Positions 1 to 64,000 of a stretch of DNA of 64,000 nt are shown piece after piece. The stretch comes from Candidatus Zambryskiibacteriota bacterium (GTDB lineage: Bacteria > Patescibacteriota > Minisyncoccia > Phycocordibacterales > DATDWN01), in NCBI GenBank assembly GCA_003173855.1, contig PPGI01000010.1, positions 62,304 to 126,303 on the forward strand, in the 5' to 3' direction. Position numbers and translations under genes: made by a program. The first letter of the stretch is position 1. Each line of letters begins with the position of its first letter. The notes beneath the pieces are model-generated. The model had not been told where the DNA came from. It searched no databases and worked only from the letters and a program-made list of their open reading frames with translations.

Positions 1-30
1 ACGATTAGAAATAACGGATAGACAAATACT

Positions 31-345
31 ATGGAAAACGATGTAAAATTTCTGGATTTTATTGTGAAATCTCTTGTAGAAAAACCAGAAGAAGTAAAAA
101 TCACACGAACAGTTGATGAAATGGGAGTGCTTATGACTTTGGATGTTTCCCCATCAGATATGGGGAAAATTATTGGACGTGAAGGAAATACTGCAAAAGC
201 AATCCGTACACTTCTTCGTGTCGTTGGTATGAAAAATAATGCTCGCGTTAATTTGAAAATTAATGAACCAGTGGGCGGAATGAAGGAGACAAAGGGATCG
301 TCAAGTAAATCTCTAGATGAAGCAATGAATGACCTGAAGCTTTAG
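31..345 (+). CDS. KH-domain RNA-binding protein (YlqC/UPF0109-like)
   Basis: 104-aa ORF with the KH-like GKIIGREGNTAKAIR motif. Sits at the position of the KH gene in the conserved rpsP-KH-rimM-trmD cluster. Confidence 0.65.
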   Translation: MENDVKFLDFIVKSLVEKPEEVKITRTVDEMGVLMTLDVSPSDMGKIIGREGNTAKAIRTLLRVVGMKNNARVNLKINEPVGGMKETKGSSSKSLDEAMNDLKL

Positions 346-434
346 TTTGACGAGGTGCATAACTTGATTGTTTTATATTTTTATAGTGCTAAAGTAAGGA
401 TTAGATTGTAGATCCATTTGAATTGAGGTGGGTA

Positions 435-587
435 ATGAGCGAGACATGTCCTGTCTGTCACGCTGGTCCGTGCTTGTGCTGGGTATTGGAGAGAAGACCT
501 GATGCTACCAGCTCTTGGAGTATGGCAACTAACACCTCCAAGAAAGATCGCGAAGTTTCTTCGCCAAACCCCACTCCTAAGAAATGA
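435..587 (+). CDS. Small Cys-rich ORF (50 aa, MSETCPVCHAGPCLCW...) inside a GC-rich patch. Protein-coding versus structured RNA is unresolved.
   Basis: Strong SD GAGGTGGG 4 nt before ATG 435. Stop TGA 585-587, then a terminator hairpin. Missing from the ORF track because of size. Local GC is far above the flanks. Confidence 0.3.
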   Translation: MSETCPVCHAGPCLCWVLERRPDATSSWSMATNTSKKDREVSSPNPTPKK

Positions 588-597
588 ACCAAAAGGA

Positions 598-624
598 AAG
601 GGCGCAATGTGCGCCCTTTGTCGT
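598..624. terminator. Rho-independent terminator hairpin (AAAGGGCGCA/TGCGCCCTTT)
   Basis: Perfect 10-bp GC-rich stem with a 3-nt loop and a T-rich tail. Lies between the small ORF and the trmD start. Confidence 0.5.
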
Positions 625-658
625 ATACAAAACTCTACTTTTGTGTTATAAATTCGAA

Positions 659-1315
659 GTGAATTATCACGTAATAACATTGTTTCCAAAAGCCTTCGAC
701 TCATATTTAAATGAGTCTATTATTTCGCGGGCAATTGAGGATAAGAAAATTAAAGTCAATTTTTATAATCCACGAGATTATTCAGATGATAAATGGAAGA
801 GAGTCGACCAGAAACCATACAGCGGCGGCCCAGGCATGGTCATTCAGGCACTTCCTGTCATCAAGGCAATTGAAAAAGCAGTCCAAAAAATCAAAAAAAA
901 TAAAAAAACAAAAATAAAAATTGTTTTCCTTTCACCTGGTGGAAAACAGTTTCAAACTCAAGTTGCAAAAAAATTTTCCAAATTTACTGACATCGTTATA
1001 GTTTCTGGAAGATATGAAGGTATTGATGCCCGTGTTAAAAAAATTTTTAAGATGGAAGAAGTTTCTGTCGGTCCATATGTTTTAACTGGGGGAGAGTTAC
1101 CTGCGATGATTTTAATTGATTCAATTTCGCGTCAAATTCCCGGAGTTTTGGGAAATTTCGGATCACTTGAAGAGACTAGAATTTCAGCTCATGATGTCTA
1201 TACACGTCCAGAAGTATTCGAATATAAAGGAAAGAAATATCGAGTTCCAAAGGTACTATTAAGTGGTCATCACAAAAAAATCGATGCATGGAAACTTGGT
1301 AGAAAACTATTTTAA
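659..1315 (+). CDS. trmD: tRNA (guanine37-N1)-methyltransferase TrmD
   Basis: HVITLFP, LSPGG and SGRYEGID motifs typical of TrmD. GTG 659 is in frame. The upstream ATG 584 would read through the terminator hairpin, so 659 is preferred. Confidence 0.8.
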   Translation: MNYHVITLFPKAFDSYLNESIISRAIEDKKIKVNFYNPRDYSDDKWKRVDQKPYSGGPGMVIQALPVIKAIEKAVQKIKKNKKTKIKIVFLSPGGKQFQTQVAKKFSKFTDIVIVSGRYEGIDARVKKIFKMEEVSVGPYVLTGGELPAMILIDSISRQIPGVLGNFGSLEETRISAHDVYTRPEVFEYKGKKYRVPKVLLSGHHKKIDAWKLGRKLF

Positions 1316-1363
1316 CTGAACATTCATTGCGTGTTCACAAATCTTCATTTATACTAAATCTCT

Positions 1364-2167
1364 ATGAAAATTATTGACGTTAAAGGAGTCTCCAAAAAAT
1401 TCGGAAATTTCGAGGCGGTTAAAAATATCTCCTTTGCAGTTGAACAGGGTACAATCTTTGCTTTTCTTGGTCCAAATGGTGCCGGCAAAACGACAACTAT
1501 AAAAATGCTAACAACTCTTCTCCATCCAACAGATGGCAGCATTAGTTTAAATGGATTTGACCCAGTTCATCATCCTGAACAAGCTAGGCATTCATTTGGC
1601 ATAGTTTTTCAAGATCCATCTCTAGACACGGAATTAACTGCTTACGAAAATATGGAATTTCACGCAGTTTTGTATGGAGTTAAATCCGATGTTTACAAAC
1701 CACGCATTCAAGAACTAATGGAGCTTGTTGATTTGTGGGACAGAAAAGATTCTTTAGTTAAAGATTTTTCTGGAGGAATGAAACGTCGTCTTGAAATTGC
1801 TCGTGGACTCTTACATCATCCAAAAGTTTTGTTTCTCGACGAGCCAACATTGGGACTTGATCCACAAACACGAAATCATATTTGGGGTTACATTCAAAAT
1901 TTAAATAAAAAAGAGGGTCTGACTGTTTTCTTTACAACCCACTACATGGATGAGGCGGATCGTGTTGCAAATACTGTTTCGATTATTGATCATGGGAAAA
2001 TTATTTCGAGCGGAAGCCCAGAGGAATTGAAACAAAAAACGAACACTAAATCTTTGGAGGAAGCCTTTCTTGCATTGACTGGAAATGAGGTACGACATGA
2101 AGAAGCAAGTTCAAAAGATTCAATGAGGCAAGCCCGAAGAATGTGGCAAGGAGGTAATCGAAGATAA
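1364..2167 (+). CDS. ABC transporter ATP-binding protein (ABC-2 / DrrA-like exporter)
   Basis: Walker A GPNGAGKTT, ABC signature FSGGMKRRL, Walker B LFLDEPT. Confidence 0.85.
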   Translation: MKIIDVKGVSKKFGNFEAVKNISFAVEQGTIFAFLGPNGAGKTTTIKMLTTLLHPTDGSISLNGFDPVHHPEQARHSFGIVFQDPSLDTELTAYENMEFHAVLYGVKSDVYKPRIQELMELVDLWDRKDSLVKDFSGGMKRRLEIARGLLHHPKVLFLDEPTLGLDPQTRNHIWGYIQNLNKKEGLTVFFTTHYMDEADRVANTVSIIDHGKIISSGSPEELKQKTNTKSLEEAFLALTGNEVRHEEASSKDSMRQARRMWQGGNRR

Positions 2168-2172
2168 AAAAT

Positions 2173-2916
2173 ATGAACACAATATATATACTTTGGTTAA
2201 GACAACTTAAAAGATATTTTAGATCAAAATCTAGAATTTTTGCCTCACTTGCTCAACCATTACTTTTTTTATTTGCTTTTGGTTATGGTTTTAGTTCAAT
2301 TTTCGCACGTGCTGGTGGGGGAAATTATATTAATTTTCTTGCTCCTGGAATTATTTCTATGTCGGTTATGTTTACTGCAGTTTTTTCTGGTATCGAAATA
2401 ATTTGGGACAAGCAATTCGGATTTCTAAAAGAAACGCTTGTGGCACCAGTTTCTCGATTTAACATTATGTTAGGGAGAACCATTGGAGGTTCAACCGTTG
2501 CTTTTATTCAAGGTCTAATTGTCCTTCTAATCACACTTCTTGTTGGATTCAGGCCATCATTATCGCTTTTATTTTTTGCACTAGTATTTATGTTTTTATT
2601 GGCATTATTTTTTACTGCACTTGGTACTGCTATTGCCTCAAAACTAGATGATATGCAGGGATTTCCACTCATCATGAATTTTCTTGTTATGCCACTTTTT
2701 TTTCTTTCGGGAGCTCTTTTTCCAGTTGCAGGTTTGCCAAAAATTTTCAGTTACATTGTTAAATTAAATCCTTTAACTTATGCAGTTGATGGAATTCGTG
2801 GAACTATGAATGGCATGCATGCATTTTCACTAACATTAGATTTTTTTGTTGTAGTAATTGTCGCAGTTGTTTGTATTTGGATTGGTTCATTACTATTCCG
2901 CAGCATCGAAGCCTAG
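2173..2916 (+). CDS. ABC-2 family transporter permease
   Basis: About six predicted TM helices. Immediately downstream of the ABC ATPase in the same operon. Confidence 0.75.
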   Translation: MNTIYILWLRQLKRYFRSKSRIFASLAQPLLFLFAFGYGFSSIFARAGGGNYINFLAPGIISMSVMFTAVFSGIEIIWDKQFGFLKETLVAPVSRFNIMLGRTIGGSTVAFIQGLIVLLITLLVGFRPSLSLLFFALVFMFLLALFFTALGTAIASKLDDMQGFPLIMNFLVMPLFFLSGALFPVAGLPKIFSYIVKLNPLTYAVDGIRGTMNGMHAFSLTLDFFVVVIVAVVCIWIGSLLFRSIEA

Positions 2917-2924
2917 TAAGAAAC

Positions 2925-2952
2925 CGCCAAAGGACGGGCGGTTCCTTGGCGG
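2925..2952. terminator. Bidirectional terminator hairpin between convergent genes
   Basis: CCGCC-A-AAGGA / TCCTT-GGCGG stem. Abuts the stop codons of the + permease and the - lipoprotein gene. Confidence 0.45.
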
Positions 2953-3399
2953 CTATTTAAGCAAGATAAGTCTCAGATACTCGGCTTCTACCTCGCTTGC
3001 TGTCATGATGACAAAATCTTCTGTTTTGTAGACTTTGCCACTCTCAAGAAAACAGTTTGCCAGCTTCACCTTGAGTGCAGAATTTCCTCGAATCTTTTGA
3101 AGGATTTTTGGTAAATCCTCACGCAAGAGAACATACGGTTCTCCGTGGAAACTGACTTCCCAAACATCACCAGCTTCTTTCTTCTCTTCCACGATTGGAA
3201 GAAAGTTTATTGAGCCAGTTGTCAGCTTGAAAAAATTCTTTGCAACTTCTTTGCACATTTTAGATATTTCGAATGAAGTGATAACCACTCGATCCTTGAA
3301 ATGTCCGTCGATCCTTACCTCAAGGAACTCTTCGGAGCAGGCTGTCATTGGGCAGAAAATTATTACTAGGAAAACAAGCGATCTTAAGAGCTTTTTCAT
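2953..3399 (-). CDS. Hypothetical lipoprotein
   Basis: MKKLLRSLVFLVIIFCPMTAC signal with a lipobox-like Cys. The ORF-track start at 3462 is probably an upstream extension. Confidence 0.45.
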   Translation of the reverse strand: MKKLLRSLVFLVIIFCPMTACSEEFLEVRIDGHFKDRVVITSFEISKMCKEVAKNFFKLTTGSINFLPIVEEKKEAGDVWEVSFHGEPYVLLREDLPKILQKIRGNSALKVKLANCFLESGKVYKTEDFVIMTASEVEAEYLRLILLK

Positions 3400-3484
3400 C
3401 GGTACACCTCTGAATCGAATGTTTCCACAAAATTCAATATCTGTAAACAGAAAACCCACCATCGAGATGGGTTCTCTGGTGGGT

Positions 3485-4606
3485 CTAGTAGTTCGTCTGG
3501 CACATCTTCTCCAGACGTTCGACGCGTTTGTTGTCTATCTCCATTCCAGCGATATCCAATTGCCGTTTTTCGTGCGGCACAAAATCTTTTTTCAAGATTT
3601 TTGCCCAATGACATTCTCCTTTGTAAATCGGGAGTATGGCCACGATATCTGCTTCCCACTGGCTTCTAAAAATATACTCTAAGTAATTCTGGCTAAGACC
3701 GGTCACAGCGTAATCTTTCTTGTAATCACGCCTAAAGATGGTATGACCAAACTCGTGACCCAAAAGAACGGCTAAATCCTCAGGGTCTTCCAGAATTTCG
3801 CGCAGGATTTGGATGCTGAGTCTGATTTCGAATCCGTTCTTACGCGAAATATTTTCAGCTACACCCACTTCTTTTATCACCTTGATTCTAACTCTACGGA
3901 GCTGGGGTTCCTGCCCTGGAAAAATACAGTACAAAACTTTGTATGCGAATTTCCTCCAAGTTCTTATGTTGGACTCTTTTTTTGGAAGAGCTTTGGGTAA
4001 TGGACAGGAATTGAGAAGTCTTTTTGGAGAAGTTGAATCAAAGATGTTATCAATATTGTTCAACCGAAGAAAGAGAGAAGAAGTAACTTGATCTGCTTCT
4101 TCTTTGGGAAGATTCTTCATTTCTTCGACCCATTCAGGAATCATCCTGTCTAGAAGACTAGAAACTGCATAAGCTCTTGGAGAAACAAGAAGGCTAAAAA
4201 TATCTGCCTCAAGTTCCTCCTTCCTTTTCTCTGTCCAATCAACAGCTTGATTTCCGTTCTGCTGAGAACTTTTGTGATCAAGCAGCCTATGGGCCATTTT
4301 GTGAGCCAGTAATGCTGCATACTCATACTGATCGTTTACGCACCGAATCAGCCGAGTCGTGATGGTTATTTTTGAATCACCAACATCATTTTCAGCAATG
4401 CTGTCACTCTCCAAGATTTGAATCTGAATTTTGCGTACGAATTCGAGCCGATTTGGGAAAAGGATTTCAAGTACATTACGGGAGTAATTTTCCCAAGTTT
4501 CTTTCGAAATTACTACTCGTGTGGGTAGTGGTGGAAGAGTCTCGGCCTCCAATTGAATATTGAAAAGAAAAATCAGTGTTAAAAACGCGAGTGCTTTATT
4601 TCTCAT
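3485..4606 (-). CDS. Secreted zinc metallopeptidase-like protein (HExxH)
   Basis: N-terminal signal peptide. HEFGH zinc-binding motif plus a degenerate second HKMAH. Two similar halves suggest an internal duplication. Confidence 0.5.
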   Translation of the reverse strand: MRNKALAFLTLIFLFNIQLEAETLPPLPTRVVISKETWENYSRNVLEILFPNRLEFVRKIQIQILESDSIAENDVGDSKITITTRLIRCVNDQYEYAALLAHKMAHRLLDHKSSQQNGNQAVDWTEKRKEELEADIFSLLVSPRAYAVSSLLDRMIPEWVEEMKNLPKEEADQVTSSLFLRLNNIDNIFDSTSPKRLLNSCPLPKALPKKESNIRTWRKFAYKVLYCIFPGQEPQLRRVRIKVIKEVGVAENISRKNGFEIRLSIQILREILEDPEDLAVLLGHEFGHTIFRRDYKKDYAVTGLSQNYLEYIFRSQWEADIVAILPIYKGECHWAKILKKDFVPHEKRQLDIAGMEIDNKRVERLEKMCQTNY

Positions 4607-4692
4607 TTATCACCTCAATTCAAAGAGCGTTTGTTAAACATTAGAACTTAAAAAAATAATGTCAATTTTAAATTTTCGATAGTATTGATACA

Positions 4693-6069
4693 ATGATTTT
4701 TATGTTGCAATCGGAAGCTCTAGAAATTTTAAAGATGGGAAAGAATGTATATCTTACAGGCGCTGCAGGAAGTGGCAAAACTTATGTACTAAATTCCTAT
4801 ATTAAATATTTAAAAACTCACGGCGTTGATGTTGCTGTTACTGCTTCGACGGGAATTGCTGCCACACATTTAGGCGGTACAACAATCCACTCATGGTCAG
4901 GTCTAGGAGTGCGCTCGCAATTAACTGACTACGATATTGATGAATTGATGCAGCGTCATTATTTATATAAAAGATTTGAAAAAACAAAAGTTTTAATTAT
5001 TGATGAGATTTCAATGCTCCACCATTTTCGTTTCGATATGATCGAGTGGATTTCGCGCCAAATGAAAAGATCCGAGCTACCTTTTGGGGGAATGCAAATT
5101 ATTGTTTGTGGAGATTTTTTCCAACTTCCTCCTGTAACAAAAAACGATATAGACCAAACTTTTTTTGCTTACAAATCGCACAGTTGGAAGGATTGCAAAT
5201 TTACAGTTTGTTATTTATCTGAACAGCATCGGCAGAAAGATCGAACATATTTAAATATCTTAAACGAAATTCGATCCAACAGAGTTTCAAATCAAACGAT
5301 AAAACTTCTAAATTCACGACTGAACAAAGATCCTGAAACTTTAGGTGAAGCTACTCGTTTATACACTCACAATATTGATGTTGACGTAGTAAATAATAAA
5401 TATCTTAGCTTGATTGATGCCGAACCGAAAAAATTTGAGATGTTAAAAAAAGGTTCGCGATTGCTTGCTGAAACACTGGCTAAAACTTGTCTTTCACCAG
5501 AAACTTTAGTGCTTAAAGTTGGTGCCAGAGTAATGTTTACTAAAAATCAGCCTGAAGGCGGTTATGTAAATGGAACTTTGGGTGTTGTCGTCGAATTCAA
5601 CTCGTTTAATGAGCCGGTTGTAAGAACTCAGTCTGGAATGGAATTTAACGTTCGGCCAGAATCTTGGAAAATTGAAGAAGAGAGCAAAGTTAAAGCAGAA
5701 ATAATTCAGCTCCCGCTTCGTTTGGCATGGGCAATTACAGTACACAAAAGCCAGGGAATGTCGCTCGATGCGATGGAAGTAGATCTTTCGAAATCATTTG
5801 TATCAGGCATGGGTTATGTTGCACTTTCACGCGTTCGAACACTTTCAGGAATGAAACTACTTGGGTTGAATGACAAAGCTCTTCAAATCGACCCAGATAT
5901 TATTGTGATGGACAAAAAATTCCAATCTGAATCAATTGCTGCTCAAGAGAAACTAAAATCTATATCTAAATCTGAAATTAAAGCAGTTCAAGAGGAATTT
6001 TTGAAAAAAGTTGAGCCGATTGAAAAGACAAAAATCAAGAAAAAGAAAAAATATTCACACATATATTAA
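4693..6069 (+). CDS. PIF1/RecD-like 5'-3' DNA helicase
   Basis: Walker A GAAGSGKT, Walker B LIIDEISM, and a C-terminal AAA_30/UvrD_C-like region (TVHKSQGMSLD). Confidence 0.8.
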   Translation: MIFMLQSEALEILKMGKNVYLTGAAGSGKTYVLNSYIKYLKTHGVDVAVTASTGIAATHLGGTTIHSWSGLGVRSQLTDYDIDELMQRHYLYKRFEKTKVLIIDEISMLHHFRFDMIEWISRQMKRSELPFGGMQIIVCGDFFQLPPVTKNDIDQTFFAYKSHSWKDCKFTVCYLSEQHRQKDRTYLNILNEIRSNRVSNQTIKLLNSRLNKDPETLGEATRLYTHNIDVDVVNNKYLSLIDAEPKKFEMLKKGSRLLAETLAKTCLSPETLVLKVGARVMFTKNQPEGGYVNGTLGVVVEFNSFNEPVVRTQSGMEFNVRPESWKIEEESKVKAEIIQLPLRLAWAITVHKSQGMSLDAMEVDLSKSFVSGMGYVALSRVRTLSGMKLLGLNDKALQIDPDIIVMDKKFQSESIAAQEKLKSISKSEIKAVQEEFLKKVEPIEKTKIKKKKKYSHIY

Positions 6070-6086
6070 TTTGTTATAATTTTATT

Positions 6087-7373
6087 ATGAAATTGAAGAA
6101 AGATTGGCTTTTGGTTATTTCTGTCTCAACCCTTTTAATTATTTCTGGTATTTATTTGCATTTTCATGCGCCAAATATAAATCCAAAATATCAAACTGCT
6201 GCAGAACGTGATAAATATGTCAGATTTGATATGGAAGTTTATGATGAAATTGCTAAAGTATATTGGCAAAAATCTAAAGACTCTGATTTAGCAAATCTTT
6301 TCATGCTCTCAGTAAATAAAGCTGCAAATACAAATTTAAGTCTCTCCACTTCGACTAGAGCTGGAACTGCAGAATTGCTTTCAAAAATATTTTCCGAAGC
6401 AACTTCAACAGAGTCAAAAAAGCAACTAGCCATAAACACAGTAATTATCGCACTTTACAATATTGTTCCAGTCGGGCGTGACCAACTACTCTCGCAGAAA
6501 CAAGAAACAGAGCTTCGCCAAAACGTTTCGAATATTAATCCAAGTAAAGATCTCTATGGTGATCTTGGTTTGGCAAAGGGTGCTGATATTAATGAAGTGG
6601 ACCAAGCATATAAGCAAAAAACGAGTGAATTAAAAAATGCAACAACATCTGAGGCTAAAGCTGAACTCGAGAAAGTGAAATATTCTCATTCGGTTCTAGC
6701 TGATCGAGATTCAAAATCCTTTTATGACGAAGCAAAGATTGAACCTACTCTTGGCAAAAAAATAATTGGCAGCACACTTTATTTAGATTTAAGTAAAATT
6801 TCCCCAACAACTTTAATTGAACTTGCTCGTGCAGTGGACAATGCCTCGACAACCAAGGGACTTAATTCTTTGATTTTGGATCTTCGTGGAAATATCGGCG
6901 GATCGTTAGATTTCCTGCCTAACTTTTTTGGACTTTTTGTTGGAAAAGATCAGTACGCTTTTGATTTTTACCAACAAGGGAATTATATTCCAGAACGAAC
7001 TGTTCAGTCAAAATTTCCTGAACTTGATCGATTTAAAGAAATTGTTATTTTGACTGACAATATGACCCAATCAACAGCTGAGTTGACTACAGCAACATTC
7101 AAAAAATTTCACATGGCAACAATTGTTGGTCAAACCACTCGAGGATGGGGAACAATTGAAAATACTTATCCAATAAATACTGAAATTGATCCAACGGAAA
7201 AATATTCACTACTTTTGGTAAATAGTATTACTCTTCGCGAAGATAATCAGCCTATTGAAGGACGCGGAGTAGATCCTGATGTAAATATTAGAAATCCAAA
7301 TTGGAAAAATGAACTTTCTAAGTTTATTAAGTCTCAAAGTTTAATTGAGGCAGTTAAGAGTCAATTTAAATAG
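6087..7373 (+). CDS. Membrane-anchored S41-family peptidase with an N-terminal J-like domain lacking HPD
   Basis: ILDLRGNIGGSLD and TDNMTQSTAE...FKKF (Ser/Lys dyad region) typical of tail-specific proteases. N-terminal TM helix. DLYGDLGL...AYKQK...VLADRDSKSFYDE resembles a J domain without an HPD loop. Confidence 0.55.
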   Translation: MKLKKDWLLVISVSTLLIISGIYLHFHAPNINPKYQTAAERDKYVRFDMEVYDEIAKVYWQKSKDSDLANLFMLSVNKAANTNLSLSTSTRAGTAELLSKIFSEATSTESKKQLAINTVIIALYNIVPVGRDQLLSQKQETELRQNVSNINPSKDLYGDLGLAKGADINEVDQAYKQKTSELKNATTSEAKAELEKVKYSHSVLADRDSKSFYDEAKIEPTLGKKIIGSTLYLDLSKISPTTLIELARAVDNASTTKGLNSLILDLRGNIGGSLDFLPNFFGLFVGKDQYAFDFYQQGNYIPERTVQSKFPELDRFKEIVILTDNMTQSTAELTTATFKKFHMATIVGQTTRGWGTIENTYPINTEIDPTEKYSLLLVNSITLREDNQPIEGRGVDPDVNIRNPNWKNELSKFIKSQSLIEAVKSQFK

Positions 7374-7382
7374 GCAATTTTT

Positions 7383-7406
7383 AATAGGAAAGAGCCACCT
7401 TGCGAG
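7383..7406. terminator. Bidirectional terminator hairpin (AGAGCCAC ttgcga GTGGCTCT)
   Basis: Perfect 8-bp stem. A T-rich tract follows on the minus strand and the S41 gene lies just upstream on plus. Confidence 0.5.
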
Positions 7407-7450
7407 TGGCTCTTGTGGCGGCGGGATGGTCGTGCGGGGTTCGTGGCAGG

Positions 7451-7636
7451 TTAATGTCGAATGCCGATTTCCGGAGTGAGATTCCTGTGCCTTCGAATCC
7501 TGTTTGGATTTTCAACTGGAGCTTGATTCCAGTTGTGAAAGGCGATTGCGCCTTGAAGTCGGCTCACAGAAGCACGAAATTCGTACCTCTTTCGGCGAAT
7601 TCTCCTACGTCTTTCACGCAGGTGCTCAAATTTCAT
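7451..7636 (-). CDS. Small Arg-rich ORF (60 aa, MKFEHLRERRRRIRRKRYEF...) in a GC-rich 260-bp element. Could instead be an ncRNA.
   Basis: Near-consensus SD AGAGGAGAAATCT before ATG (rc of 7634-7636). Candidate promoter TTGACA-N15-GATAAT upstream on minus. A 3' UTR runs into the 7383-7406 terminator. Codon usage is foreign to the host. Confidence 0.25.
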   Translation of the reverse strand: MKFEHLRERRRRIRRKRYEFRASVSRLQGAIAFHNWNQAPVENPNRIRRHRNLTPEIGIRH

Positions 7637-7728
7637 AGATTTCTCCTCTGGCAATAAATTATCATATTAATTGATTTATGTCAAATATTATTTTTTATTT
7701 TGTTATCCACAGAATTTCACTTGCGGAG

Positions 7729-7744
7729 GTGAACTAGAGTTCAC
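7729..7744. promoter_or_regulatory. LexA (SOS) box, Cheo-type palindrome GTGAAC-TAGA-GTTCAC, directly abutting a TATAAT -10
   Basis: Perfect GAAC-N4-GTTC inverted repeat immediately 5' of TATAAT (7745-7750). It sits upstream of the operon that contains lexA. Confidence 0.6.
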
Positions 7745-7777
7745 TATAATACTTTTATTATAAAACTATGAAAAAAT

Positions 7778-7978
7778 ATGAGCAAATATAATTTAGAAAA
7801 ATCATTGAGAAAAGAGTTAAGCCAATTAAACGATATTATTGATGAAAAAATATTGCGAGGTTATTCGTATGCAAGAGAAGCCAAACGTCACAAATTTATT
7901 CTTTCAAGAATTCAGGAGATTAAAAGAAAATCAAAGTCAGGAACGAATTGGTTATCTCGGACTTTAAGTATTGTTTAA
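7778..7978 (+). CDS. Small hypothetical protein, first gene of the lexA operon
   Basis: 66-aa charged, helical ORF between the LexA box and lexA. Confidence 0.4.
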   Translation: MSKYNLEKSLRKELSQLNDIIDEKILRGYSYAREAKRHKFILSRIQEIKRKSKSGTNWLSRTLSIV

Positions 7979-7990
7979 CTAATTAATATT

Positions 7991-8572
7991 ATGTCAGAAG
8001 AAAATTATTCAAGTTACAAAACTAAAATCCTCACTTTTTATCGTAATAATAGGCGTATGCCTGGTTATAAAGAGATCATGAAACTTGTTGGTTTCAAATC
8101 TAAAAATGCAGTTTATAAACTTATAAATAAATTGGTAAATGATGGTGTTGTTGAAAAGGACTCACTTGGAAGACTGACACCTATGAAAATTTTTGGTGAA
8201 GTTCCGCTTCTCGGAATTGTAGAAGCGGGAATTCCAACGACTACTGAAGAGGACACCTCTGACACCATGAGTATTGATGAGTATATGCTTGGAGATAAAA
8301 AGGGTGCAGTATATTTACTTGAAGTGAAGGGTGACTCAATGATTGATGAAGGAATTCGCGAAGGCGATCTTGTTCTAGCTGAAAGAAATAGCGAGCCAAA
8401 AGATGGCGACATTGTTATCGCAGAAGTAGATGGAGGATGGACAATGAAATATTTCAAGAAAAAAGGAAATAATATTTACCTTAAAGCTGCAAATAAAAAT
8501 TATTCACCAATTTATCCGCAGTACGATCTTCGTGTAGCTGCAATAGTAAAAGGAGTAATACGTAAATACTAA
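7991..8572 (+). CDS. lexA: LexA repressor (S24 peptidase)
   Basis: N-terminal winged HTH. Ala-Gly cleavage region (VEAGIP), Ser (GDSM) and Lys (KYFKK) of the S24 autoprotease. Confidence 0.9.
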   Translation: MSEENYSSYKTKILTFYRNNRRMPGYKEIMKLVGFKSKNAVYKLINKLVNDGVVEKDSLGRLTPMKIFGEVPLLGIVEAGIPTTTEEDTSDTMSIDEYMLGDKKGAVYLLEVKGDSMIDEGIREGDLVLAERNSEPKDGDIVIAEVDGGWTMKYFKKKGNNIYLKAANKNYSPIYPQYDLRVAAIVKGVIRKY

Positions 8573-8573
8573 A

Positions 8574-8819
8574 ATGACATTCATTCATCCTGAAATAAAA
8601 ACTGGAGAAATATTCTTTACGAATGCAACTAGGGATCAATTTAAAAGTATGAAATGGGTTACGAAACGGCTTGGTGCAATTGCATATAATGGAAATGGGG
8701 AAAAATTAAACATTGAAAAATGGTACCCAGTGTTCTTGCTCAAAGAAGAATTGAAATTAAGTAAGATTGATCTGGGTGATGCAAGAAAGCAATTTAGGGA
8801 AATTGTCGAATCATCATGA
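8574..8819 (+). CDS. Hypothetical protein (81 aa) in the SOS operon
   Basis: Starts 2 nt after the lexA stop. No recognisable motif. Confidence 0.45.
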   Translation: MTFIHPEIKTGEIFFTNATRDQFKSMKWVTKRLGAIAYNGNGEKLNIEKWYPVFLLKEELKLSKIDLGDARKQFREIVESS

Positions 8820-8837
8820 GGTAGTTATAATAGCTCG

Positions 8838-9341
8838 ATGATTTTAAAAAATAATTTTTTTGATCGAAGTTCGGTTATAGTCGCTAAAGATTTAATAGGA
8901 AAGTACCTTGTAAGAAAAGTTGATGGGAAAATAGTTCGTTCAAAAATAATAGAAACAGAAGCTTATGAAGGTTTAAATGACAAAGCTTCGCATGCTCACC
9001 GAGGAAAAACTCCAAGAAATACACCCATGTTTAGTAAGCCTGGCACGATTTATGTTTACTTTACATATGGAATGCACTGGATGTTAAATATTACTTGTGG
9101 GAAAGTCGGGTATCCAGCAGCAGTTCTCATCCGAGGAGTAGATGTTGCAATTGGTCCAGCGAGACTGACAAAAAAACTAAGAATTGATAAGAGTTTAAAT
9201 GGGAAAACGCTGGGAAGAACATCAGGGTTGTGGATTGAAGATAGTAATGAGAAATTAAAAATTAAAAGAACTCCTAGAATTGGTATAAAATATGCTGGAC
9301 CGATCTGGGAGAAAAAACTTTATAGGTTCCTAATAAATTAA
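8838..9341 (+). CDS. DNA-3-methyladenine glycosylase (Mpg/AAG family)
   Basis: IIETEAYEG...ASHA and the YVYFTYGMHWMLN core of the MPG family. Confidence 0.8.
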   Translation: MILKNNFFDRSSVIVAKDLIGKYLVRKVDGKIVRSKIIETEAYEGLNDKASHAHRGKTPRNTPMFSKPGTIYVYFTYGMHWMLNITCGKVGYPAAVLIRGVDVAIGPARLTKKLRIDKSLNGKTLGRTSGLWIEDSNEKLKIKRTPRIGIKYAGPIWEKKLYRFLIN

Positions 9342-9342
9342 A

Positions 9343-9609
9343 ATGAAAACTAACACATTCAAAGAAAAAGTTCTATCAATTGTTAAGGCAATACCTAAGG
9401 GAAAAGTTCTAACTTACAAAGAAGTGGCTAGGCGTGCTGGTAGTCCAAATGCAGGGAGAGCAGTTGGAAACATTATGAAAGCTAATTTTAAAAAGGAAAT
9501 TCCATGTCATCGCGTCATACGATCTGATGGTGGGATTGGTGGGTACAATAGAGGAGGGATTAAAAAGAAAATGCAAATTCTTAAAAATGAAGGTTTTAAG
9601 TTTGCATAG
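9343..9609 (+). CDS. Methylated-DNA-protein-cysteine methyltransferase DNA-binding domain protein (MGMT/Ogt-like, short)
   Basis: PCHRVI active-site motif with the Cys retained. 88 aa, so only the C-terminal domain is present. Confidence 0.7.
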   Translation: MKTNTFKEKVLSIVKAIPKGKVLTYKEVARRAGSPNAGRAVGNIMKANFKKEIPCHRVIRSDGGIGGYNRGGIKKKMQILKNEGFKFA

Positions 9610-9648
9610 CTTTGATATAATAATTCTATTAAAAGCTAAATAATTAAT

Positions 9649-10041
9649 ATGTGGTCAATTTTAGTAACAGCAATCGTTTTATTTGCCTTCGGTGCATTGT
9701 GGTTTACTGTGCTCTTTGGAAAAACTTGGGCTAAGCTCATGCAATTTCCGCAAGATATGGCGGGGATGTCAAAAAAAAGCATGACCAAGTCACTAGTTCT
9801 AAATTTTATTCTTAATTTGATTATTGCTAGCGTAGTTTACTATCTTTTCCCAGCAATTTTAGCTACTTCATATTCTGAATTTCTGAAGGTCATTTTAATA
9901 ATTTGGCTTGGGTTCTCATTCCCAATATATGCAAATCAGGTGTTATGGGAGGGAAAGTCATGGAAGCTTCTTATTTTAAACTCGGCTCAAGGGATTATTT
10001 CATTTATTCTTGCTAGTTCAGTTATATACTACATGCAGTAA
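9649..10041 (+). CDS. Hypothetical membrane protein (4 TM)
   Basis: Hydrophobic 130-aa ORF. Confidence 0.45.
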   Translation: MWSILVTAIVLFAFGALWFTVLFGKTWAKLMQFPQDMAGMSKKSMTKSLVLNFILNLIIASVVYYLFPAILATSYSEFLKVILIIWLGFSFPIYANQVLWEGKSWKLLILNSAQGIISFILASSVIYYMQ

Positions 10042-10065
10042 CTGTGGATAAGCCATTTGACATAT

Positions 10066-10094
10066 TTGACAGGATTTTAACGTTCGTATATACT
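10066..10094 (+). promoter_or_regulatory. Candidate sigma70 promoter of the rpoBC operon (tandem TTGACA, then TATACT)
   Basis: TTGACA at 10057 and at 10066. TATACT lies 17 bp after the second copy. Confidence 0.4.
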
Positions 10095-10187
10095 ACAAAT
10101 CTACTTCACATGATTGAGTCACGGATGATCGAAGTGATAAACAATTACTATTTTGGGGTTTAACCGATAAACAGCACAAAACAAAAT

Positions 10188-10232
10188 AAGCCTTCGAGAA
10201 AAAAGGCCTATTTTTGTCTGTTTTTGCGTTTT
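10188..10232 (+). terminator. Leader hairpin/attenuator upstream of rpoB
   Basis: GCCTT-N8-AAGGC stem followed by CTATTTTTGTCTGTTTTTGCGTTTT, about 40 nt before the rpoB ATG. Confidence 0.4.
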
Positions 10233-10268
10233 AATTAAGAGTTTAATAAAAAAGAGTACACATTTTTT

Positions 10269-13200
10269 ATGAAAGAGACACAACGTCCACAGAAATTTTT
10301 TAGTCGATTCAAAAAACCACTTGTAGCCACACCAAATTTTGTAGAGCCACAACTTGAATCTTTCAAATGGTTAATTGAGAAAGGACTTTCTGAAGTCTTC
10401 GAAGAATTTTCGTCTATTCGGGATTTTTCTGAAAAGAAATTTACGCTTGATTTTACTGGGTTTGAATTGGCTGATGCAAAATATGATGAATATTATGCAA
10501 AGGACAATAAGCTCTCTTACGAGGCTCCACTTAAAGTAAAAGTTAAGCTAAAAAATCACATACTAAACACAGAAAAGGAACAAGAAATCTTTATGGCTGA
10601 TTTTCCTCTAATGACTCCGCATGGAACATTTATTATTTCTGGAATTGAGAGAGTAATTGTTCCGCAACTTGCAAGATCTTACGGAGTTTTCTTTACAGAA
10701 TCAGAAGTTAAAGGACGAAAACTTTTTGGAGCAAAAATAATTCCTTCTCGAGGAGCCTGGGTTGAAATTGAGTCAGATGGAGATGGAATGATTTATGTGC
10801 GAATTGACCGCAAGCGAAAGTTTCCAGGAACAACGCTTCTCAGGGCAATGGGAGCAAAAGATGATGAACAAATCAAAAAACTTTTTTCTGGGGATGAATT
10901 GGCTAAAACTGCCATTGAAAAAACACTCCTAAAAGACCATACCAAAACTGTAGATGAAGCTTTTGTTGAAATTTACAAACGACTTCGAGATGGAGACATG
11001 GCTACAGCTGAGAATGCAAAGGAATTTGTCACTTCTATTTTTGATCAGGAAAGATACGACCTTTCGCCAGTAGGACGATATCGATTCAACAAAAGATTTA
11101 ATAAGAAAATGGACGAGAAAGAGCTAAAGAGAAAAACAATCTCTCTTGATGATGTGGTAACAATCATGACAAATATTGCTCTTCTTAATAATACACCACA
11201 TTCCATGGCCGATGATATCGATCATCTTGGATCACGACGAGTTCGATTTGTTGGCGAACTTTTCCAACAGCAAATAAGGAAAGGTATGGCCCAAATTCGC
11301 CGAAACATTCAGAACCGAATGTCGACAATTGATACTGACGTAACTCTTCCTGTTCAATTTATTTCCCCAAAACCCCTGCAAGCAAGAATCAAGGAATTTT
11401 TTACGACAAATCAGCTTTCACAATTTATGACTCAGGAAAATCCTCTTGCTGAAATTGAAAATCTTCGAACTCTCTCTGCTTTAGGTCCTGGAGGTTTGAA
11501 CAGAACTCGAGCAGGTTTCGAAGTTCGCGACGTTCACACTTCTCACTACGGCCGACTTTGTCCAATTCATACACCAGAAGGTCCAAACATTGGTCTCGTA
11601 CTTCGACTTTCAATTTATGCAAAAATTAACAGCTTTGGAATGATTGAAACTCCTTATGCTAAAGTTAAAAATGGAAAAGTAACTGGCGAAATTGTTTATT
11701 TAAATGCTTCCGAAGAAGAAGGATATGCTATTGCTCATGCTGCAACTCCTGTTGATAAAGACGGAAAAATTCTTGTTGATGAAGTTGAAGTTCGAATTGA
11801 AGGAAATCCAAGTACGGTCTCACGCAATCAAGTTCAATTTATTGATGTTGCTACAAACCAGGCTTTTTCTATTGCAACAGCAATGATTCCATTCCTAAAC
11901 CATGATGAGGCGAACCGAGCTCTGATGGCATCGAACATGCAGCGACAAGCAACACCTTGCATTATTCCTGAGGTGCCACTTGTGGCTACTGGTATGGAAG
12001 CTGATGCACTTCGCGACACTGGCCGACTTTTGATAGCAGATGAAGAAGGTACAGTAACTCATGCAGATGGAGTAAAAATTGTTGTTAAAAATAATAAAGG
12101 TAAAGAAAAAACACATAAACTTGTTCAATTTTCAAGAACAAACGGTTTTACTGCTTTTCATCAGCGACCATCAGTTAATGTCGGTGACAAAGTGAAAGTC
12201 GGCGATGTATTGGCTGACACTTCAGCTTCGGAAAATGGTCAGACAGCTATTGGCCAAAACATGCTTGTAGCCTTTATGTCATGGTCCGGATCAAACTATG
12301 AAGACGCAATTATTCTTTCTGAACGAGTGGTTAAAAATTCAAAATTTACATCAATTCATATCGAAGAATTTGTTATTAATGTTCGAGACACAAAACTTGG
12401 TCCAGAAATTACAACTTGCGATATTCCAAACATTGGCGAGTCAAAATTAAAGAACTTGGCTGAAGACGGAATTGTTCAAGTTGGTTCGGAAGTGAGACCG
12501 GGAGATATTTTGGTTGGAAAAGTAACACCAAAAGGCGAGACTCAACTTACTCCAGAAGAAAGATTGCTCCGATCACTTTTCGGCGAAAAAGCTCACGATG
12601 TTAAAGATACTTCAAAAAGAATGGAGGGAGGAAAAAGAGGACGAGTCATTCGAGTTCAGATTTTCTCACGAGAAAAAGGTGACAAACTTGAATCAGGAAT
12701 TATAAAAAGAATTCACGTTGAAGTTGCTCAACTTCGAAATGTTTCTGTTGGCGACAAACTGGCTGGACGACACGGAAATAAAGGAGTCATTTCAAAAATT
12801 TTGCCAGAGGAAGATATGCCATACATGAAAGATGGTACTCCTATTGATGTAATTTTGACGCCTCTTGGAGTGCCATCTCGTATGAACTTGGGTCAAATTT
12901 TGGAATTGCACTTGGGTCTAGCTGCAAACACACTAAATTATCAAGCAATTGTTCCACCATTTGCCGGAGCAACAGGTGAAGAAATTAAATCTGAGCTCAA
13001 GCTTGCCGGTTTTCCAGAATCAGGAAAAATTCAACTTTTTGATGGACGAACAGGAGATGCCTTCGAACAAGAAGTAGCGGTTGGCTATATGTACATTTTG
13101 AAACTTCACCACATGGTTGAAGATAAAATTCATATGCGATCGATTGGTCCATACTCACTTATCACTCAACAGCCTCTTGGAGGAAAAGCTCAAAACGGAG

Positions 13201-13487
13201 GACAGAGATTTGGAGAAATGGAAGTTTGGGCATTACTTGGACACGGAGCAGCACACACTTTGCAAGAAATCTTAACTATTAAATCTGACGATATTGTCGG
13301 AAGAAGTGCTGCATTTGACGCTATTGTTAAAGGCTTGCCAATTACTCAACTAAACACCCCAGCATCATTTAACGTTTTACTAAACAATCTTCGCGGTTTG
13401 GCACTAGATGTTCAAATCAAACGCGGGTCGAAAGAATTAATGGATGCTCATCAAAGGGCGGGAGCAGCTATGGAAGTTTATAAATAA
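10269..13487 (+). CDS. rpoB: DNA-directed RNA polymerase beta subunit
   Basis: 1072 aa with typical RpoB blocks (GPGGL, NMQRQA, RHGNKGV). Confidence 0.95.
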   Translation: MKETQRPQKFFSRFKKPLVATPNFVEPQLESFKWLIEKGLSEVFEEFSSIRDFSEKKFTLDFTGFELADAKYDEYYAKDNKLSYEAPLKVKVKLKNHILNTEKEQEIFMADFPLMTPHGTFIISGIERVIVPQLARSYGVFFTESEVKGRKLFGAKIIPSRGAWVEIESDGDGMIYVRIDRKRKFPGTTLLRAMGAKDDEQIKKLFSGDELAKTAIEKTLLKDHTKTVDEAFVEIYKRLRDGDMATAENAKEFVTSIFDQERYDLSPVGRYRFNKRFNKKMDEKELKRKTISLDDVVTIMTNIALLNNTPHSMADDIDHLGSRRVRFVGELFQQQIRKGMAQIRRNIQNRMSTIDTDVTLPVQFISPKPLQARIKEFFTTNQLSQFMTQENPLAEIENLRTLSALGPGGLNRTRAGFEVRDVHTSHYGRLCPIHTPEGPNIGLVLRLSIYAKINSFGMIETPYAKVKNGKVTGEIVYLNASEEEGYAIAHAATPVDKDGKILVDEVEVRIEGNPSTVSRNQVQFIDVATNQAFSIATAMIPFLNHDEANRALMASNMQRQATPCIIPEVPLVATGMEADALRDTGRLLIADEEGTVTHADGVKIVVKNNKGKEKTHKLVQFSRTNGFTAFHQRPSVNVGDKVKVGDVLADTSASENGQTAIGQNMLVAFMSWSGSNYEDAIILSERVVKNSKFTSIHIEEFVINVRDTKLGPEITTCDIPNIGESKLKNLAEDGIVQVGSEVRPGDILVGKVTPKGETQLTPEERLLRSLFGEKAHDVKDTSKRMEGGKRGRVIRVQIFSREKGDKLESGIIKRIHVEVAQLRNVSVGDKLAGRHGNKGVISKILPEEDMPYMKDGTPIDVILTPLGVPSRMNLGQILELHLGLAANTLNYQAIVPPFAGATGEEIKSELKLAGFPESGKIQLFDGRTGDAFEQEVAVGYMYILKLHHMVEDKIHMRSIGPYSLITQQPLGGKAQNGGQRFGEMEVWALLGHGAAHTLQEILTIKSDDIVGRSAAFDAIVKGLPITQLNTPASFNVLLNNLRGLALDVQIKRGSKELMDAHQRAGAAMEVYK

Positions 13488-13504
13488 TAATTTAAATCAA
13501 GATT

Positions 13505-16500
13505 ATGAAACCAAGAATTATAGAACAAAATGATTTTGAAACAATTGCATTAAAACTTGCTTCTCCTGAGCGAATTAAAGAGTGGTCATTTGGGGAGGTT
13601 ACAAAACCAGAAACAATTAACTACAGAACTCAACGTTCAGAAAAAAACGGCCTCTTTGATGAGAAAATTTTCGGTCCAGACCGAGATTACGAATGCTACT
13701 GTGGAAAATATCGAGGTATTCGATACAAGGGAATTATCTGTGAAAAATGCGGTGTTGAAATCACACGTTCAATTGTTCGACGTGAACGAATGGGTCACAT
13801 CGAATTGGCCACTGTTGTCTCACACATTTGGTTTCTAAAATCAATGCCGTCTCGAATCAGTTTGATTTTGGGAATTCCTACAAATGATATTGAAAAAGTC
13901 GTTTACTTTGCAGGCTATATTATTACAAAAGTTTCTGAAGACGACAGGATCAAATATTTGAAGGATCTCGATTCTGAATACAAAACAAAAATCAAATCTC
14001 TAAAAGATGATAAAACAAAAGAGGCAGTAAAAGAGATGCTTGTAAATGCTAAGCGAGAAATCGAATCAATTCAGGAAGGAAAAGTGCTGGACGAAGTTGA
14101 ATATTACAACTTCGGAATGAAATACGGCACAATGTTTGAAGCTTCAATTGGGGCAGAAGCAATCTTCAATATTTTTAAAAAAATTGACTTAAATAAATTG
14201 TTAAGTCAATTAAAAGCAGAGCTTGATAAAGCTTCAAGTTTGGAAGCACAAAAAATTAACAAGAGAATTGGAGTGGTAAGTTCAATGATTCACTCAAATG
14301 CTCGACCAGAGTGGATGTTTCTAACGTCAATTCCTGTCATTCCTCCAGCACTTCGACCGATGGTTCCGCTAGATGGGGGACGATATGCAACTTCTGATGT
14401 TAACGATTTGTACCGACGTGTAATCAATCGAAACAACCGATTAAAAAAACTTAAGGAAATTCATGCTCCTGACGTAATTTTGCGAAACGAAAAAAGAATT
14501 CTTCAAGAAGCTGTTGATGCGCTGATCGATAACTCAATTCGACATGGATCAGCTAGTGGTGCAGTTAATCAATCTCAGAGACGACCTCTTAAATCTCTTG
14601 CAGACAATCTAAAGGGTAAGCGAGGAATTTTCCGACAAAACCTATTAGGTAAACGAGTCGACTATTCTGGCCGATCAGTTATTGTTGTTGGTCCTGATCT
14701 TCACTTAAATCAATGTGGTCTTCCAAAACATATGGCACTTGAGCTCTTTAAGCCATTTGTTATTTCAGATTTGCTTCGAAAAGAACTTGCTTACAACATT
14801 CGTGGTGCATCAAAACTTATTGAAGATGGAATTCCAGAAGTTTGGGCCATTCTAGAAGATGTTATACGAGATCGCTTTGTGTTGCTTAACCGAGCACCGA
14901 CACTTCACAGGCTTGGAATTCAAGCATTCAAACCGATTCTAATTGAAGGAAATGCTATCCAGTTGCATCCATTAGTTTGTAGCGCTTTTAACGCTGACTT
15001 CGATGGTGACCAAATGGCTGTTCACGTTCCACTTTCAGATGAAGCACAACTTGAGGCTCGAGAAATTATGGCATCAGATAAAAATATTCTAAAGCCTGGT
15101 TCAGGTGATCCGACAGTTTCTGCAAAAATGCTTGATATCGTTCTTGGCTGTTACTGGATGACAAAAGAAATTGAGGGCGAAAAGGGAGAAGGTAAAATTT
15201 ACCAAAATCCAAATGCGGCAATCATGGCTTTTGACATGGGGGTTGTTTCATTCCGTGCAAAAATAAAAGTTCTTCCAGGCTCTGGAGAAAAATACAAGCA
15301 ATTTGAACATAAGCCATTTGATACAACAGTTGGAAGACTTCTATTCAATTCTGTTTTGCCAAAAGATTATCCATTTATTAACTCTGAAATTAATCGTGAC
15401 AAAATCTCAATTCTTGTTGATGATTTAATTGAACGATATGGAATTGAAAATGTTCCAAAAATTATTGATCAGATAAAGGCATTCGGATTCAAATATGCAA
15501 CTTACTCTGGAATTACTTGGGGTCTTGATGATGTTTTGATTCCCGAAGGAAAGAAAGATATTGTGGCAAAAGCCAATGAAAAAGAAGCAACAATTCGTGA
15601 GCACTTTAATCAAGGACTAATTTCAAAAGAAGAAAGATTACGACAGGTAATTGAAATTTGGCATGGTGCCAAAGCAGAACTTGAAAAATTAATGCCTCAA
15701 ACACTTCCAAAAAATGGATCTGTTTCAGACATGGTGCTTTCAAAAGCTCGAGGTTCAATGTCAAACATTACTCAAATGGCAGGTATGAAAGGATTGATTA
15801 CAAACACTGCTGGTGAGACGATCGAATTCCCGATTATCTCATGTTCAAAAGAAGGATTAACTCCGCTTGAGTATTTCATTACTACTCATGGAGCAAGAAA
15901 AGGTCTGACTGACACAGCTCTTAACACAGCAAAATCTGGATATTTGACTCGAAAAATGTTCGTTGTAGCACAAGACACTATAATTATTGAAGAAGATTGT
16001 GGAACAAAAGAGGGAATGGTTATCGACAAGTTTGCGATTTCTGGAATCGAAACTCCGATTGCAAAACATATTAAGGGACGATTTCTTTCGGAAGATGTTA
16101 TGAGTCCAGATGGCAAAGTGATGTTCAAACGAGATCATCTGCTTTCTAAAAAAGATGCACAAGCTATTGAAAATGCTGGTGTGACTGCAGTAACTGTCAG
16201 ATCTCCTTTGTCATGTAAGACTTTGAATGGTATTTGCGTCAAATGTTACGGAGTCGATCTTGGTAAAAATAAAGTTGTTGATATTGGTGAAGCTGTTGGA
16301 ACTGTTGCCGGACAAGCTATTGGTGAGCCCGGAACACAGCTAACTATGCGAACTTTCCACGCTGGAGGAACAGCTCAAGTTGGAGGAGACATTGTTTCCG
16401 GTTTGCCTAGAGTAGAAGAACTATTTGAGAAGCGAAAGCCAAAGAACCCTGCGGTTGTTGCTTCGGTTTCTGGAACAGTTTCTGATATTAAAATTACTGA

Positions 16501-17170
16501 AAAAGAAAAAGTTATTACTGTTACTCCAAATCTTGAAGACAGAACAAAATCAAAAACAAAAATCGAATACTCGACAGCTTTGACTCGAACAATTCTTGTA
16601 AAAGTTGGTGATGAAGTACAAAAAGGTGACATGTTAACTGACGGAAGCGCCGATATTGATGATCTCTTTAAATATGCGGGACGGGATAAAACAATCGATT
16701 ACATCATTCACGAAATCAACAAACCTTATGAACTTCAAGGAGAAACTGTATCGCGAAAACACATTGAAACAATTGTTCGCCAAATGTTTTCTCGAAAGCG
16801 AATCAAAACTCCCGGAGATACTGGTTTTATCGCAGGAGATATTGTGGAAATGAGCTTATTGTCTGAAGAAAATGCACGAGTTAAAGAAAATGGAGGAGAG
16901 GAAGCAAAAGCTGAACCGGTTGTAATGGGTATTACAGATGTCTCACTTTCACGACAAAGCTTCCTTTCTGCAGCATCGTTCCAGCACACAACTAGAATTT
17001 TGATTTCAAACGCAATGCGCGGTTCAAAAGATAAACTCTCAGGGCTAATGGAAAATGTTATTCTTGGCCGACTAATTCCAGCAGGAACTGGTTTCAAGGG
17101 ATCAACAAAAAATAAAATGATCCAAGAATTGCGAGCAAATCGACCTCAAGTTTTCGAAGATTTGCGCTAG
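13505..17170 (+). CDS. rpoC: DNA-directed RNA polymerase beta' subunit
   Basis: 1221 aa with the zinc finger CxxC...CxKC, NADFDGD catalytic motif and trigger loop. Confidence 0.95.
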
Positions 17171-17171
17171 T

Positions 17172-17344
17172 TCGAACTTATCTGTATCTACAAAAGAGAC
17201 TTCGCAAGCCGAAAGCCTGGTCTTGTCAACGTCTAGCTTTGCTAGCTCATTGACAAGTTGGAGAGCTGAGAACAAAGCGAGCGTAGCGCTGGCGGAGCGA
17301 GCGGTCTCTTTTTAGATACAGGAAGGTCGAACTTATAGACAATA
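17172..17344. repeat. Long inverted repeat (~29-bp arms) enclosing nested hairpins, directly after rpoC
   Basis: TTCGAACTTATCTGTATCTACAAAAGAGAC (17172-17200) pairs with GTCTCTTTTTAGATACAGGAAGGTCGAAC (17314-17342). The inner CTTGTCAA...TTGACAAG hairpin is GC-rich relative to the flanks. Confidence 0.55.
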
Positions 17345-17371
17345 ATTTAATTGATGCTAGTGTAATGAATC

Positions 17372-19117
17372 ATGTCGTCCTCTGTTGATCAAATCAAGTC
17401 AAAACTCGATATTGTAACCGTTGTGGGCTCCTATATGAAGCTTGAAAAAGCTGGAGCTAACTATAAAGGAAGGTGTCCATTTCACAATGAAAAAACACCG
17501 TCTTTTTTTGTTTCCCCTGATCGCGGAACTTATTATTGTTTTGGCTGCCAGGCAAAAGGTGACATTTTTACTTTTGTTCAGGAATTTGAAGGACTCGATT
17601 TCGTCGGGAGTTTAAAAGTCTTGGCTGATAGAGCTGGCGTACCGCTTGAACAATTTAATCCTGGTAACAAAACAGAGAAAGACAAATTACATCAAGTTTT
17701 AGAACAAGCAGTTTTGTTTTACGAAAAAAATTTAGCCGAAAATAAACAAGCTCTCGATTATTTAAAAAATCGTGGAGTAAATGAGCAAACGATAAAAGAA
17801 TTTCGAATCGGCTGGAGTTCAAGCGAATGGCGAGATTTGTTTAATTATCTCCAATCTAGAGGAGTGTCGGAAAAAGAAATGCTTCGCGCAGGACTCGTTA
17901 AGCAAAAAGAAGGCGGTATTTCTCAGTACTATGATACATTTCGCGGACGAATAATTTTTTCCATCAATGATTCCTCTGGCAGAGTGGTTGGATTTTCTGG
18001 TCGAATTTTGGTTGATGATGGAAAATCGCCAAAATATTTAAATAGTCCGGAAACCGAACTCTTTAATAAATCGGAAATTCTTTTTGGTTTGGACAAAGCA
18101 AAAAAAGATATTCGGCAAAAAGATTATTCAATCTTGGTAGAGGGGCAAATGGATCTCGTTATGCTTCACCAGGTTGGAATAAAAAACACTGTAGCTTCTT
18201 CGGGAACTGCTCTCTCTGAAATGCATCTTGAAAAACTCCGCCGATTATCAAACAGAATAATAATGGCTTACGATGGTGACAGTGCAGGTTTTTCGGCATC
18301 AAATAGAAGCGCTCAAATTGCACTTTCGCTTGGTATGGAATTAAAAATTGCCGAATTGCCTTTGGGTAAAGATCCAGCCGACCTTGCAAAGGAAAATCCC
18401 GAATTGCTTCGCGAGTGCTTGCGAAATTCTAAACATATTATAGATTTCTATACGGATTCGCTCTTAAGTCGAAAATTACCTCCACGCGAGCTTGGACTAG
18501 AAATCCAAAAAAACGTTCTTCCTTATGTCTCAATGCTCCAGAGCAATATTGAGAAATCGCACTTTGTAAAAAATATTGCCCAAAAGGCTTTTATTAACGA
18601 AGAAGCACTCTGGGCAGACTTAGCTAATTTAGGCCAATATTCGCCAAAATTGGGTCAAAAACCAGTCAATTTAAGCCAAAATGTGAGCAAAGTAGACATA
18701 ATCGAAAGACGGATCTTAGGGGTCATAATGTGGCAAAAAGCAAATAAAAGTGCGAGCTCAAATGTAGATAGTGTGGTAAATAGTAATTTAAATATTAAAG
18801 ACATTGAAAGGCGAGCTAAAGGAGTTTTGGGTGCCAGGTATGATGATTTAATGAGGGAATTAGAAAAAGAGAAAGACTCACTATTATTTGAGACAGAAAG
18901 TTATTATAATAATAAAACTAACTTATTGAACGATATTGCAGAGCTTCTTCTTCGATTAGAGGAAGAATATTTAAAACGCGAGCTTAGTAATGCAATGACC
19001 AAATTGCAACAAGCGGAACAGACAAAAAATAGTTCAGAAGTTCTCCGTTATCTTGAGGAATGCCAAAAAATAACGCAGAAGATAAATGTGATCAAACAAG
19101 TTTATGCCAAAAAGTAA
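17372..19117 (+). CDS. dnaG: DNA primase
   Basis: Zinc-binding [11 protein letters not shown]...CFGC and TOPRIM EGQMD...DGDSAG. Confidence 0.9.
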
Positions 19118-20360
19118 ATTAAAAGTAAAAAAGAATAAGACCCGAGCTGCCAAAACAAAAAAAGTTAAGGCCAGATCAATTCGCGTACCTAAAATTCGAA
19201 AATCAAAGAAAAAAATATTAGCTTTAGCAACCCGTGCTTCAAAAGAGGTCATAGCAAAATTTGGCAAAGTGAAAAAAGCTGATCGCCAAGAGCAGGGCAT
19301 GACCCGGTTGCTTGCTAAGGGTAAAGAGCGTGGATATGTAACATACGATGAGATTTTAAAAGAATTTCCAACAATCGAGGAAGATATTACATTTCTCGAC
19401 GAGATGTACGAGAAACTTTCACAATCTGGAATCGATGTTCTCGAAGGCGGCGGTTTGCTTGAGAGTCAAAACATTGATGATTTGATAAGTAAAAAATATA
19501 CCTATGGTAAAGCAAGTGAAGCTTCATACGACTCCATCCAGATGTATCTAAAAGAAATCGGTCAGTATCCACTAATTTCCGGTGGAATGGAAAAAGAATT
19601 GGCAAAGAGAATTGAAAAAGGCGATGTTGAAGCCAAAAATCTTTTAGCTAGAGCAAACCTTCGTTTGGTTGTCTCCATTGCTAAAAAATATGCAAACAGA
19701 AGTGCTGATTTGACTTTGCTTGATCTAATACAAGAAGGGAATCTTGGACTTTTTAAAGCAGTCGACAAATTTGATTGGACAAAGGGTTATAAGTTTTCAA
19801 CATATGCTACTTGGTGGATACGTCAGGCTATTACTCGAGCATTGGCAGACCAATCACGAACTATCCGGGTTCCAGTGCATATGGTAGAAACCATTGCCAA
19901 ATACAAACAAGTAGTTAGGAGACTTTCTCAGGATCTAGGACGTGATCCTCTGCCTGAAGAAATTGCAACGGAAATGAATCTAGCAGTGGACAAGGTTTAT
20001 ACAATTGAAAAAATCGATCAATCAACACTTTCGCTAGAAACTCCAATTGGCGAAGAAGGAGATGATTCGAAATCAAAACTTGGAGATTTTCTAGCGGATG
20101 AAAAAATACTTTCACCGGATCAAGAATCTGCACGCAGAATTGTCTCTGACCAAGTCCGAGAGATTTTAAATGATTTACCAGAAAAAGAGAGAAAAATTCT
20201 AGAACTTCGTCATGGTTTAGTTGATGGAGTGACACATACTTTGGAAGAAGTGGGGAAGGAATTTGGTGTAACAAGAGAGCGTATTCGACAAATCGAGGCG
20301 AAGGCACATGAAAAAATTCGCCAGCACGACAAAATTAACAGATTGAGAAATTATTATTAA
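19104..20360 (+). CDS. rpoD: RNA polymerase sigma factor RpoD (sigma-70)
   Basis: Regions 2.x to 4.2 are recognisable ([29 protein letters not shown]). Overlaps dnaG by 14 nt, as in the classic operon. Confidence 0.9.
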
Positions 20361-20543
20361 CCTCGGTCTTTTTTGTCCGATTTCTGTGTTACTCTCTCCG
20401 GTGCTCCTTCACCTTACTATTAGTAAGGCTCAGTTCGCTCCTCACTCGTGTCTTGAACTCGAACAAAAATCCTCGAGGATTCTTTATGTAATTGTATTTG
20501 ACATGGTTTGATAAATGTGCTATTTTCATTGCAGGAGGTTTCT

Positions 20544-20744
20544 ATGTTGCTTACGGTGATCTGGGAAGCCATTGGGTGGTCAGCTGACATCCTATTTCTT
20601 GTGTCTTACTTTCTGGTTTCCAGGAAAAAGATTACAGGTGAGGGATCAGTTTTCAACTGGATGAACCTTGGTGGCGCAACCTCCTATGGCATCTACGCCA
20701 TACACAAAGATGCCTATCCCGTCCTCATCCTCGAAATCTTCTAG
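20544..20744 (+). CDS. Small membrane protein (66 aa)
   Basis: Consensus SD GCAGGAGG before ATG 20544. One or two TM helices. Confidence 0.4.
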   Translation: MLLTVIWEAIGWSADILFLVSYFLVSRKKITGEGSVFNWMNLGGATSYGIYAIHKDAYPVLILEIF

Positions 20745-20850
20745 GGAGCTATTGCAGTTACAGCACTTCGTAAACTGTATCTTTCCAGGAAAGAACCTTC
20801 CATCACACAGGTCTTTAATTGACCTCCTACCAAAGAAGACAATGTCTTCT

Positions 20851-20880
20851 CCGCCGCGATCCTTTGCGGCGTTTTTTATT
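20851..20880 (+). terminator. Rho-independent terminator (CGCCGC gatccttt GCGGCG TTTTTTATT)
   Basis: Stem, loop and U-tract. Confidence 0.5.
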
Positions 20881-20892
20881 GCATTTGAAAAT

Positions 20893-20909
20893 TTACATTA
20901 TTAATGTAA
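20893..20909. promoter_or_regulatory. 17-bp perfect palindrome TTACATTA-T-TAATGTAA inside the promoter (TTGAAA -35) of the next gene
   Basis: Inverted-repeat, operator-like site between the TTGAAA at 20885 and the SD/ATG at 20931. Confidence 0.45.
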
Positions 20910-20930
20910 TGTATTATCGGAGGTTTTTTG

Positions 20931-21299
20931 ATGATCAATGTTTACTCATATCGAGGGAATGTACCTGCTCTGTTTATTCTTGTTCTGGCAATCGTTGGGA
21001 TATGGGTTAGAACAGCTCCAGTGAAATCAGAAACACAGCAAACAGAGTCGGAAAAGTACGAGCATGGAGCTTGCTACTACGAAAAGGAACAACAAAATTC
21101 GACTGTAAAGAAAATTTATCTTGCAAAGGGAGAAAAACTTCGATTTCCAAGCGTAACGGTTCATGCTGGTTACTCTCATGGTATTGAGCCAATCACAAGC
21201 CCACATCAATCAGATGAGCGTCCAACTTGCTACACAGTTTGGGGTAGGGACGATGATGTACGTCAACCTTATCTCTATATTTTCGAATGGGGATTCTGA
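20931..21299 (+). CDS. Hypothetical exported/anchored protein (122 aa) with an N-terminal TM helix and Cys pairs
   Basis: SD GGAGG 7 nt upstream. Terminator immediately downstream. Confidence 0.45.
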   Translation: MINVYSYRGNVPALFILVLAIVGIWVRTAPVKSETQQTESEKYEHGACYYEKEQQNSTVKKIYLAKGEKLRFPSVTVHAGYSHGIEPITSPHQSDERPTCYTVWGRDDDVRQPYLYIFEWGF

Positions 21300-21302
21300 A
21301 AC

Positions 21303-21345
21303 CAACGTCGCGACAAAATATCGTCGCGGCGTTTTCATTTTAAAA
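21303..21345 (+). terminator. Rho-independent terminator
   Basis: ACGTCGCGAC-loop-GTCGCGGCGT stem with one G-U pair, followed by TTTTCATTTT. Confidence 0.45.
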
Positions 21346-21375
21346 AATTTAAAGTAAAATAAATTCGGAGGGGCC

Positions 21376-21534
21376 ATGAGCAGACCGAAAAGATGTTCAC
21401 GCTGCGGAAGTTCAAACATCCAAGTAATCACCAGTGGTTACAAATGTGGGGACTGCAAGAAGCCTGCTGCAACAGTCGAAACAGTTCTCACTCATGCAGT
21501 GAAAGGGACGCAAGCAATCGAGCGTCCAAACTAA
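21376..21534 (+). CDS. Zinc-ribbon small protein (52 aa; CxxC...CxxC)
   Basis: SD GGAGGGG before ATG 21376. Sequence MSRPKRCSRCGSSNIQVITSGYKCGDCKKPA. Strong terminator follows. Below the ORF-track size cutoff. Confidence 0.5.
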   Translation: MSRPKRCSRCGSSNIQVITSGYKCGDCKKPAATVETVLTHAVKGTQAIERPN

Positions 21535-21540
21535 TATTTA

Positions 21541-21572
21541 ACCCCGCACTTCAACCGAAGTGCGGGGTTCGT
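21541..21572 (+). terminator. Rho-independent terminator (CCCCGCACTTC aacc GAAGTGCGGGG)
   Basis: 11-bp perfect stem followed by TTCGTGATATTCT. Confidence 0.5.
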
Positions 21573-21586
21573 GATATTCTATATTC

Positions 21587-24526
21587 ATGCCAAAAACTGA
21601 CTTTGAGAATAAATTTGAAGAACGATACAAAAAACTTAATCCTGACCAGAAAAAAGCAGTCGACACAATCGAGGGTCCGGTGCTTGTTGTCGCAGGTCCA
21701 GGAACCGGAAAAACCACTATTTTAACCTTGAGAATCGCCCAAATTCTGCGTAAAACCCAAACATCTCCTTATAGTATTTTAGCAATTACCTACACAAATG
21801 CTGGTGTTAAAGCCATGCGAGAAAAATTGCGAGAAATCATTGGAAACACTGCTCACGATGTCTATATCCATACATTTCACAGCTTTGCTTCAGCCATGAT
21901 GAGCGAGTATCCGGATCACTTTGTTCGACTGACGAATTTCAAGCAAATAACAGATGTCGAACAGGAATCTTTGATTCGAAATATTTTAACTATTCCGGAT
22001 TTTCAAATTCTTCGCCCGTTTGGCAATCCTGACGTTTATTTGGGTCAAATTATCCGAACAATTTCTGATGCCAAAAAAGACGCCTTAACTCCCGATATGG
22101 TCCGCGAATATTCATCCAAAAAAATCGAAGAAGTAGAAAATGACCAGTCGAACATTTCTGATCGAGGAATATCCAAGGGACAATTAAAAGCTACTGCTAA
22201 AGATGATATTGCTAAACTTCAAAAAACTCTTTTATTTGCTGATGTTTACGAACGATACGAGGAAACCAAACAGAAAAATAAATTACGAGACTATGATGAC
22301 TTGATTATTGAATTGCTCCTGACACTTAAAAATGATGAACTTTTGCTCCGATTAATTCAAGAAAGATTCCAGTACATTTTGGTTGACGAGCACCAGGACA
22401 CAAATGACGCTCAAAATTTCATTGTTGGAATGATTGCAGAATTTTTTGAAACCCCGAACATTTTCGTGGTTGGAGATGAAAAGCAGGCAATTTACAGGTT
22501 TCAAGGAGCTTCTGTTCTAAATTTCCTTCGGTTTCAGAAGCTTTGGCCAGATATTAAAGTAATTTCCCTTGGGACAAACTATCGCTCCCATCAAGCAATT
22601 CTCGACGCTAGTTTTAAAATGATTGAAAATAATTATAAAGATGATGAGCACAAGGATTTGCGAATTGAACTTACATCTGGAAGCGAATATAAAAAACAAC
22701 CTATAGATATAGTTAGCGCAGAAAATAACCAAGCTCAAGAAGAATATTTTGTAAGAGAAATTAAAAAAATTACAGTCAAAGAACCAAACGCTTCAGTGGC
22801 TATTATTACTAGACGAAACAGAGAACTTGAACGCGTTCTTCGACTTCTTGAATCAAACGATATTGCAGTCTCATCTGAGCGAAGTATTGATATTTTCCAT
22901 CACCCAGTTGGCAGTGCTTTTTTTGATTTGATTACATATCTCTCAGACTTTTCTAGAATCGATGCGTTGTCAAGAACGATTTCCGTCGGCATGTGGGGAC
23001 TAGCTTTTGGTCAATCAATTGAGCTTGCACGGATGGTAAAGGGCAGGCTAAAAGACATTGGAGATCATTTGCCAGGTCTGTCCCGAATCAGAAAATTACT
23101 ATTTAAAAATGGAGCTTTGGGCGGAATAATCGGCATTGGTGAGGAATCCGGTTTTACTGCTCTTCTTACGCGAGATCCAAGTTTTGTTGCCGTTTGGCGG
23201 AGAATCGTTACGCTTGCAGAATCAATTGCTCGAGATGAGGATTTGGATAATCCGCATGAGCTGATGCTTCGAATGCTCGAGTATCGCGAATCAGCTGAGT
23301 CAAAACCAGTAAAAGTTTCAGTTGGTACTCCAGACTTGCCAATTCGAGCGATGACAGCACATGGATCAAAAGGTCTTGAGTTTGATTACGTTTTTATTCC
23401 ATATGCAAACGACGAGATCTGGGTTGGCAGATCTTGGGGTTCTTCGTTTTCTTTGCCTCAGAAAAATCAAAGCAGAAATGATGTTTCCGATATTAGACGG
23501 TTATTTTATGTAGCTATAACGCGAGCAAGAAAACATGTTTCCATTTGTTATGCTCTTGAAGAATCTGACGGTAAAACACTTACACCGCTGCGTTTTCTTT
23601 CTGAACTCGACGATAAATCTACAAAAATAACAAAACTTTTGCGCTCACAAATATCTGTTGATCCAAAAAATAAAAAATTGGAAATTATTGAACATGACGA
23701 CCTCTTAACTCACGAAGCTAAAAAAGTCTTACTTGAAAATGGCCTTTCTGTCACAGCTCTCAATCATTTTATAGAATGTCCAAGCAAGTTTATTTACGAG
23801 AGTGTTTTAAAACTACCTCAGGCTCCATCAATAACTGCTGAAAAAGGGTCCGCCATGCACGAAGCAATCTCAAAAATTTGGTCGACTTCCAAGCGAACGG
23901 AGAAAGTTATTGAAAAAATAATTTCCGAAACTGCAACGGAGTACATTGATAAATCATTGCTTAGCTTAAAAGAAAAAGAAGCAGTTAAAAAAGATATTAT
24001 TACTTCAGCTCCAGTTGTAGCAAAAGGACTTGCCTCGCATTTTAGAAGATCTGATAATGTAAGCGTGGAAAGATGGATGGAGAATCCATTTGATACAGAG
24101 TTTCAAGGAAAAAAAATAGCTATTGGTTTACATGGAAAACTGGATGCCATTTTAGAATCAGTCGATAGTGTTGATGTTTATGACTACAAAACACGAAAGG
24201 GAATGTCAGTCGCTGCCATTAAAGGTGAGACAAAAAATGATGATGGCAATTATTTTAGACAATTAGTTTTTTATAAGTTGCTTTTAGAAAACGATTCAAA
24301 GTTTAGGAAGAAAAAAATTTCTACATCGCTGGTATTTTTGACTCCAGATGATTATGGTCGGACTCCAACAATTACTTTGGCAGTCTCTGATGCTGATGTA
24401 AAAAAAGTTAAAGAGGAAATTAAAAATTTAATTGATGATGTTTGGTCAGGCAGGATTAGTGAAAATTATTGTGGTGAAAAGGATTGCCAGTATTGTGGAA
24501 TGAGGCAATTGATTAAGAAAATATAG
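21587..24526 (+). CDS. UvrD/PcrA-family helicase fused to a C-terminal PD-(D/E)xK nuclease with a Cys cluster (AddA/Cas4-like)
   Basis: Walker A AGPGTGKT. DExx box VDEHQDTN. Helicase motifs through VTRARKHV. C-terminal DVYDYKT nuclease core and CGEKDCQYCGMRQ cluster. Confidence 0.8.
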   Translation: MPKTDFENKFEERYKKLNPDQKKAVDTIEGPVLVVAGPGTGKTTILTLRIAQILRKTQTSPYSILAITYTNAGVKAMREKLREIIGNTAHDVYIHTFHSFASAMMSEYPDHFVRLTNFKQITDVEQESLIRNILTIPDFQILRPFGNPDVYLGQIIRTISDAKKDALTPDMVREYSSKKIEEVENDQSNISDRGISKGQLKATAKDDIAKLQKTLLFADVYERYEETKQKNKLRDYDDLIIELLLTLKNDELLLRLIQERFQYILVDEHQDTNDAQNFIVGMIAEFFETPNIFVVGDEKQAIYRFQGASVLNFLRFQKLWPDIKVISLGTNYRSHQAILDASFKMIENNYKDDEHKDLRIELTSGSEYKKQPIDIVSAENNQAQEEYFVREIKKITVKEPNASVAIITRRNRELERVLRLLESNDIAVSSERSIDIFHHPVGSAFFDLITYLSDFSRIDALSRTISVGMWGLAFGQSIELARMVKGRLKDIGDHLPGLSRIRKLLFKNGALGGIIGIGEESGFTALLTRDPSFVAVWRRIVTLAESIARDEDLDNPHELMLRMLEYRESAESKPVKVSVGTPDLPIRAMTAHGSKGLEFDYVFIPYANDEIWVGRSWGSSFSLPQKNQSRNDVSDIRRLFYVAITRARKHVSICYALEESDGKTLTPLRFLSELDDKSTKITKLLRSQISVDPKNKKLEIIEHDDLLTHEAKKVLLENGLSVTALNHFIECPSKFIYESVLKLPQAPSITAEKGSAMHEAISKIWSTSKRTEKVIEKIISETATEYIDKSLLSLKEKEAVKKDIITSAPVVAKGLASHFRRSDNVSVERWMENPFDTEFQGKKIAIGLHGKLDAILESVDSVDVYDYKTRKGMSVAAIKGETKNDDGNYFRQLVFYKLLLENDSKFRKKKISTSLVFLTPDDYGRTPTITLAVSDADVKKVKEEIKNLIDDVWSGRISENYCGEKDCQYCGMRQLIKKI

Positions 24527-24527
24527 A

Positions 24528-25244
24528 TTAAGGAGCAAGAAGAGCGTCAATTGTTGCTTTTATATTTGCGTAAGGTTGAGCACCTTCAACAACTGTTTTT
24601 GTTCCGTCGCTTGAAATAATTACAGAAGTTGGAGTTCCTTGTCCGCCAGCTTTGATCGCATCATCATAATCTGCTTGCACTTTTGCAGCATATTTTCCAC
24701 TAGACAGGCATGAGTTAAAAGCATTTACATCTAAACCAATTTGACCTGCTATTTTTGGAAGTTGAGCCGGATCAAGAGTGTTGTTTGATGTTGTTGTGTC
24801 ATATATTAGGTTTTCGTACTGCCAGAATTTTGCTGCTCCACCCAACTCATTTGCACATTCAAGAGCTTCAGCTTCCTTTGGAGCTTTGGAGTGCAATGAA
24901 GCGATAGGGAAATGTCTGTAAACCCAAGCCACTTTTCCATTTTTTCCATACTGATCCATAATTTGTCGCAAAGTTGTATTGAATTGCTTGCAGAACGGAC
25001 ATTCTGTGTCGGAATATTCAACGATAATTAATTGAGCATTTGGATTGCCAAGAATATGATCTTCACTAGAGACTGGTCTCATATTTATTTCGCCATTTGA
25101 GGCATTTGCAACATTTGCTGTTGTTGTATCGTTTTTAACCAGAGGTTCTTTGTTTAACTTTAAATTCGAATAATAAAGTGCTCCGGCAATAAGTCCTCCG
25201 GCAATTACAATAGCTATTGGTACTGAAAGTTTTTCTATGTTCAT
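24528..25244 (-). CDS. DsbA-like thiol:disulfide oxidoreductase, membrane anchored
   Basis: CPFC active site, N-terminal TM anchor, thioredoxin-fold length. Confidence 0.75.
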   Translation of the reverse strand: MNIEKLSVPIAIVIAGGLIAGALYYSNLKLNKEPLVKNDTTTANVANASNGEINMRPVSSEDHILGNPNAQLIIVEYSDTECPFCKQFNTTLRQIMDQYGKNGKVAWVYRHFPIASLHSKAPKEAEALECANELGGAAKFWQYENLIYDTTTSNNTLDPAQLPKIAGQIGLDVNAFNSCLSSGKYAAKVQADYDDAIKAGGQGTPTSVIISSDGTKTVVEGAQPYANIKATIDALLAP

Positions 25245-25260
25245 GGTACGATAATACTAT

Positions 25261-26055
25261 ATGAGTCATTTTGTAGCAATTATTCTCGGAGCTGTTGAAG
25301 GATTAACAGAGTTTATTCCTATTTCTTCGTCAGGGCATTTGATAGTTGTTCGTGAACTTTTGCATGTTAATGATTCAAACGGACTGGCATTTGATGCCAT
25401 AATTCAGCTTGCAGCAACTCTGGCTTTAGTTTTTTACTTTTGGAAAGACATCTGGCATTTGATTGTCACTTTTTTTAAATTTATTTTTGGCAGGTCCATT
25501 GAACAGAGAGATCTTACGTTTTTGGTTGCAATAATTATTGGAACTATTCCGGCTGTAATTCTAGGCTTATTTTTAGAAAAAACACTGGAGACGCTTTTTA
25601 GAAATATTCATTTAGTAGCTTTTGCTTTGCTCGCAGGAAGTGCACTGATGTGGTATGCCCAAAGAGTGGCAAAACATAATAAAGGATTGCATGTAAAAAA
25701 TGCATTCATAATTGGACTATATCAATGTCTTGCATTAATTCCTGGGATCTCACGATCAGGGGCAACTATTTCTGGAGGATTAATTGAAGGTCTTGATCAA
25801 GAACAAGCAGTCAGATTTTCATTTCTTTTATCAGTTCCAATTCTAATAGGTTCTGGTTTAAAGAAATTATTTGAAGTTAGGCATTTAATATTAGGAAATA
25901 CATTTGGATCTTCATTGTTTTTAGGCTCAATCACTGCCTTTATTGTCGGATTATTATCCATTAGATTTCTTATTAAATATCTTAAAACAAACAATCTAAA
26001 TATCTTCATATACTACAGAATAGCCTTATTTTTAGCCATATTTTTACTATTTTAG
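25261..26055 (+). CDS. uppP: Undecaprenyl-diphosphatase
   Basis: VEGLTEFIPISSSGHL and SRSGATISGGL signature motifs. Confidence 0.85.
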   Translation: MSHFVAIILGAVEGLTEFIPISSSGHLIVVRELLHVNDSNGLAFDAIIQLAATLALVFYFWKDIWHLIVTFFKFIFGRSIEQRDLTFLVAIIIGTIPAVILGLFLEKTLETLFRNIHLVAFALLAGSALMWYAQRVAKHNKGLHVKNAFIIGLYQCLALIPGISRSGATISGGLIEGLDQEQAVRFSFLLSVPILIGSGLKKLFEVRHLILGNTFGSSLFLGSITAFIVGLLSIRFLIKYLKTNNLNIFIYYRIALFLAIFLLF

Positions 26056-26073
26056 TAATTAAATTAAATCTGC

Positions 26074-26102
26074 TTGACATAGTTTAAGTAGTATGTTAAT
26101 CT
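26074..26102 (+). promoter_or_regulatory. Promoter TGCTTGACA-N17-TAATCTTA (copy 1)
   Basis: Consensus -35, 17-bp spacer, TAATCT -10. Extended identity with copy 2 (AAATnTGCTTGAC...TAATCTTA). Confidence 0.5.
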
Positions 26103-26161
26103 TATTTCCAGAAACATGGGGCAATTTCGCCTCAGAGTTCTCAAAAGGTAGGGCAAAAGTC

Positions 26162-26794
26162 ATGGCCAAGGAAATGCTGACTCTCGACCAGGTCACCGAA
26201 AACGTCGGAGGCCTCATCAAGACCATGAAGTCCGTCAAGGGCTTCCGGATCGGCGAGCCGATCACAGGCTTCGTCAAGAAGATGGCCGATGCCATCGAGG
26301 CCGGCAAGCAGGCCGACGCCATCGATGTCGGTGAGGAGCTCGTCTCCGTGGGTCGCTCGATCCTCGGCAAGTTCATCAGGAACTCAGTCGTGGATCAGAA
26401 GAGCGAGGCGGACGAGATGCTCCTCCGCCAGGCACACTTCAACAAGATCCTGTCGCGGGTCGTCGCCGAGGGTTACGACGAAGACATCGTCGCTCGTCTC
26501 GAGAAGCTTCGCAAGGAACTCGAGGAGGCGGTGAACGTCGAGCGCAACGGAACCTTCGAAGTTCGCATCGGCGCCTACAACGCCATGTCTCAGGCAGCGG
26601 AAGATGCTGACAAGGAACAGGAGAAGCGTGACAGAGTTCGTCGTGTTCAGAGGCAAGAAGCCGCTCGCGCTGCGGCGTCGAACGGCAAGAAGGACGCTCT
26701 TCCGCAGGTTCCGACGAACAAGGGCACCGAACAGCGCGCCACCCTGCTCGCCGCTCGCAAGCAGCAAGCCGACGCCCTGAAGGCACTCCTCTAA
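26162..26794 (+). CDS. Hypothetical alpha-helical Ala/Glu/Lys/Arg-rich protein (211 aa) with foreign high-GC codon usage
   Basis: ATG 26162 after AAGGTAGGG. GC3-biased codons (AAG, GTC, GCC, CGC) unlike the host. Terminator downstream. Confidence 0.5.
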   Translation: MAKEMLTLDQVTENVGGLIKTMKSVKGFRIGEPITGFVKKMADAIEAGKQADAIDVGEELVSVGRSILGKFIRNSVVDQKSEADEMLLRQAHFNKILSRVVAEGYDEDIVARLEKLRKELEEAVNVERNGTFEVRIGAYNAMSQAAEDADKEQEKRDRVRRVQRQEAARAAASNGKKDALPQVPTNKGTEQRATLLAARKQQADALKALL

Positions 26795-26819
26795 TCCGTC
26801 GGTCGACGACGTGTTCCAC

Positions 26820-26860
26820 AAGTCCGGGAAGGACAGCAAACTTCCCGGACTTTTCTATTG
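26820..26860 (+). terminator. Rho-independent terminator (AGTCCGGGAAG...CTTCCCGGACT TTTTCTATTG)
   Basis: 11-bp stem plus U-tract. Confidence 0.5.
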
Positions 26861-26871
26861 TTTAAATGTGC

Positions 26872-26900
26872 TTGACGAAAAGTGAAGATCATGATAATCT
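26872..26900 (+). promoter_or_regulatory. Promoter TGCTTGACG-N17-TAATCTTA (copy 2)
   Basis: Same architecture and extended flanks as copy 1. Confidence 0.5.
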
Positions 26901-26974
26901 TACCTTGTTGATACATTAGTTCATTCAGATCACCGTTCGCCTTGAGGCGAACACAAGCGAAGGGAGCGCAGACA

Positions 26975-27172
26975 ATGAGGACACACTCGCCGCCGATGGC
27001 GGCCCACACCTTCGGGGGAGCGCAGAGCGCTCAGCCCCAGCATTGCATGGTTTCCAGCACGATCATCGCGATTCACGAGCAGCTCGGCGCGCGCCGCGGC
27101 CTGACCGCCGGCGACGGCGTCTCGGAGGGGACATGCTTCGCTTATACCAGTCCGGCAACTCGAGCCCGTTGA
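26975..27172 (+). CDS. GC-rich small ORF (65 aa). The whole ~350-nt transcript is highly structured, so it may instead be an ncRNA.
   Basis: SD AAGGGAG before ATG 26975. Numerous local GC hairpins. Flanked by the promoter and the 27205 terminator. Confidence 0.25.
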   Translation: MRTHSPPMAAHTFGGAQSAQPQHCMVSSTIIAIHEQLGARRGLTAGDGVSEGTCFAYTSPATRAR

Positions 27173-27204
27173 AGGGCATCCTCTGAAGAGGACTTGCGAC
27201 GGCC

Positions 27205-27245
27205 GTTGAACGGCAAACCCGGGGGAGATTTCTCTCCCGGGTGTT
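27205..27245 (+). terminator. Rho-independent terminator (CCCGGGGGAGA ttt TCTCTCCCGGG TGTTTTTATT)
   Basis: Perfect 11-bp stem plus U-tract. Marks the end of the GC-rich island. Confidence 0.55.
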
Positions 27246-27400
27246 TTTATTATTTTAATTTTTAATTACCAATTAACTAAGATTTTCAGATTTGGATGCA
27301 GTTCTAGGCGGACAAGAAAAATGCGAGGAGCCTTACAACTGTAAGGTGACGAAGATTTTTTGAAGTCCAACAACGAAATGCGCCAAATGTGAAAATCGAG

Positions 27401-27982
27401 CTAGAATAAACTTTGTGTTTTAACTTCAGGTACTGGCTCCCAATGCTTAGTTTCCAATTTTATTTCTTTAATAAATGGTCCATCTTTAAACATTAGTTTT
27501 TTATTTTTCAGTGCATATTCGTAAACATCACGGGTTATACGGACATCATCAATACAGTATTTTTTAATCTCTTCAACACGTCCTGTCCGCCACCAGACGA
27601 TTGCATCAAAACCATGACCGCTTTTATTTATTCCAAATGTTCCTTCTGCTATTTTATCTAGACTCATTCTCCGACCATACTGTGATTTTATTTCTTTTAG
27701 GACATCGAGAGACCTGATAGATTTTAGATCGCCTTTGCCAGCACGTCTATAATATTTATTTAAAAGTGGAATATCAAAATGATCCCCAGTAAATGTAATT
27801 AATACATCAGCTTTTTCAAAATATGGCCACATTTTGTCGAATTCTTCTTCAGTAAAACATTTGAATTCATTAGTTTCGTAATCATAAATTCCGACAACAG
27901 AAATATCCAAATCAGCTGGATTGTTTGATCCCACATCCTGAAAAATATTTTTTGTTTCTATATCAAAAACTAACTTTCTCAT
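27401..27982 (-). CDS. DEDD-type 3'-5' exonuclease (RNase H-like, PolB-exonuclease-like stand-alone)
   Basis: Exo I FDIET, Exo II FTGDHFDIPLL, Exo III YCIDDV. Confidence 0.65.
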   Translation of the reverse strand: MRKLVFDIETKNIFQDVGSNNPADLDISVVGIYDYETNEFKCFTEEEFDKMWPYFEKADVLITFTGDHFDIPLLNKYYRRAGKGDLKSIRSLDVLKEIKSQYGRRMSLDKIAEGTFGINKSGHGFDAIVWWRTGRVEEIKKYCIDDVRITRDVYEYALKNKKLMFKDGPFIKEIKLETKHWEPVPEVKTQSLF

Positions 27983-28788
27983 TTGCTCATCGGAAGATTG
28001 TGTGTTTCTAGAAAGTCACGAATGGTAATATCGCCCATTCCGAAACCAACCATAGGCATAGGATCTGCTCCAAATATTTCCATTAGATTGTCATATCTTC
28101 CACCACCACAAATTGAGCGTGGGTTATCTGAATTCCTATCAAAAATTTCAAAAACCATGCCTGTGTAGTATGTTTGTCCTCGTGCAAGGGTTTTATCAAT
28201 TCTAGTATTGGTAATACCCTCATCATTCAATCTTTTAATTAGATCTTCTAAATTTTCCTTTGTATTATTTGGATAATTTAATCTAATTTCGAAATCGTCT
28301 TTTGTTGCACCAAATTTTATTAAAATCTCGTAAGCAATTTTTATAATTTCCGCATCATTTTCTTGGGGATTATTATCGATTCCAATAAGATCACAATTTA
28401 GTTGGTAGTGTTCGCGCTTACGACCTCTTTGTGGCCGCTCATATCGAAAAAGATTTGGAATAGAATACCAACGCAGAGGAAATTTAAGAGATTTACGTCT
28501 GGCGGCGACCATTCGCGCTAATGTTGGAGTCATTTCTGGACGTAAGGTAACTGAACGATTACCCCTATCAATAAAAGTAAATGTCTGTTCATTTACAATT
28601 TCTGACCCACTTTTTTCTGTATAAAGTTCTGTAGGTTCAAGTGGGGAAGCGCTGTACTCAACATATCCTTTATTCTCGCAAATCTTGCGCCAAGTGTTAA
28701 AAATATAGTTCTGTATTTTCATATCTTCCGGGTAGAAATCGCGCACTCCTTTATATGGTTCGGTAGATAGTTTTTCTTTGTCAGTCAT
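27979..28788 (-). CDS. Histidyl-tRNA synthetase catalytic-core paralog (HisZ-like, no anticodon-binding domain)
   Basis: KGVRDFYPE N-terminus, class II motif 2 region, GGGRYDNL and GFGMGD motif 3. Ends right after the catalytic core at 269 aa. Confidence 0.6.
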   Translation of the reverse strand: MTDKEKLSTEPYKGVRDFYPEDMKIQNYIFNTWRKICENKGYVEYSASPLEPTELYTEKSGSEIVNEQTFTFIDRGNRSVTLRPEMTPTLARMVAARRKSLKFPLRWYSIPNLFRYERPQRGRKREHYQLNCDLIGIDNNPQENDAEIIKIAYEILIKFGATKDDFEIRLNYPNNTKENLEDLIKRLNDEGITNTRIDKTLARGQTYYTGMVFEIFDRNSDNPRSICGGGRYDNLMEIFGADPMPMVGFGMGDITIRDFLETHNLPMSK

Positions 28789-28896
28789 TTGATATAGTGT
28801 AGCAGAAAATTGTTAAAGGTCTATAAACAGAGTCGCTCTTGGAAGTTTTTGTTGATTATGCTTAAATTCAAATAGAAACCTTACAGCGGAGGCTCG

Positions 28897-29262
28897 ATGA
28901 TTTCACAGTCTGACAGACGCGAGATGCTGGCTGCGATTGGGAGGATTCTGTGGGCATGCAGAGTGAAAAGGTGTCTCACAAGTAAAAACATAGGCTATAG
29001 AGCTGGAGTGCCTCGAGAAATTGTTGAGATGATCGAACGAGGGGAAGTGGCGGTCAAAAGCCAGATTGAAAGGGTGGTTGCTGCTTATCATTTTCACGAT
29101 GAAAGAGTGGAAGTGATCGCCAACTATTTGGCTGAAGTTTTTCCTTTCGGTGATCAAGTCGTTCAGATTGAAGTTCCTGTAACGAGAGATCCTGCGCCAA
29201 GGATTAGAAACAGGGCGCCAAAACAGGCAATACGACCATCTCATGGATGGTCCGGTCGGTAA
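28897..29262 (+). CDS. XRE-family HTH transcriptional regulator (paralog 1)
   Basis: YRAGVPREIVEMIERGE helix-turn-helix. Elevated GC. Confidence 0.55.
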   Translation: MISQSDRREMLAAIGRILWACRVKRCLTSKNIGYRAGVPREIVEMIERGEVAVKSQIERVVAAYHFHDERVEVIANYLAEVFPFGDQVVQIEVPVTRDPAPRIRNRAPKQAIRPSHGWSGR

Positions 29263-29266
29263 AGAT

Positions 29267-29303
29267 AGAGCACCAGTTTCGGCTGGTGCTCTTTGATTTT
29301 TAC
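29267..29303 (+). terminator. Rho-independent terminator (AGAGCACCAG tttcgg CTGGTGCTCT TTGATTTTTAC)
   Basis: Perfect 10-bp stem plus U-tract. Confidence 0.55.
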
Positions 29304-29368
29304 TCCAAAATTTGCAATAATTGATGATGGACTCTGTTTGCGAATGAACGCAAATAGGGAAATCGGAG

Positions 29369-29713
29369 GTGGCGATGCATATTCGCAATTCACCTGCAGA
29401 GATTCTTGGCAAGCTCATCCGCATAAATCGTGTGCTAACGATGAGTATGGGCAGCAAGGAAGAGCTTGCCGCAAAAGCGAATGTACCCGTCCAGGTGATT
29501 ACCTGGTTGGAGAAAGGAGAAGGAGAAAAACCTGACAGATCATTTGCCGAAAGAGTTCTTGATACTTTCAAGTTGACTGACAGGCCTCGCAGGTATCTTC
29601 AAGGACTGTTAAACACAGTCTTTGAACCCTCCACCATTCCGGTTGTCAAAGCCCCATTGGCTGCTTGGCAACCTCCAATTCGATGGAGGAGAGACACTCA
29701 ATTCCATAGATAA
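29369..29713 (+). CDS. XRE-family HTH transcriptional regulator (paralog 2)
   Basis: LAAKANVPVQVITWLEKGE HTH. Alignable with paralog 1. SD GGAGGTGG. Confidence 0.55.
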   Translation: MAMHIRNSPAEILGKLIRINRVLTMSMGSKEELAAKANVPVQVITWLEKGEGEKPDRSFAERVLDTFKLTDRPRRYLQGLLNTVFEPSTIPVVKAPLAAWQPPIRWRRDTQFHR

Positions 29714-29726
29714 ACTTCAAAATCCC

Positions 29727-29776
29727 AAGGCACTGACCCGCGAACCCAGCGGTCAGTGCCTTTTCCATTATTTTTT
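29727..29776. terminator. Bidirectional terminator between XRE paralog 2 and typA
   Basis: AAGGCACTGACC...GGTCAGTGCCTT stem with T-runs on both sides. Confidence 0.5.
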
Positions 29777-31516
29777 CAAATTTTTCTTTCGCAGCCTGAC
29801 AGATTTTGGAGTAATTTCTATAAACTCATCTTCAGACATAATTTCCATTGCTTTTTCAATATCAAGTTTAATCGTTGCAGCAAGATAAACCGAATCATCT
29901 GACCCTGCTGCTCGCATGTTTGTAAGTTGCTTTCCTTTTGTTGGATTAACGAATAAATCTTCTCCTTTTGAAACATTTCCTATAACCATTCCTTCGTAAA
30001 TTTCATCGCCTGGTTCAATGTAGAGTGTGCCTCTCTGTTGCAAATTGTCTAATGCAAAAGCCAGAGCTTTGCCTGCCGCCATTGAAACCATCGAACCATA
30101 TTGTGTCTTTTTAATTTCGCCAACATGCGGTCGAAATTCTATAAATCGAGATGAAAGAATGCCTTGTCCTTTCGTATCAACAACAAATTGTCCACGATAA
30201 CCGAGCAGGCCTCGTGTCGGGATTTCAAAAGTTAAACGCTGTTCACCAGATTCTTGTTTAATGTTCATTAGTAAACCTTTTCGTTCAGTTAGTCGAGAAA
30301 TAATTGAACTAGCCAATTCGTCTTTAACATCGACAATCACTTCTTCAAAAGGCTCCATCATCACTCCATTAACTTCCTTAATAATTACTTGAGGTTGGGA
30401 AACTTGAAGTTCATATCCTTCTCGGCGCATATTTTCGCAAAGAATAGCAATGTGCAGTTCGCCACGACCGTAAACGGTCATTTGATCCCCAAAATCAACC
30501 TTCAATCCCACATTCACTTGAAGTTCTTTCTCAAGTCTTTCCCGGATTTGCCTGCCGGTAACAAATTTTCCTTCTCGTCCTGCAAATGGCGAGTCATTAA
30601 CTAAAAAATTAAGAGAAATTGTTGGTTCATCGATATTGATCGAAGGCAAAAGTTCAGCGTTTTCGTCTTTAGCAATAGTGTCGCCAATGTAGACTTCAGG
30701 AAGCCCGGAAATCATTACTATATCTCCAGCTCCTGCATCCTTTACCTCAACTCGTTTTGTTCCTTCGAAACTAAAAATTTTTGTTAATTTTCCTGAAGTT
30801 GTTTTTTCTTTGTTTTTTGCAAAAAATTGATCGCCAACTTTTATAACTCCTTCGTAAATCCTGCAAATTGCCATTCGTCCCAAGAAATTATCATAGGCAA
30901 GATTAAATGATTGGAGTCGTGCAGGTAAATCAAGATCGCCTTTTGCAGGAGGAACAACTTCAAGAATTGTGTCTAAAAGGGGAGTTAAGTCTCGTGAATC
31001 ATCGTTCAAATTTTTCTTTGCAATACCATCGCGGCCAATAGCATAAACGGTTTTAAAATCAAGCTGTTCGTTTGTTGCACCTAATTCTAAGAAAAGTTCG
31101 AGAACCATTTCGTGAACTTCATCTGGACGAGCTGCAGGTTTATCAATCTTATTAATAATTACAATTGGTTTTAAACCAAGCTCGAGAGATTTTTTAAGCA
31201 CAAATCTTGTCTGCGGCATCGGTCCTTCTTGCGCGTCAACCAAAAGCAAAACTGTGTCGATTGATCTCAGTACGCGTTCAACTTCTGATCCGAAATCAGC
31301 GTGTCCTGGGGTGTCAACAATATTTATTTTAGTGCTTTTATAAAAAACAGAAGTATTTTTTGCATAAATAGTAATGCCACGCTCTTGTTCGAGAGCGTTT
31401 GAATCCATCGTCTGGCCTTCTGCCAAATTCTGACCTGTTTGACGCATTAGGGCGTCAGTAAGTGTGGTTTTACCATGATCCACATGCGCGATTATTGCAA
31501 TATTACGAATCTCCAT
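29768..31516 (-). CDS. typA: Translational GTPase TypA/BipA
   Basis: [16 protein letters not shown]1, DTPGHADF G3, NKIDK G4. EF-G-like domain order. 582 aa. Confidence 0.9.
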
Positions 31517-31613
31517 AAAAATTAAAAACCGCTGGAGCGGTGATATGTATTAAATCATAAAAATTAATGCAAAGCAAATTGCTAAAAATGAAGATTATTG
31601 AGATTATTAACAC

Positions 31614-32219
31614 GTGTTTTTAACAATCACTCACGATATCGTTCTTTTGGAACAATTTAAATACCTTCTGATTTTTCCGATCATGGTTATTGAAGGTCCG
31701 ATTATTACTGTTATTTCGGGATTTTTAATTAAACTTGGTTTTTTGAATGCTACCATCACCGTGCCATTATTAATTGTAGGAGATATTACAGGCGACTTGC
31801 TGCATTACTATGTTGGAAAGTACATTAGTAGGTTTGGCTGGGCTCAAAATCTTGGATATTTATTCGGTTATAAAAAGAAAAAAGAAAAAACACTTGAAGA
31901 AAATTTTAAAAAAAATACTGGTCGAACAATTTTACTTTCAAAAATTTCTCATGGAATTGGCGGCATTATCCAAATTTCAGCCGGAGTAGCTAAAGTCGAT
32001 GTAAAAGAATTTCTCACTTATAGCTTTATTGGAACTGTACCAAAGGCTCTGATCCTGCTTTTACTCGGATATTATATTGGCAGTTCATATCAAAAAATTG
32101 ATTCAATTTTCGATGCAGTTGCAAATGTAACAATCACGATTTTTGTTTTAGTAATTCTTTATATCTTGGCAAGAACATTGACTCGCAAATTAAATAAATC
32201 TGTGGATAGAGATCAGTGA
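31614..32219 (+). CDS. DedA/TVP38-family membrane protein
   Basis: VIEGPII...SGF DedA core motif. GTG start. Confidence 0.6.
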   Translation: MFLTITHDIVLLEQFKYLLIFPIMVIEGPIITVISGFLIKLGFLNATITVPLLIVGDITGDLLHYYVGKYISRFGWAQNLGYLFGYKKKKEKTLEENFKKNTGRTILLSKISHGIGGIIQISAGVAKVDVKEFLTYSFIGTVPKALILLLLGYYIGSSYQKIDSIFDAVANVTITIFVLVILYILARTLTRKLNKSVDRDQ

Positions 32220-32239
32220 AATATTGATATAATAATCTT

Positions 32240-32485
32240 ATGACAATACCTAAGCTTACTTTAGTTTTTCCACATCTTGCCCTCAATTTAATTATAAGTA
32301 CTCCAGCGCTGGTTATTATTTTGCTCGGATTTTTTGTAATTTATGCTATTTTTTCTTTAGTACTTTACTATCACTGGCTTTCATATGGCATGGGCAATAA
32401 GGGTATTTTGGCGGCAGAAGGACTTTATTTTATGGTTTCTGTTTTTTTATTTGTTATTTCTGCACTGGCTATAACTTATTATTAA
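32240..32485 (+). CDS. Small hypothetical membrane protein
   Basis: 81 aa with two TM helices. Confidence 0.4.
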   Translation: MTIPKLTLVFPHLALNLIISTPALVIILLGFFVIYAIFSLVLYYHWLSYGMGNKGILAAEGLYFMVSVFLFVISALAITYY

Positions 32486-32486
32486 C

Positions 32487-33053
32487 ATGGCTTATGAAGC
32501 ATTACATTTAGAAAAAGACGAGCATGTTATTTTAGAAGTTCGTAAGCATTGGATTGTTTTTGCCGGACACGCAATTGGATTAATTTTTTGCGCCTTCCTT
32601 CCTTTTATTATTTTTACATTTTTAAAAATTTACGCGCCACAAGTATTTTCGATTTCTCTTCCTGGGAATGTTTACGCGCTTGGATTATTTTTCTATACCC
32701 TTTGGCTTTTGGCTTTGTGGCTTTCATTTTTTGTTGATTGGACAAAATATTACTTGGACGTTTGGTATGTTACTGAAAAACGCATCATTATTATTGAGCA
32801 AAAATATCTTTTTGATAGGGAAGTCTCAAATGTTCGGTTTGATAAAATCCAAGATGTCACCATCGAAGTCGATGGTTTTATTCCTACTATGTTAAAATTC
32901 GGAAACGTTAAGGTCCAAACAGCTAGTGAGGATAATTTTAATTTCTTTATGACAACTGTTAGATACCCAGAGGAGGTCCGGCGAGTTATTTTTAGCCAGC
33001 ATAATGAGATCGGAGACAGGAGTTTTCCATTTGGTAATACACAGTCTTCATGA
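32487..33053 (+). CDS. Membrane protein with a bacterial PH (YdbS/YdbT-like) domain
   Basis: Two N-terminal TM helices, then the YVTEKRIIII...VRFDKIQDV pattern. Confidence 0.5.
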   Translation: MAYEALHLEKDEHVILEVRKHWIVFAGHAIGLIFCAFLPFIIFTFLKIYAPQVFSISLPGNVYALGLFFYTLWLLALWLSFFVDWTKYYLDVWYVTEKRIIIIEQKYLFDREVSNVRFDKIQDVTIEVDGFIPTMLKFGNVKVQTASEDNFNFFMTTVRYPEEVRRVIFSQHNEIGDRSFPFGNTQSS

Positions 33054-33107
33054 CATAAGCTCGGATTTTCGGTATAATATTATCGTTACTAATTAATTGT
33101 TAATATT

Positions 33108-33323
33108 ATGAAGTCATTGCACACAGTAGCCTTTATTCTTCTTATAATTGGAGGTTTAAACTGGGGTCTAACTGCACTTGTCGGTCACGACGTCGTTGCT
33201 GGTTTTCTAGGTGGAACAATTTCAATGATTGTCTATGTCCTTGTAGGTCTTTCAGCAATTTACGAAGTTGCTACTCACAAGACTAATTGCAGGCATTGCA
33301 ATCCAAGCGGTGCATCAATGTAA
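33108..33323 (+). CDS. DUF378-like small membrane protein
   Basis: GGLNWGLTALVG motif characteristic of DUF378. Confidence 0.5.
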   Translation: MKSLHTVAFILLIIGGLNWGLTALVGHDVVAGFLGGTISMIVYVLVGLSAIYEVATHKTNCRHCNPSGASM

Positions 33324-33382
33324 TTTATTTAAAAAAAACAAGAGCCCGTGAAAGCGGGTTTTTGTTATGCTAAAATTTTACT

Positions 33383-34180
33383 ATGAGACGAACTCGAAGA
33401 AGCCATCATTACGCCTATGCGATAACTGCGGGTGAACGTTTGTATTCCATATTTCTCGGTCCATTTTTTGTAATTTGTGTTTTGTTCTTAGCAGTAAAAT
33501 TTTTTTCTGTTCCGTCTGCAACAAATGTAAATTTCTCCGATTTATTGACTGCAACTAGCTTTACTCTTGGACGTTTGCTTGTGGCCTATGTGATTGCAGT
33601 TATACTTGCTATCCCGATTGCCATTTTAGCTGTTAAAAACACATTTACTGAAAAAATATTTTTACCGATGTTTGATGTTCTTGAGTCTGTGCCGATTTTA
33701 GCTTTCTTTCCCATTCTAATTTTATTTTTCTTGCGAATTAATTTGCCCAACGGTGCCGCAATATTTATTTTATTTTTGTCTATGCTCTGGAATATTGTTT
33801 TTACTATAGCTTCTGGTCTGAAACTTATTCCCAGAGATATTATTTATGCAGCAGAAGTTTTCGGCATCAAGGGTTTTCGATATTTTAAAGAAGTGACATT
33901 GCCCGCAATATTTCCAGAAATTGTCACTGGCTCAATTTTAGCTTTTGCACAGGGCTGGAACCTTATAATTGTTGCTGAAGTATTGCATACCTATATACCA
34001 GGCGGAACAAATAGCCAAGATTTATTTGGGATTGGAAGTATTTTGGTCAGAGCATCAAATCAAGGGGACACCAATTTGTTTATTGCTTCCATTGCGGTGA
34101 TGGTTGTAGTTATTGCTCTTTTTAATTTCTTTATTTGGCAGAATTTGATCCACTATTCAGAGCGCTTTAAATTCGAGTAA
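33383..34180 (+). CDS. ABC transporter permease (NitT/TauT-type binding-protein-dependent family)
   Basis: Six TM helices and an EAA-like loop. Confidence 0.65.
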   Translation: MRRTRRSHHYAYAITAGERLYSIFLGPFFVICVLFLAVKFFSVPSATNVNFSDLLTATSFTLGRLLVAYVIAVILAIPIAILAVKNTFTEKIFLPMFDVLESVPILAFFPILILFFLRINLPNGAAIFILFLSMLWNIVFTIASGLKLIPRDIIYAAEVFGIKGFRYFKEVTLPAIFPEIVTGSILAFAQGWNLIIVAEVLHTYIPGGTNSQDLFGIGSILVRASNQGDTNLFIASIAVMVVVIALFNFFIWQNLIHYSERFKFE

Positions 34181-34181
34181 T

Positions 34182-34877
34182 ATGACTATTGAGTTCAAAC
34201 ATGTAAATAAATCCTACGAGAAGATCCACGCACTGGAAGATATAAGTTTTTTAATTAAAAAAGGGGAGTTTGTTTCTTTTATCGGTCCATCTGGGGAAGG
34301 CAAATCAACTATTTTAAAAATAATTGCTGGAATTGAAAAAGAAACATCAGGCACCGTAATTCGGCCAGAAAAAATTGGCATGGTTTTTCAGACGATTGCT
34401 CTTTTTCCTTGGCTTAATGTTTATGAAAATGTCGCACTTGGCTTGCGTTCTAAAAAAATTCCTGAAAAAGAAATTCATTTGATTGTGCACAAATATATAA
34501 AAATGATGAAATTAGAAAATTTTGTTACCCATCGTCCGGCAGATCTCTCAGGCGGACAAAGACAGCGTGTAGGCATTGCCAGGGCTTTAGCAATTGATCC
34601 GGAGGTGCTTTTGTTAGACGAGCCGTTTAGTGCACTCGACCCAAAAATAACTGCAGAATTGCACGATGACATTATTTCGATTTGGCGAAATACTGGGAAG
34701 ACAATTGTGCTTGTTTCGCATTTAATTGAAGAGGCCGTTTCGATGACCGAGAAAATATTTTTAATTAAAGGCAATCGATTAACAAATACATTTTTAATTG
34801 ATCTTCCTTATCCTAGACGTGAACATGGCAGATTCATGGAAGAAGTTTCTAAAATAAGACGTGAGTTTTTTAAATAA
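34182..34877 (+). CDS. ABC transporter ATP-binding protein (NitT/TauT family)
   Basis: Walker A GPSGEGKST, LSGGQRQRV signature, LLLDEPFSALD Walker B. Confidence 0.85.
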   Translation: MTIEFKHVNKSYEKIHALEDISFLIKKGEFVSFIGPSGEGKSTILKIIAGIEKETSGTVIRPEKIGMVFQTIALFPWLNVYENVALGLRSKKIPEKEIHLIVHKYIKMMKLENFVTHRPADLSGGQRQRVGIARALAIDPEVLLLDEPFSALDPKITAELHDDIISIWRNTGKTIVLVSHLIEEAVSMTEKIFLIKGNRLTNTFLIDLPYPRREHGRFMEEVSKIRREFFK

Positions 34878-35172
34878 TTTTGGAAAGGTCGATTTGATTG
34901 TGGTCTGCACTATAGATGACTTTGCCATGATCAAGAACGATAATTTGAGGAGTTTCGTGTTTAATATTAAACCATTCTGAAATATTTTTTGATAAAACTG
35001 GTTGATTTTGAACAGTTACCAAATAAATTTCCTGTTTTAATTTTTTCGACTCAATTTCTTTTTTTAGCCGGTCACTTGAGCCGCAATTATTAGAATATTT
35101 GAATATAATTGTTGGTTTTATGTTTGATTTCTCAATTATTAGAGTTAAGTGAGTTGTTTCTTTAAATTTCAT
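34870..35172 (-). CDS. YtxJ-like thioredoxin-fold protein (DUF2847)
   Basis: Single Cys in an NNCGSS context and a TPQIIVL...GKV pattern. 100 aa. Confidence 0.45.
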   Translation of the reverse strand: MKFKETTHLTLIIEKSNIKPTIIFKYSNNCGSSDRLKKEIESKKLKQEIYLVTVQNQPVLSKNISEWFNIKHETPQIIVLDHGKVIYSADHNQIDLSKII

Positions 35173-35186
35173 TTAACAGGTTCTTT

Positions 35187-36347
35187 TTAAAAGTAACTAT
35201 AGTATGAAGTAGCAACATTGCTGCACATTGAACGATATTCGGCATCGACAGTATTGCAAAATACTTTAGCTTGCGTATCCGAATGATAATAAGAAATTAT
35301 TTCTTTCACTGCTCCTATAATACAATTTGTTGTAGCACTCGTTTCATTTGGAATGTCACAACGATTTTTTGTGAGCTGAGGCTCATGGCTTGATTGATTG
35401 GCGACATCGCGGCCCATACTTTGATTGCAAATATCTCTATATGGTTCAGCTACAGCTTGGCACATGTCAAAAACTTTTTTGAAATCATATCCTGTTTGTT
35501 GGAGGGCATAAGAACTTTGACCTAAATAACATTGAGATTTATATTTATCACCGACAATATTGCAAGGATACATTGGCTCATTTGGTTTTAGATATTTAAC
35601 TATATTATCGGTATCAGCTACATTAGTACTGTCTATAATATTTTGCATAAAAACACCTCCATAACATGAATTTTGCTCCCAATCTCCCTTTAAAATATCA
35701 CAAGATTTAAGCGAATCAAGAACTTCGTCTCCAGATAAAGCCATGACACCATGGCCAATACCATGCACGCAATTAAAATAATCAAAGCTATATTTAGCTT
35801 TTCCAGGAATGTCAGAACAAATATTATTAAGATCACTCAGCAATCTATCCTTTCCCATTTTTAAAATCATTCCTTCCATAATGCCGTGATAATATCCACT
35901 CCAACAATATGAGTCTCCGGCTAGAAAAGCACTAGATACTTTGTCATATGAAAGTGCAGCTTGGCGACCAATAACATGCATTAATGGATGGCAATTTCCC
36001 AAAACTCCGGAATTTTCTGCTGCGCGTTCTTTTATATCAGCAATAGCCACTTTAGACCCAAATGCTGCTGTTAATTTTTTATAATAATCAGCAAAACATA
36101 GATAAGATCCTGAATCGCAAGCAGTTTTGTCATATGTGTATCCCTTAATATTTTTTATTTCGGCAGTTTCTGTGGCGCCTTTTTGGCCAACAGCTTGAGC
36201 TTGATCAACCATTGTTCCTTCTGGCTGGAAACCAAGATTTTTTGAAACTAAAGCATTTTCTTTGCTGTTTTTATAGACTAAAAATCCACCAAAAGTTCCG
36301 GCAATAAGTACCAAAATAATAATTATTTTTAATGTTTTTTCCTTCAT
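35187..36347 (-). CDS. Secreted Cys-rich hypothetical protein
   Basis: N-terminal TM/signal. More than 20 Cys in the mature region. Confidence 0.45.
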   Translation of the reverse strand: MKEKTLKIIIILVLIAGTFGGFLVYKNSKENALVSKNLGFQPEGTMVDQAQAVGQKGATETAEIKNIKGYTYDKTACDSGSYLCFADYYKKLTAAFGSKVAIADIKERAAENSGVLGNCHPLMHVIGRQAALSYDKVSSAFLAGDSYCWSGYYHGIMEGMILKMGKDRLLSDLNNICSDIPGKAKYSFDYFNCVHGIGHGVMALSGDEVLDSLKSCDILKGDWEQNSCYGGVFMQNIIDSTNVADTDNIVKYLKPNEPMYPCNIVGDKYKSQCYLGQSSYALQQTGYDFKKVFDMCQAVAEPYRDICNQSMGRDVANQSSHEPQLTKNRCDIPNETSATTNCIIGAVKEIISYYHSDTQAKVFCNTVDAEYRSMCSNVATSYYSYF

Positions 36348-36916
36348 TATTTATGTTTCTTTTCTATGGAGTACAAGATTATAAAACTAATAAAGACAAT
36401 AAACAACCAAGCCCAAATAGCCATATCAAAAATCTTATCTTCACGTTTCTCGATTTCTCTTAAAGATCTTCCAGCCATTACAAAACCTGCATTATATGGA
36501 ACTACAACAATTGCACTGCGAACATTTTTTTGCGGTTGCCAAGTGACTAAATCTTCTCCATTTGCTTTTGCAGCCTCAAAGACACCTTTAGGAAGGGAAG
36601 GCAGGGTTCCATCGAGAACTCCAGTTCCAGTTAAAGCATTTCCGCCTCCATCATAAATTACAACATATGTAGCCAGACTTTTTGCGATGTCCGTTCTTAT
36701 GGAGCTTGAGAAATCTGTAATCTTTTGTCCGTCATTTAAGGAATTTACAATATCTTCAGCAATCTGAATTTGCGGATCATTTGCGCCAGCTCTAATCGAT
36801 TGTTGAACAGTTGCATATATTAATAGGCACAATATAAGAGAAATAATGGAAATAAGTACCCACCACCATCTGAAAAATTTTAATTTATGCATCAACATAG
36901 TATAACACAGGAGCAT
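36347..36916 (-). CDS. Hypothetical two-TM membrane protein
   Basis: N- and C-terminal TM helices flank a soluble domain. Confidence 0.45.
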   Translation of the reverse strand: MLLCYTMLMHKLKFFRWWWVLISIISLILCLLIYATVQQSIRAGANDPQIQIAEDIVNSLNDGQKITDFSSSIRTDIAKSLATYVVIYDGGGNALTGTGVLDGTLPSLPKGVFEAAKANGEDLVTWQPQKNVRSAIVVVPYNAGFVMAGRSLREIEKREDKIFDMAIWAWLFIVFISFIILYSIEKKHK

Positions 36917-36995
36917 TTCATAAATGGATTTATTAACCTCTATTTAACAACAAGTTCATTTTTTGTTTATATAATGTTGATAGATTGTTGATAAG

Positions 36996-37014
36996 TTTAA
37001 CAAAAATTTAACAA
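36996..37014 (+). promoter_or_regulatory. Direct repeat TTTAACAAAAA-TTTAACAAA (TTAACA with 11-bp phasing) upstream of a response regulator gene
   Basis: About 60 bp upstream of ATG 37073. Same half-site and phasing as the sites at 40261 and 52318. Confidence 0.4.
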
Positions 37015-37072
37015 ATAACCTTGCATTTTTTGATTGAAGATGCTATAAATTTTAACAATCTTTTTAAAAAAA

Positions 37073-37741
37073 ATGACTATTCTAATTGTTGAAGACGAAA
37101 AAAAGCTTGTCGATATTTTAAAGCGAGCCCTAAAAAGTGAACGTTATTCTGTAGATGTGGCTTACGATGGACTTGATGGTTTGTCTAAGGGCCTCAAAAA
37201 TAACTACAGCCTAATTATCCTCGACATTATGCTTCCAAAGAAAGATGGTTTTCAAGTCTGTAAGGAGTTGCGCGAGCATCAAATTCATACGCCTATTATT
37301 ATGCTTACTGCTAGAGGCAATACGGAAGACAGGGTCTCAGGACTTGATGTTGGCGCTGATGACTATTTAGTAAAACCATTTGGACTTGATGAATTGTTTG
37401 CAAGAATAAGAGCGGTTATGCGTCGACGAAAAACTACGGATGCTGATGTTAGAAAAGTATCTGACCTAATTTTGGATAAAAAGAAGCATGAAGTTACTAG
37501 AGGCGGCAAAGTGGTTGTTCTCACACCAAAAGAGTACAAACTTCTTGATGCCCTGATTACCCACGCAGGAGAAGCAATGAAGCGAAGGGAGCTAATTGAC
37601 TATGCTTGGGGTCCGTTATTTGAAGAATCAAACAATGAGCTTAACGTTCATATAAAATACTTACGAAATAAGATTGATGGGCCAAAAATGAAACCTCTAA
37701 TTCATACAATTCGCGGTGTCGGGTTTGTTCTTCGAGAATAA
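37073..37741 (+). CDS. OmpR-family response regulator
   Basis: Receiver domain (VEDE...LDIMLP...K) plus a winged-helix trans_reg_C domain. Confidence 0.85.
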   Translation: MTILIVEDEKKLVDILKRALKSERYSVDVAYDGLDGLSKGLKNNYSLIILDIMLPKKDGFQVCKELREHQIHTPIIMLTARGNTEDRVSGLDVGADDYLVKPFGLDELFARIRAVMRRRKTTDADVRKVSDLILDKKKHEVTRGGKVVVLTPKEYKLLDALITHAGEAMKRRELIDYAWGPLFEESNNELNVHIKYLRNKIDGPKMKPLIHTIRGVGFVLRE

Positions 37742-37797
37742 GTGGATAACTTTCTTGACAGCAAAAATTGTGTTACAATAGCTCCAGAGGAGGACCT

Positions 37798-38622
37798 ATG
37801 AGAAAGCTTAAGCTAGTGCAAGATACGACGCTTGGGCTCTTATTGGCCCAACAGGAAAACCTTAAAAACTTCTGGGATAAAAAAGTACGAGATCCATATG
37901 CCTTTGTCCCACATGAGTTGAAGGGTAAAATCAGTGAGGAGTTAGCTCGGGAAGAAAATGTAGCTCTTGGCCGATTTAGTACCGATTTTCTAAAAGAAGT
38001 CTTGAGGGATGTACGAGCCATAACAATCGAGAGACGACGAAACGAAAGAAATAAAATCGCTTCAATTGGTTATGGTTGTGGTTACGACAGTACAGGTGAA
38101 AATCGCTGGCTTAGATACGCAGCAGAAGCGAATCTAGAGACTGTTTGGATTGATGTCTCAGAGGTTGCTTACGCTGAAGCGTATCGGAAGCTACAAAAAG
38201 AGTACGTTGAACTTCAAGCAGAGAATACCTATTGCGGAGTAGCAAAACCTCAAATTATCTGTGGAGATATTCACAGAGTATTGTTTGAAGGTTTTGACTT
38301 CCCATTCAAACTCATTGAAATGTGGTATCTCTGCAGAATAGTTGGGTGTCTTTCAAAAAAAAGCGCGCCATTCGTTCTGCAGTCAATTGGAGAATCACTT
38401 TCAGTCGATTGCGACGAGTTCAATACACATCGGATTATTATCATAAACGCATTTCTTGATGATAATCCAAAGAGAGTTACCCAAACTAACACCTTGTACC
38501 GGAAGAGCTTGGTTTTAAAAAACCTTGAAGTCGGTGCAAATCGTCCTGTCGTTCCTTATGCTGAAGATACCTATCGCTACTTTGACCAGACCTATCGAGC
38601 GATAGCTATCAAGGCTAAATGA
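37798..38622 (+). CDS. Hypothetical protein, possibly a class I SAM-methyltransferase fold, inserted between RR and HK
   Basis: SD AGAGGAGG before ATG 37798. IGYGCGYD is glycine-rich and motif-I-like. GC is higher than the neighbours. Confidence 0.4.
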   Translation: MRKLKLVQDTTLGLLLAQQENLKNFWDKKVRDPYAFVPHELKGKISEELAREENVALGRFSTDFLKEVLRDVRAITIERRRNERNKIASIGYGCGYDSTGENRWLRYAAEANLETVWIDVSEVAYAEAYRKLQKEYVELQAENTYCGVAKPQIICGDIHRVLFEGFDFPFKLIEMWYLCRIVGCLSKKSAPFVLQSIGESLSVDCDEFNTHRIIIINAFLDDNPKRVTQTNTLYRKSLVLKNLEVGANRPVVPYAEDTYRYFDQTYRAIAIKAK

Positions 38623-38654
38623 TTGGCGGACACTCGTGCCCGCCAATTTATTTT

Positions 38655-40259
38655 ATGATTTCTGACAAAATAGCATTATTAAATCAAACAGTTCTAGAAT
38701 CTTTTAATGAAACAGATGAAAGAAAAATCATCGAAGCATTTAGCGAAGTTGGAATTAAAGTTTTGGAAGCAGATCACGCTTTCGTTTGGCTTAATTCATA
38801 CGCTTCACAGCATTTAGAATTGGTTTATACAAGCAAAAATTTACCATTTAAACCTAGAACACCGCGCGAAAAGGGAAGAAATTACAAGGCTTATTTAAGC
38901 GGGAAAGCAGATTTTGTAAGTGATGTCAGCAAAGTCGAAGATGCGAGCTATTTGAATAAATATATAAAAAGTTTTGTCATAATCCCAATTTGCTTTAGAG
39001 AGAAAATTTATGGGAATATAGTTTTTTGTTTTAAAAATAAGGAGCCATTTTTAGATGAGAAAAAAAGCCTGTGTTCTTTTATTGGTAATAGCTTAGCCCA
39101 AGCAATTACGATTAGAAGATTATTCGCTGGTGAGCAGGAAGCCAGAGCACTTTCTGAAAGGCATAAAGCATATTTTCAGGCACTAATTGAAAATAGCTAT
39201 GAAATCGAGATGCTAGTTGATAAAAACGGCATAATTTTATATAGCAGTCCATCAGTTAAAAACTTTTTTGGTCTAACAGTTAAACAAATAATAAATCATA
39301 ATATCAAAGAATTCATAAACAATAATGATTCTCAGAGCGTCACAAAATATCTAAAAAAAATACTTGAAAATCCTGGAGAAAATCATGTCAGAGAATTTTC
39401 TTATAAGAACAGAGATGGCATAATTAGAACTCTTGAATCCACTGGCTACAATATGCTCGATAATTTTAATGTTTCAGGAATTGTTATTAATATGCGAGAT
39501 ATTACATCGAGAAAAAGACTTGAAAGCGAAAAAGAAAGTCGACGATTATTATATGAGGAGAAAAAGAAAATTGAATTTATTGCTGAAGCGAATCACGAAC
39601 TTAGGACACCCTTAGCAATTATCAAGGGCAATGTCGATCTTATTTTGAGAGAAGCTGGTCCAAAAAGAAAAAGAAGGTATGCAGATGCCGCTCTTCGTCA
39701 AATTAATGCTGAGGTTAAACATTTAACGAATATTTTGTCGGATTTTTCGCTATTAACCACGCGAATCGAAGAATCTCCGTATAGAATTATCAAAAAGAAC
39801 GTGGCTTTAGACAAAATTATAAAGAGAGTTGTTAATAGATGTAAGATTATTGCTAGAAAGAAAAAAATTTCAATTAGAAAAAAACTTGCTGAAACGAATA
39901 TATTTGGTGATGCAAAATACCTCGATCGCCTTGTAATGAACTTAATTAAAAATGCTATTACATATGGCACTGAAAAAGGCTGGATTTTAGTAGAGATGTC
40001 AAAAAATGATGATCAAATCGTCTTAAAGGTTAGTGACAATGGTGTTGGCATAGGTGAGAATGATTTACCTTATATCTTTGAAAGATTTTATCGGGCTGAT
40101 AAGTCACATAGTGCGGAAGAGAAGAGAACCGGACTAGGATTGGCTATTTCAAAGTGGATTGTGGAAGCACATGGCGGCAAAATTGCTGTAGACAGCACCT
40201 TAGGCAAGGGGACGATTTTTACGGTTTCTCTTCCTACGAAGGGTCTAGAAACTGTCTAG
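38655..40259 (+). CDS. Soluble sensor histidine kinase (GAF-like + PAS + HisKA + HATPase)
   Basis: H-box NHELRTPL and N, G1, G2 boxes. No TM helices. The alternative start at 38619 overlaps the upstream stop. Confidence 0.8.
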   Translation: MISDKIALLNQTVLESFNETDERKIIEAFSEVGIKVLEADHAFVWLNSYASQHLELVYTSKNLPFKPRTPREKGRNYKAYLSGKADFVSDVSKVEDASYLNKYIKSFVIIPICFREKIYGNIVFCFKNKEPFLDEKKSLCSFIGNSLAQAITIRRLFAGEQEARALSERHKAYFQALIENSYEIEMLVDKNGIILYSSPSVKNFFGLTVKQIINHNIKEFINNNDSQSVTKYLKKILENPGENHVREFSYKNRDGIIRTLESTGYNMLDNFNVSGIVINMRDITSRKRLESEKESRRLLYEEKKKIEFIAEANHELRTPLAIIKGNVDLILREAGPKRKRRYADAALRQINAEVKHLTNILSDFSLLTTRIEESPYRIIKKNVALDKIIKRVVNRCKIIARKKKISIRKKLAETNIFGDAKYLDRLVMNLIKNAITYGTEKGWILVEMSKNDDQIVLKVSDNGVGIGENDLPYIFERFYRADKSHSAEEKRTGLGLAISKWIVEAHGGKIAVDSTLGKGTIFTVSLPTKGLETV

Positions 40260-40260
40260 T

Positions 40261-40292
40261 TTATTAAGAACTTATTAACAGTTTATTAACAA
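40261..40292 (+). promoter_or_regulatory. Three tandem 11-bp repeats TTATTAAGAAC / TTATTAACAGT / TTATTAACAA
   Basis: Immediately after the HK stop and about 125 bp upstream of the next HK gene. Confidence 0.45.
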
Positions 40293-40416
40293 TTTTTCCT
40301 TCATCAATAGGGAAGTATCTTTTGACAGTAACAAATTATTAAGATAAGATTAAATTTGTCATTTAAAAATTTAAATAATTTTTTCATGAAGAGGTTCGAT
40401 ATCAAAAAAAATACCT

Positions 40417-41511
40417 ATGATCAACAACTCGAGAATAAATCGGAGTCAAGGGATATTACAGGACGAAAAATTATTACGTTTACTTTTTGATAATACAAAC
40501 GAGCATGCAATCTGCATAATTACAAATAATGGGATCATTCGAACTTGGAATAAAAGTGCCGAAAAACTGCTTGGATTCAGCGCTGAAAATATAATTGGAA
40601 AAAATTATTCAATTCTATTTTCAAAAGAAGGTATAAAAAAAAGATTGCCCAAGAAACTTATTGCTGAGGCATCTCGAAAAGAAATCTCACGATCAGAAAA
40701 TGTTTGCGTACGAAAAGACAACACCTTTTTTTGGGGAAGCCTTTGTGTAACACCAATAAAAAATGGGTCTCGCCCGCATAATTTTGTCTTAATTATGCAA
40801 AATATTTCTGAAAAAAAAGAAATTGAACGTCAGAAAGACGAATATATTGGAATTGCTTCCCATGAATTAAAAACTCCAGTAGCCGCACTTTCACTATATT
40901 CTGAACTTTTAGCTGATAGATTAAAAACTGAGCATGATAAAAAAACTCTTCAATTATTTAATGATATGAAAGCTCAAGTCAGCAGGATGGTGAACTTGAT
41001 TGATGATTTGTTGGTTGTTAGTGAAATTGAGCGGAACAAATTGTCGCTAAATATCAAATCATTTAATATAAATCAGTTAATTAGAAAGGTTATTCATGAT
41101 TTTCAGACATCAACAATGACTCACAATGTGATTGTTGATGGAAAAGCCAAGGGAAATGTTTCAGGTGACCCAAATAGAATTACCCAAGTTCTGGTAAATT
41201 TAATAGCCAATGGCATTAAGTATTCTCCTCAAGCCAATAAAATATTAATTAAAATTACTAATGAAAAAAAGAAATTGATTGTCTCTGTTCAAGATTTTGG
41301 ACAGGGTATTACATTGCGAGAGCAACGTGACATTTTTAGACGTTATTTTCGATCATATAGCCTTGAAAAGGGGAATATTCCTGGATTAGGTCTTGGTTTG
41401 TATATTTCAAAAAAAATAATTGATAATCATGGCGAAAGAATTTGGGTTAGATCCCAGAGGGGAAGAGGTTCTGTGTTTTCTTTTTCATTAAGTTACGGAG
41501 CAAAACGATAG
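40417..41511 (+). CDS. Soluble PAS-domain sensor histidine kinase
   Basis: PAS followed by H-box SHELKTP and an HATPase_c domain. Confidence 0.8.
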   Translation: MINNSRINRSQGILQDEKLLRLLFDNTNEHAICIITNNGIIRTWNKSAEKLLGFSAENIIGKNYSILFSKEGIKKRLPKKLIAEASRKEISRSENVCVRKDNTFFWGSLCVTPIKNGSRPHNFVLIMQNISEKKEIERQKDEYIGIASHELKTPVAALSLYSELLADRLKTEHDKKTLQLFNDMKAQVSRMVNLIDDLLVVSEIERNKLSLNIKSFNINQLIRKVIHDFQTSTMTHNVIVDGKAKGNVSGDPNRITQVLVNLIANGIKYSPQANKILIKITNEKKKLIVSVQDFGQGITLREQRDIFRRYFRSYSLEKGNIPGLGLGLYISKKIIDNHGERIWVRSQRGRGSVFSFSLSYGAKR

Positions 41512-42167
41512 CCAAGGCCTCGTACGGTTTCAAGCAAGTGGTCACTGTTTCCAATGCCCAGTTTGCGTCTCAAATTTTTTACATGCACATCAACAACGTT
41601 GGAAAAAGATGAATAATTGAAATCCCATAAATGTGTTAATAATTCTTCGCGATTAACAACTTTGTGTGGATGTCTCATAAAATATTCTAGAAGGACAAAT
41701 TCCTTAAGAGTTAGTGAGAGTGATTTTCCACGTCGAGTAACGATATGCTTTACCGGATCGAGACTAATGTCCGAAACATTTAAAACTGAAGGAATGCTCT
41801 CTGGCGGACGCCTCAATATTGCACGAATTCGGGCTGTGAGTTCATCAAATGAAAATGGTTTTACCAGATAATCATCAGCACCCGAAAGAAGCAAATTGAC
41901 TTTTCTATCAGTTTCGCCATGCGCAGTTAAAATAAGAATTGGAGTGGTAATGCTAGTCTCCCGCATTTTTTTTGTAATCGACAGCCCGTCTTGACCTGGC
42001 AAAGTTAAATCAAGAATTATCAAATCATAATCCATGTGGTTTAATGAAATTCTCTTAAGGGCTGTTTCTCCATCATGAATAATATCCACTGCGTAGCCTT
42101 GTTTTACAAGACCTTCCATTAGGGCATCGGCAATACTTTTATCATCTTCTACGACAAGTATTCTCAT
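41493..42167 (-). CDS. OmpR-family response regulator
   Basis: Receiver and winged-helix domains. Convergent with, and overlapping, the upstream HK. Confidence 0.85.
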   Translation of the reverse strand: MRILVVEDDKSIADALMEGLVKQGYAVDIIHDGETALKRISLNHMDYDLIILDLTLPGQDGLSITKKMRETSITTPILILTAHGETDRKVNLLLSGADDYLVKPFSFDELTARIRAILRRPPESIPSVLNVSDISLDPVKHIVTRRGKSLSLTLKEFVLLEYFMRHPHKVVNREELLTHLWDFNYSSFSNVVDVHVKNLRRKLGIGNSDHLLETVRGLGYRFAP

Positions 42168-42250
42168 AATTTAAATATAATTTTAATATAAACTTAATTA
42201 TATGCAAGCAGGATGAAGGGTTCATGAAGTTTATCTGAAATTAAAACACT

Positions 42251-42277
42251 CCTGTTAGGGAGTGTTTTAATTTTTAA
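42251..42277. terminator. Terminator hairpin (AAAACACTCC tgtta GGGAGTGTTTT)
   Basis: Perfect stem with T-tracts on both strands. Confidence 0.45.
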
Positions 42278-42296
42278 TTAGATTTTTAATTTTAAC

Positions 42297-44180
42297 TTAG
42301 AAATGACATGTATCGGCACATGAACCAGTTGGAGTAAGCCCTGTCATAGTTTTATAGTGATCAGCAATTTCAGCTTCTGTGAGTAAACGATTGTATATCG
42401 CAACCTTTCCTATTGCCCCTTTGAACCATGTTTCTAGGGCCATTGTCCCAATGTTTAATGGAGAATTGTTTGAAGTTGGGATAATTTTGTACTGACTCAT
42501 ACATCCAGTTGGCATGTGATTTGCCATGCTCCACTTAATACCGTTAACCCAGATGTTTATTGAACCTGGATAAGCAGTTTGGCATCCCGTAGGTGTAGTT
42601 ATTGTCTCGTATTCTCCCACAACATGAATCCAACCTCCCTGTTTAATGAGACCAGAAATTGGTTGCCAATCTGCAGCAGAACCTAATCCTGCACTTGGAT
42701 TAAAGACATAAGCACTAATTCTATTCGTTCTTCCTTCAGGGTTATTTGTGCTATACATTCTAGATTCCCATTCACATGTTGGTCCATAGTCTTCACATTT
42801 ACCCATAAAGTCGATGTATCCATATCCACTGTCATTTGCAAATTGCAACGTATCAGGTCTTATCCATGCTTCCCATGTTAATTGATGAGTTGTTGGAATT
42901 GATAAACTTGAATTTGAAGGCACTTGAAGATACTCACTTGAACCATTGAAGTCTGCAGCATTGTCACCGTTTGGTAATTTAGCAGATAGCGGTGCACCAC
43001 CTTGGTATGTTCCGTTATTTCCATGTCCTGATTTGTCACTTTCGCTGGTACCTGGAGTAGCCATAGTAAGATACATTACAGGATTTCCAGCAAGAATAAT
43101 TGAGTCGTAACTTGAAGATGAAGGTGCAGGAATTGGAGTTGGTGATGGAGTTGGCGAAGGTGTAGGACTTGGAGTCGGAGAAAGAGTTGGAAATGGTGTC
43201 GGGCTTGGCGTTGGAGCAGGTGTTGGTACAGGAGAAGGAGTTGGAGTAGGGACTGGAGCTGGAGCGACAGCGAGAACAATTTGTGATGGTTTTGTCACAT
43301 TGAAGTTATCTAGCGAGATATCCATGAAATCAGATCTAATTCCAGTTAATCCGCTAGAAGTAATTTTTGAACTTGTAGAACCATTATCAATTGCTTGAAT
43401 TGCAAGTGTCCAATTACCTGAACCATTTTGATCTACATATAGATCTACATGAACATTTCCATTAAGATCGGTATAAGTAGAGTTTCTAATTCTCATCCAA
43501 GTATTTTTTGGAAGAACATCTGGATTTGTTGTTGAGTTGTATGTTCCAGAGAAAAATGGCTTTTCAGCAAGTGTGTAATATGCGCCATTTATTTTTTTCT
43601 TAACAATTACATGTCCATCAACACGAATACCAGTATAATAGAAATTTCCGTTTTGCATTCGGCTGATTAGAAAGATTCCATTCCATGGATTTCTGTTAAC
43701 TGAATTCGACAGATTGTCTTTGTTAATTTTTACTGATATCCAAGAATCAGAGTCAGTTTGAGGTTGCCTCAAAAGTAAAGAGAAGCTATTTTGCGGATGT
43801 AATCCCTGATCGCTTCCAATCGGATTTGAGTTTAAGTATTTTAGATACCAAGGATTTGAGCCTAAAATATCACCCTGCAAGCTTTGGCCTATTCCTCCAT
43901 TAACAAGAAGCTGCCCTCCTGATGAAATCCACCAGTAAGGACTTCCTGATCCATCGGGAGTACCGACTTCATTTAATGTGCCAGGAGCGCTGAAAGTGTA
44001 ATTCCAAGGAAGACTAATAGAAGCAGCAACAGATGCTCCAAATGCGCTTAGGGGTAAAAAGAGTAGGATTCCTAGAGCTAGACCTGCCAAAAATACAAGA
44101 TTTCTTAATAATTTGTATTTTTTCGCGGGGTTTTCTAGAGCGATTGCACGACTCTTTGATTCATTATGGCTGTAATTCAT
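42297..44180 (-). CDS. Secreted multi-domain protein: lectin/LamG-like domain, Pro/Thr/Ser linker, C-terminal beta-rich domain
   Basis: N-terminal TM/signal. The [11 protein letters not shown]...GLHPQN domain is paralogous to the 46337-47203 gene. PTPSPTP linker. Confidence 0.5.
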
Positions 44181-44431
44181 TTATATGTTATTTAATTTAT
44201 TAATACCTTCGAGTAATCCCAAAGGTATAAACAATTTTAGATAGCCAAATTTTGAATCTCAATAAGAAAACTGATTTAACAATATTTAATCTTTTTATTC
44301 ATGAAGAGAAAAATTTTATACTTGAAAAATAAGGCTGTTTTAAAATTTGATTTAAAAATTTCATTTTGACTTCAATATAAATTAATTAAGTCTTCATTAA
44401 ATACCACATTAAATTTCTTCATAATCAAAAA

Positions 44432-44460
44432 CCCCAGAAATCTGGGGTTTTTGAAACTGA
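44432..44460. terminator. Terminator hairpin (AAAACCCCAGA ttt CTGGGGTTTTT)
   Basis: Perfect stem. Serves the upstream minus-strand CE4 gene. Confidence 0.5.
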
Positions 44461-44473
44461 CGTTTTATCGAGT

Positions 44474-46306
44474 TTACTGCAAGGATTGAATTCCTTGGGA
44501 GACAGTAACAACTGGAACACCTTTAGTAACTAGATAATCAACAATTTGATTAAATATTGCCGGGGTAGTGCTAAATTGATTTCCGCTGTTATTAACTTCG
44601 TGTATTGCAAGGATAAGCCAGGTTTTATTGGCTGCAGCCTGGTCAATCCAAGCTTTTACTTGAGCAAAAGTTATATTAGAAGTTACGCCTTCACGCTCAA
44701 GCTGATATCTGTCTGATGTCGGAGTAACGAATCCATCAAGTGTTGCCACGGCATTATTAAAGCCAGCATCTTTAACAATTTGAATAGTTATTGAATCGTA
44801 GTCACCATATGGATAAGCAAACGACGTTATTGGCCCGACATTTAATGCGAGCAAATCATTTCTTGAACCCTGGATTTCAGTTTGTTGGTCAGCAGGAGAA
44901 AGTTGTGTTAGGAAAGGGTGAGTTTGGGTGTGCGCGCCGATTTCATTTCCCATTGCATAAATTTGTTTGATTTGACTTTTACTCATGAAGTCTGGAAAGC
45001 CATCGTCCGCAGTTTGCCTACTAACAATATAGAATGTTCCATTTACTCCAGCCGACTGCATTTTTGGAATGGCATTTTGGAATTGTGACAGCCAACCATC
45101 ATCGAATCTAAGAGTGACTGCTCCAGTCGAGAATACTCCGGAAACTCCAGATTTTTTAACAACGGAAACATTATCAATTGTTAAACTACCAACGCCTTCT
45201 ATTAGATGAAAGACAGTTACACTTTTAACCGCTTGGCTAACGCTGAAATCGACATTCTTTGTAGTTGGAGTACTTGCTGCTGGAAGACTAGCAATATCCT
45301 TATAGGTAATTGTTCCGTCATTGTTAATGAACTGGACAGTGATCAAACTTGAAATATTCGATTTATATGTATCAGAGTAAGTATAAATTCCTTGAGTTAC
45401 AGGAACTGGATCAAACCACCATTTAGCATCTCCAGTTGTAAAAGATGTGACGTTTATTGTTGCAGAATTTCCGCTGCCAAGTGAGGTTCCGGGATAAACA
45501 AATTGTCTAGTGTTTGTGCCCCAGCCACCTTTGTTCCAACCTTGCGGCAATCCGTTTGAACCCGGAGTTTCAAAATTACCGTTTGAAACAAGATTACCGT
45601 CAGAGCTCGTTGTCGTAATTTTATTTAAGGAGAAATCATCAATTGATAGGCTTCCGTTTGATTCGATCAAGTGAAAAACTGTTAACGAAACTACATTAGC
45701 TGGAACAGTAAAGGTTACATTATTTTGTTGGTAAGTTGAACTTGGATTAATAAATGCAACATCTTTATATACAAATGTACCATCACTCAGTTTGAATCTG
45801 ACATCAATTACTGTCGGTACATTTGAAAGTGAATAATCAGATAATTGGTAATTATCTCCCGGTGAAACTGCGACATCATCGAAGTACCATTTTGCGTCTC
45901 CGCTTACAAAATTTGTAATAGTTACTTGAGCAGCCTTAGTATCAGTGTTGCCATTCACAGGGTAAGTAAATGTTCGCGTGTTGCTGCCATAACCGCCCTT
46001 GTTCCAATTTGCTGGACCGCCAGTCGTTGTTGTGTTTTGAAAGCTTGGATTTGGAACAAGATTTGGTCCAAGTGTCTGGTTTGATACAGCTTGAGTTTGA
46101 AGTGTTGACGAAGTATTTTGAGTAGTAAGTTTTGATTGATTAGTTGATAATGGAGTGATCGGGTTGTTTAACCGTGATTTTCTTACTTCGGGAGTTGAAC
46201 TGCCTTCAACTTTTGGAGACTTTGCTCCCAGGGCAGTTTGTCCAGAAATAAGAGCAAACAAAAGCAGTACGCTCAACATTATATTTTTTTTATTTTTCTT
46301 AATCAT
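44474..46306 (-). CDS. Secreted polysaccharide deacetylase (CE4/NodB) with two N-terminal carbohydrate-binding-like repeats
   Basis: Repeats GDAKWYFDDVAVSPG and GDAKWWFDPVPV. C-terminal TLRFDDG...HTQTHP NodB motifs. Confidence 0.65.
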   Translation of the reverse strand: MIKKNKKNIMLSVLLLFALISGQTALGAKSPKVEGSSTPEVRKSRLNNPITPLSTNQSKLTTQNTSSTLQTQAVSNQTLGPNLVPNPSFQNTTTTGGPANWNKGGYGSNTRTFTYPVNGNTDTKAAQVTITNFVSGDAKWYFDDVAVSPGDNYQLSDYSLSNVPTVIDVRFKLSDGTFVYKDVAFINPSSTYQQNNVTFTVPANVVSLTVFHLIESNGSLSIDDFSLNKITTTSSDGNLVSNGNFETPGSNGLPQGWNKGGWGTNTRQFVYPGTSLGSGNSATINVTSFTTGDAKWWFDPVPVTQGIYTYSDTYKSNISSLITVQFINNDGTITYKDIASLPAASTPTTKNVDFSVSQAVKSVTVFHLIEGVGSLTIDNVSVVKKSGVSGVFSTGAVTLRFDDGWLSQFQNAIPKMQSAGVNGTFYIVSRQTADDGFPDFMSKSQIKQIYAMGNEIGAHTQTHPFLTQLSPADQQTEIQGSRNDLLALNVGPITSFAYPYGDYDSITIQIVKDAGFNNAVATLDGFVTPTSDRYQLEREGVTSNITFAQVKAWIDQAAANKTWLILAIHEVNNSGNQFSTTPAIFNQIVDYLVTKGVPVVTVSQGIQSLQ

Positions 46307-46336
46307 ATTTTTTTATTAGATTATTAATGGTTAGCT

Positions 46337-47203
46337 CTATGGGGACATAGCGCTAAAATTTTTAAATTTAACATCCATAAAATCAGTTCGAATTCCAACA
46401 TTTCCGGATGAGACTATAGGTTTTGTACCTGATAAAGTTTCGGAATCAACTACATCTAAAACCAATTTCCATTCGCCAGAATCAGTAAAATCAATAAAAA
46501 ATTGAAGTTCAACTTTTGTTGGGTCAATATTTTTAGCAATTAATTTTTCACCAATCCATTTTTGTGTTGGTAATAAAATTGGATTTGAATAATGATCGTA
46601 ATTTTTATTATCAATAAATGTGCTTGAGGCCAAAGTTGTATAAACTCCATTTATTTTTTTCTTGATTACAGCTGTACCGTCAACACGCATCCCGGCATAA
46701 TAAAGATTATCTCCATCTAAATATCGGCTCATAAGTAATACGCCATTCGACATATTACGGTTTGGGCTTCTACTTAAGTGATAATTCTCAATTTGAAAAA
46801 ATAATGATACGTCAACATCTCCCCAGACTTCTGTATTAATCAATCTAAAAATATTTTGCGGGTGAAGACCTTGGTCCGTATCCACAGGATTATTTTTTCT
46901 GTAAAGTGTTTTCCAAGGTGATTGAGCCGGAATGTCATTTTGTAATGTTTGTCCTATGCCATCTTCAACATAAAAAATTCCACCTGAATTTAACCACCAG
47001 CAATGTTCCCACGAATCATTTTTTGCATCCGATTCTTCTAAAACCCCCTCGGTAAATTGATTGCAATTTTCTGGGATGTTTGATGATCCTCCAGAATAAA
47101 GAATTTTTCTCGATGGAAATCCAAAGAGGGACAGAATATAATAAATCCCAATAATTTGAGCGAAGAGTATAAAGAAAGTTTTTGATGCAATTAATGAGTT
47201 CAT
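46337..47203 (-). CDS. Secreted lectin/LamG-like protein (paralog of the 42297 N-terminal domain)
   Basis: WWLNSGG...GLHPQNIF...GMRVDGTAVIKKKINGVYTTLA aligns with the 627-aa protein. Confidence 0.5.
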   Translation of the reverse strand: MNSLIASKTFFILFAQIIGIYYILSLFGFPSRKILYSGGSSNIPENCNQFTEGVLEESDAKNDSWEHCWWLNSGGIFYVEDGIGQTLQNDIPAQSPWKTLYRKNNPVDTDQGLHPQNIFRLINTEVWGDVDVSLFFQIENYHLSRSPNRNMSNGVLLMSRYLDGDNLYYAGMRVDGTAVIKKKINGVYTTLASSTFIDNKNYDHYSNPILLPTQKWIGEKLIAKNIDPTKVELQFFIDFTDSGEWKLVLDVVDSETLSGTKPIVSSGNVGIRTDFMDVKFKNFSAMSP

Positions 47204-48789
47204 GGCTCGATTGCTTTAACTGTTAAGTTATCAATTTCAACTTGGCTGTTTCCTGGAGTTGCATCCCAAGTTTTAATTCCAATTCCGCCGTGTGACAATG
47301 ATGGATCAAGAAAATCTGTCTGGGTAATCACGTTGCCATTAATTAGGCATTGGACACTACGGGCAACAACCCGCATGCCAATTCTGAATTGACTTTGGCC
47401 AGGATTATATGAATTGGTATTTCCAGCAATCACTCGATCCTCGCCATTTTTCACTTGTTCAATGTGGACAAGATCGTTCTTAAAATTGCATGCTGTTAAA
47501 TTTTTATCATCTGCATATCGAGAAGAGAGATAAATATTATTTCCTTTAATCCAACGAACTTGTGCGCTAATTTCATAGTCAGTCCAATCATCAGTTCCAT
47601 CGAGGACAACCGTGCTTCCTGTTCCATCGGGTAGGGCACTAATAACCATTTTGTTATTTTCCAAAGTCATTGTTCCCCAGTTCGTGTTAATCCAGCCGTC
47701 AACATTGGTAAAATTAGCGGAAAATGGCAAGGTTTTTGCTTGGCCAGAATTAAATTCCTTAATCAGATCGTTTCCTGACCAATGAGGAGAAATTCCGATT
47801 CTCTTGATCATAAATGAATTTTGACTAGGAGTTAGCGGATAATTTTGACTATATCGGTAATTGTTCGAATATTGATAAAAATTAAGTGGGTAAATATTTT
47901 CTGCTATTGGTACTATAGTTTTTTCAGCATCAGGAAAATTTACTGTCGAATATCCATAATCTCCAAATGGAAAGGCGAAAGCTATAATTGGTTTGCCAAA
48001 TGTTTCCTGAAGATTTATTTTTGATTGCAATAGATCATTTCTTGTTCTGTCACTAAATTCTGAAACTGACTCAACTCTTCCAAAATTTGAAAGCCATAAT
48101 TTGTTTGAGAAAAAATGTCCCTTATTACCTTGATCATCAATAAAATAATTTGAGTGTGATGAATATCCATGAGACTGTATCTCCCACTCATTGGTACTTG
48201 CCATTTTTTTGAGCTCATCGAGAGACAAATAATAATTGCTTGTTCCTTCAAGTGAATATTTATCAATGACAAACATTACGGCATGATAATCAAGCGAACG
48301 CAAAATTGGATCAGCAGGGTAGTAGCTGTCTTTTCGACCATCATCAAAAGTCAAAAGAAATGATTTTGGGGGGAGTTTTTTTGTGCCTTGCATGAAATCA
48401 TAAAAATCTTGCATTGTAATAGTTTGCCAACCATTTTCTTTAAGTGTTTTCATCTGATCCCAAAATGTTGCGAGATCAATATTTGTCGCTTCTCCTTCGT
48501 TGTCAGAAGTTGCTGGTCCACCAAGCACCCCGTGGTAGAGAAGTACTGGAATTGATCGAGCATATTGTTCGGTCGTGGTTGAATCACCCATAACGTGTCC
48601 GGAAATGACCATTTCCTTCAAGTTGTAGGGGATAACATAAGAATATGATTTAAGATAATAGGATTTGTAATTGGCAAACAAGTGTTCATTTTGAAAGTAA
48701 ATAAACATGCCAATTCCAAATATGGCAATAATCGTAAAACTCCAGAGAATTTTTTTATTTAATCCGGTTGATGTTGCAAAATAAACCAT
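47200..48789 (-). CDS. Membrane-anchored polysaccharide deacetylase (CE4) with a C-terminal beta-sandwich domain
   Basis: LLYHGV and LTFDDGRKDSYY NodB motifs. N-terminal TM. Confidence 0.6.
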   Translation of the reverse strand: MVYFATSTGLNKKILWSFTIIAIFGIGMFIYFQNEHLFANYKSYYLKSYSYVIPYNLKEMVISGHVMGDSTTTEQYARSIPVLLYHGVLGGPATSDNEGEATNIDLATFWDQMKTLKENGWQTITMQDFYDFMQGTKKLPPKSFLLTFDDGRKDSYYPADPILRSLDYHAVMFVIDKYSLEGTSNYYLSLDELKKMASTNEWEIQSHGYSSHSNYFIDDQGNKGHFFSNKLWLSNFGRVESVSEFSDRTRNDLLQSKINLQETFGKPIIAFAFPFGDYGYSTVNFPDAEKTIVPIAENIYPLNFYQYSNNYRYSQNYPLTPSQNSFMIKRIGISPHWSGNDLIKEFNSGQAKTLPFSANFTNVDGWINTNWGTMTLENNKMVISALPDGTGSTVVLDGTDDWTDYEISAQVRWIKGNNIYLSSRYADDKNLTACNFKNDLVHIEQVKNGEDRVIAGNTNSYNPGQSQFRIGMRVVARSVQCLINGNVITQTDFLDPSLSHGGIGIKTWDATPGNSQVEIDNLTVKAIEP

Positions 48790-48798
48790 AATTTTTGA

Positions 48799-50163
48799 TT
48801 AACGTGTGCCCCAGCGGCTGTCACGGATTTTTAAAATGGCGTACGGCAATTGCCATGCAAGAATCAAACTATAGAATGCTGTGGAAACTGAACCAGAAAG
48901 CCAGCGATTGTCTCCGGTGTATCGGTAATAGTAAAGACCGTAGATTAATGTCATTAAGAGTAAGCCGCTGAAATAATAAAGAGGAACAATTCCGCTATTA
49001 ACTGGGTGCCAAATTAAGGTTCGAATGAGAACAAATGGAGCAAGAAGTGGCAAGATAAATCCAAGATAAAACGAAAGACTCATTAGTAAATTTTTTCTCC
49101 ACATGAAAAAACATGCCATAAAACTTTCTCTGAACCATGATTTTTTCCAGCGAAGCTGTTGTTTCATATAGACTTTGAAATTGTCTGGAACAAAAGTGTG
49201 AGCGATTGAATCAGGAGCAAAAACAGTGTCAAATCCATGTTTCAGCACCCGATTGGTAAGACTTCGGTCATCACCATATGTACATTTGACCCCGAGAAAT
49301 TTTTGGTTTGTCCATTCATCAAGCATTGGTAAAATTACTGATCTTCTGTAAGCAGCAAGACATCCAGAGCAGCAAGTTACTGAACCAAAAAGAGCTTCAG
49401 CAGATTTGTAAGCTTTAAAAGCTACGTAATAACGGACTGATTGCATTCGAGTCAAAAAATTTGTTTCGGCATTTGCTACAAGTGCTTGGCCAGCGACTGC
49501 ACCGACGTTCGGCAGAGAAAAATATTTGACCATCGTTTTAAGAGCTTCCGGTTCAATAAAACTATCTGAATCGACAAACAAAATAATTTCTTTATCAGAA
49601 ATTCTGGTACATTCCGCCATCCCATCTCTTTTCCCGCGATTTATTTTCCAATCAACAACGATTACGTTCACGCCTTCAAGTGCTGCTAGGCGCTTTGCTT
49701 CATTCATTTCCTCGAGAGTGTTGTCAGTTGAACCGTCATTAATGGCGATAATGTCGAATTTATCTTTTGGGTAATTTGCTCTTGTCATTCGCATTATAGT
49801 TTCTCTTATGTGCTCACCTTCGTTTTTTGACGGCACAGCAAAGGAAACTGTCGGTTCGTAGTTCGGATCAAAAGAAGTTTCAGTGGGTGAATAAAAATAT
49901 GACAGAGCAAAACGAGAAATAACATAAGAGGCTACCATTAAGCTATAGCCAAAAAATATTATCTGGCCTTGCATCCATTGGATAGACAAAATTTTTATTA
50001 TCATTACTGAAAAAATCAAAACGTAGAAAACCACTGCAGCAAATGCTCTTGTTTTTGCTTTTCTATCAATTCGCGTATTTGCGAGGGCAATATTATTATT
50101 TGCAATTGTGTAACTCATTTTTTTATCGGCCAATTCCTTTGTAAGAGACCTGAGAATCTTCAA
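48799..50163 (-). CDS. Processive family-2 glycosyltransferase (PgaC/IcaA/cellulose-synthase-like)
   Basis: INDGSTDNT and VDSDSF DxD motifs, QQLRWKKSW (QxxRW). Multiple TM helices flank the catalytic domain. Confidence 0.75.
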   Translation of the reverse strand: MKILRSLTKELADKKMSYTIANNNIALANTRIDRKAKTRAFAAVVFYVLIFSVMIIKILSIQWMQGQIIFFGYSLMVASYVISRFALSYFYSPTETSFDPNYEPTVSFAVPSKNEGEHIRETIMRMTRANYPKDKFDIIAINDGSTDNTLEEMNEAKRLAALEGVNVIVVDWKINRGKRDGMAECTRISDKEIILFVDSDSFIEPEALKTMVKYFSLPNVGAVAGQALVANAETNFLTRMQSVRYYVAFKAYKSAEALFGSVTCCSGCLAAYRRSVILPMLDEWTNQKFLGVKCTYGDDRSLTNRVLKHGFDTVFAPDSIAHTFVPDNFKVYMKQQLRWKKSWFRESFMACFFMWRKNLLMSLSFYLGFILPLLAPFVLIRTLIWHPVNSGIVPLYYFSGLLLMTLIYGLYYYRYTGDNRWLSGSVSTAFYSLILAWQLPYAILKIRDSRWGTR

Positions 50164-51601
50164 AGATTTTTTTGTTTAAGCAATTTCGACCATCAATGAC
50201 TACTTGAATTCCATATTCACTAAGAAACTTTGGATTTAAAGTTAAAAATTCTCTATGAGCTGTTGCGATAATAATTGCCACAGCTCCAGTTAAGCTTTCG
50301 TCTAAGTTATTTGAGACAATTTCTTTCTTGACATATGGGTCGTACATATCAACATCAAAACCGTTTTGCCTCAATTCTTTATAAATTTCAAAAGATGGGC
50401 TTTCTCGAACATCAGAAATATCAGGCTTGTAAGATGCTCCAAGAACAACCACTTTTCCTTTCTCAATACCTCGTTTTTTTAATTCACGCTTTAGAAGTTT
50501 TATCGTATAACTCGGCATGTAGTTATTGATTTCTCGAGCTTGCATCAAAAATTTGTGTTCAAAACCATTTTTCTTTGCGTGCTCGATTAAGTAATACGGA
50601 TCAACAGGGATGCAGTGGCCGCCCACACCGCAACCTGGATAGTGAGCAAGAAAACTAAATGGTTTTGTCGATGCTCCACGAATTACGTTTACAATATCTA
50701 TACCTAAAACTTCAAATGACATTGCCAATTCATTTACAAAAGCAATGTTGATATCACGAAATGAATTTTCAACAATTTTGACTGCTTCAGCTTCTTTAAT
50801 GGAAGCCATCGGAGTTACTTTTCCTTTGCCTAAGATGCTTCGGTAAAACACTAAAGTTTTTCTAAGGCCTCTCTCATTTAAACTGCCTACAACACGGTTA
50901 ATATTTTCTAATGTCCAAGTGCTGTCGCCAGGATTAATTCGTTCTGGACAATGGGATAAATCAAAATCAATTCCTGCTTTTAATCCTGAACTTTTTTCTA
51001 AAATTGGAAGAACAATTGATTCACAAACACCTGGATTAACTGTTGATTCAATTATTACGAGATCTCCCGGTTTCAATTCTTTTGCAACACTTTTTGATGC
51101 TTCTATTAAAGGAACGAAGTCAGGTTTTGAATTCTCATCGATTGGGGTAGGGACGCAAACAATAATTATTTCTGATTCTCTTAAAAAAATAGGATTAGAA
51201 TTAACAAACAATTTGTTCTTTTTAAGAGAGTATCCAATTTTTTCGTCAACGAAAGGAGAGATTTGCCTTCGAATTAACTCTACTTTTTCTTCGTCAGTGT
51301 CTATTCCGATAACAGAATATCCATTTTCTTTTGCTAAAAGCGCTAAGGGCAAGCCAACATATCCTAAGCCGACAATAGCTACATTCTTATTTTTTACACC
51401 CTCTCTATTTCTTTGCTCCTTATCTTCTAAATTTAAATTTTTTTCGTAAGTCTCATGAATATTAAAATCTTTTATCTCAATCCCTTCGTTCTTTGTTGTT
51501 ACAGTATTCATTTTATTTTTTGTTAAATATTTATTAAAATTTCTCTCAGTATAAAGAAAAAAGATAAAGAATTTATGAAGCATTTGTAAGATTTTCTTCA
51601 T
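50123..51601 (-). CDS. UDP-sugar 6-dehydrogenase family (UDP-GlcNAc/ManNAc or UDP-glucose dehydrogenase)
   Basis: NAD-binding VAIVGLGYVGLPLA and catalytic GGHCIPVDP. The true start may be an internal codon, since the N-terminal ~70 aa are atypical. Confidence 0.7.
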   Translation of the reverse strand: MKKILQMLHKFFIFFLYTERNFNKYLTKNKMNTVTTKNEGIEIKDFNIHETYEKNLNLEDKEQRNREGVKNKNVAIVGLGYVGLPLALLAKENGYSVIGIDTDEEKVELIRRQISPFVDEKIGYSLKKNKLFVNSNPIFLRESEIIIVCVPTPIDENSKPDFVPLIEASKSVAKELKPGDLVIIESTVNPGVCESIVLPILEKSSGLKAGIDFDLSHCPERINPGDSTWTLENINRVVGSLNERGLRKTLVFYRSILGKGKVTPMASIKEAEAVKIVENSFRDINIAFVNELAMSFEVLGIDIVNVIRGASTKPFSFLAHYPGCGVGGHCIPVDPYYLIEHAKKNGFEHKFLMQAREINNYMPSYTIKLLKRELKKRGIEKGKVVVLGASYKPDISDVRESPSFEIYKELRQNGFDVDMYDPYVKKEIVSNNLDESLTGAVAIIIATAHREFLTLNPKFLSEYGIQVVIDGRNCLNKKIFEDSQVSYKGIGR

Positions 51602-51635
51602 CAGTTCGTCATGTTATCTGTGGCACACTGGATAT

Positions 51636-52280
51636 ATGAAAATCTTAATAATTGAAAATGATGAACATTTTCAAAATCTTTTGAAAAAAAATTTTGAATC
51701 CCATGGATTCACTGCAGAAATTGCAAAAACTCGAGAGGAAGGAATAAAATATATAGAAAACAATGAAGAAATTAATCTAATTATTCTTGATTTGTTTTCT
51801 GAAGAGGGAATATCAGCAGAAGTTTTTTGTAAAAAAATAAAATCAACAAATTTAAATCTACCAATTCTTGTTTTAAGTAAAGAATATGAAATGGTAGACG
51901 TAATGAAGGTCCTTGAAAATGGAGCCGATGACTATCTAGTCAAGCCTTTTTCAATTGATGAATTGATATCCAAGGCAGAAGGCATGCTTATGGTAAAAAA
52001 AGAGAATAATGAGGAAACAAAAGATGAAAAGAATGAAGTTGTCATCGAAGACATTCATTTAACTCCAAAGGAGGAAGCAATTTTTAACTTTCTTGCCCAT
52101 CATCCAAATGAAGTTTTATCTCGAGACACTATATTTGAGAATGTTTGGACATTTGATTCACGATCCATATCGAATGTAATTGATGTCCATATGAAGAATC
52201 TGCGCAAAAAATTTAAGCGCTCAGGAAAAAAGAATGTGATAGAGACAGTTTGGGGGCTAGGGTACAGGTTTTCAAGGTAA
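51636..52280 (+). CDS. OmpR-family response regulator, divergent from the EPS operon
   Basis: Receiver domain with a long acidic linker, then a winged helix. Confidence 0.75.
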   Translation: MKILIIENDEHFQNLLKKNFESHGFTAEIAKTREEGIKYIENNEEINLIILDLFSEEGISAEVFCKKIKSTNLNLPILVLSKEYEMVDVMKVLENGADDYLVKPFSIDELISKAEGMLMVKKENNEETKDEKNEVVIEDIHLTPKEEAIFNFLAHHPNEVLSRDTIFENVWTFDSRSISNVIDVHMKNLRKKFKRSGKKNVIETVWGLGYRFSR

Positions 52281-52317
52281 AAAGCTCTTCATAAATTGAA
52301 TATTAAATTATAATTAA

Positions 52318-52339
52318 TTATTAACAGGTTATTAACAGG
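52318..52339 (+). promoter_or_regulatory. Tandem 11-bp repeats TTATTAACAGG x2
   Basis: Directly after the RR stop and about 100 bp upstream of the 52441 gene. Confidence 0.45.
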
Positions 52340-52440
52340 TTATCCCTAAAAAATAATTTGACTTCGAAAATTTTTTAAAATAGCATATTAATATTAGATT
52401 AAAAAATCTAATGTAAAAAATTAAAAAATAATTAAAAAAT

Positions 52441-52707
52441 ATGTTAAAGAGAATACAATCAAAAGCACAAAGTTGGGTATCGAATCACAATAAAAGATTA
52501 GGAGATGCAAAAAGCCTGCGCAGGTTAACAATGTGTAAAAAATGTTTTACATTTTATTATAAAAATTCTTGGCACTTTGAAAAACCTGCATATCTTGAAA
52601 CAGAGGACGAGAGGGAAATTCCAGTTAGATTCACTCAGTGTCCTGCATGTTTAGAGCAGGAAATGTCATTTTATGAGATGGAATCTGATTTAGCATTAGG
52701 TTTTTAA
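52441..52707 (+). CDS. Hypothetical Zn-ribbon-like protein (CKKC...CPAC)
   Basis: 88 aa with four Cys in two CxxC pairs. Confidence 0.45.
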   Translation: MLKRIQSKAQSWVSNHNKRLGDAKSLRRLTMCKKCFTFYYKNSWHFEKPAYLETEDEREIPVRFTQCPACLEQEMSFYEMESDLALGF

Positions 52708-52721
52708 ATTAATAAAAATAT

Positions 52722-52871
52722 ATGTTATTAACAATTGCTGCAATATTGGTCATTCTATGGTTGCTTGGTGTAGTTACAAGCTACACAGTTGGTGGCTTTA
52801 TCCATGTTCTTTTGGTCATCGCCATAATTATGGTACTGATTAGAATCATCCAAGGCAGAAGTGTTGTCTAA
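52722..52871 (+). CDS. lmo0937-family small membrane protein (49 aa)
   Basis: MLLTIAAILVILWLLGVVTSYTVGGFIHVLLVIAIIMVLIRIIQGR matches the family pattern. Terminator at 52890. Confidence 0.55.
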   Translation: MLLTIAAILVILWLLGVVTSYTVGGFIHVLLVIAIIMVLIRIIQGRSVV

Positions 52872-52938
52872 ATTCAAATCTCCTAGAAAAAACACCAGTC
52901 GTCATGGTGTTTTTTCGTGCTTTCTATATAATAATTAG

Positions 52939-53508
52939 GTGAAAAGCAAGAATAAAATAAAATATTCTATAATTAGTGTTTGGGTAGTTTTTATTTTAGG
53001 TTCGCTTTACTTCTATTTTTTTGATAACAACTTTTTATCATCAAAATTTGAATCAATTTCTGGGTCATCAATAATATTAGGCTATATTATTTTTCTAATT
53101 GCAGGTTGTCTTCGTGGTTTTACCTTAATCCCTGTGACTTATTTTATATTTGCCGGCGTTTTATTATTTCCATTTTGGCCATTATACATGATGATATTGA
53201 TCGGGGTTTTTGCATCTTCTATTTGTGTCTATTATTTTTCACATTATCTTGATTTTGATTCATATTTTGAAAAAAAATATCCAAAACAAATTGAAAAAAT
53301 AAAAGATGTCTTAAAGCGTCATGAATTGCCAATTGTCATTTTTTGGAGTTTTGCGCCATTTTTACCAACTGACCTAATCTGTTATGTTTGCGGAACATTG
53401 AAAATCGATGTCAGAAAATTTATTCTCGGCGTAATGATAGGGGAAGGAGTTTCCTGTTTAGGATATGTTTTTATTGGCAAGCAAATACTCAATGTAATAA
53501 AAATGTAA
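52939..53508 (+). CDS. DedA/TVP38-family membrane protein
   Basis: Multi-TM protein with a DedA-like core. Confidence 0.5.
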   Translation: MKSKNKIKYSIISVWVVFILGSLYFYFFDNNFLSSKFESISGSSIILGYIIFLIAGCLRGFTLIPVTYFIFAGVLLFPFWPLYMMILIGVFASSICVYYFSHYLDFDSYFEKKYPKQIEKIKDVLKRHELPIVIFWSFAPFLPTDLICYVCGTLKIDVRKFILGVMIGEGVSCLGYVFIGKQILNVIKM

Positions 53509-54062
53509 TGCCCAAGGGAGTTCTATTTTTTAAAAATGCCTTAGTCGGAAAAAAAGTTGGAGCAATTGCTCGAAGTTCTAAATATGTTATTTCTCAAGTT
53601 TCGAAAAATATAGATGATTTAAAATTGGAAACTATTGTTGAATACGGCCCTGGAGATGGAGTTTTAACAATTGAATTGCTAAAGAAACTTCGAACTAATG
53701 GGAAAATGCTTGTCGTTGAGAACGACGAAAATTTTATTAAAAGTTTAAAAAAAATAAATGATTCTCGTTTAACTATTATTAAAGGAAAAATGGAAGATGT
53801 TTCAAAAAATTTAGCAACCTATGGCTTCGGAAATTGTGATCTAATTATTTCCAGCGTACCATTTTCATTAATACCAAAAAAGGATAGGGAAGAGATGGTA
53901 AAAAAAAGTTGCGACTCAATTACTCAAGATGGAAAATTTATAATTTTTCATCAATATTCGTTTTTAATGGAAAGAATGTTAGAAAAATATTTTAGAAATG
54001 TGATGACTGATTTTGAACCAAGAAATATTTTGCCGTGTTTTATAATGACTGCTTGGAAATAG
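53508..54062 (+). CDS. Class I SAM-dependent methyltransferase (small, rRNA/phospholipid MTase-like)
   Basis: Motif I VEYGPGDGVLT. ATG 53508 overlaps the upstream stop. The ORF track lists a longer 53388 start. Confidence 0.55.
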   Translation: MPKGVLFFKNALVGKKVGAIARSSKYVISQVSKNIDDLKLETIVEYGPGDGVLTIELLKKLRTNGKMLVVENDENFIKSLKKINDSRLTIIKGKMEDVSKNLATYGFGNCDLIISSVPFSLIPKKDREEMVKKSCDSITQDGKFIIFHQYSFLMERMLEKYFRNVMTDFEPRNILPCFIMTAWK

Positions 54063-54159
54063 ATTTTCCTTTAAATCTCTTATACACCATAACTTTTTCG
54101 TCACTGGAATATTTTTCTGCTGAAAATTTCCTCGCACTCGCCTCTACACGGGCTCCGTG

Positions 54160-54196
54160 ATGAAAAGAAAGCGCTGGTGCCTGTAGCACCAGCGCT
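54160..54196 (-). terminator. Terminator for the 54270 gene (AGCGCTGGTGC ctgta GCACCAGCGCT)
   Basis: Perfect 11-bp stem with TTCTTTTCAT on the minus strand. Confidence 0.5.
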
Positions 54197-54269
54197 CGTG
54201 TGAGTTTGTCGAACATCTGTCGACTAAACCCACGAAAGAACATCCCAAAAAGAACTTCTAGCGAACTAA

Positions 54270-55499
54270 CTACCACTTCTTGTCTCCGCCCTTGTCTCCG
54301 CCGTGATCTCCACCTTTGTCACCACCGTGATCGGGTGGTGGAGCGGGAGTTGGGTTTGGAGGCTGGACCTGTGGTGTGGCCTTTGCCTCATTGTTATTGT
54401 TGTTCGAATTCGAATTCTTTGACACAGCGTCTGAACTCGAATCTGCTCCGGCGGCTGCGCCGGCTGAGACTTTGCCGACATTTCCGCCATCTGCTTTTGA
54501 TTCGCCTCCAGTTGCCGTAACGTTTCCGTTTTTGGCACTTGAGTTTGAATTTGACTCTCCACCATTGCCGACACCGTTTGCGGTAACAGCTCCATTGGTG
54601 GCGTTGGCTTGTCCGCCGTTTGCCTGTGAGCTCGAACTTCCGTTAGCGCTCACATTACCGTTACTCGCACTCGCCTGTCCGCCGTTTGCTTGTCCACCAT
54701 TTGCTGTGTTGTTTACAACAACTGATGGTCCGCTCGATCCAGATCCGGTAGAACCCGAACTCGAGCTTGAAGTCGATGACGAACTTGAACTGGTTGCAGA
54801 CGCGCTGCCACCAGCTCCGCCTTGACCGCCTGTTGCATTTGCCGACGCTCCGGTCTGCGTTTGATTTACGTTGACAACTGGCGCCGGAATTTTCCCGATC
54901 GCTGTGGTCATCATTGACCCGATTTTCTGGGTCTGACCGGCGAGCGTTTTTCGAACAGCATCGACAGATGCTGTGTTGGCATTCACCGCATCGTAAATCT
55001 TGCCAGTGTTGTGAGCAGTGACAAGATTTGCGTATGCAGAGATTCCACCTTCGACTGTAAGAGCAAACAACCACTTGTTCGCTGTGCTTGTTGAGCCAGC
55101 GATTCGCTCTTGAGCACGTCGGCTTCGATCAGCGATTTCGTTACCACGCTTCAACTCTTCAACCACTGCAGTTGAATCGAAATTCACTTGCGGTGGTGGC
55201 GTTGCTCTCTGCAGAAGCAGAGCGAGTGCATCTCCAGTAAACGCTGGTTGCACTGGTGCCTGCGGATTTTCCACGTGGTTCTCGATCACGATCACAGGTG
55301 CGGCCGGGTGTTCCGCGGCAATGACTTCTGCTTTGGCACGCGCTCGACCACTTGTGACCGGTTTCTTTGCTTGTGTGCAGTCAACCTGAACAGTGATCTT
55401 TGATCCGTCCGGACAGGTGACTGTTGTCGGAGTGAGCTGAGCTTCCGCAAGATTTGAACTTGCGAATGCGAGCACGATAACGAGCCAGAGTTTCCTCAT
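54270..55499 (-). CDS. Secreted protein with a long Gly/Ser/Asn/Ala low-complexity region and a C-terminal HGGDKGGD repeat
   Basis: Signal peptide MRKLWLVIVLAFASSNLAEA. GC near 50%. Confidence 0.5.
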   Translation of the reverse strand: MRKLWLVIVLAFASSNLAEAQLTPTTVTCPDGSKITVQVDCTQAKKPVTSGRARAKAEVIAAEHPAAPVIVIENHVENPQAPVQPAFTGDALALLLQRATPPPQVNFDSTAVVEELKRGNEIADRSRRAQERIAGSTSTANKWLFALTVEGGISAYANLVTAHNTGKIYDAVNANTASVDAVRKTLAGQTQKIGSMMTTAIGKIPAPVVNVNQTQTGASANATGGQGGAGGSASATSSSSSSTSSSSSGSTGSGSSGPSVVVNNTANGGQANGGQASASNGNVSANGSSSSQANGGQANATNGAVTANGVGNGGESNSNSSAKNGNVTATGGESKADGGNVGKVSAGAAAGADSSSDAVSKNSNSNNNNNEAKATPQVQPPNPTPAPPPDHGGDKGGDHGGDKGGDKKW

Positions 55500-55510
55500 A
55501 GTTTCCTCTG

Positions 55511-56836
55511 CTATTGGACTAGCCCTAGAAGGGCAGCTGTTTGTCTTTGCTCCTTCTCAATTTTGTGGCGGATAAATCCACTCAAAACTGGAAGAGTTCC
55601 TTCGACTACTCCACTTACACCCCCGGTTGAGATTCCCAGTGCAACTGGAACACCGTAGGTTAAAGTTCCAAAGAGTAGTTTAGAGCCGAACGATTGTTGA
55701 CTCGGGTAAGTTGCGAGGAGTTTTCCATAACGCTTTTTTGATACGCTAGGAATTTTTTCCTCTTTGACTTTGGTTGCGTGATCTCGAAGGTCATTACTTC
55801 CGATTTCTGCAAAACGTTCTCCTCCGTGGTCAAAGACCACAGAAGAAGATTCTTGCACCGGAAGATCACGTGTCAGAACAACCTTGATTGCGTAGTTTCC
55901 ATCAGCGGTGTTCTCGATGATGGTAACTGTTTCTTTCCGATGCCAATTTCCATTCTCGTCTTTTGAAACGAGAAGTAGCGCCGGATGAGGTCCTTCTTTT
56001 ACGTCACGAAATTCTTTTCCACTAATGCGAATTTCGTAAACGCCCTTCTTTATAATTTTCAGTGAAGTTTTAGTTTCCGAAGCTATCACTCCACTACCAT
56101 CTTCGGATTTTGGATCCGGAGTCCTTTCCACTTCAGCACGAACATCATTCGTTCTGAAGGAGACCGAAACTGATCTTCCAAACGTTCCTGAGACGTACTC
56201 GGGAGCATTTGGTGTTTCCTCTACTGTCGTACCAGATTCAGGTGCCTGGGAAGTAACTTGGACAGTAGACTTCTCTGGCGAAACCTTTCGGGGTTTGCTT
56301 TGCACTTTACGTGCTACCTGAATTTTTTCTGGGTGCGGCAGATTGAACAAATCGCATGGAATCACAAGAGTCCAACCCACTTCGATGTGGTTTGGATTCC
56401 GGATCTCTACGATCCGTGATCCCACTTGCCTTGAAATAATATGGTAAGCGGAGAGCTCACCATAATAATCAAGAGCAATTTGTCCAAGCGTATCACCTTT
56501 GACCACTTCTCGTTCCAAGTTGCTGCAAGCATCTGGAGTAAGAGGTGTATCGGTGCTCTTCTTTGATGCTCCGGCTCTGCGGGCTTCAAGTTCTGCAAGA
56601 GCGGGGGCATCAATCTTTCTCTGTTGGGCTTTTCCTAATTCAAGTCCACCACCAAAGCCCAGCGCAAGAATTATTGCAGCAAGAACTGTTGCTGCAAGCG
56701 CTGAACCCAAAATGGTCTGCTTGATTCGTTCCCAACGGAGCCTTTCTCGGATCCTTGCCCATCTGTTTTCTACTACGATTACAGAGGGATTCTTACGGAC
56801 ACTCATTTGTCCACTCCTTCCCGAAAGTTTCGGCAA
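55511..56836 (-). CDS. LysM-domain membrane protein
   Basis: Cytoplasmic N-terminus, one TM helix, LysM (VKGDTLGQIALDYYG...GWTLVIP), and a C-terminal Gly-rich hydrophobic segment. Confidence 0.55.
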   Translation of the reverse strand: MPKLSGRSGQMSVRKNPSVIVVENRWARIRERLRWERIKQTILGSALAATVLAAIILALGFGGGLELGKAQQRKIDAPALAELEARRAGASKKSTDTPLTPDACSNLEREVVKGDTLGQIALDYYGELSAYHIISRQVGSRIVEIRNPNHIEVGWTLVIPCDLFNLPHPEKIQVARKVQSKPRKVSPEKSTVQVTSQAPESGTTVEETPNAPEYVSGTFGRSVSVSFRTNDVRAEVERTPDPKSEDGSGVIASETKTSLKIIKKGVYEIRISGKEFRDVKEGPHPALLLVSKDENGNWHRKETVTIIENTADGNYAIKVVLTRDLPVQESSSVVFDHGGERFAEIGSNDLRDHATKVKEEKIPSVSKKRYGKLLATYPSQQSFGSKLLFGTLTYGVPVALGISTGGVSGVVEGTLPVLSGFIRHKIEKEQRQTAALLGLVQ

Positions 56837-56873
56837 GAGCCTCTATCATCAACTTGTTTCCACTTAATAAAAC

Positions 56874-56892
56874 TGTCCCGGTTCCGGCAACA
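56874..56892. repeat. 19-bp direct repeat TGTCCCGGTTCCGGCAACA (copy 1)
   Basis: Exact 19/19 match with copy 2, 90 bp away, in the promoter region of the LysM gene. Confidence 0.6.
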
Positions 56893-56963
56893 GCTCATCT
56901 CATGGTCATTTTTGAAGATTTTGGTTTCCCGCACTTTCGAGATTCTTTTCTTTGTTTGTGTGA

Positions 56964-56982
56964 TGTCCCGGTTCCGGCAACA
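56964..56982. repeat. 19-bp direct repeat TGTCCCGGTTCCGGCAACA (copy 2)
   Basis: Exact 19/19 match with copy 1. Confidence 0.6.
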
Positions 56983-57066
56983 AAACACTATTTAAAGAAA
57001 GGAATGTACGAAAGAGTTTCCGCTTTCAAACGTTGATGTCGTGATTGTGGTTGTTAGGTCGCTTTC

Positions 57067-57777
57067 TTAGGCTGTCGGCGAGATTGCTCGAGCTGTTCTC
57101 TGCGATCTCGGTTTTCCAACCGTTCCGAGAACGATCTGCTCAGTCATATTCAAACGTGCTGACCAAGCAACTTCCACGTCTTCCTCGAGATTTTGGTTTT
57201 CGCTTGCTTTAAACAGTACTCGAGGATCACCATTTTTGATGAAGAAATCTGCGTTAGCGAACTTTCCTTTACCTGGATCTGCATTTAGAACAAACCTACA
57301 GTACACAGGTTTTTGCCCCTGAGCATAGTAGAAAGCTTTGATTTGCTCAAGTTCGGGATTTGTTATCCGAACTTTTTTTGTGTTCATGTAGATCAGTACT
57401 CCGAGAATAGTAGTAAGTATCAGAGTAATGATACTGCTGAACACAACTACATAATTTCTCGTTGACTGACTTTCTTCCCTGACCAGTTTTTCGATTCTGG
57501 TCAATCGATCGTTAGTTTTTTTCTCGAGAGCGACTTGTGAAGTCGAGAGCTGTTTTGCTCTAGTCTCACTTTTTTTGTCGATTTCATGAACCTCACTCGT
57601 CAGATCTTTTTTGACGGTGTTCAGATTTCGACGAGCTTCGGCCCGAACCGAATTGAGTTGCCGTACTGTGACGGCTTCGTCAGCTTCCGGTCTTCGAGCG
57701 TGCTGTGCCTCGAGCCTCGTATTTATTGCGAGGCAGGCAAGAATCGTGATGGTCGCGATCGTCAGTCTGCTTCGCAT
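57067..57777 (-). CDS. Hypothetical coiled-coil protein with a signal peptide and an internal TM helix
   Basis: SD GGAGAG before ATG. Coiled-coil region, then VVVFSSIITLILTTILGVLIY TM. GC near 50%. Confidence 0.5.
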   Translation of the reverse strand: MRSRLTIATITILACLAINTRLEAQHARRPEADEAVTVRQLNSVRAEARRNLNTVKKDLTSEVHEIDKKSETRAKQLSTSQVALEKKTNDRLTRIEKLVREESQSTRNYVVVFSSIITLILTTILGVLIYMNTKKVRITNPELEQIKAFYYAQGQKPVYCRFVLNADPGKGKFANADFFIKNGDPRVLFKASENQNLEEDVEVAWSARLNMTEQIVLGTVGKPRSQRTARAISPTA

Positions 57778-57946
57778 TTTCTCTCCAATTCAAAATGACG
57801 GCTAAAGGCTAGGCCTTGCCGTGTTTGTCAAAGAAACCCTAAAAATTATCACATGAGTCAAATGAATGAATCATGAATAATTTTAATCTATATTTATTAT
57901 TTTTTTAGGTTTGTCCACTCCAAAAAAACCAAAATTTATGGCTTAA

Positions 57947-58918
57947 TTATTGGGTTTGATGGTCGTAAACTAGCCTTGAAATATCAGAAATATTTTTAGA
58001 AAGAATATTAAAATCCTGGCCACTTGTCATAACACAAAGAATGTAAGGGTTTTTATCATAAACAATTCCGCAATCATGCAGTTCTTTTTTTATTAGATTT
58101 CCGTTTGTATCAAATACTTGTCTTTCTCCAAATTTGTCAGCAATATCAATTGTTTCCGGTATTCCAGACCTTAGGCCTTGAGGGAAATCTTTGTAAGTCA
58201 TTAACTGCAAGATTTTTTCGGAATTTTCACGATTTATATAAGTACTATTGTAAAGAACACGTAAAAAAAGAGCATAAGTTCGTGTCGACATAAAATCTAA
58301 GGAGTCATTTGGAATATTGATATTCAAATCTTTGTACAATTCAGATAGTGAGTTAGCATTTATATTTTCGTGAAGAACAGTTAATGCGTTATTATCTGAA
58401 TAATCCAAAACGTAAGTAATCAGATCATCGAGAGTGTAAGATTTTCCAGGCACGATTTCTTTTTCAGGTTTAAAATATTCGGCTTGGTTATTATCAAATG
58501 AACCATCATAAGTAAATCTTTGTTTAAGAATTTCTGGATGAGATTCCGAATATTTTAGCGTATCAACGACTGTTGGAACTTTAAGCATACTTGCAGGAGA
58601 AAATGATTTGTTCATATCATATCCTGCCCAACCACTGCCTGAAAGACTTAGATAATAGATTGAAATGTTATTAGACGGATTTTTTGAAACATAATCTTTA
58701 AGTAGGGTGGAAAGATTTGTGTCTTCGTTATAAGAACGAGGTATATCAATGTTGCAGAGGAGAACAGGGTTAATGTATTTGTAACCACTTTCACGCAAAA
58801 CTTTAGGACGGATAATAAGAGGAGGTTTAATGATGTAACCAATACTTCCTCCGATTAAAAAAAAGACGCCATACAGTGCCCAAGTCCAAAAAGCTTTTCT
58901 TTTTATGAAAGTTATCAT
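57947..58918 (-). CDS. Class A beta-lactamase-like serine hydrolase (membrane anchored)
   Basis: SPASMLK (SxxK), YSDNNA (SDN), and KFG in place of KTG. N-terminal TM. Confidence 0.55.
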   Translation of the reverse strand: MITFIKRKAFWTWALYGVFFLIGGSIGYIIKPPLIIRPKVLRESGYKYINPVLLCNIDIPRSYNEDTNLSTLLKDYVSKNPSNNISIYYLSLSGSGWAGYDMNKSFSPASMLKVPTVVDTLKYSESHPEILKQRFTYDGSFDNNQAEYFKPEKEIVPGKSYTLDDLITYVLDYSDNNALTVLHENINANSLSELYKDLNINIPNDSLDFMSTRTYALFLRVLYNSTYINRENSEKILQLMTYKDFPQGLRSGIPETIDIADKFGERQVFDTNGNLIKKELHDCGIVYDKNPYILCVMTSGQDFNILSKNISDISRLVYDHQTQ

Positions 58919-58959
58919 AAATTCACATTCATTCTAATGTGAATATTTTATATTCGCAA

Positions 58960-59550
58960 CTAACTTTCAATTAATTTTGTATAGACGACTATCCTGTGAT
59001 CATCAGTTTTTTCAGCAGGAATCCAATTTCCATCACAAGTAATTAAATTGAGATATCGATCCCCGTTTCGGTTAAAAAGTATTTCGAGCGGTACATCTTT
59101 ATAATAATAATTTTGAATATCAAAGACTTTGAATTTTAATTTTCTGCCATTTTTTGCTTGAACATAAACTATATCCCCTGGAACCAATTTTTTTAAATTA
59201 ATAAAAACTGCCGGTATTCCTAGGCCATTATCAACATGCCCATCAATAACTGCGCTGCCAAGTTCTCCTGGCACTGTGCCGTATTTGTACCATCCTGTGT
59301 CAGCAAATTTTTTTGGTGTAGACATATTGCCTTTAAATGTAATGCCGACTTCTTCAACTACTGCATTAACATTTATTTTCGGAATAATAATTTGAATAGG
59401 GTGAGATACAGAAAAAGAAACGCTCTGAGCTGTTTGGGCCACAGGCGTTTCTTCTTGTGGGGAATAATATGTTGAACGAATTACAGTTACTGTCCCGATA
59501 ATTATTCCGAGAATGGCTATACTTATTCCAATTACTTTTTTCTGCATCAA
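58960..59550 (-). CDS. Sortase (transpeptidase)
   Basis: N-terminal TM. Catalytic His in AVIDGHV and Cys in LITCDG. Confidence 0.75.
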   Translation of the reverse strand: MMQKKVIGISIAILGIIIGTVTVIRSTYYSPQEETPVAQTAQSVSFSVSHPIQIIIPKINVNAVVEEVGITFKGNMSTPKKFADTGWYKYGTVPGELGSAVIDGHVDNGLGIPAVFINLKKLVPGDIVYVQAKNGRKLKFKVFDIQNYYYKDVPLEILFNRNGDRYLNLITCDGNWIPAEKTDDHRIVVYTKLIES

Positions 59551-59551
59551 C

Positions 59552-59809
59552 CTATTCTAACCCATAGTCTTTGGATTTAATAAGAAGTGTTAATCCAATT
59601 GCAACTAGAATAATTGCAAGAACAATCATTGCCGCGTTGCTTACGAGCATTCCTCCAAGACCTGTTGTTGGCACACCTGGTGTTGTTATTGGAGTTGGTG
59701 ATACAGGTGTTGGCGTTGTTGATGAGCTAACTTGAGCATTAACAATGCTTGCCCCAAGAATGCTTAACAAAGCAAAACCTCTGGTGAAAATTTTTTTAAT
59801 TTTGTCCAT
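59552..59809 (-). CDS. Miniature sortase-substrate-like protein (signal peptide + PT-rich stretch + VPTTG + TM + KSK tail)
   Basis: 85 aa. A C-terminal cell-wall sorting signal occupies most of the protein. Confidence 0.5.
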   Translation of the reverse strand: MDKIKKIFTRGFALLSILGASIVNAQVSSSTTPTPVSPTPITTPGVPTTGLGGMLVSNAAMIVLAIILVAIGLTLLIKSKDYGLE

Positions 59810-59877
59810 AATTTTTTGTTACTTTTTAGCTTGTAACTACTTAATGTTAACCAATACCAGTGAAGACAAAGTGAAGG

Positions 59878-61149
59878 TTATGGTATGGCTACTATGTGCA
59901 GTGTTACATTTACAACATCTCTGCTCGTTTGTCCTGTAAATGTGTAAGTTTTGTTTCCAGTGACATAAGGAACAATTATTGAACCAGTCCCAAAGTTTCC
60001 TTCTTTGTCAGTCGTTAGTGTCATTAGGGTGTTTCCATTAGAGGACATGATTACTTGTTCGTTTGAACCGAAATGATCTCCAGCAAAGTCATCGGTGTCT
60101 CCTTCAACTACTGTCGTTTGCGCTGCTACAACATGTGCACCAGAATTGTTGTTTACTCCGTCACCCTCAAATCTTGGATGATGATTAAGTTCACTAATCA
60201 GGTTTTGAATTTGAAGTCTCAATGCGTTCAGCTGGTTTTGTAATCCCTGAATTAAGTCTAGAAGGAATTGTTTATCGATGTCGCTAAGAGGAGTTGTTGT
60301 GCCCGTGACAGGAGGAGTTGTCGTACCAGTAACCGGTGGTGTTGTAGTTCCTGTAACTGGAGGTGTAGTTGTTCCTGTCCCGCCATTTCCTGGTGTTGTC
60401 GTTGCTGTTGTCGTTGCGTTTTGAATATTGAAGACATGAAGCATGATCATTTTGTCTGTGTCTGATGCCAGATTAAAATTCATTACTCCTGATGAAGTTG
60501 TGCCAATTAGATCTTGATCATCATTATTTGGTGCAATTTGATCTGGTGTAAACAAGACTGCGCCGAAGTGACTATTTGGAGATGGATTCGTTTCGTTAAC
60601 TGTCACTTGTGAACTAGTCGATGTTAGATTTAATTCGTAACTTGATGCATCAAGGCATGTTGATGAAGCTATCGTGCCATTTAGATCGATATCAACTCCA
60701 ATGGAAGATTCACAAATTTTGTTTGGAATGTACGTTCCATTATTTTTTAGAGTCTGTGTTGTTGTACCATTTGTGTTTTGGACTTGGAAATCAAAATTTG
60801 TTCGCGGTCCAGTAATGCTTCCCGACGGTGCAACATCACCAGGAATAGCGCTTGTTGGACAATTTAATTCTGAATTGAGGAATTTTCTGTAATAAGTCTG
60901 GCCAGCACCAAGATTTAAGAAGTCATTCAGATTTGTAATATTTGAATTACAAAGATGCTTCATAATCATAATGCTGTAAGTTGTTGTTGCGACAGACCCT
61001 GTGGTTGTGCTTGTTTGTTCTGTTGTAGTTGCATTAGTTGTGGTAGCCGTTTGGGCAAACAAGAGAGCCCCAGGGGATAGAAGTGATACAACAAGAGTTG
61101 TTGCAATGGCTGCTCCCATAAGCTTATTTTTTAATTTTTTTTGAATCAT
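59878..61149 (-). CDS. Secreted Thr-rich surface protein with TTTPPVTG x3 repeats and a coiled-coil
   Basis: Signal peptide. Three exact 8-aa repeats, each containing PPVTG. Confidence 0.5.
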   Translation of the reverse strand: MIQKKLKNKLMGAAIATTLVVSLLSPGALLFAQTATTTNATTTEQTSTTTGSVATTTYSIMIMKHLCNSNITNLNDFLNLGAGQTYYRKFLNSELNCPTSAIPGDVAPSGSITGPRTNFDFQVQNTNGTTTQTLKNNGTYIPNKICESSIGVDIDLNGTIASSTCLDASSYELNLTSTSSQVTVNETNPSPNSHFGAVLFTPDQIAPNNDDQDLIGTTSSGVMNFNLASDTDKMIMLHVFNIQNATTTATTTPGNGGTGTTTPPVTGTTTPPVTGTTTPPVTGTTTPLSDIDKQFLLDLIQGLQNQLNALRLQIQNLISELNHHPRFEGDGVNNNSGAHVVAAQTTVVEGDTDDFAGDHFGSNEQVIMSSNGNTLMTLTTDKEGNFGTGSIIVPYVTGNKTYTFTGQTSRDVVNVTLHIVAIP

Positions 61150-61243
61150 AATGTAAATTTTAAGAATAATATTTTTGTACGGTAAAATAGCCCGGACTTT
61201 GCCAGTATACCTACATATCTATTAAATTTTGGTGAATCTAGTT

Positions 61244-61756
61244 CTAACTATTATAAGCTTTTTCCAAATCAGAAATTACGATTTTTTTCATCTTAAGCAT
61301 AGCTTGGGTTGCCCTCATATTTCCTTCGTTATCTGGTCCATTAAGCCACTTACTCATGTCAGGCACTACTTGCCAAGATAAGCCATATTTATCCTTAAGC
61401 CATCCGCATTGCTGGGAGTTAGGATCTCCACCTACAGTTAATTTATCCCAAAAATAATCAATTTCTTCCTGGTTTTTACAATCAATTAAAAATGAAATTC
61501 CAACATTAAAATTAAAAATAGGTCCACCATCGAGTGCCATAAAACGCTCACCATTTAGTTCAAAAACAGCAGTTAAAACTTTTCCATCAAATCCCGCCAT
61601 CGGTCCTTCTTTAATTCCCTCAGGATATTTTTTAATGCTTAAAATTTTTGATTCTGATGTTTTTTGAGGATTGCCGTTAAAAATCTGAACATAATAATTA
61701 ATCGCTTCCTCGCAATTTCTATCAAACCATAAAAATGGTGTTATTTTTTGTGTCAT
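61244..61756 (-). CDS. VOC-superfamily protein (PhnB/3-demethylubiquinone-9 3-methyltransferase-domain-like)
   Basis: ITPFLWF...AINYY N-terminal pattern of PhnB-like proteins. Confidence 0.5.
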   Translation of the reverse strand: MTQKITPFLWFDRNCEEAINYYVQIFNGNPQKTSESKILSIKKYPEGIKEGPMAGFDGKVLTAVFELNGERFMALDGGPIFNFNVGISFLIDCKNQEEIDYFWDKLTVGGDPNSQQCGWLKDKYGLSWQVVPDMSKWLNGPDNEGNMRATQAMLKMKKIVISDLEKAYNS

Positions 61757-61764
61757 ATTCGTTT

Positions 61765-62199
61765 TTACATCATTGGATCAGGTTGTAATAAACTAACTCG
61801 GTTGCCTTCAGTATCGATAACTGAAATATAAAGACCAACGCCAGGAATCATGTCTGGTTTCATTGGGTTTTCTTTATTTGAGCTTCCTTTTATTGTGCCA
61901 CCAGCATCAGTAACTTTTTTCATTGCTTCTTCTATATTATCTACAGCAATAACAAATGACGGCACTCGAGACAATGGATCTTCGCTAGCTTTGTAAAATC
62001 CACCGTTGATTCTTCCAGGTTCTTTTGGAAATTTATTCTTCTCGTCCAGTTCTGTTGTCATTGCTACAACATAATTTCCCATTTCTTGTCCAAGTTTATT
62101 TGTTTTCCATCCAAAAGCTTTTTCATAAAATGTGCACATACGATCTCGATCATTATACGGCATTTCAAAATGTACTACAGGGTTCATTTTATTTGTCAT
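61765..62199 (-). CDS. VOC/glyoxalase-bleomycin-resistance family protein
   Basis: Size and beta-alpha-beta-beta-beta module pattern (PVVHFEMP...FYEKAFGW). Confidence 0.5.
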   Translation of the reverse strand: MTNKMNPVVHFEMPYNDRDRMCTFYEKAFGWKTNKLGQEMGNYVVAMTTELDEKNKFPKEPGRINGGFYKASEDPLSRVPSFVIAVDNIEEAMKKVTDAGGTIKGSSNKENPMKPDMIPGVGLYISVIDTEGNRVSLLQPDPMM

Positions 62200-62290
62200 A
62201 ATTTTTAATTTAATAATAATTTATCCGCACACTAACTTTATTATCGACTTTGTCAGGTGCTTTGCACAATAACAAAGTTAGTGTGCTGAT

Positions 62291-62665
62291 TTATTTTGCA
62301 CTTGGGTTTGGTTCAAACAATCCAAATGTATTATTTTCCGTATCAAGAAAATATCCTTGATAGCATATACCAGGAACAGCAAATTTTGGAAGCGCGATTT
62401 GACCGCCAACGTCCAAAATTATTTTTGCTGTTTCATCATAGTTTTTAGTTTCCGTTGAACAAACATAAGCATTTGTTCCAGAACCCATTGATGCTGGAGC
62501 AGGTCTTTTTAAGAGACCTCCACGACTTGTTTTTGTCTCAATTCTCCAATATTCCACAGGCAATTTTTCATCTTTAGAAAATTTCCAAGCAAAAACTTTT
62601 TCGTAAAAATCTTTTGCTCGTTCACAGTCGTCAGCTTGTATTTCAAAATATGATGGTTCGTTCAT
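62291..62665 (-). CDS. VOC/glyoxalase family protein
   Basis: YFEIQADD...FYEKVFAWKF. Confidence 0.5.
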   Translation of the reverse strand: MNEPSYFEIQADDCERAKDFYEKVFAWKFSKDEKLPVEYWRIETKTSRGGLLKRPAPASMGSGTNAYVCSTETKNYDETAKIILDVGGQIALPKFAVPGICYQGYFLDTENNTFGLFEPNPSAK

Positions 62666-62701
62666 TACTTAATTATATATCTATTTTAAGTGAAATTTAA
62701 A

Positions 62702-64000
62702 TTAATTTGGCATCAGGGATACACCATCTTTAATTGTTAGGATTTTAATTCCTGTTGAAGTGGCGTAATCAACTATCTGTTTAAAGAAGGTTGGTGTCAT
62801 GGAATATTCTCCTCCACTTGTATCTACTTGGTGAATGCAAATTATAAACCATTTTTTCTGAGCTTTGGCATCATCGATGTATTTTTTGATAGTTGAGAAT
62901 GGTGTTGAATTGACCACGCATGCGCTATTAAGTTTGTATTTGTCAGTAGTCGTACTTACTAAAGGAGTATTGATAACATCACGAGCATTTGTATATCCTG
63001 CAGTCTTTATGAGATTTACTACAGTGTCATTGTAATCTCCATATGGATAAGCAAATGTCGTTATTTTTGTTCCAGTCAAATTTTCAAGATAAATTTTTGA
63101 ATTAGTAATCTCGCTAACTATTTGGGTATTTGTAAGTTGAGTTAAATATGGATGGGTGATTGTATGATCTCCAATCTCGTGACCACGTTGCGAAATTTCT
63201 AAAACTTGAGCTGGTGTCATAAAACCCGGCTCACTATTTTGAATAACGCCTGAAGTTGTATAAAAAGTAGCTTTTATATTGGCTGCTTCGAGAACTGGAA
63301 GAACATTCGTGTACTGTGAATTCCAGGCATCATCAAAAGTAAATGTCATCATTCCTTCCGTCCAAGTTGGTGTAGTTGTTGGAACTGGAGTTGGTGTTGG
63401 TGTCGGGATTGGCGTCGGAGTAGGAGATGGTGTTGGAGTAGGAGTTGGTGTCGGGGTTGGCGGAGGAACTGGCGGAGTTGAAGAACTTATTTTTACTAAA
63501 GAATAATCATCAGTTGTCAGAGTTCCCTTATTTGATATTAAATGATAAATAGTCATAGTCATTTGTGCTGTTCCGTTTGGAACAGTGACATTTGTGCTTA
63601 ATTGTTTCCAAGCATTTGCTGAAGAGGGAATATAAGCGAGAAAAAGATAAGAATAATTTCCATTTGAATCTTTAAATTCTGCGTCAACTTCCGAAGTTGT
63701 GTTTGATTTATACCAATCGCTAAAAGTATATATTTCACCGGAAGCAACTTTAATTGAGCTAGAGGTCCAATGAGCATCGCCAGTAGAATTTCTTCCAAGC
63801 GTCACTGTAATGCCTTTCCCGTTATGACCAGTATCGGGATATTTAAAAGTGGGAACAGGAGATCCCCAATAACTTTTTGTCCAATTTTGTGGCAGAGAGC
63901 CAGAAGCTGCTTCAACAGATGGATTTAAAATTAAATTTGTATCCGCGTGAGCAATACTTGTGTTACTTTCAAAACCTAAAAATAAAATCGTTACAATCAT
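62702..64000 (-). CDS. Secreted CE4 polysaccharide deacetylase with an N-terminal carbohydrate-binding-like domain and Pro/Thr linker (start at window edge)
   Basis: TGDAHWTSSSIKVASGEIYTFSDWYKSN repeat type, PTPTPTP linker, TFTFDDAW...HTITHP NodB motifs. Paralog of the 44474-46306 gene. Confidence 0.6.
   Translation of the reverse strand: MIVTILFLGFESNTSIAHADTNLILNPSVEAASGSLPQNWTKSYWGSPVPTFKYPDTGHNGKGITVTLGRNSTGDAHWTSSSIKVASGEIYTFSDWYKSNTTSEVDAEFKDSNGNYSYLFLAYIPSSANAWKQLSTNVTVPNGTAQMTMTIYHLISNKGTLTTDDYSLVKISSSTPPVPPPTPTPTPTPTPSPTPTPIPTPTPTPVPTTTPTWTEGMMTFTFDDAWNSQYTNVLPVLEAANIKATFYTTSGVIQNSEPGFMTPAQVLEISQRGHEIGDHTITHPYLTQLTNTQIVSEITNSKIYLENLTGTKITTFAYPYGDYNDTVVNLIKTAGYTNARDVINTPLVSTTTDKYKLNSACVVNSTPFSTIKKYIDDAKAQKKWFIICIHQVDTSGGEYSMTPTFFKQIVDYATSTGIKILTIKDGVSLMPN

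Follow-up and report, generated by a model that had tools for sequence, protein, structure and literature searches.

Few sortases are annotated as commonly as those of class F, and to our knowledge the housekeeping SrtF of Propionibacterium (Cutibacterium) acnes is the sole characterised member of the class (NF033748). Sortases paired with an adjacent target protein are known from class GN (the 'marine' sortases; TIGR03784). The Actinomyces oris glycoprotein GspA/AcaC, which is anchored by SrtA, provides a precedent for a glycosylated sortase substrate, and Braun lipoprotein (Lpp) shows that a very small protein can serve simply by being attached covalently to peptidoglycan. The CPR cell envelope is a poorly understood structure. 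According to one report, over half of CPR genomes encode sortases (PMC6744442). P. acnes SrtF reportedly uses LPXTG (PMC8225981), and the actinobacterial class F enzymes are reported with Asn in place of the catalytic Arg (PMC8703055, PMC6998099); what the class does physiologically is, by recent accounts, still not known (PMC13251363, PMC6998099). We analysed a 64-kb stretch of DNA (the window) in which the gene for a putative class-F-like sortase adjoins that for a minimal substrate. On balance, and with moderate confidence, we interpret the two as a dedicated sortase/substrate cassette of the Parcubacteria (Paceibacteria, CPR), by which a short peptide, probably glycosylated, would be attached to peptidoglycan.

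The three open reading frames of the initial annotation were all found where it had put them, on the minus strand. They encode a 423-aa secreted protein (59878..61149), an 85-aa passenger-less sortase substrate (59552..59809) and the sortase, which counts 195 aa from its ATG (58960..59547). The gap between the stop codon of the substrate gene and the start of the sortase gene is 1-4 nt; an in-frame TTG at 59550, one codon 5' of the ATG, would give a sortase of 196 aa if used as the start. A gene for a class-A beta-lactamase-like membrane-anchored serine hydrolase (57947..58918, minus strand; PF13354, 2e-28) lies 41 nt downstream of the sortase and may be co-transcribed with it. This gene adjoined the sortase only in an identical Logan contig (L001) and was absent from the other loci; it was rejected as a general sortase partner, the pairing being limited to the window. 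A functional link with polysaccharide genes (UDP-glucose dehydrogenase, GT2 and deacetylase) was likewise rejected as a general feature, as it was confined to the closest clade. Scanning for promoters and terminators gave counts no higher than in shuffled sequences, so the operon structure is read from gene spacing alone. Scans of the 64-kb window for tRNA genes and Rfam families gave no match.

The 85-aa protein consists of little more than export and sorting signals, and the description of it as a minimal substrate made up of a signal peptide and a sorting signal (VPTTG, TM segment, KSK) proved to be real. A signal peptide is predicted at residues 1-25, with a VNA|Q junction, and is followed by a predicted mature peptide of 24 aa (Q26-T49; QVSSSTTPTPVSPTPITTPGVPTT). 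The VPTTG motif occupies residues 46-50 (59660..59674, minus strand), with the predicted cleavage point between T49 and G50, and the cognate sorting-signal peptide is TTPGVPTTGLGGM. After VPTTG the sequence continues as LGGMLVSN into a TM segment (hydrophobic at approximately 54-77), with KSK at 78-80 and the tail KSKDYGLE. The protein thus shows the tripartite anchor layout together with an N-terminal signal peptide, and it was the only open reading frame of the 64-kb window with an xPxTG motif, a hydrophobic segment and a basic C-terminus. Curated anchor models did not detect it: PF00746 and TIGR01167 gave no match to the 85-aa protein at any E value up to 10 and scored its relatives at 14.0-14.3 bits, below their cutoffs of 15.9 and 20. 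The exact 85-aa sequence was not found in a catalogue of 15 billion proteins.

The adjoining enzyme scored 79.7 bits with the sortase family model PF04203 (cutoff, 26.6 bits; E 2e-22), over profile positions 1-124 of 125. It contains an N-terminal membrane helix (residues 2-26) and a catalytic domain spanning approximately residues 50-193, and His104, Cys171 and Arg185 were invariant among 36 aligned homologues. The AF2 model (pLDDT 89.5) adopted a sortase fold. Foldseek returned 112 PDB matches at E<=0.001, of which the best 50 were all sortases; class C sortases were at the top (E 3e-10, TM ~0.58, 20-24% identity), with classes A, D and E fitting almost equally well. Searching the PDB by sequence detected distant sortases only, with E values of 4e-6 or worse. 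Among the class models, NF033748 (class_F_sortase) gave the best score, 118.8 bits, which exceeded the next models (generic sortase, 31.6 bits; class C, 27.8 bits; class E, 26.9 bits) by more than 85 bits. That score is below the NCBI curated cutoff of 166 bits, as are those of eight relatives (116-129 bits), and several homologues are annotated as 'class F sortase' in the source databases. Class F is therefore the best class match, and from these scores we refer to the enzyme as class-F-like. Like class F sortases, it is a cysteine transpeptidase with His-Cys-Arg, anchored by a single N-terminal membrane pass, but unlike the actinobacterial enzymes reported with Asn it keeps the catalytic Arg. 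It shares with the class C (pilus) sortases its nearest solved folds, but differs from class C systems in its low identity to them and in a substrate that has neither a pilin domain nor a Lys nucleophile.

The sorting motif is embedded in a longer conserved signal. Within the family, this signal reads TT-P-G-x-P-[NTSD]-T-G-x-G-G...N, followed by a TM segment and a basic tail, and in the window VPTTG lies within T-T-P-G-[V]-P-[T]-T-G-[L]-G-G-x4-N. Across 60 substrates encoded next to a sortase, the core of the motif was nearly invariant (P+1 in 59, T+3 in 58 and G+4 in all 60), and conservation extended upstream (P-2, 51/60; G-1, 55/60) and downstream (G+6, 55/60; G+7, 49/60; N+12, 45/60). The tail beyond the motif measured 31-36 aa in 58 of the 60 (range 28-40). 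At motif position 1, Val (16), Thr (14), Leu (13) and Ala (11) were all common; the canonical Leu is absent from the substrate in the window, which has Val, and is present in 13 of the 60. Substrates adjacent to sortases of this clade hardly ever carry Leu there. The signal thus resembles the canonical LPXTG signal in its pentapeptide with Pro, Thr and Gly at positions 2, 4 and 5, followed by a hydrophobic segment and a basic tail, but differs from it in that V, T or A is as frequent as L at position 1 and in the additional conserved residues P-2, G-1, G+6, G+7 and N+12. Compared with P. acnes SrtF, the window-type enzyme has a different cognate motif, [VTA]P[NT]TG, which is preceded by PG and followed by xGG. 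The residues that would follow the cleavage site (G-x-G-G...N) were more strongly conserved than the mature peptide.

That the 85-aa reading frame would lack conservation in relatives had been named in advance as grounds for abandoning the proposal; instead it was found to be conserved, under selection and matched in its motif to the sortase clade. At 60 of 86 sortase matches, corresponding to approximately 58 of 80 Parcubacteria loci, a substrate gene in the same orientation directly preceded the sortase gene, and all four closer relatives that were examined carried one (72-88 aa, TPG-TPTT[GA]). About one quarter of the related sortase loci had no adjacent substrate, indicating that the enzyme is not obligatorily paired. 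In the reverse direction, starting from the motif, a sortase was encoded directly downstream in all five evaluable metagenome matches. When neighbour genes were clustered, the substrate alone accompanied the sortase broadly, at 50 loci; no other family exceeded 19. Searching with the 85-aa protein as a single sequence detected one relative only (P0001), and it took the sortase neighbourhoods and a profile to reveal the family; the profile search returned 123 clusters of 48-161 aa, nearly all labelled 'hypothetical'. In the substrate alignment, A25, Q26, T49 and G50 were invariant. The dN/dS of the 85-aa gene was 0.10-0.34, with dS near saturation, indicating purifying selection. Recurrence and selection together show that the 85-aa reading frame is a real, conserved gene and not a chance occurrence.

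Substrates at this position share one architecture, in which a signal peptide and a variable passenger precede the extended sorting signal, the TM segment and the basic tail, the whole being encoded 5' of the sortase. About half of the adjacent substrates contained no passenger domain (10-30 mature residues, as in the window; here mini-substrates), and the others carried Cys-repeat or larger, possibly Ig-like, passengers. At least three unrelated kinds of passenger, from 0 to approximately 320 residues, share the slot, the largest reaching 318 mature residues with the same sorting signal. In the sortase tree, motif variant and passenger type followed the sortase clades, and mini-substrates occurred in several deep clades; a looser motif regex mislabelled some tips of the annotated tree (for example, GGNAA), and the motif calls from the gene neighbourhoods are the trustworthy ones. 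By its reciprocal adjacency and the co-variation of motif and enzyme, the pair is a cognate sortase-substrate pair. It resembles the TIGR03784 pairs in that the sortase gene lies beside its substrate, which bears a lineage-specific motif variant, but the sortase is of another class, and the substrates of class GN are large, unlike the passenger-less half of those described here. Of the two precedents for a small or glycosylated wall-linked protein, GspA is much larger than a mini-substrate, and Lpp carries a lipid and is linked to the wall by L,D-transpeptidases rather than by a sortase. We know of no sortase substrate with a mature part of 10-30 residues. A literature search found none of that size, and mini-substrates were undescribed in the literature searched on sortase substrates of Parcubacteria, Patescibacteria and CPR, the coverage of which is incomplete and leaves novelty unproven.

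These features suggest how the cassette could work. The 85-aa gene and the sortase gene are apparently co-transcribed and probably translationally coupled. The precursor would be exported by Sec, and removal of the signal peptide after VNA would expose an N-terminal Gln. The C-terminal hydrophobic segment and the KSK tail would hold the precursor in the membrane, where the anchored sortase would recognise TTPG-VPTTG-LGG, cleave after Thr49 and join the peptide, 24 residues rich in Thr, Pro and Ser, to a peptidoglycan precursor at one of its amines. Thr accounts for 45% of the residues of mature mini-peptides. The product is most plausibly a stub with O-linked glycans, by which the stem peptides of peptidoglycan would be decorated or capped. 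Since a folded passenger is absent, the short peptide itself would be the functional product. No glycosyltransferase was consistently linked to the pair among the neighbour genes of related loci. Being conserved, adjacent and very simple, this natural substrate would offer a direct handle on the specificity and the acceptor of class F sortases, and a family of wall-anchored peptides of 10-30 residues would add a new component to the envelope, one overlooked by the anchor models and gene catalogues now in use. The signal PG-xP-[NT]TG-xGG could be used as a profile to annotate mini-substrate genes, and it may be suited to sortase-mediated ligation as an orthogonal recognition sequence.

The stronger conservation beyond the cleavage site could point instead to a function of the membrane remnant. 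The working product would then be the C-terminal remnant (G-LGG...N-TM-KSK) or the uncleaved micro-protein, serving as a sortase partner, regulator or sensor, and the Thr-rich peptide would be incidental. Conservation of G+4, G+6, G+7, N+12 and the tail length, together with the apparent translational coupling to the sortase, speaks for this reading, and a membrane kinase of Streptococcus gordonii is said to sense C-terminal peptides left by sortase A. However, substrates with large passengers in the same slot end with the same signal, so the conserved P' residues are more simply explained as an extended recognition and retention signal, and we regard a remnant function as unlikely. To be ranked about equally low is an 'empty cassette', in which the 85-aa gene would be an intermediate or degenerate form of a slot that gains and loses passengers, with little function of its own. 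The range and diversity of passengers fit such a slot, and CPR genomes are reductive, but mini-substrates recur in several deep sortase clades with intact signal peptide, motif and tail, a dN/dS of 0.1-0.3 and a preserved Thr-rich composition.

The initial annotation had also considered a pilin-like polymerisation unit, which the sortase would assemble into a fibre, and this suggestion fared poorly. The class C resemblance of the sortase fold and a substrate gene placed beside the enzyme, as in pilus islands, are what one would expect of a pilus system, but classes A, D and E nearly match class C in fold similarity, and the mini-substrate contains no folded pilin domain. Moreover, 24 of 25 mature mini-peptides, that of the window included, lack the Lys that would act as a nucleophile; the peptides are only 10-37 residues long, and their mature N-terminus was Gln, a residue prone to cyclise, in 22 of 22 aligned mini-substrates. 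Polymerisation is therefore very improbable. It is harder still to credit that the 85-aa protein has nothing to do with the sortase and is a small type-I membrane protein in which VPTTG arose by coincidence. The silence of the curated anchor models and the absence of the exact protein from the catalogue would agree with this, but P, T and G of the motif were found in 58-60 of 60 adjacent reading frames, adjacency was reciprocal and the motif co-varied with the sortase clade. We retain attachment of a short peptide to peptidoglycan as the preferred reading of the pair.

The 423-aa protein has two domains; it contains a signal peptide (1-32), a Thr-rich N-terminus, a beta-rich domain (56-243), a Thr/Pro linker, a helix (291-322) and an Ig-like domain (339-420), and it has no wall anchor. 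The reported repeat is present in the linker as three units of TTTPPVTG, exact at the amino-acid level (residues 260-283; 60301..60372, minus strand). At the DNA level, TRF gave a period of 24 with 3.8 copies and 79% matches, and the differences among the copies are synonymous; with copies only 79% matched, the units are no product of recent slippage, which weakens the proposal of a recombination-prone repeat. The other proposal, that the three PPVTG units are internal sortase cleavage or ligation sites, draws on the fit of PPVTG to xPxTG, on the location of the gene in the same apparent operon with a C-terminal module that is syntenic in the closest clade, and on exact amino-acid repeats maintained despite synonymous divergence. 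The motif is not conserved, however: the linker is hypervariable among homologues, reading TPTPTPSPTP... in the syntenic L083 protein and containing PPVG or PPTG in others. Of 26 homologue linkers, 9 contained an xPxTG, its place differing among them, a frequency that equals the expectation from composition (~0.45 per linker). Furthermore, the units have neither the conserved PG prefix nor the xGG suffix, no membrane-retention segment follows them, and they lie where the model has a pLDDT of <50 (residues 254-290), in a linker that is likely disordered. Internal transpeptidation can hardly be upheld, and the units look like ordinary Thr/Pro linker sequence rather than sortase sites.

We propose that the 423-aa protein stands apart from the pair, as an adhesin-like protein that is secreted and unanchored. 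Searching by fold with its model gave generic Ig-like matches only, from which no function could be assigned, and the protein as a whole was rejected as a member of a conserved module, its C-terminal module alone being syntenic (L082-L084). As a broader interpretation, the main task of the class-F-like sortase in Parcubacteria might be to attach very short Thr-rich peptides or glycopeptides to peptidoglycan, not to display proteins. The outcome would be a sortase-made 'minimal proteoglycan' that caps stem peptides and that, in the clade of the window, could also act as a dock for co-encoded unanchored surface proteins; this is speculative and, taken as a whole, rather doubtful. These surface proteins have in common a conserved C-terminal module, coiled-coil plus Ig-like, and their N-terminal heads differ, a CHRD domain in L083 taking the place of the domain seen in the window. 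In two further loci, L021 and L060, a C-terminal module of the 423-aa type was encoded 1.5-3 kb away.

Three consecutive ORFs on the minus strand, arranged head-to-tail, encode a 423-aa protein (59878..61149), an 85-aa protein (59552..59809) and a sortase (58960..59547 from its ATG, with an in-frame TTG one codon upstream). This confirms the sortase, 85-aa ORF and 423-aa repeat protein observed in the initial annotation. The first two genes are 68 nt apart, and only 1-4 nt separate the 85-aa stop codon from the sortase start. On the minus strand, a consensus scan detected nothing resembling a terminator in either intergenic gap, the promoter and terminator scan being uninformative overall. The window comes from the chromosome of a bacterium with low GC (about 35-37%) and contains rpoB, rpoC, dnaG and rpoD.

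The 85-aa ORF is the sole ORF in the 64 kb with an xPxTG motif followed by a hydrophobic stretch and a basic C-terminus. We retrieved 80 genomic loci with a homologous sortase (86 sortase hits). An ORF of the same design lay directly upstream on the same strand for 60 of the 86 hits (about 58 of the 80 loci), at a distance of -3 to about 290 nt. All four closer relatives (sortases 56-59% identical) possessed a 72-88-aa version, including AQDVSTTTPG-TPTTG-LGG at locus L083, AQTTTPG-TPTTG-FGG at L085 and TPG-TPTTA-LGG at L086 (4734-4979); in the last, Ala replaces Gly at motif position 5, which is reminiscent of LPXTA signals. All-against-all clustering of the neighbouring ORFs showed that the substrate was the only broadly shared neighbour of the sortase (50 loci versus at most 19 for any other family). 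In the opposite direction, scanning metagenomes for the motif gave seven loci, one spurious and one ending at a contig edge, and the sortase was directly downstream in all five evaluable loci. A neighbour-joining tree of the sortases showed that motif variant and passenger type are clade-specific, with [VT]PTTG mini-substrates (signal peptide, short Thr-rich mature part and sorting signal) in the clade of the window sortase, TPNTG and APNTG in other clades, and Cys-repeat substrates with [LF]PxTG all within one clade. Pairwise dN/dS of the mini-substrate genes was 0.10-0.34, with dS from 0.65 to saturated. Together with the adjacency in about 58 of 80 loci, these values bear out the earlier claim of a real minimal substrate adjoining the sortase, and we conclude that the 85-aa ORF is a true gene for a conserved sortase substrate.

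This gene family has largely escaped annotation. A profile of 22 mini-substrates retrieved 123 protein clusters, and those listed were 48-161 aa long and nearly all named "hypothetical protein". Curated anchor models gave no match for the window 85-aa protein and scored its relatives below threshold; the protein falls outside the LPXTG anchor domain both by profile and in lacking Leu at motif position 1. Its exact sequence was not in a 15-billion-protein collection by exact look-up, nor was there a self-hit in the homology search, and the two neighbouring proteins, encoded on the same 221-kb contig as the gene, were present there. Gene calling in the deposited genome apparently missed this gene.

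The substrates have in common an AxA|Q signal-peptidase site and an extended sorting signal. Numbering from the Pro of xP[NT]TG as +1, the counts over 60 substrates were P(-2) 51, G(-1) 55, P(+1) 59, T(+3) 58, G(+4) 60, G(+6) 55, G(+7) 49 and N(+12) 45, and the tail behind the motif was 31-36 residues in 58 of them (range 28-40). Since the first motif residue was V in 16, T in 14, L in 13 and A in 11, the signal is not canonical LPXTG. The passenger between signal peptide and sorting signal was highly variable. Among the 51 substrates with a placeable cleavage site, the predicted mature length was ≤30 residues in 21 (shortest 10; window 24), 31-60 residues, rich in Thr, Gly and Ser, in 7, and >60 residues in 23. 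The long passengers fell into three types: longer low-complexity stretches, triple Cys-repeat domains of about 100 residues (GCxSxxGYSxxTGxPCNG), and passengers of 170-320 residues with a beta-rich or Ig-like look as judged by eye. The Cys-repeat substrates (L039, L040, L050, L051, L057, L059, L068, L070, L071, L073-L076 and L080) carry 3-5 copies of a roughly 35-residue repeat, which had no significant Pfam or NCBIfam match, and belong to one sortase clade; each is encoded immediately upstream of its sortase gene.

Sortases are frequent in CPR (PMC6744442), and the function of class F sortases has been stated as unknown (PMC13251363, PMC6998099). Homologues of the window sortase, an identical copy of which was found on a 221-kb NCBI contig, were almost all from Parcubacteria (Paceibacterota, Kaiserbacteria, Minisyncoccia, Nomurabacteria and Adlerbacteria). 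The enzyme scored 79.7 bits against Pfam Sortase, and its top NCBIfam model was class_F_sortase (118.8 bits), far above other classes and under the curated cutoff of 166 bits, so that by score it falls outside curated class F; eight relatives, some named "class F sortase" by NCBI, scored 116-129 bits. His104, Cys171 and Arg185 were invariant across 36 homologues. The window sortase thus keeps the catalytic Arg, whereas actinobacterial class F enzymes are reported with Asn in its place (PMC8703055, PMC6998099). The AF2 model was confident (pLDDT 89.5), with an N-terminal membrane helix at residues 2-26, and its best 50 Foldseek matches were all sortases, led by class C (E 3e-10, 20-24% identity), with classes A, D and E close behind; no solved structure of a close relative was found. 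On the basis of the profile scores, invariant residues, model and Foldseek results, the enzyme is a sortase that we file as class-F-like, in a divergent Parcubacterial subclade. Two or three paralogous sortase genes occurred within 10 kb at L027, L053, L061, L062 and L070, and L061 encodes another substrate bearing the same signal (9648-10094). At L044 (4680-5447), a 255-aa ORF appears to join the sortase in frame to an N-terminal signal peptide and Thr-rich stretch, either as a genuine substrate-sortase fusion or through a frameshift in the assembly.

If it follows the established sortase pathway, the 85-aa precursor would be exported by Sec, cleaved after VNA and held in the membrane by the TM segment and KSK tail at its C-terminus. 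The sortase would then cut between Thr49 and Gly50, and resolution of the acyl-enzyme by the amine of a peptidoglycan precursor would yield the predicted wall-linked product QVSSSTTPTPVSPTPITTPGVPTT. The mature mini-substrate peptides are 45% Thr, 11% Pro, 10% Ser and 10% Gly. The initial annotation had considered a pilin-like polymerisation unit; Lys was absent from 24 of 25 mature peptides and the N-terminus was Gln in all 22 aligned, which argues against Lys-mediated polymerisation. We favor a functional role residing in the peptide itself, which would most plausibly either sit on the wall as an O-glycosylated stub or cap the amines of stem peptides. Alternatively, and still in contention, the conserved G-x-G-G...N-TM remnant may have a function of its own. 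The peptide's Thr-rich "QT.TTT" segment is also present in the neighbouring 423-aa protein, behind the signal peptide, and hence seems to be a surface-linker element of general use in the source organism.

The 423-aa protein has a signal peptide and lacks an anchor. Its AF2 model (pLDDT 80) comprised a beta-rich domain (residues 56-243), a low-confidence linker (254-290), a long helix (291-322) and an Ig-like domain (339-420). Three TTTPPVTG units (60301-60372, minus strand; residues 260-283) lie inside this linker and had been suggested as a possible internal transpeptidation motif. Homologue linkers were unrelated or related but different (TPTPTPSPTP..., TTTPPVG TTTPPTG, PPPPATTT), and xPxTG occurred in 9 of 26, at differing places, against a composition expectation of 0.45 per linker, which gives a probability of about 36% that a linker contains one or more. 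In addition, the units have neither the PG prefix nor the xGG suffix, and no membrane-retention segment. We therefore concluded that the units are linker sequence; the earlier interpretation was partly supported, in that the minimal substrate is real, and polymerisation and internal PPVTG processing were not supported. The units are identical in amino acids and only 79% matched in DNA (TRF), with many synonymous differences, suggesting that the peptide sequence is maintained and not recently duplicated. At L082-L084 and on a 470-kb JGI contig, which make up the closest clade, the mini-substrate is preceded by a gene for a 435-449-aa protein with a CHRD head, which has in common with the 423-aa protein only the linker, coiled-coil and Ig-like C-terminal module (tblastn 3.9e-33). 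This module (window protein; L083:3247-4596) consists of a Thr/Pro linker, an about 30-residue helix and an Ig-like domain ending in PIP, with a conserved TDKEGNF, and is joined either to a domain without a Pfam match (291 representative homologues) or to CHRD; in the window's clade its gene always adjoins the mini-substrate/sortase pair.

The window pair works like a cognate sortase/substrate pair and, mechanistically, extends well-known sortase biology. It differs from every described case known to us or found in the literature in its passenger-less substrate, in its extended PG-xP-[NT]TG-xGG motif and in being conserved across a CPR class. Mini-substrates of this type were not described in the literature searched, the coverage of which was incomplete. 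As a clean and testable system, the pair gives access to class F sortases and the CPR envelope.

Directly after the sortase, in the window only, lies a gene for a membrane-anchored class-A beta-lactamase-like protein (57947-58918, minus). A different beta-lactamase/PBP-like serine hydrolase (SxxK) was downstream in 14 other loci (e.g., L058:2854-3852) and GlmS in 18, and these genes may form a loose peptidoglycan-related neighbourhood. A high-GC island (54270-57777, minus; GC 0.44-0.50 versus 0.30-0.41 across most of the window) encodes a secreted Ser/Gly/Asn-rich protein with a GGDKGGDH... C-terminus (409 aa), a protein with a weak LysM match (441 aa) and a coiled-coil/TM protein (236 aa). 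None of the three had a counterpart in the syntenic loci L082-L084, and the island therefore has the appearance of an insert separating the sortase operon from the polysaccharide genes. The latter, a surface-polysaccharide set on the minus strand (44474-51601 and 62702-64000), include a UDP-glucose dehydrogenase, a GT2 chitin/hyaluronan-synthase-like enzyme and three polysaccharide deacetylases with Thr/Pro linkers, and are syntenic with L082-L084, where they lie about 3 kb from the sortase.
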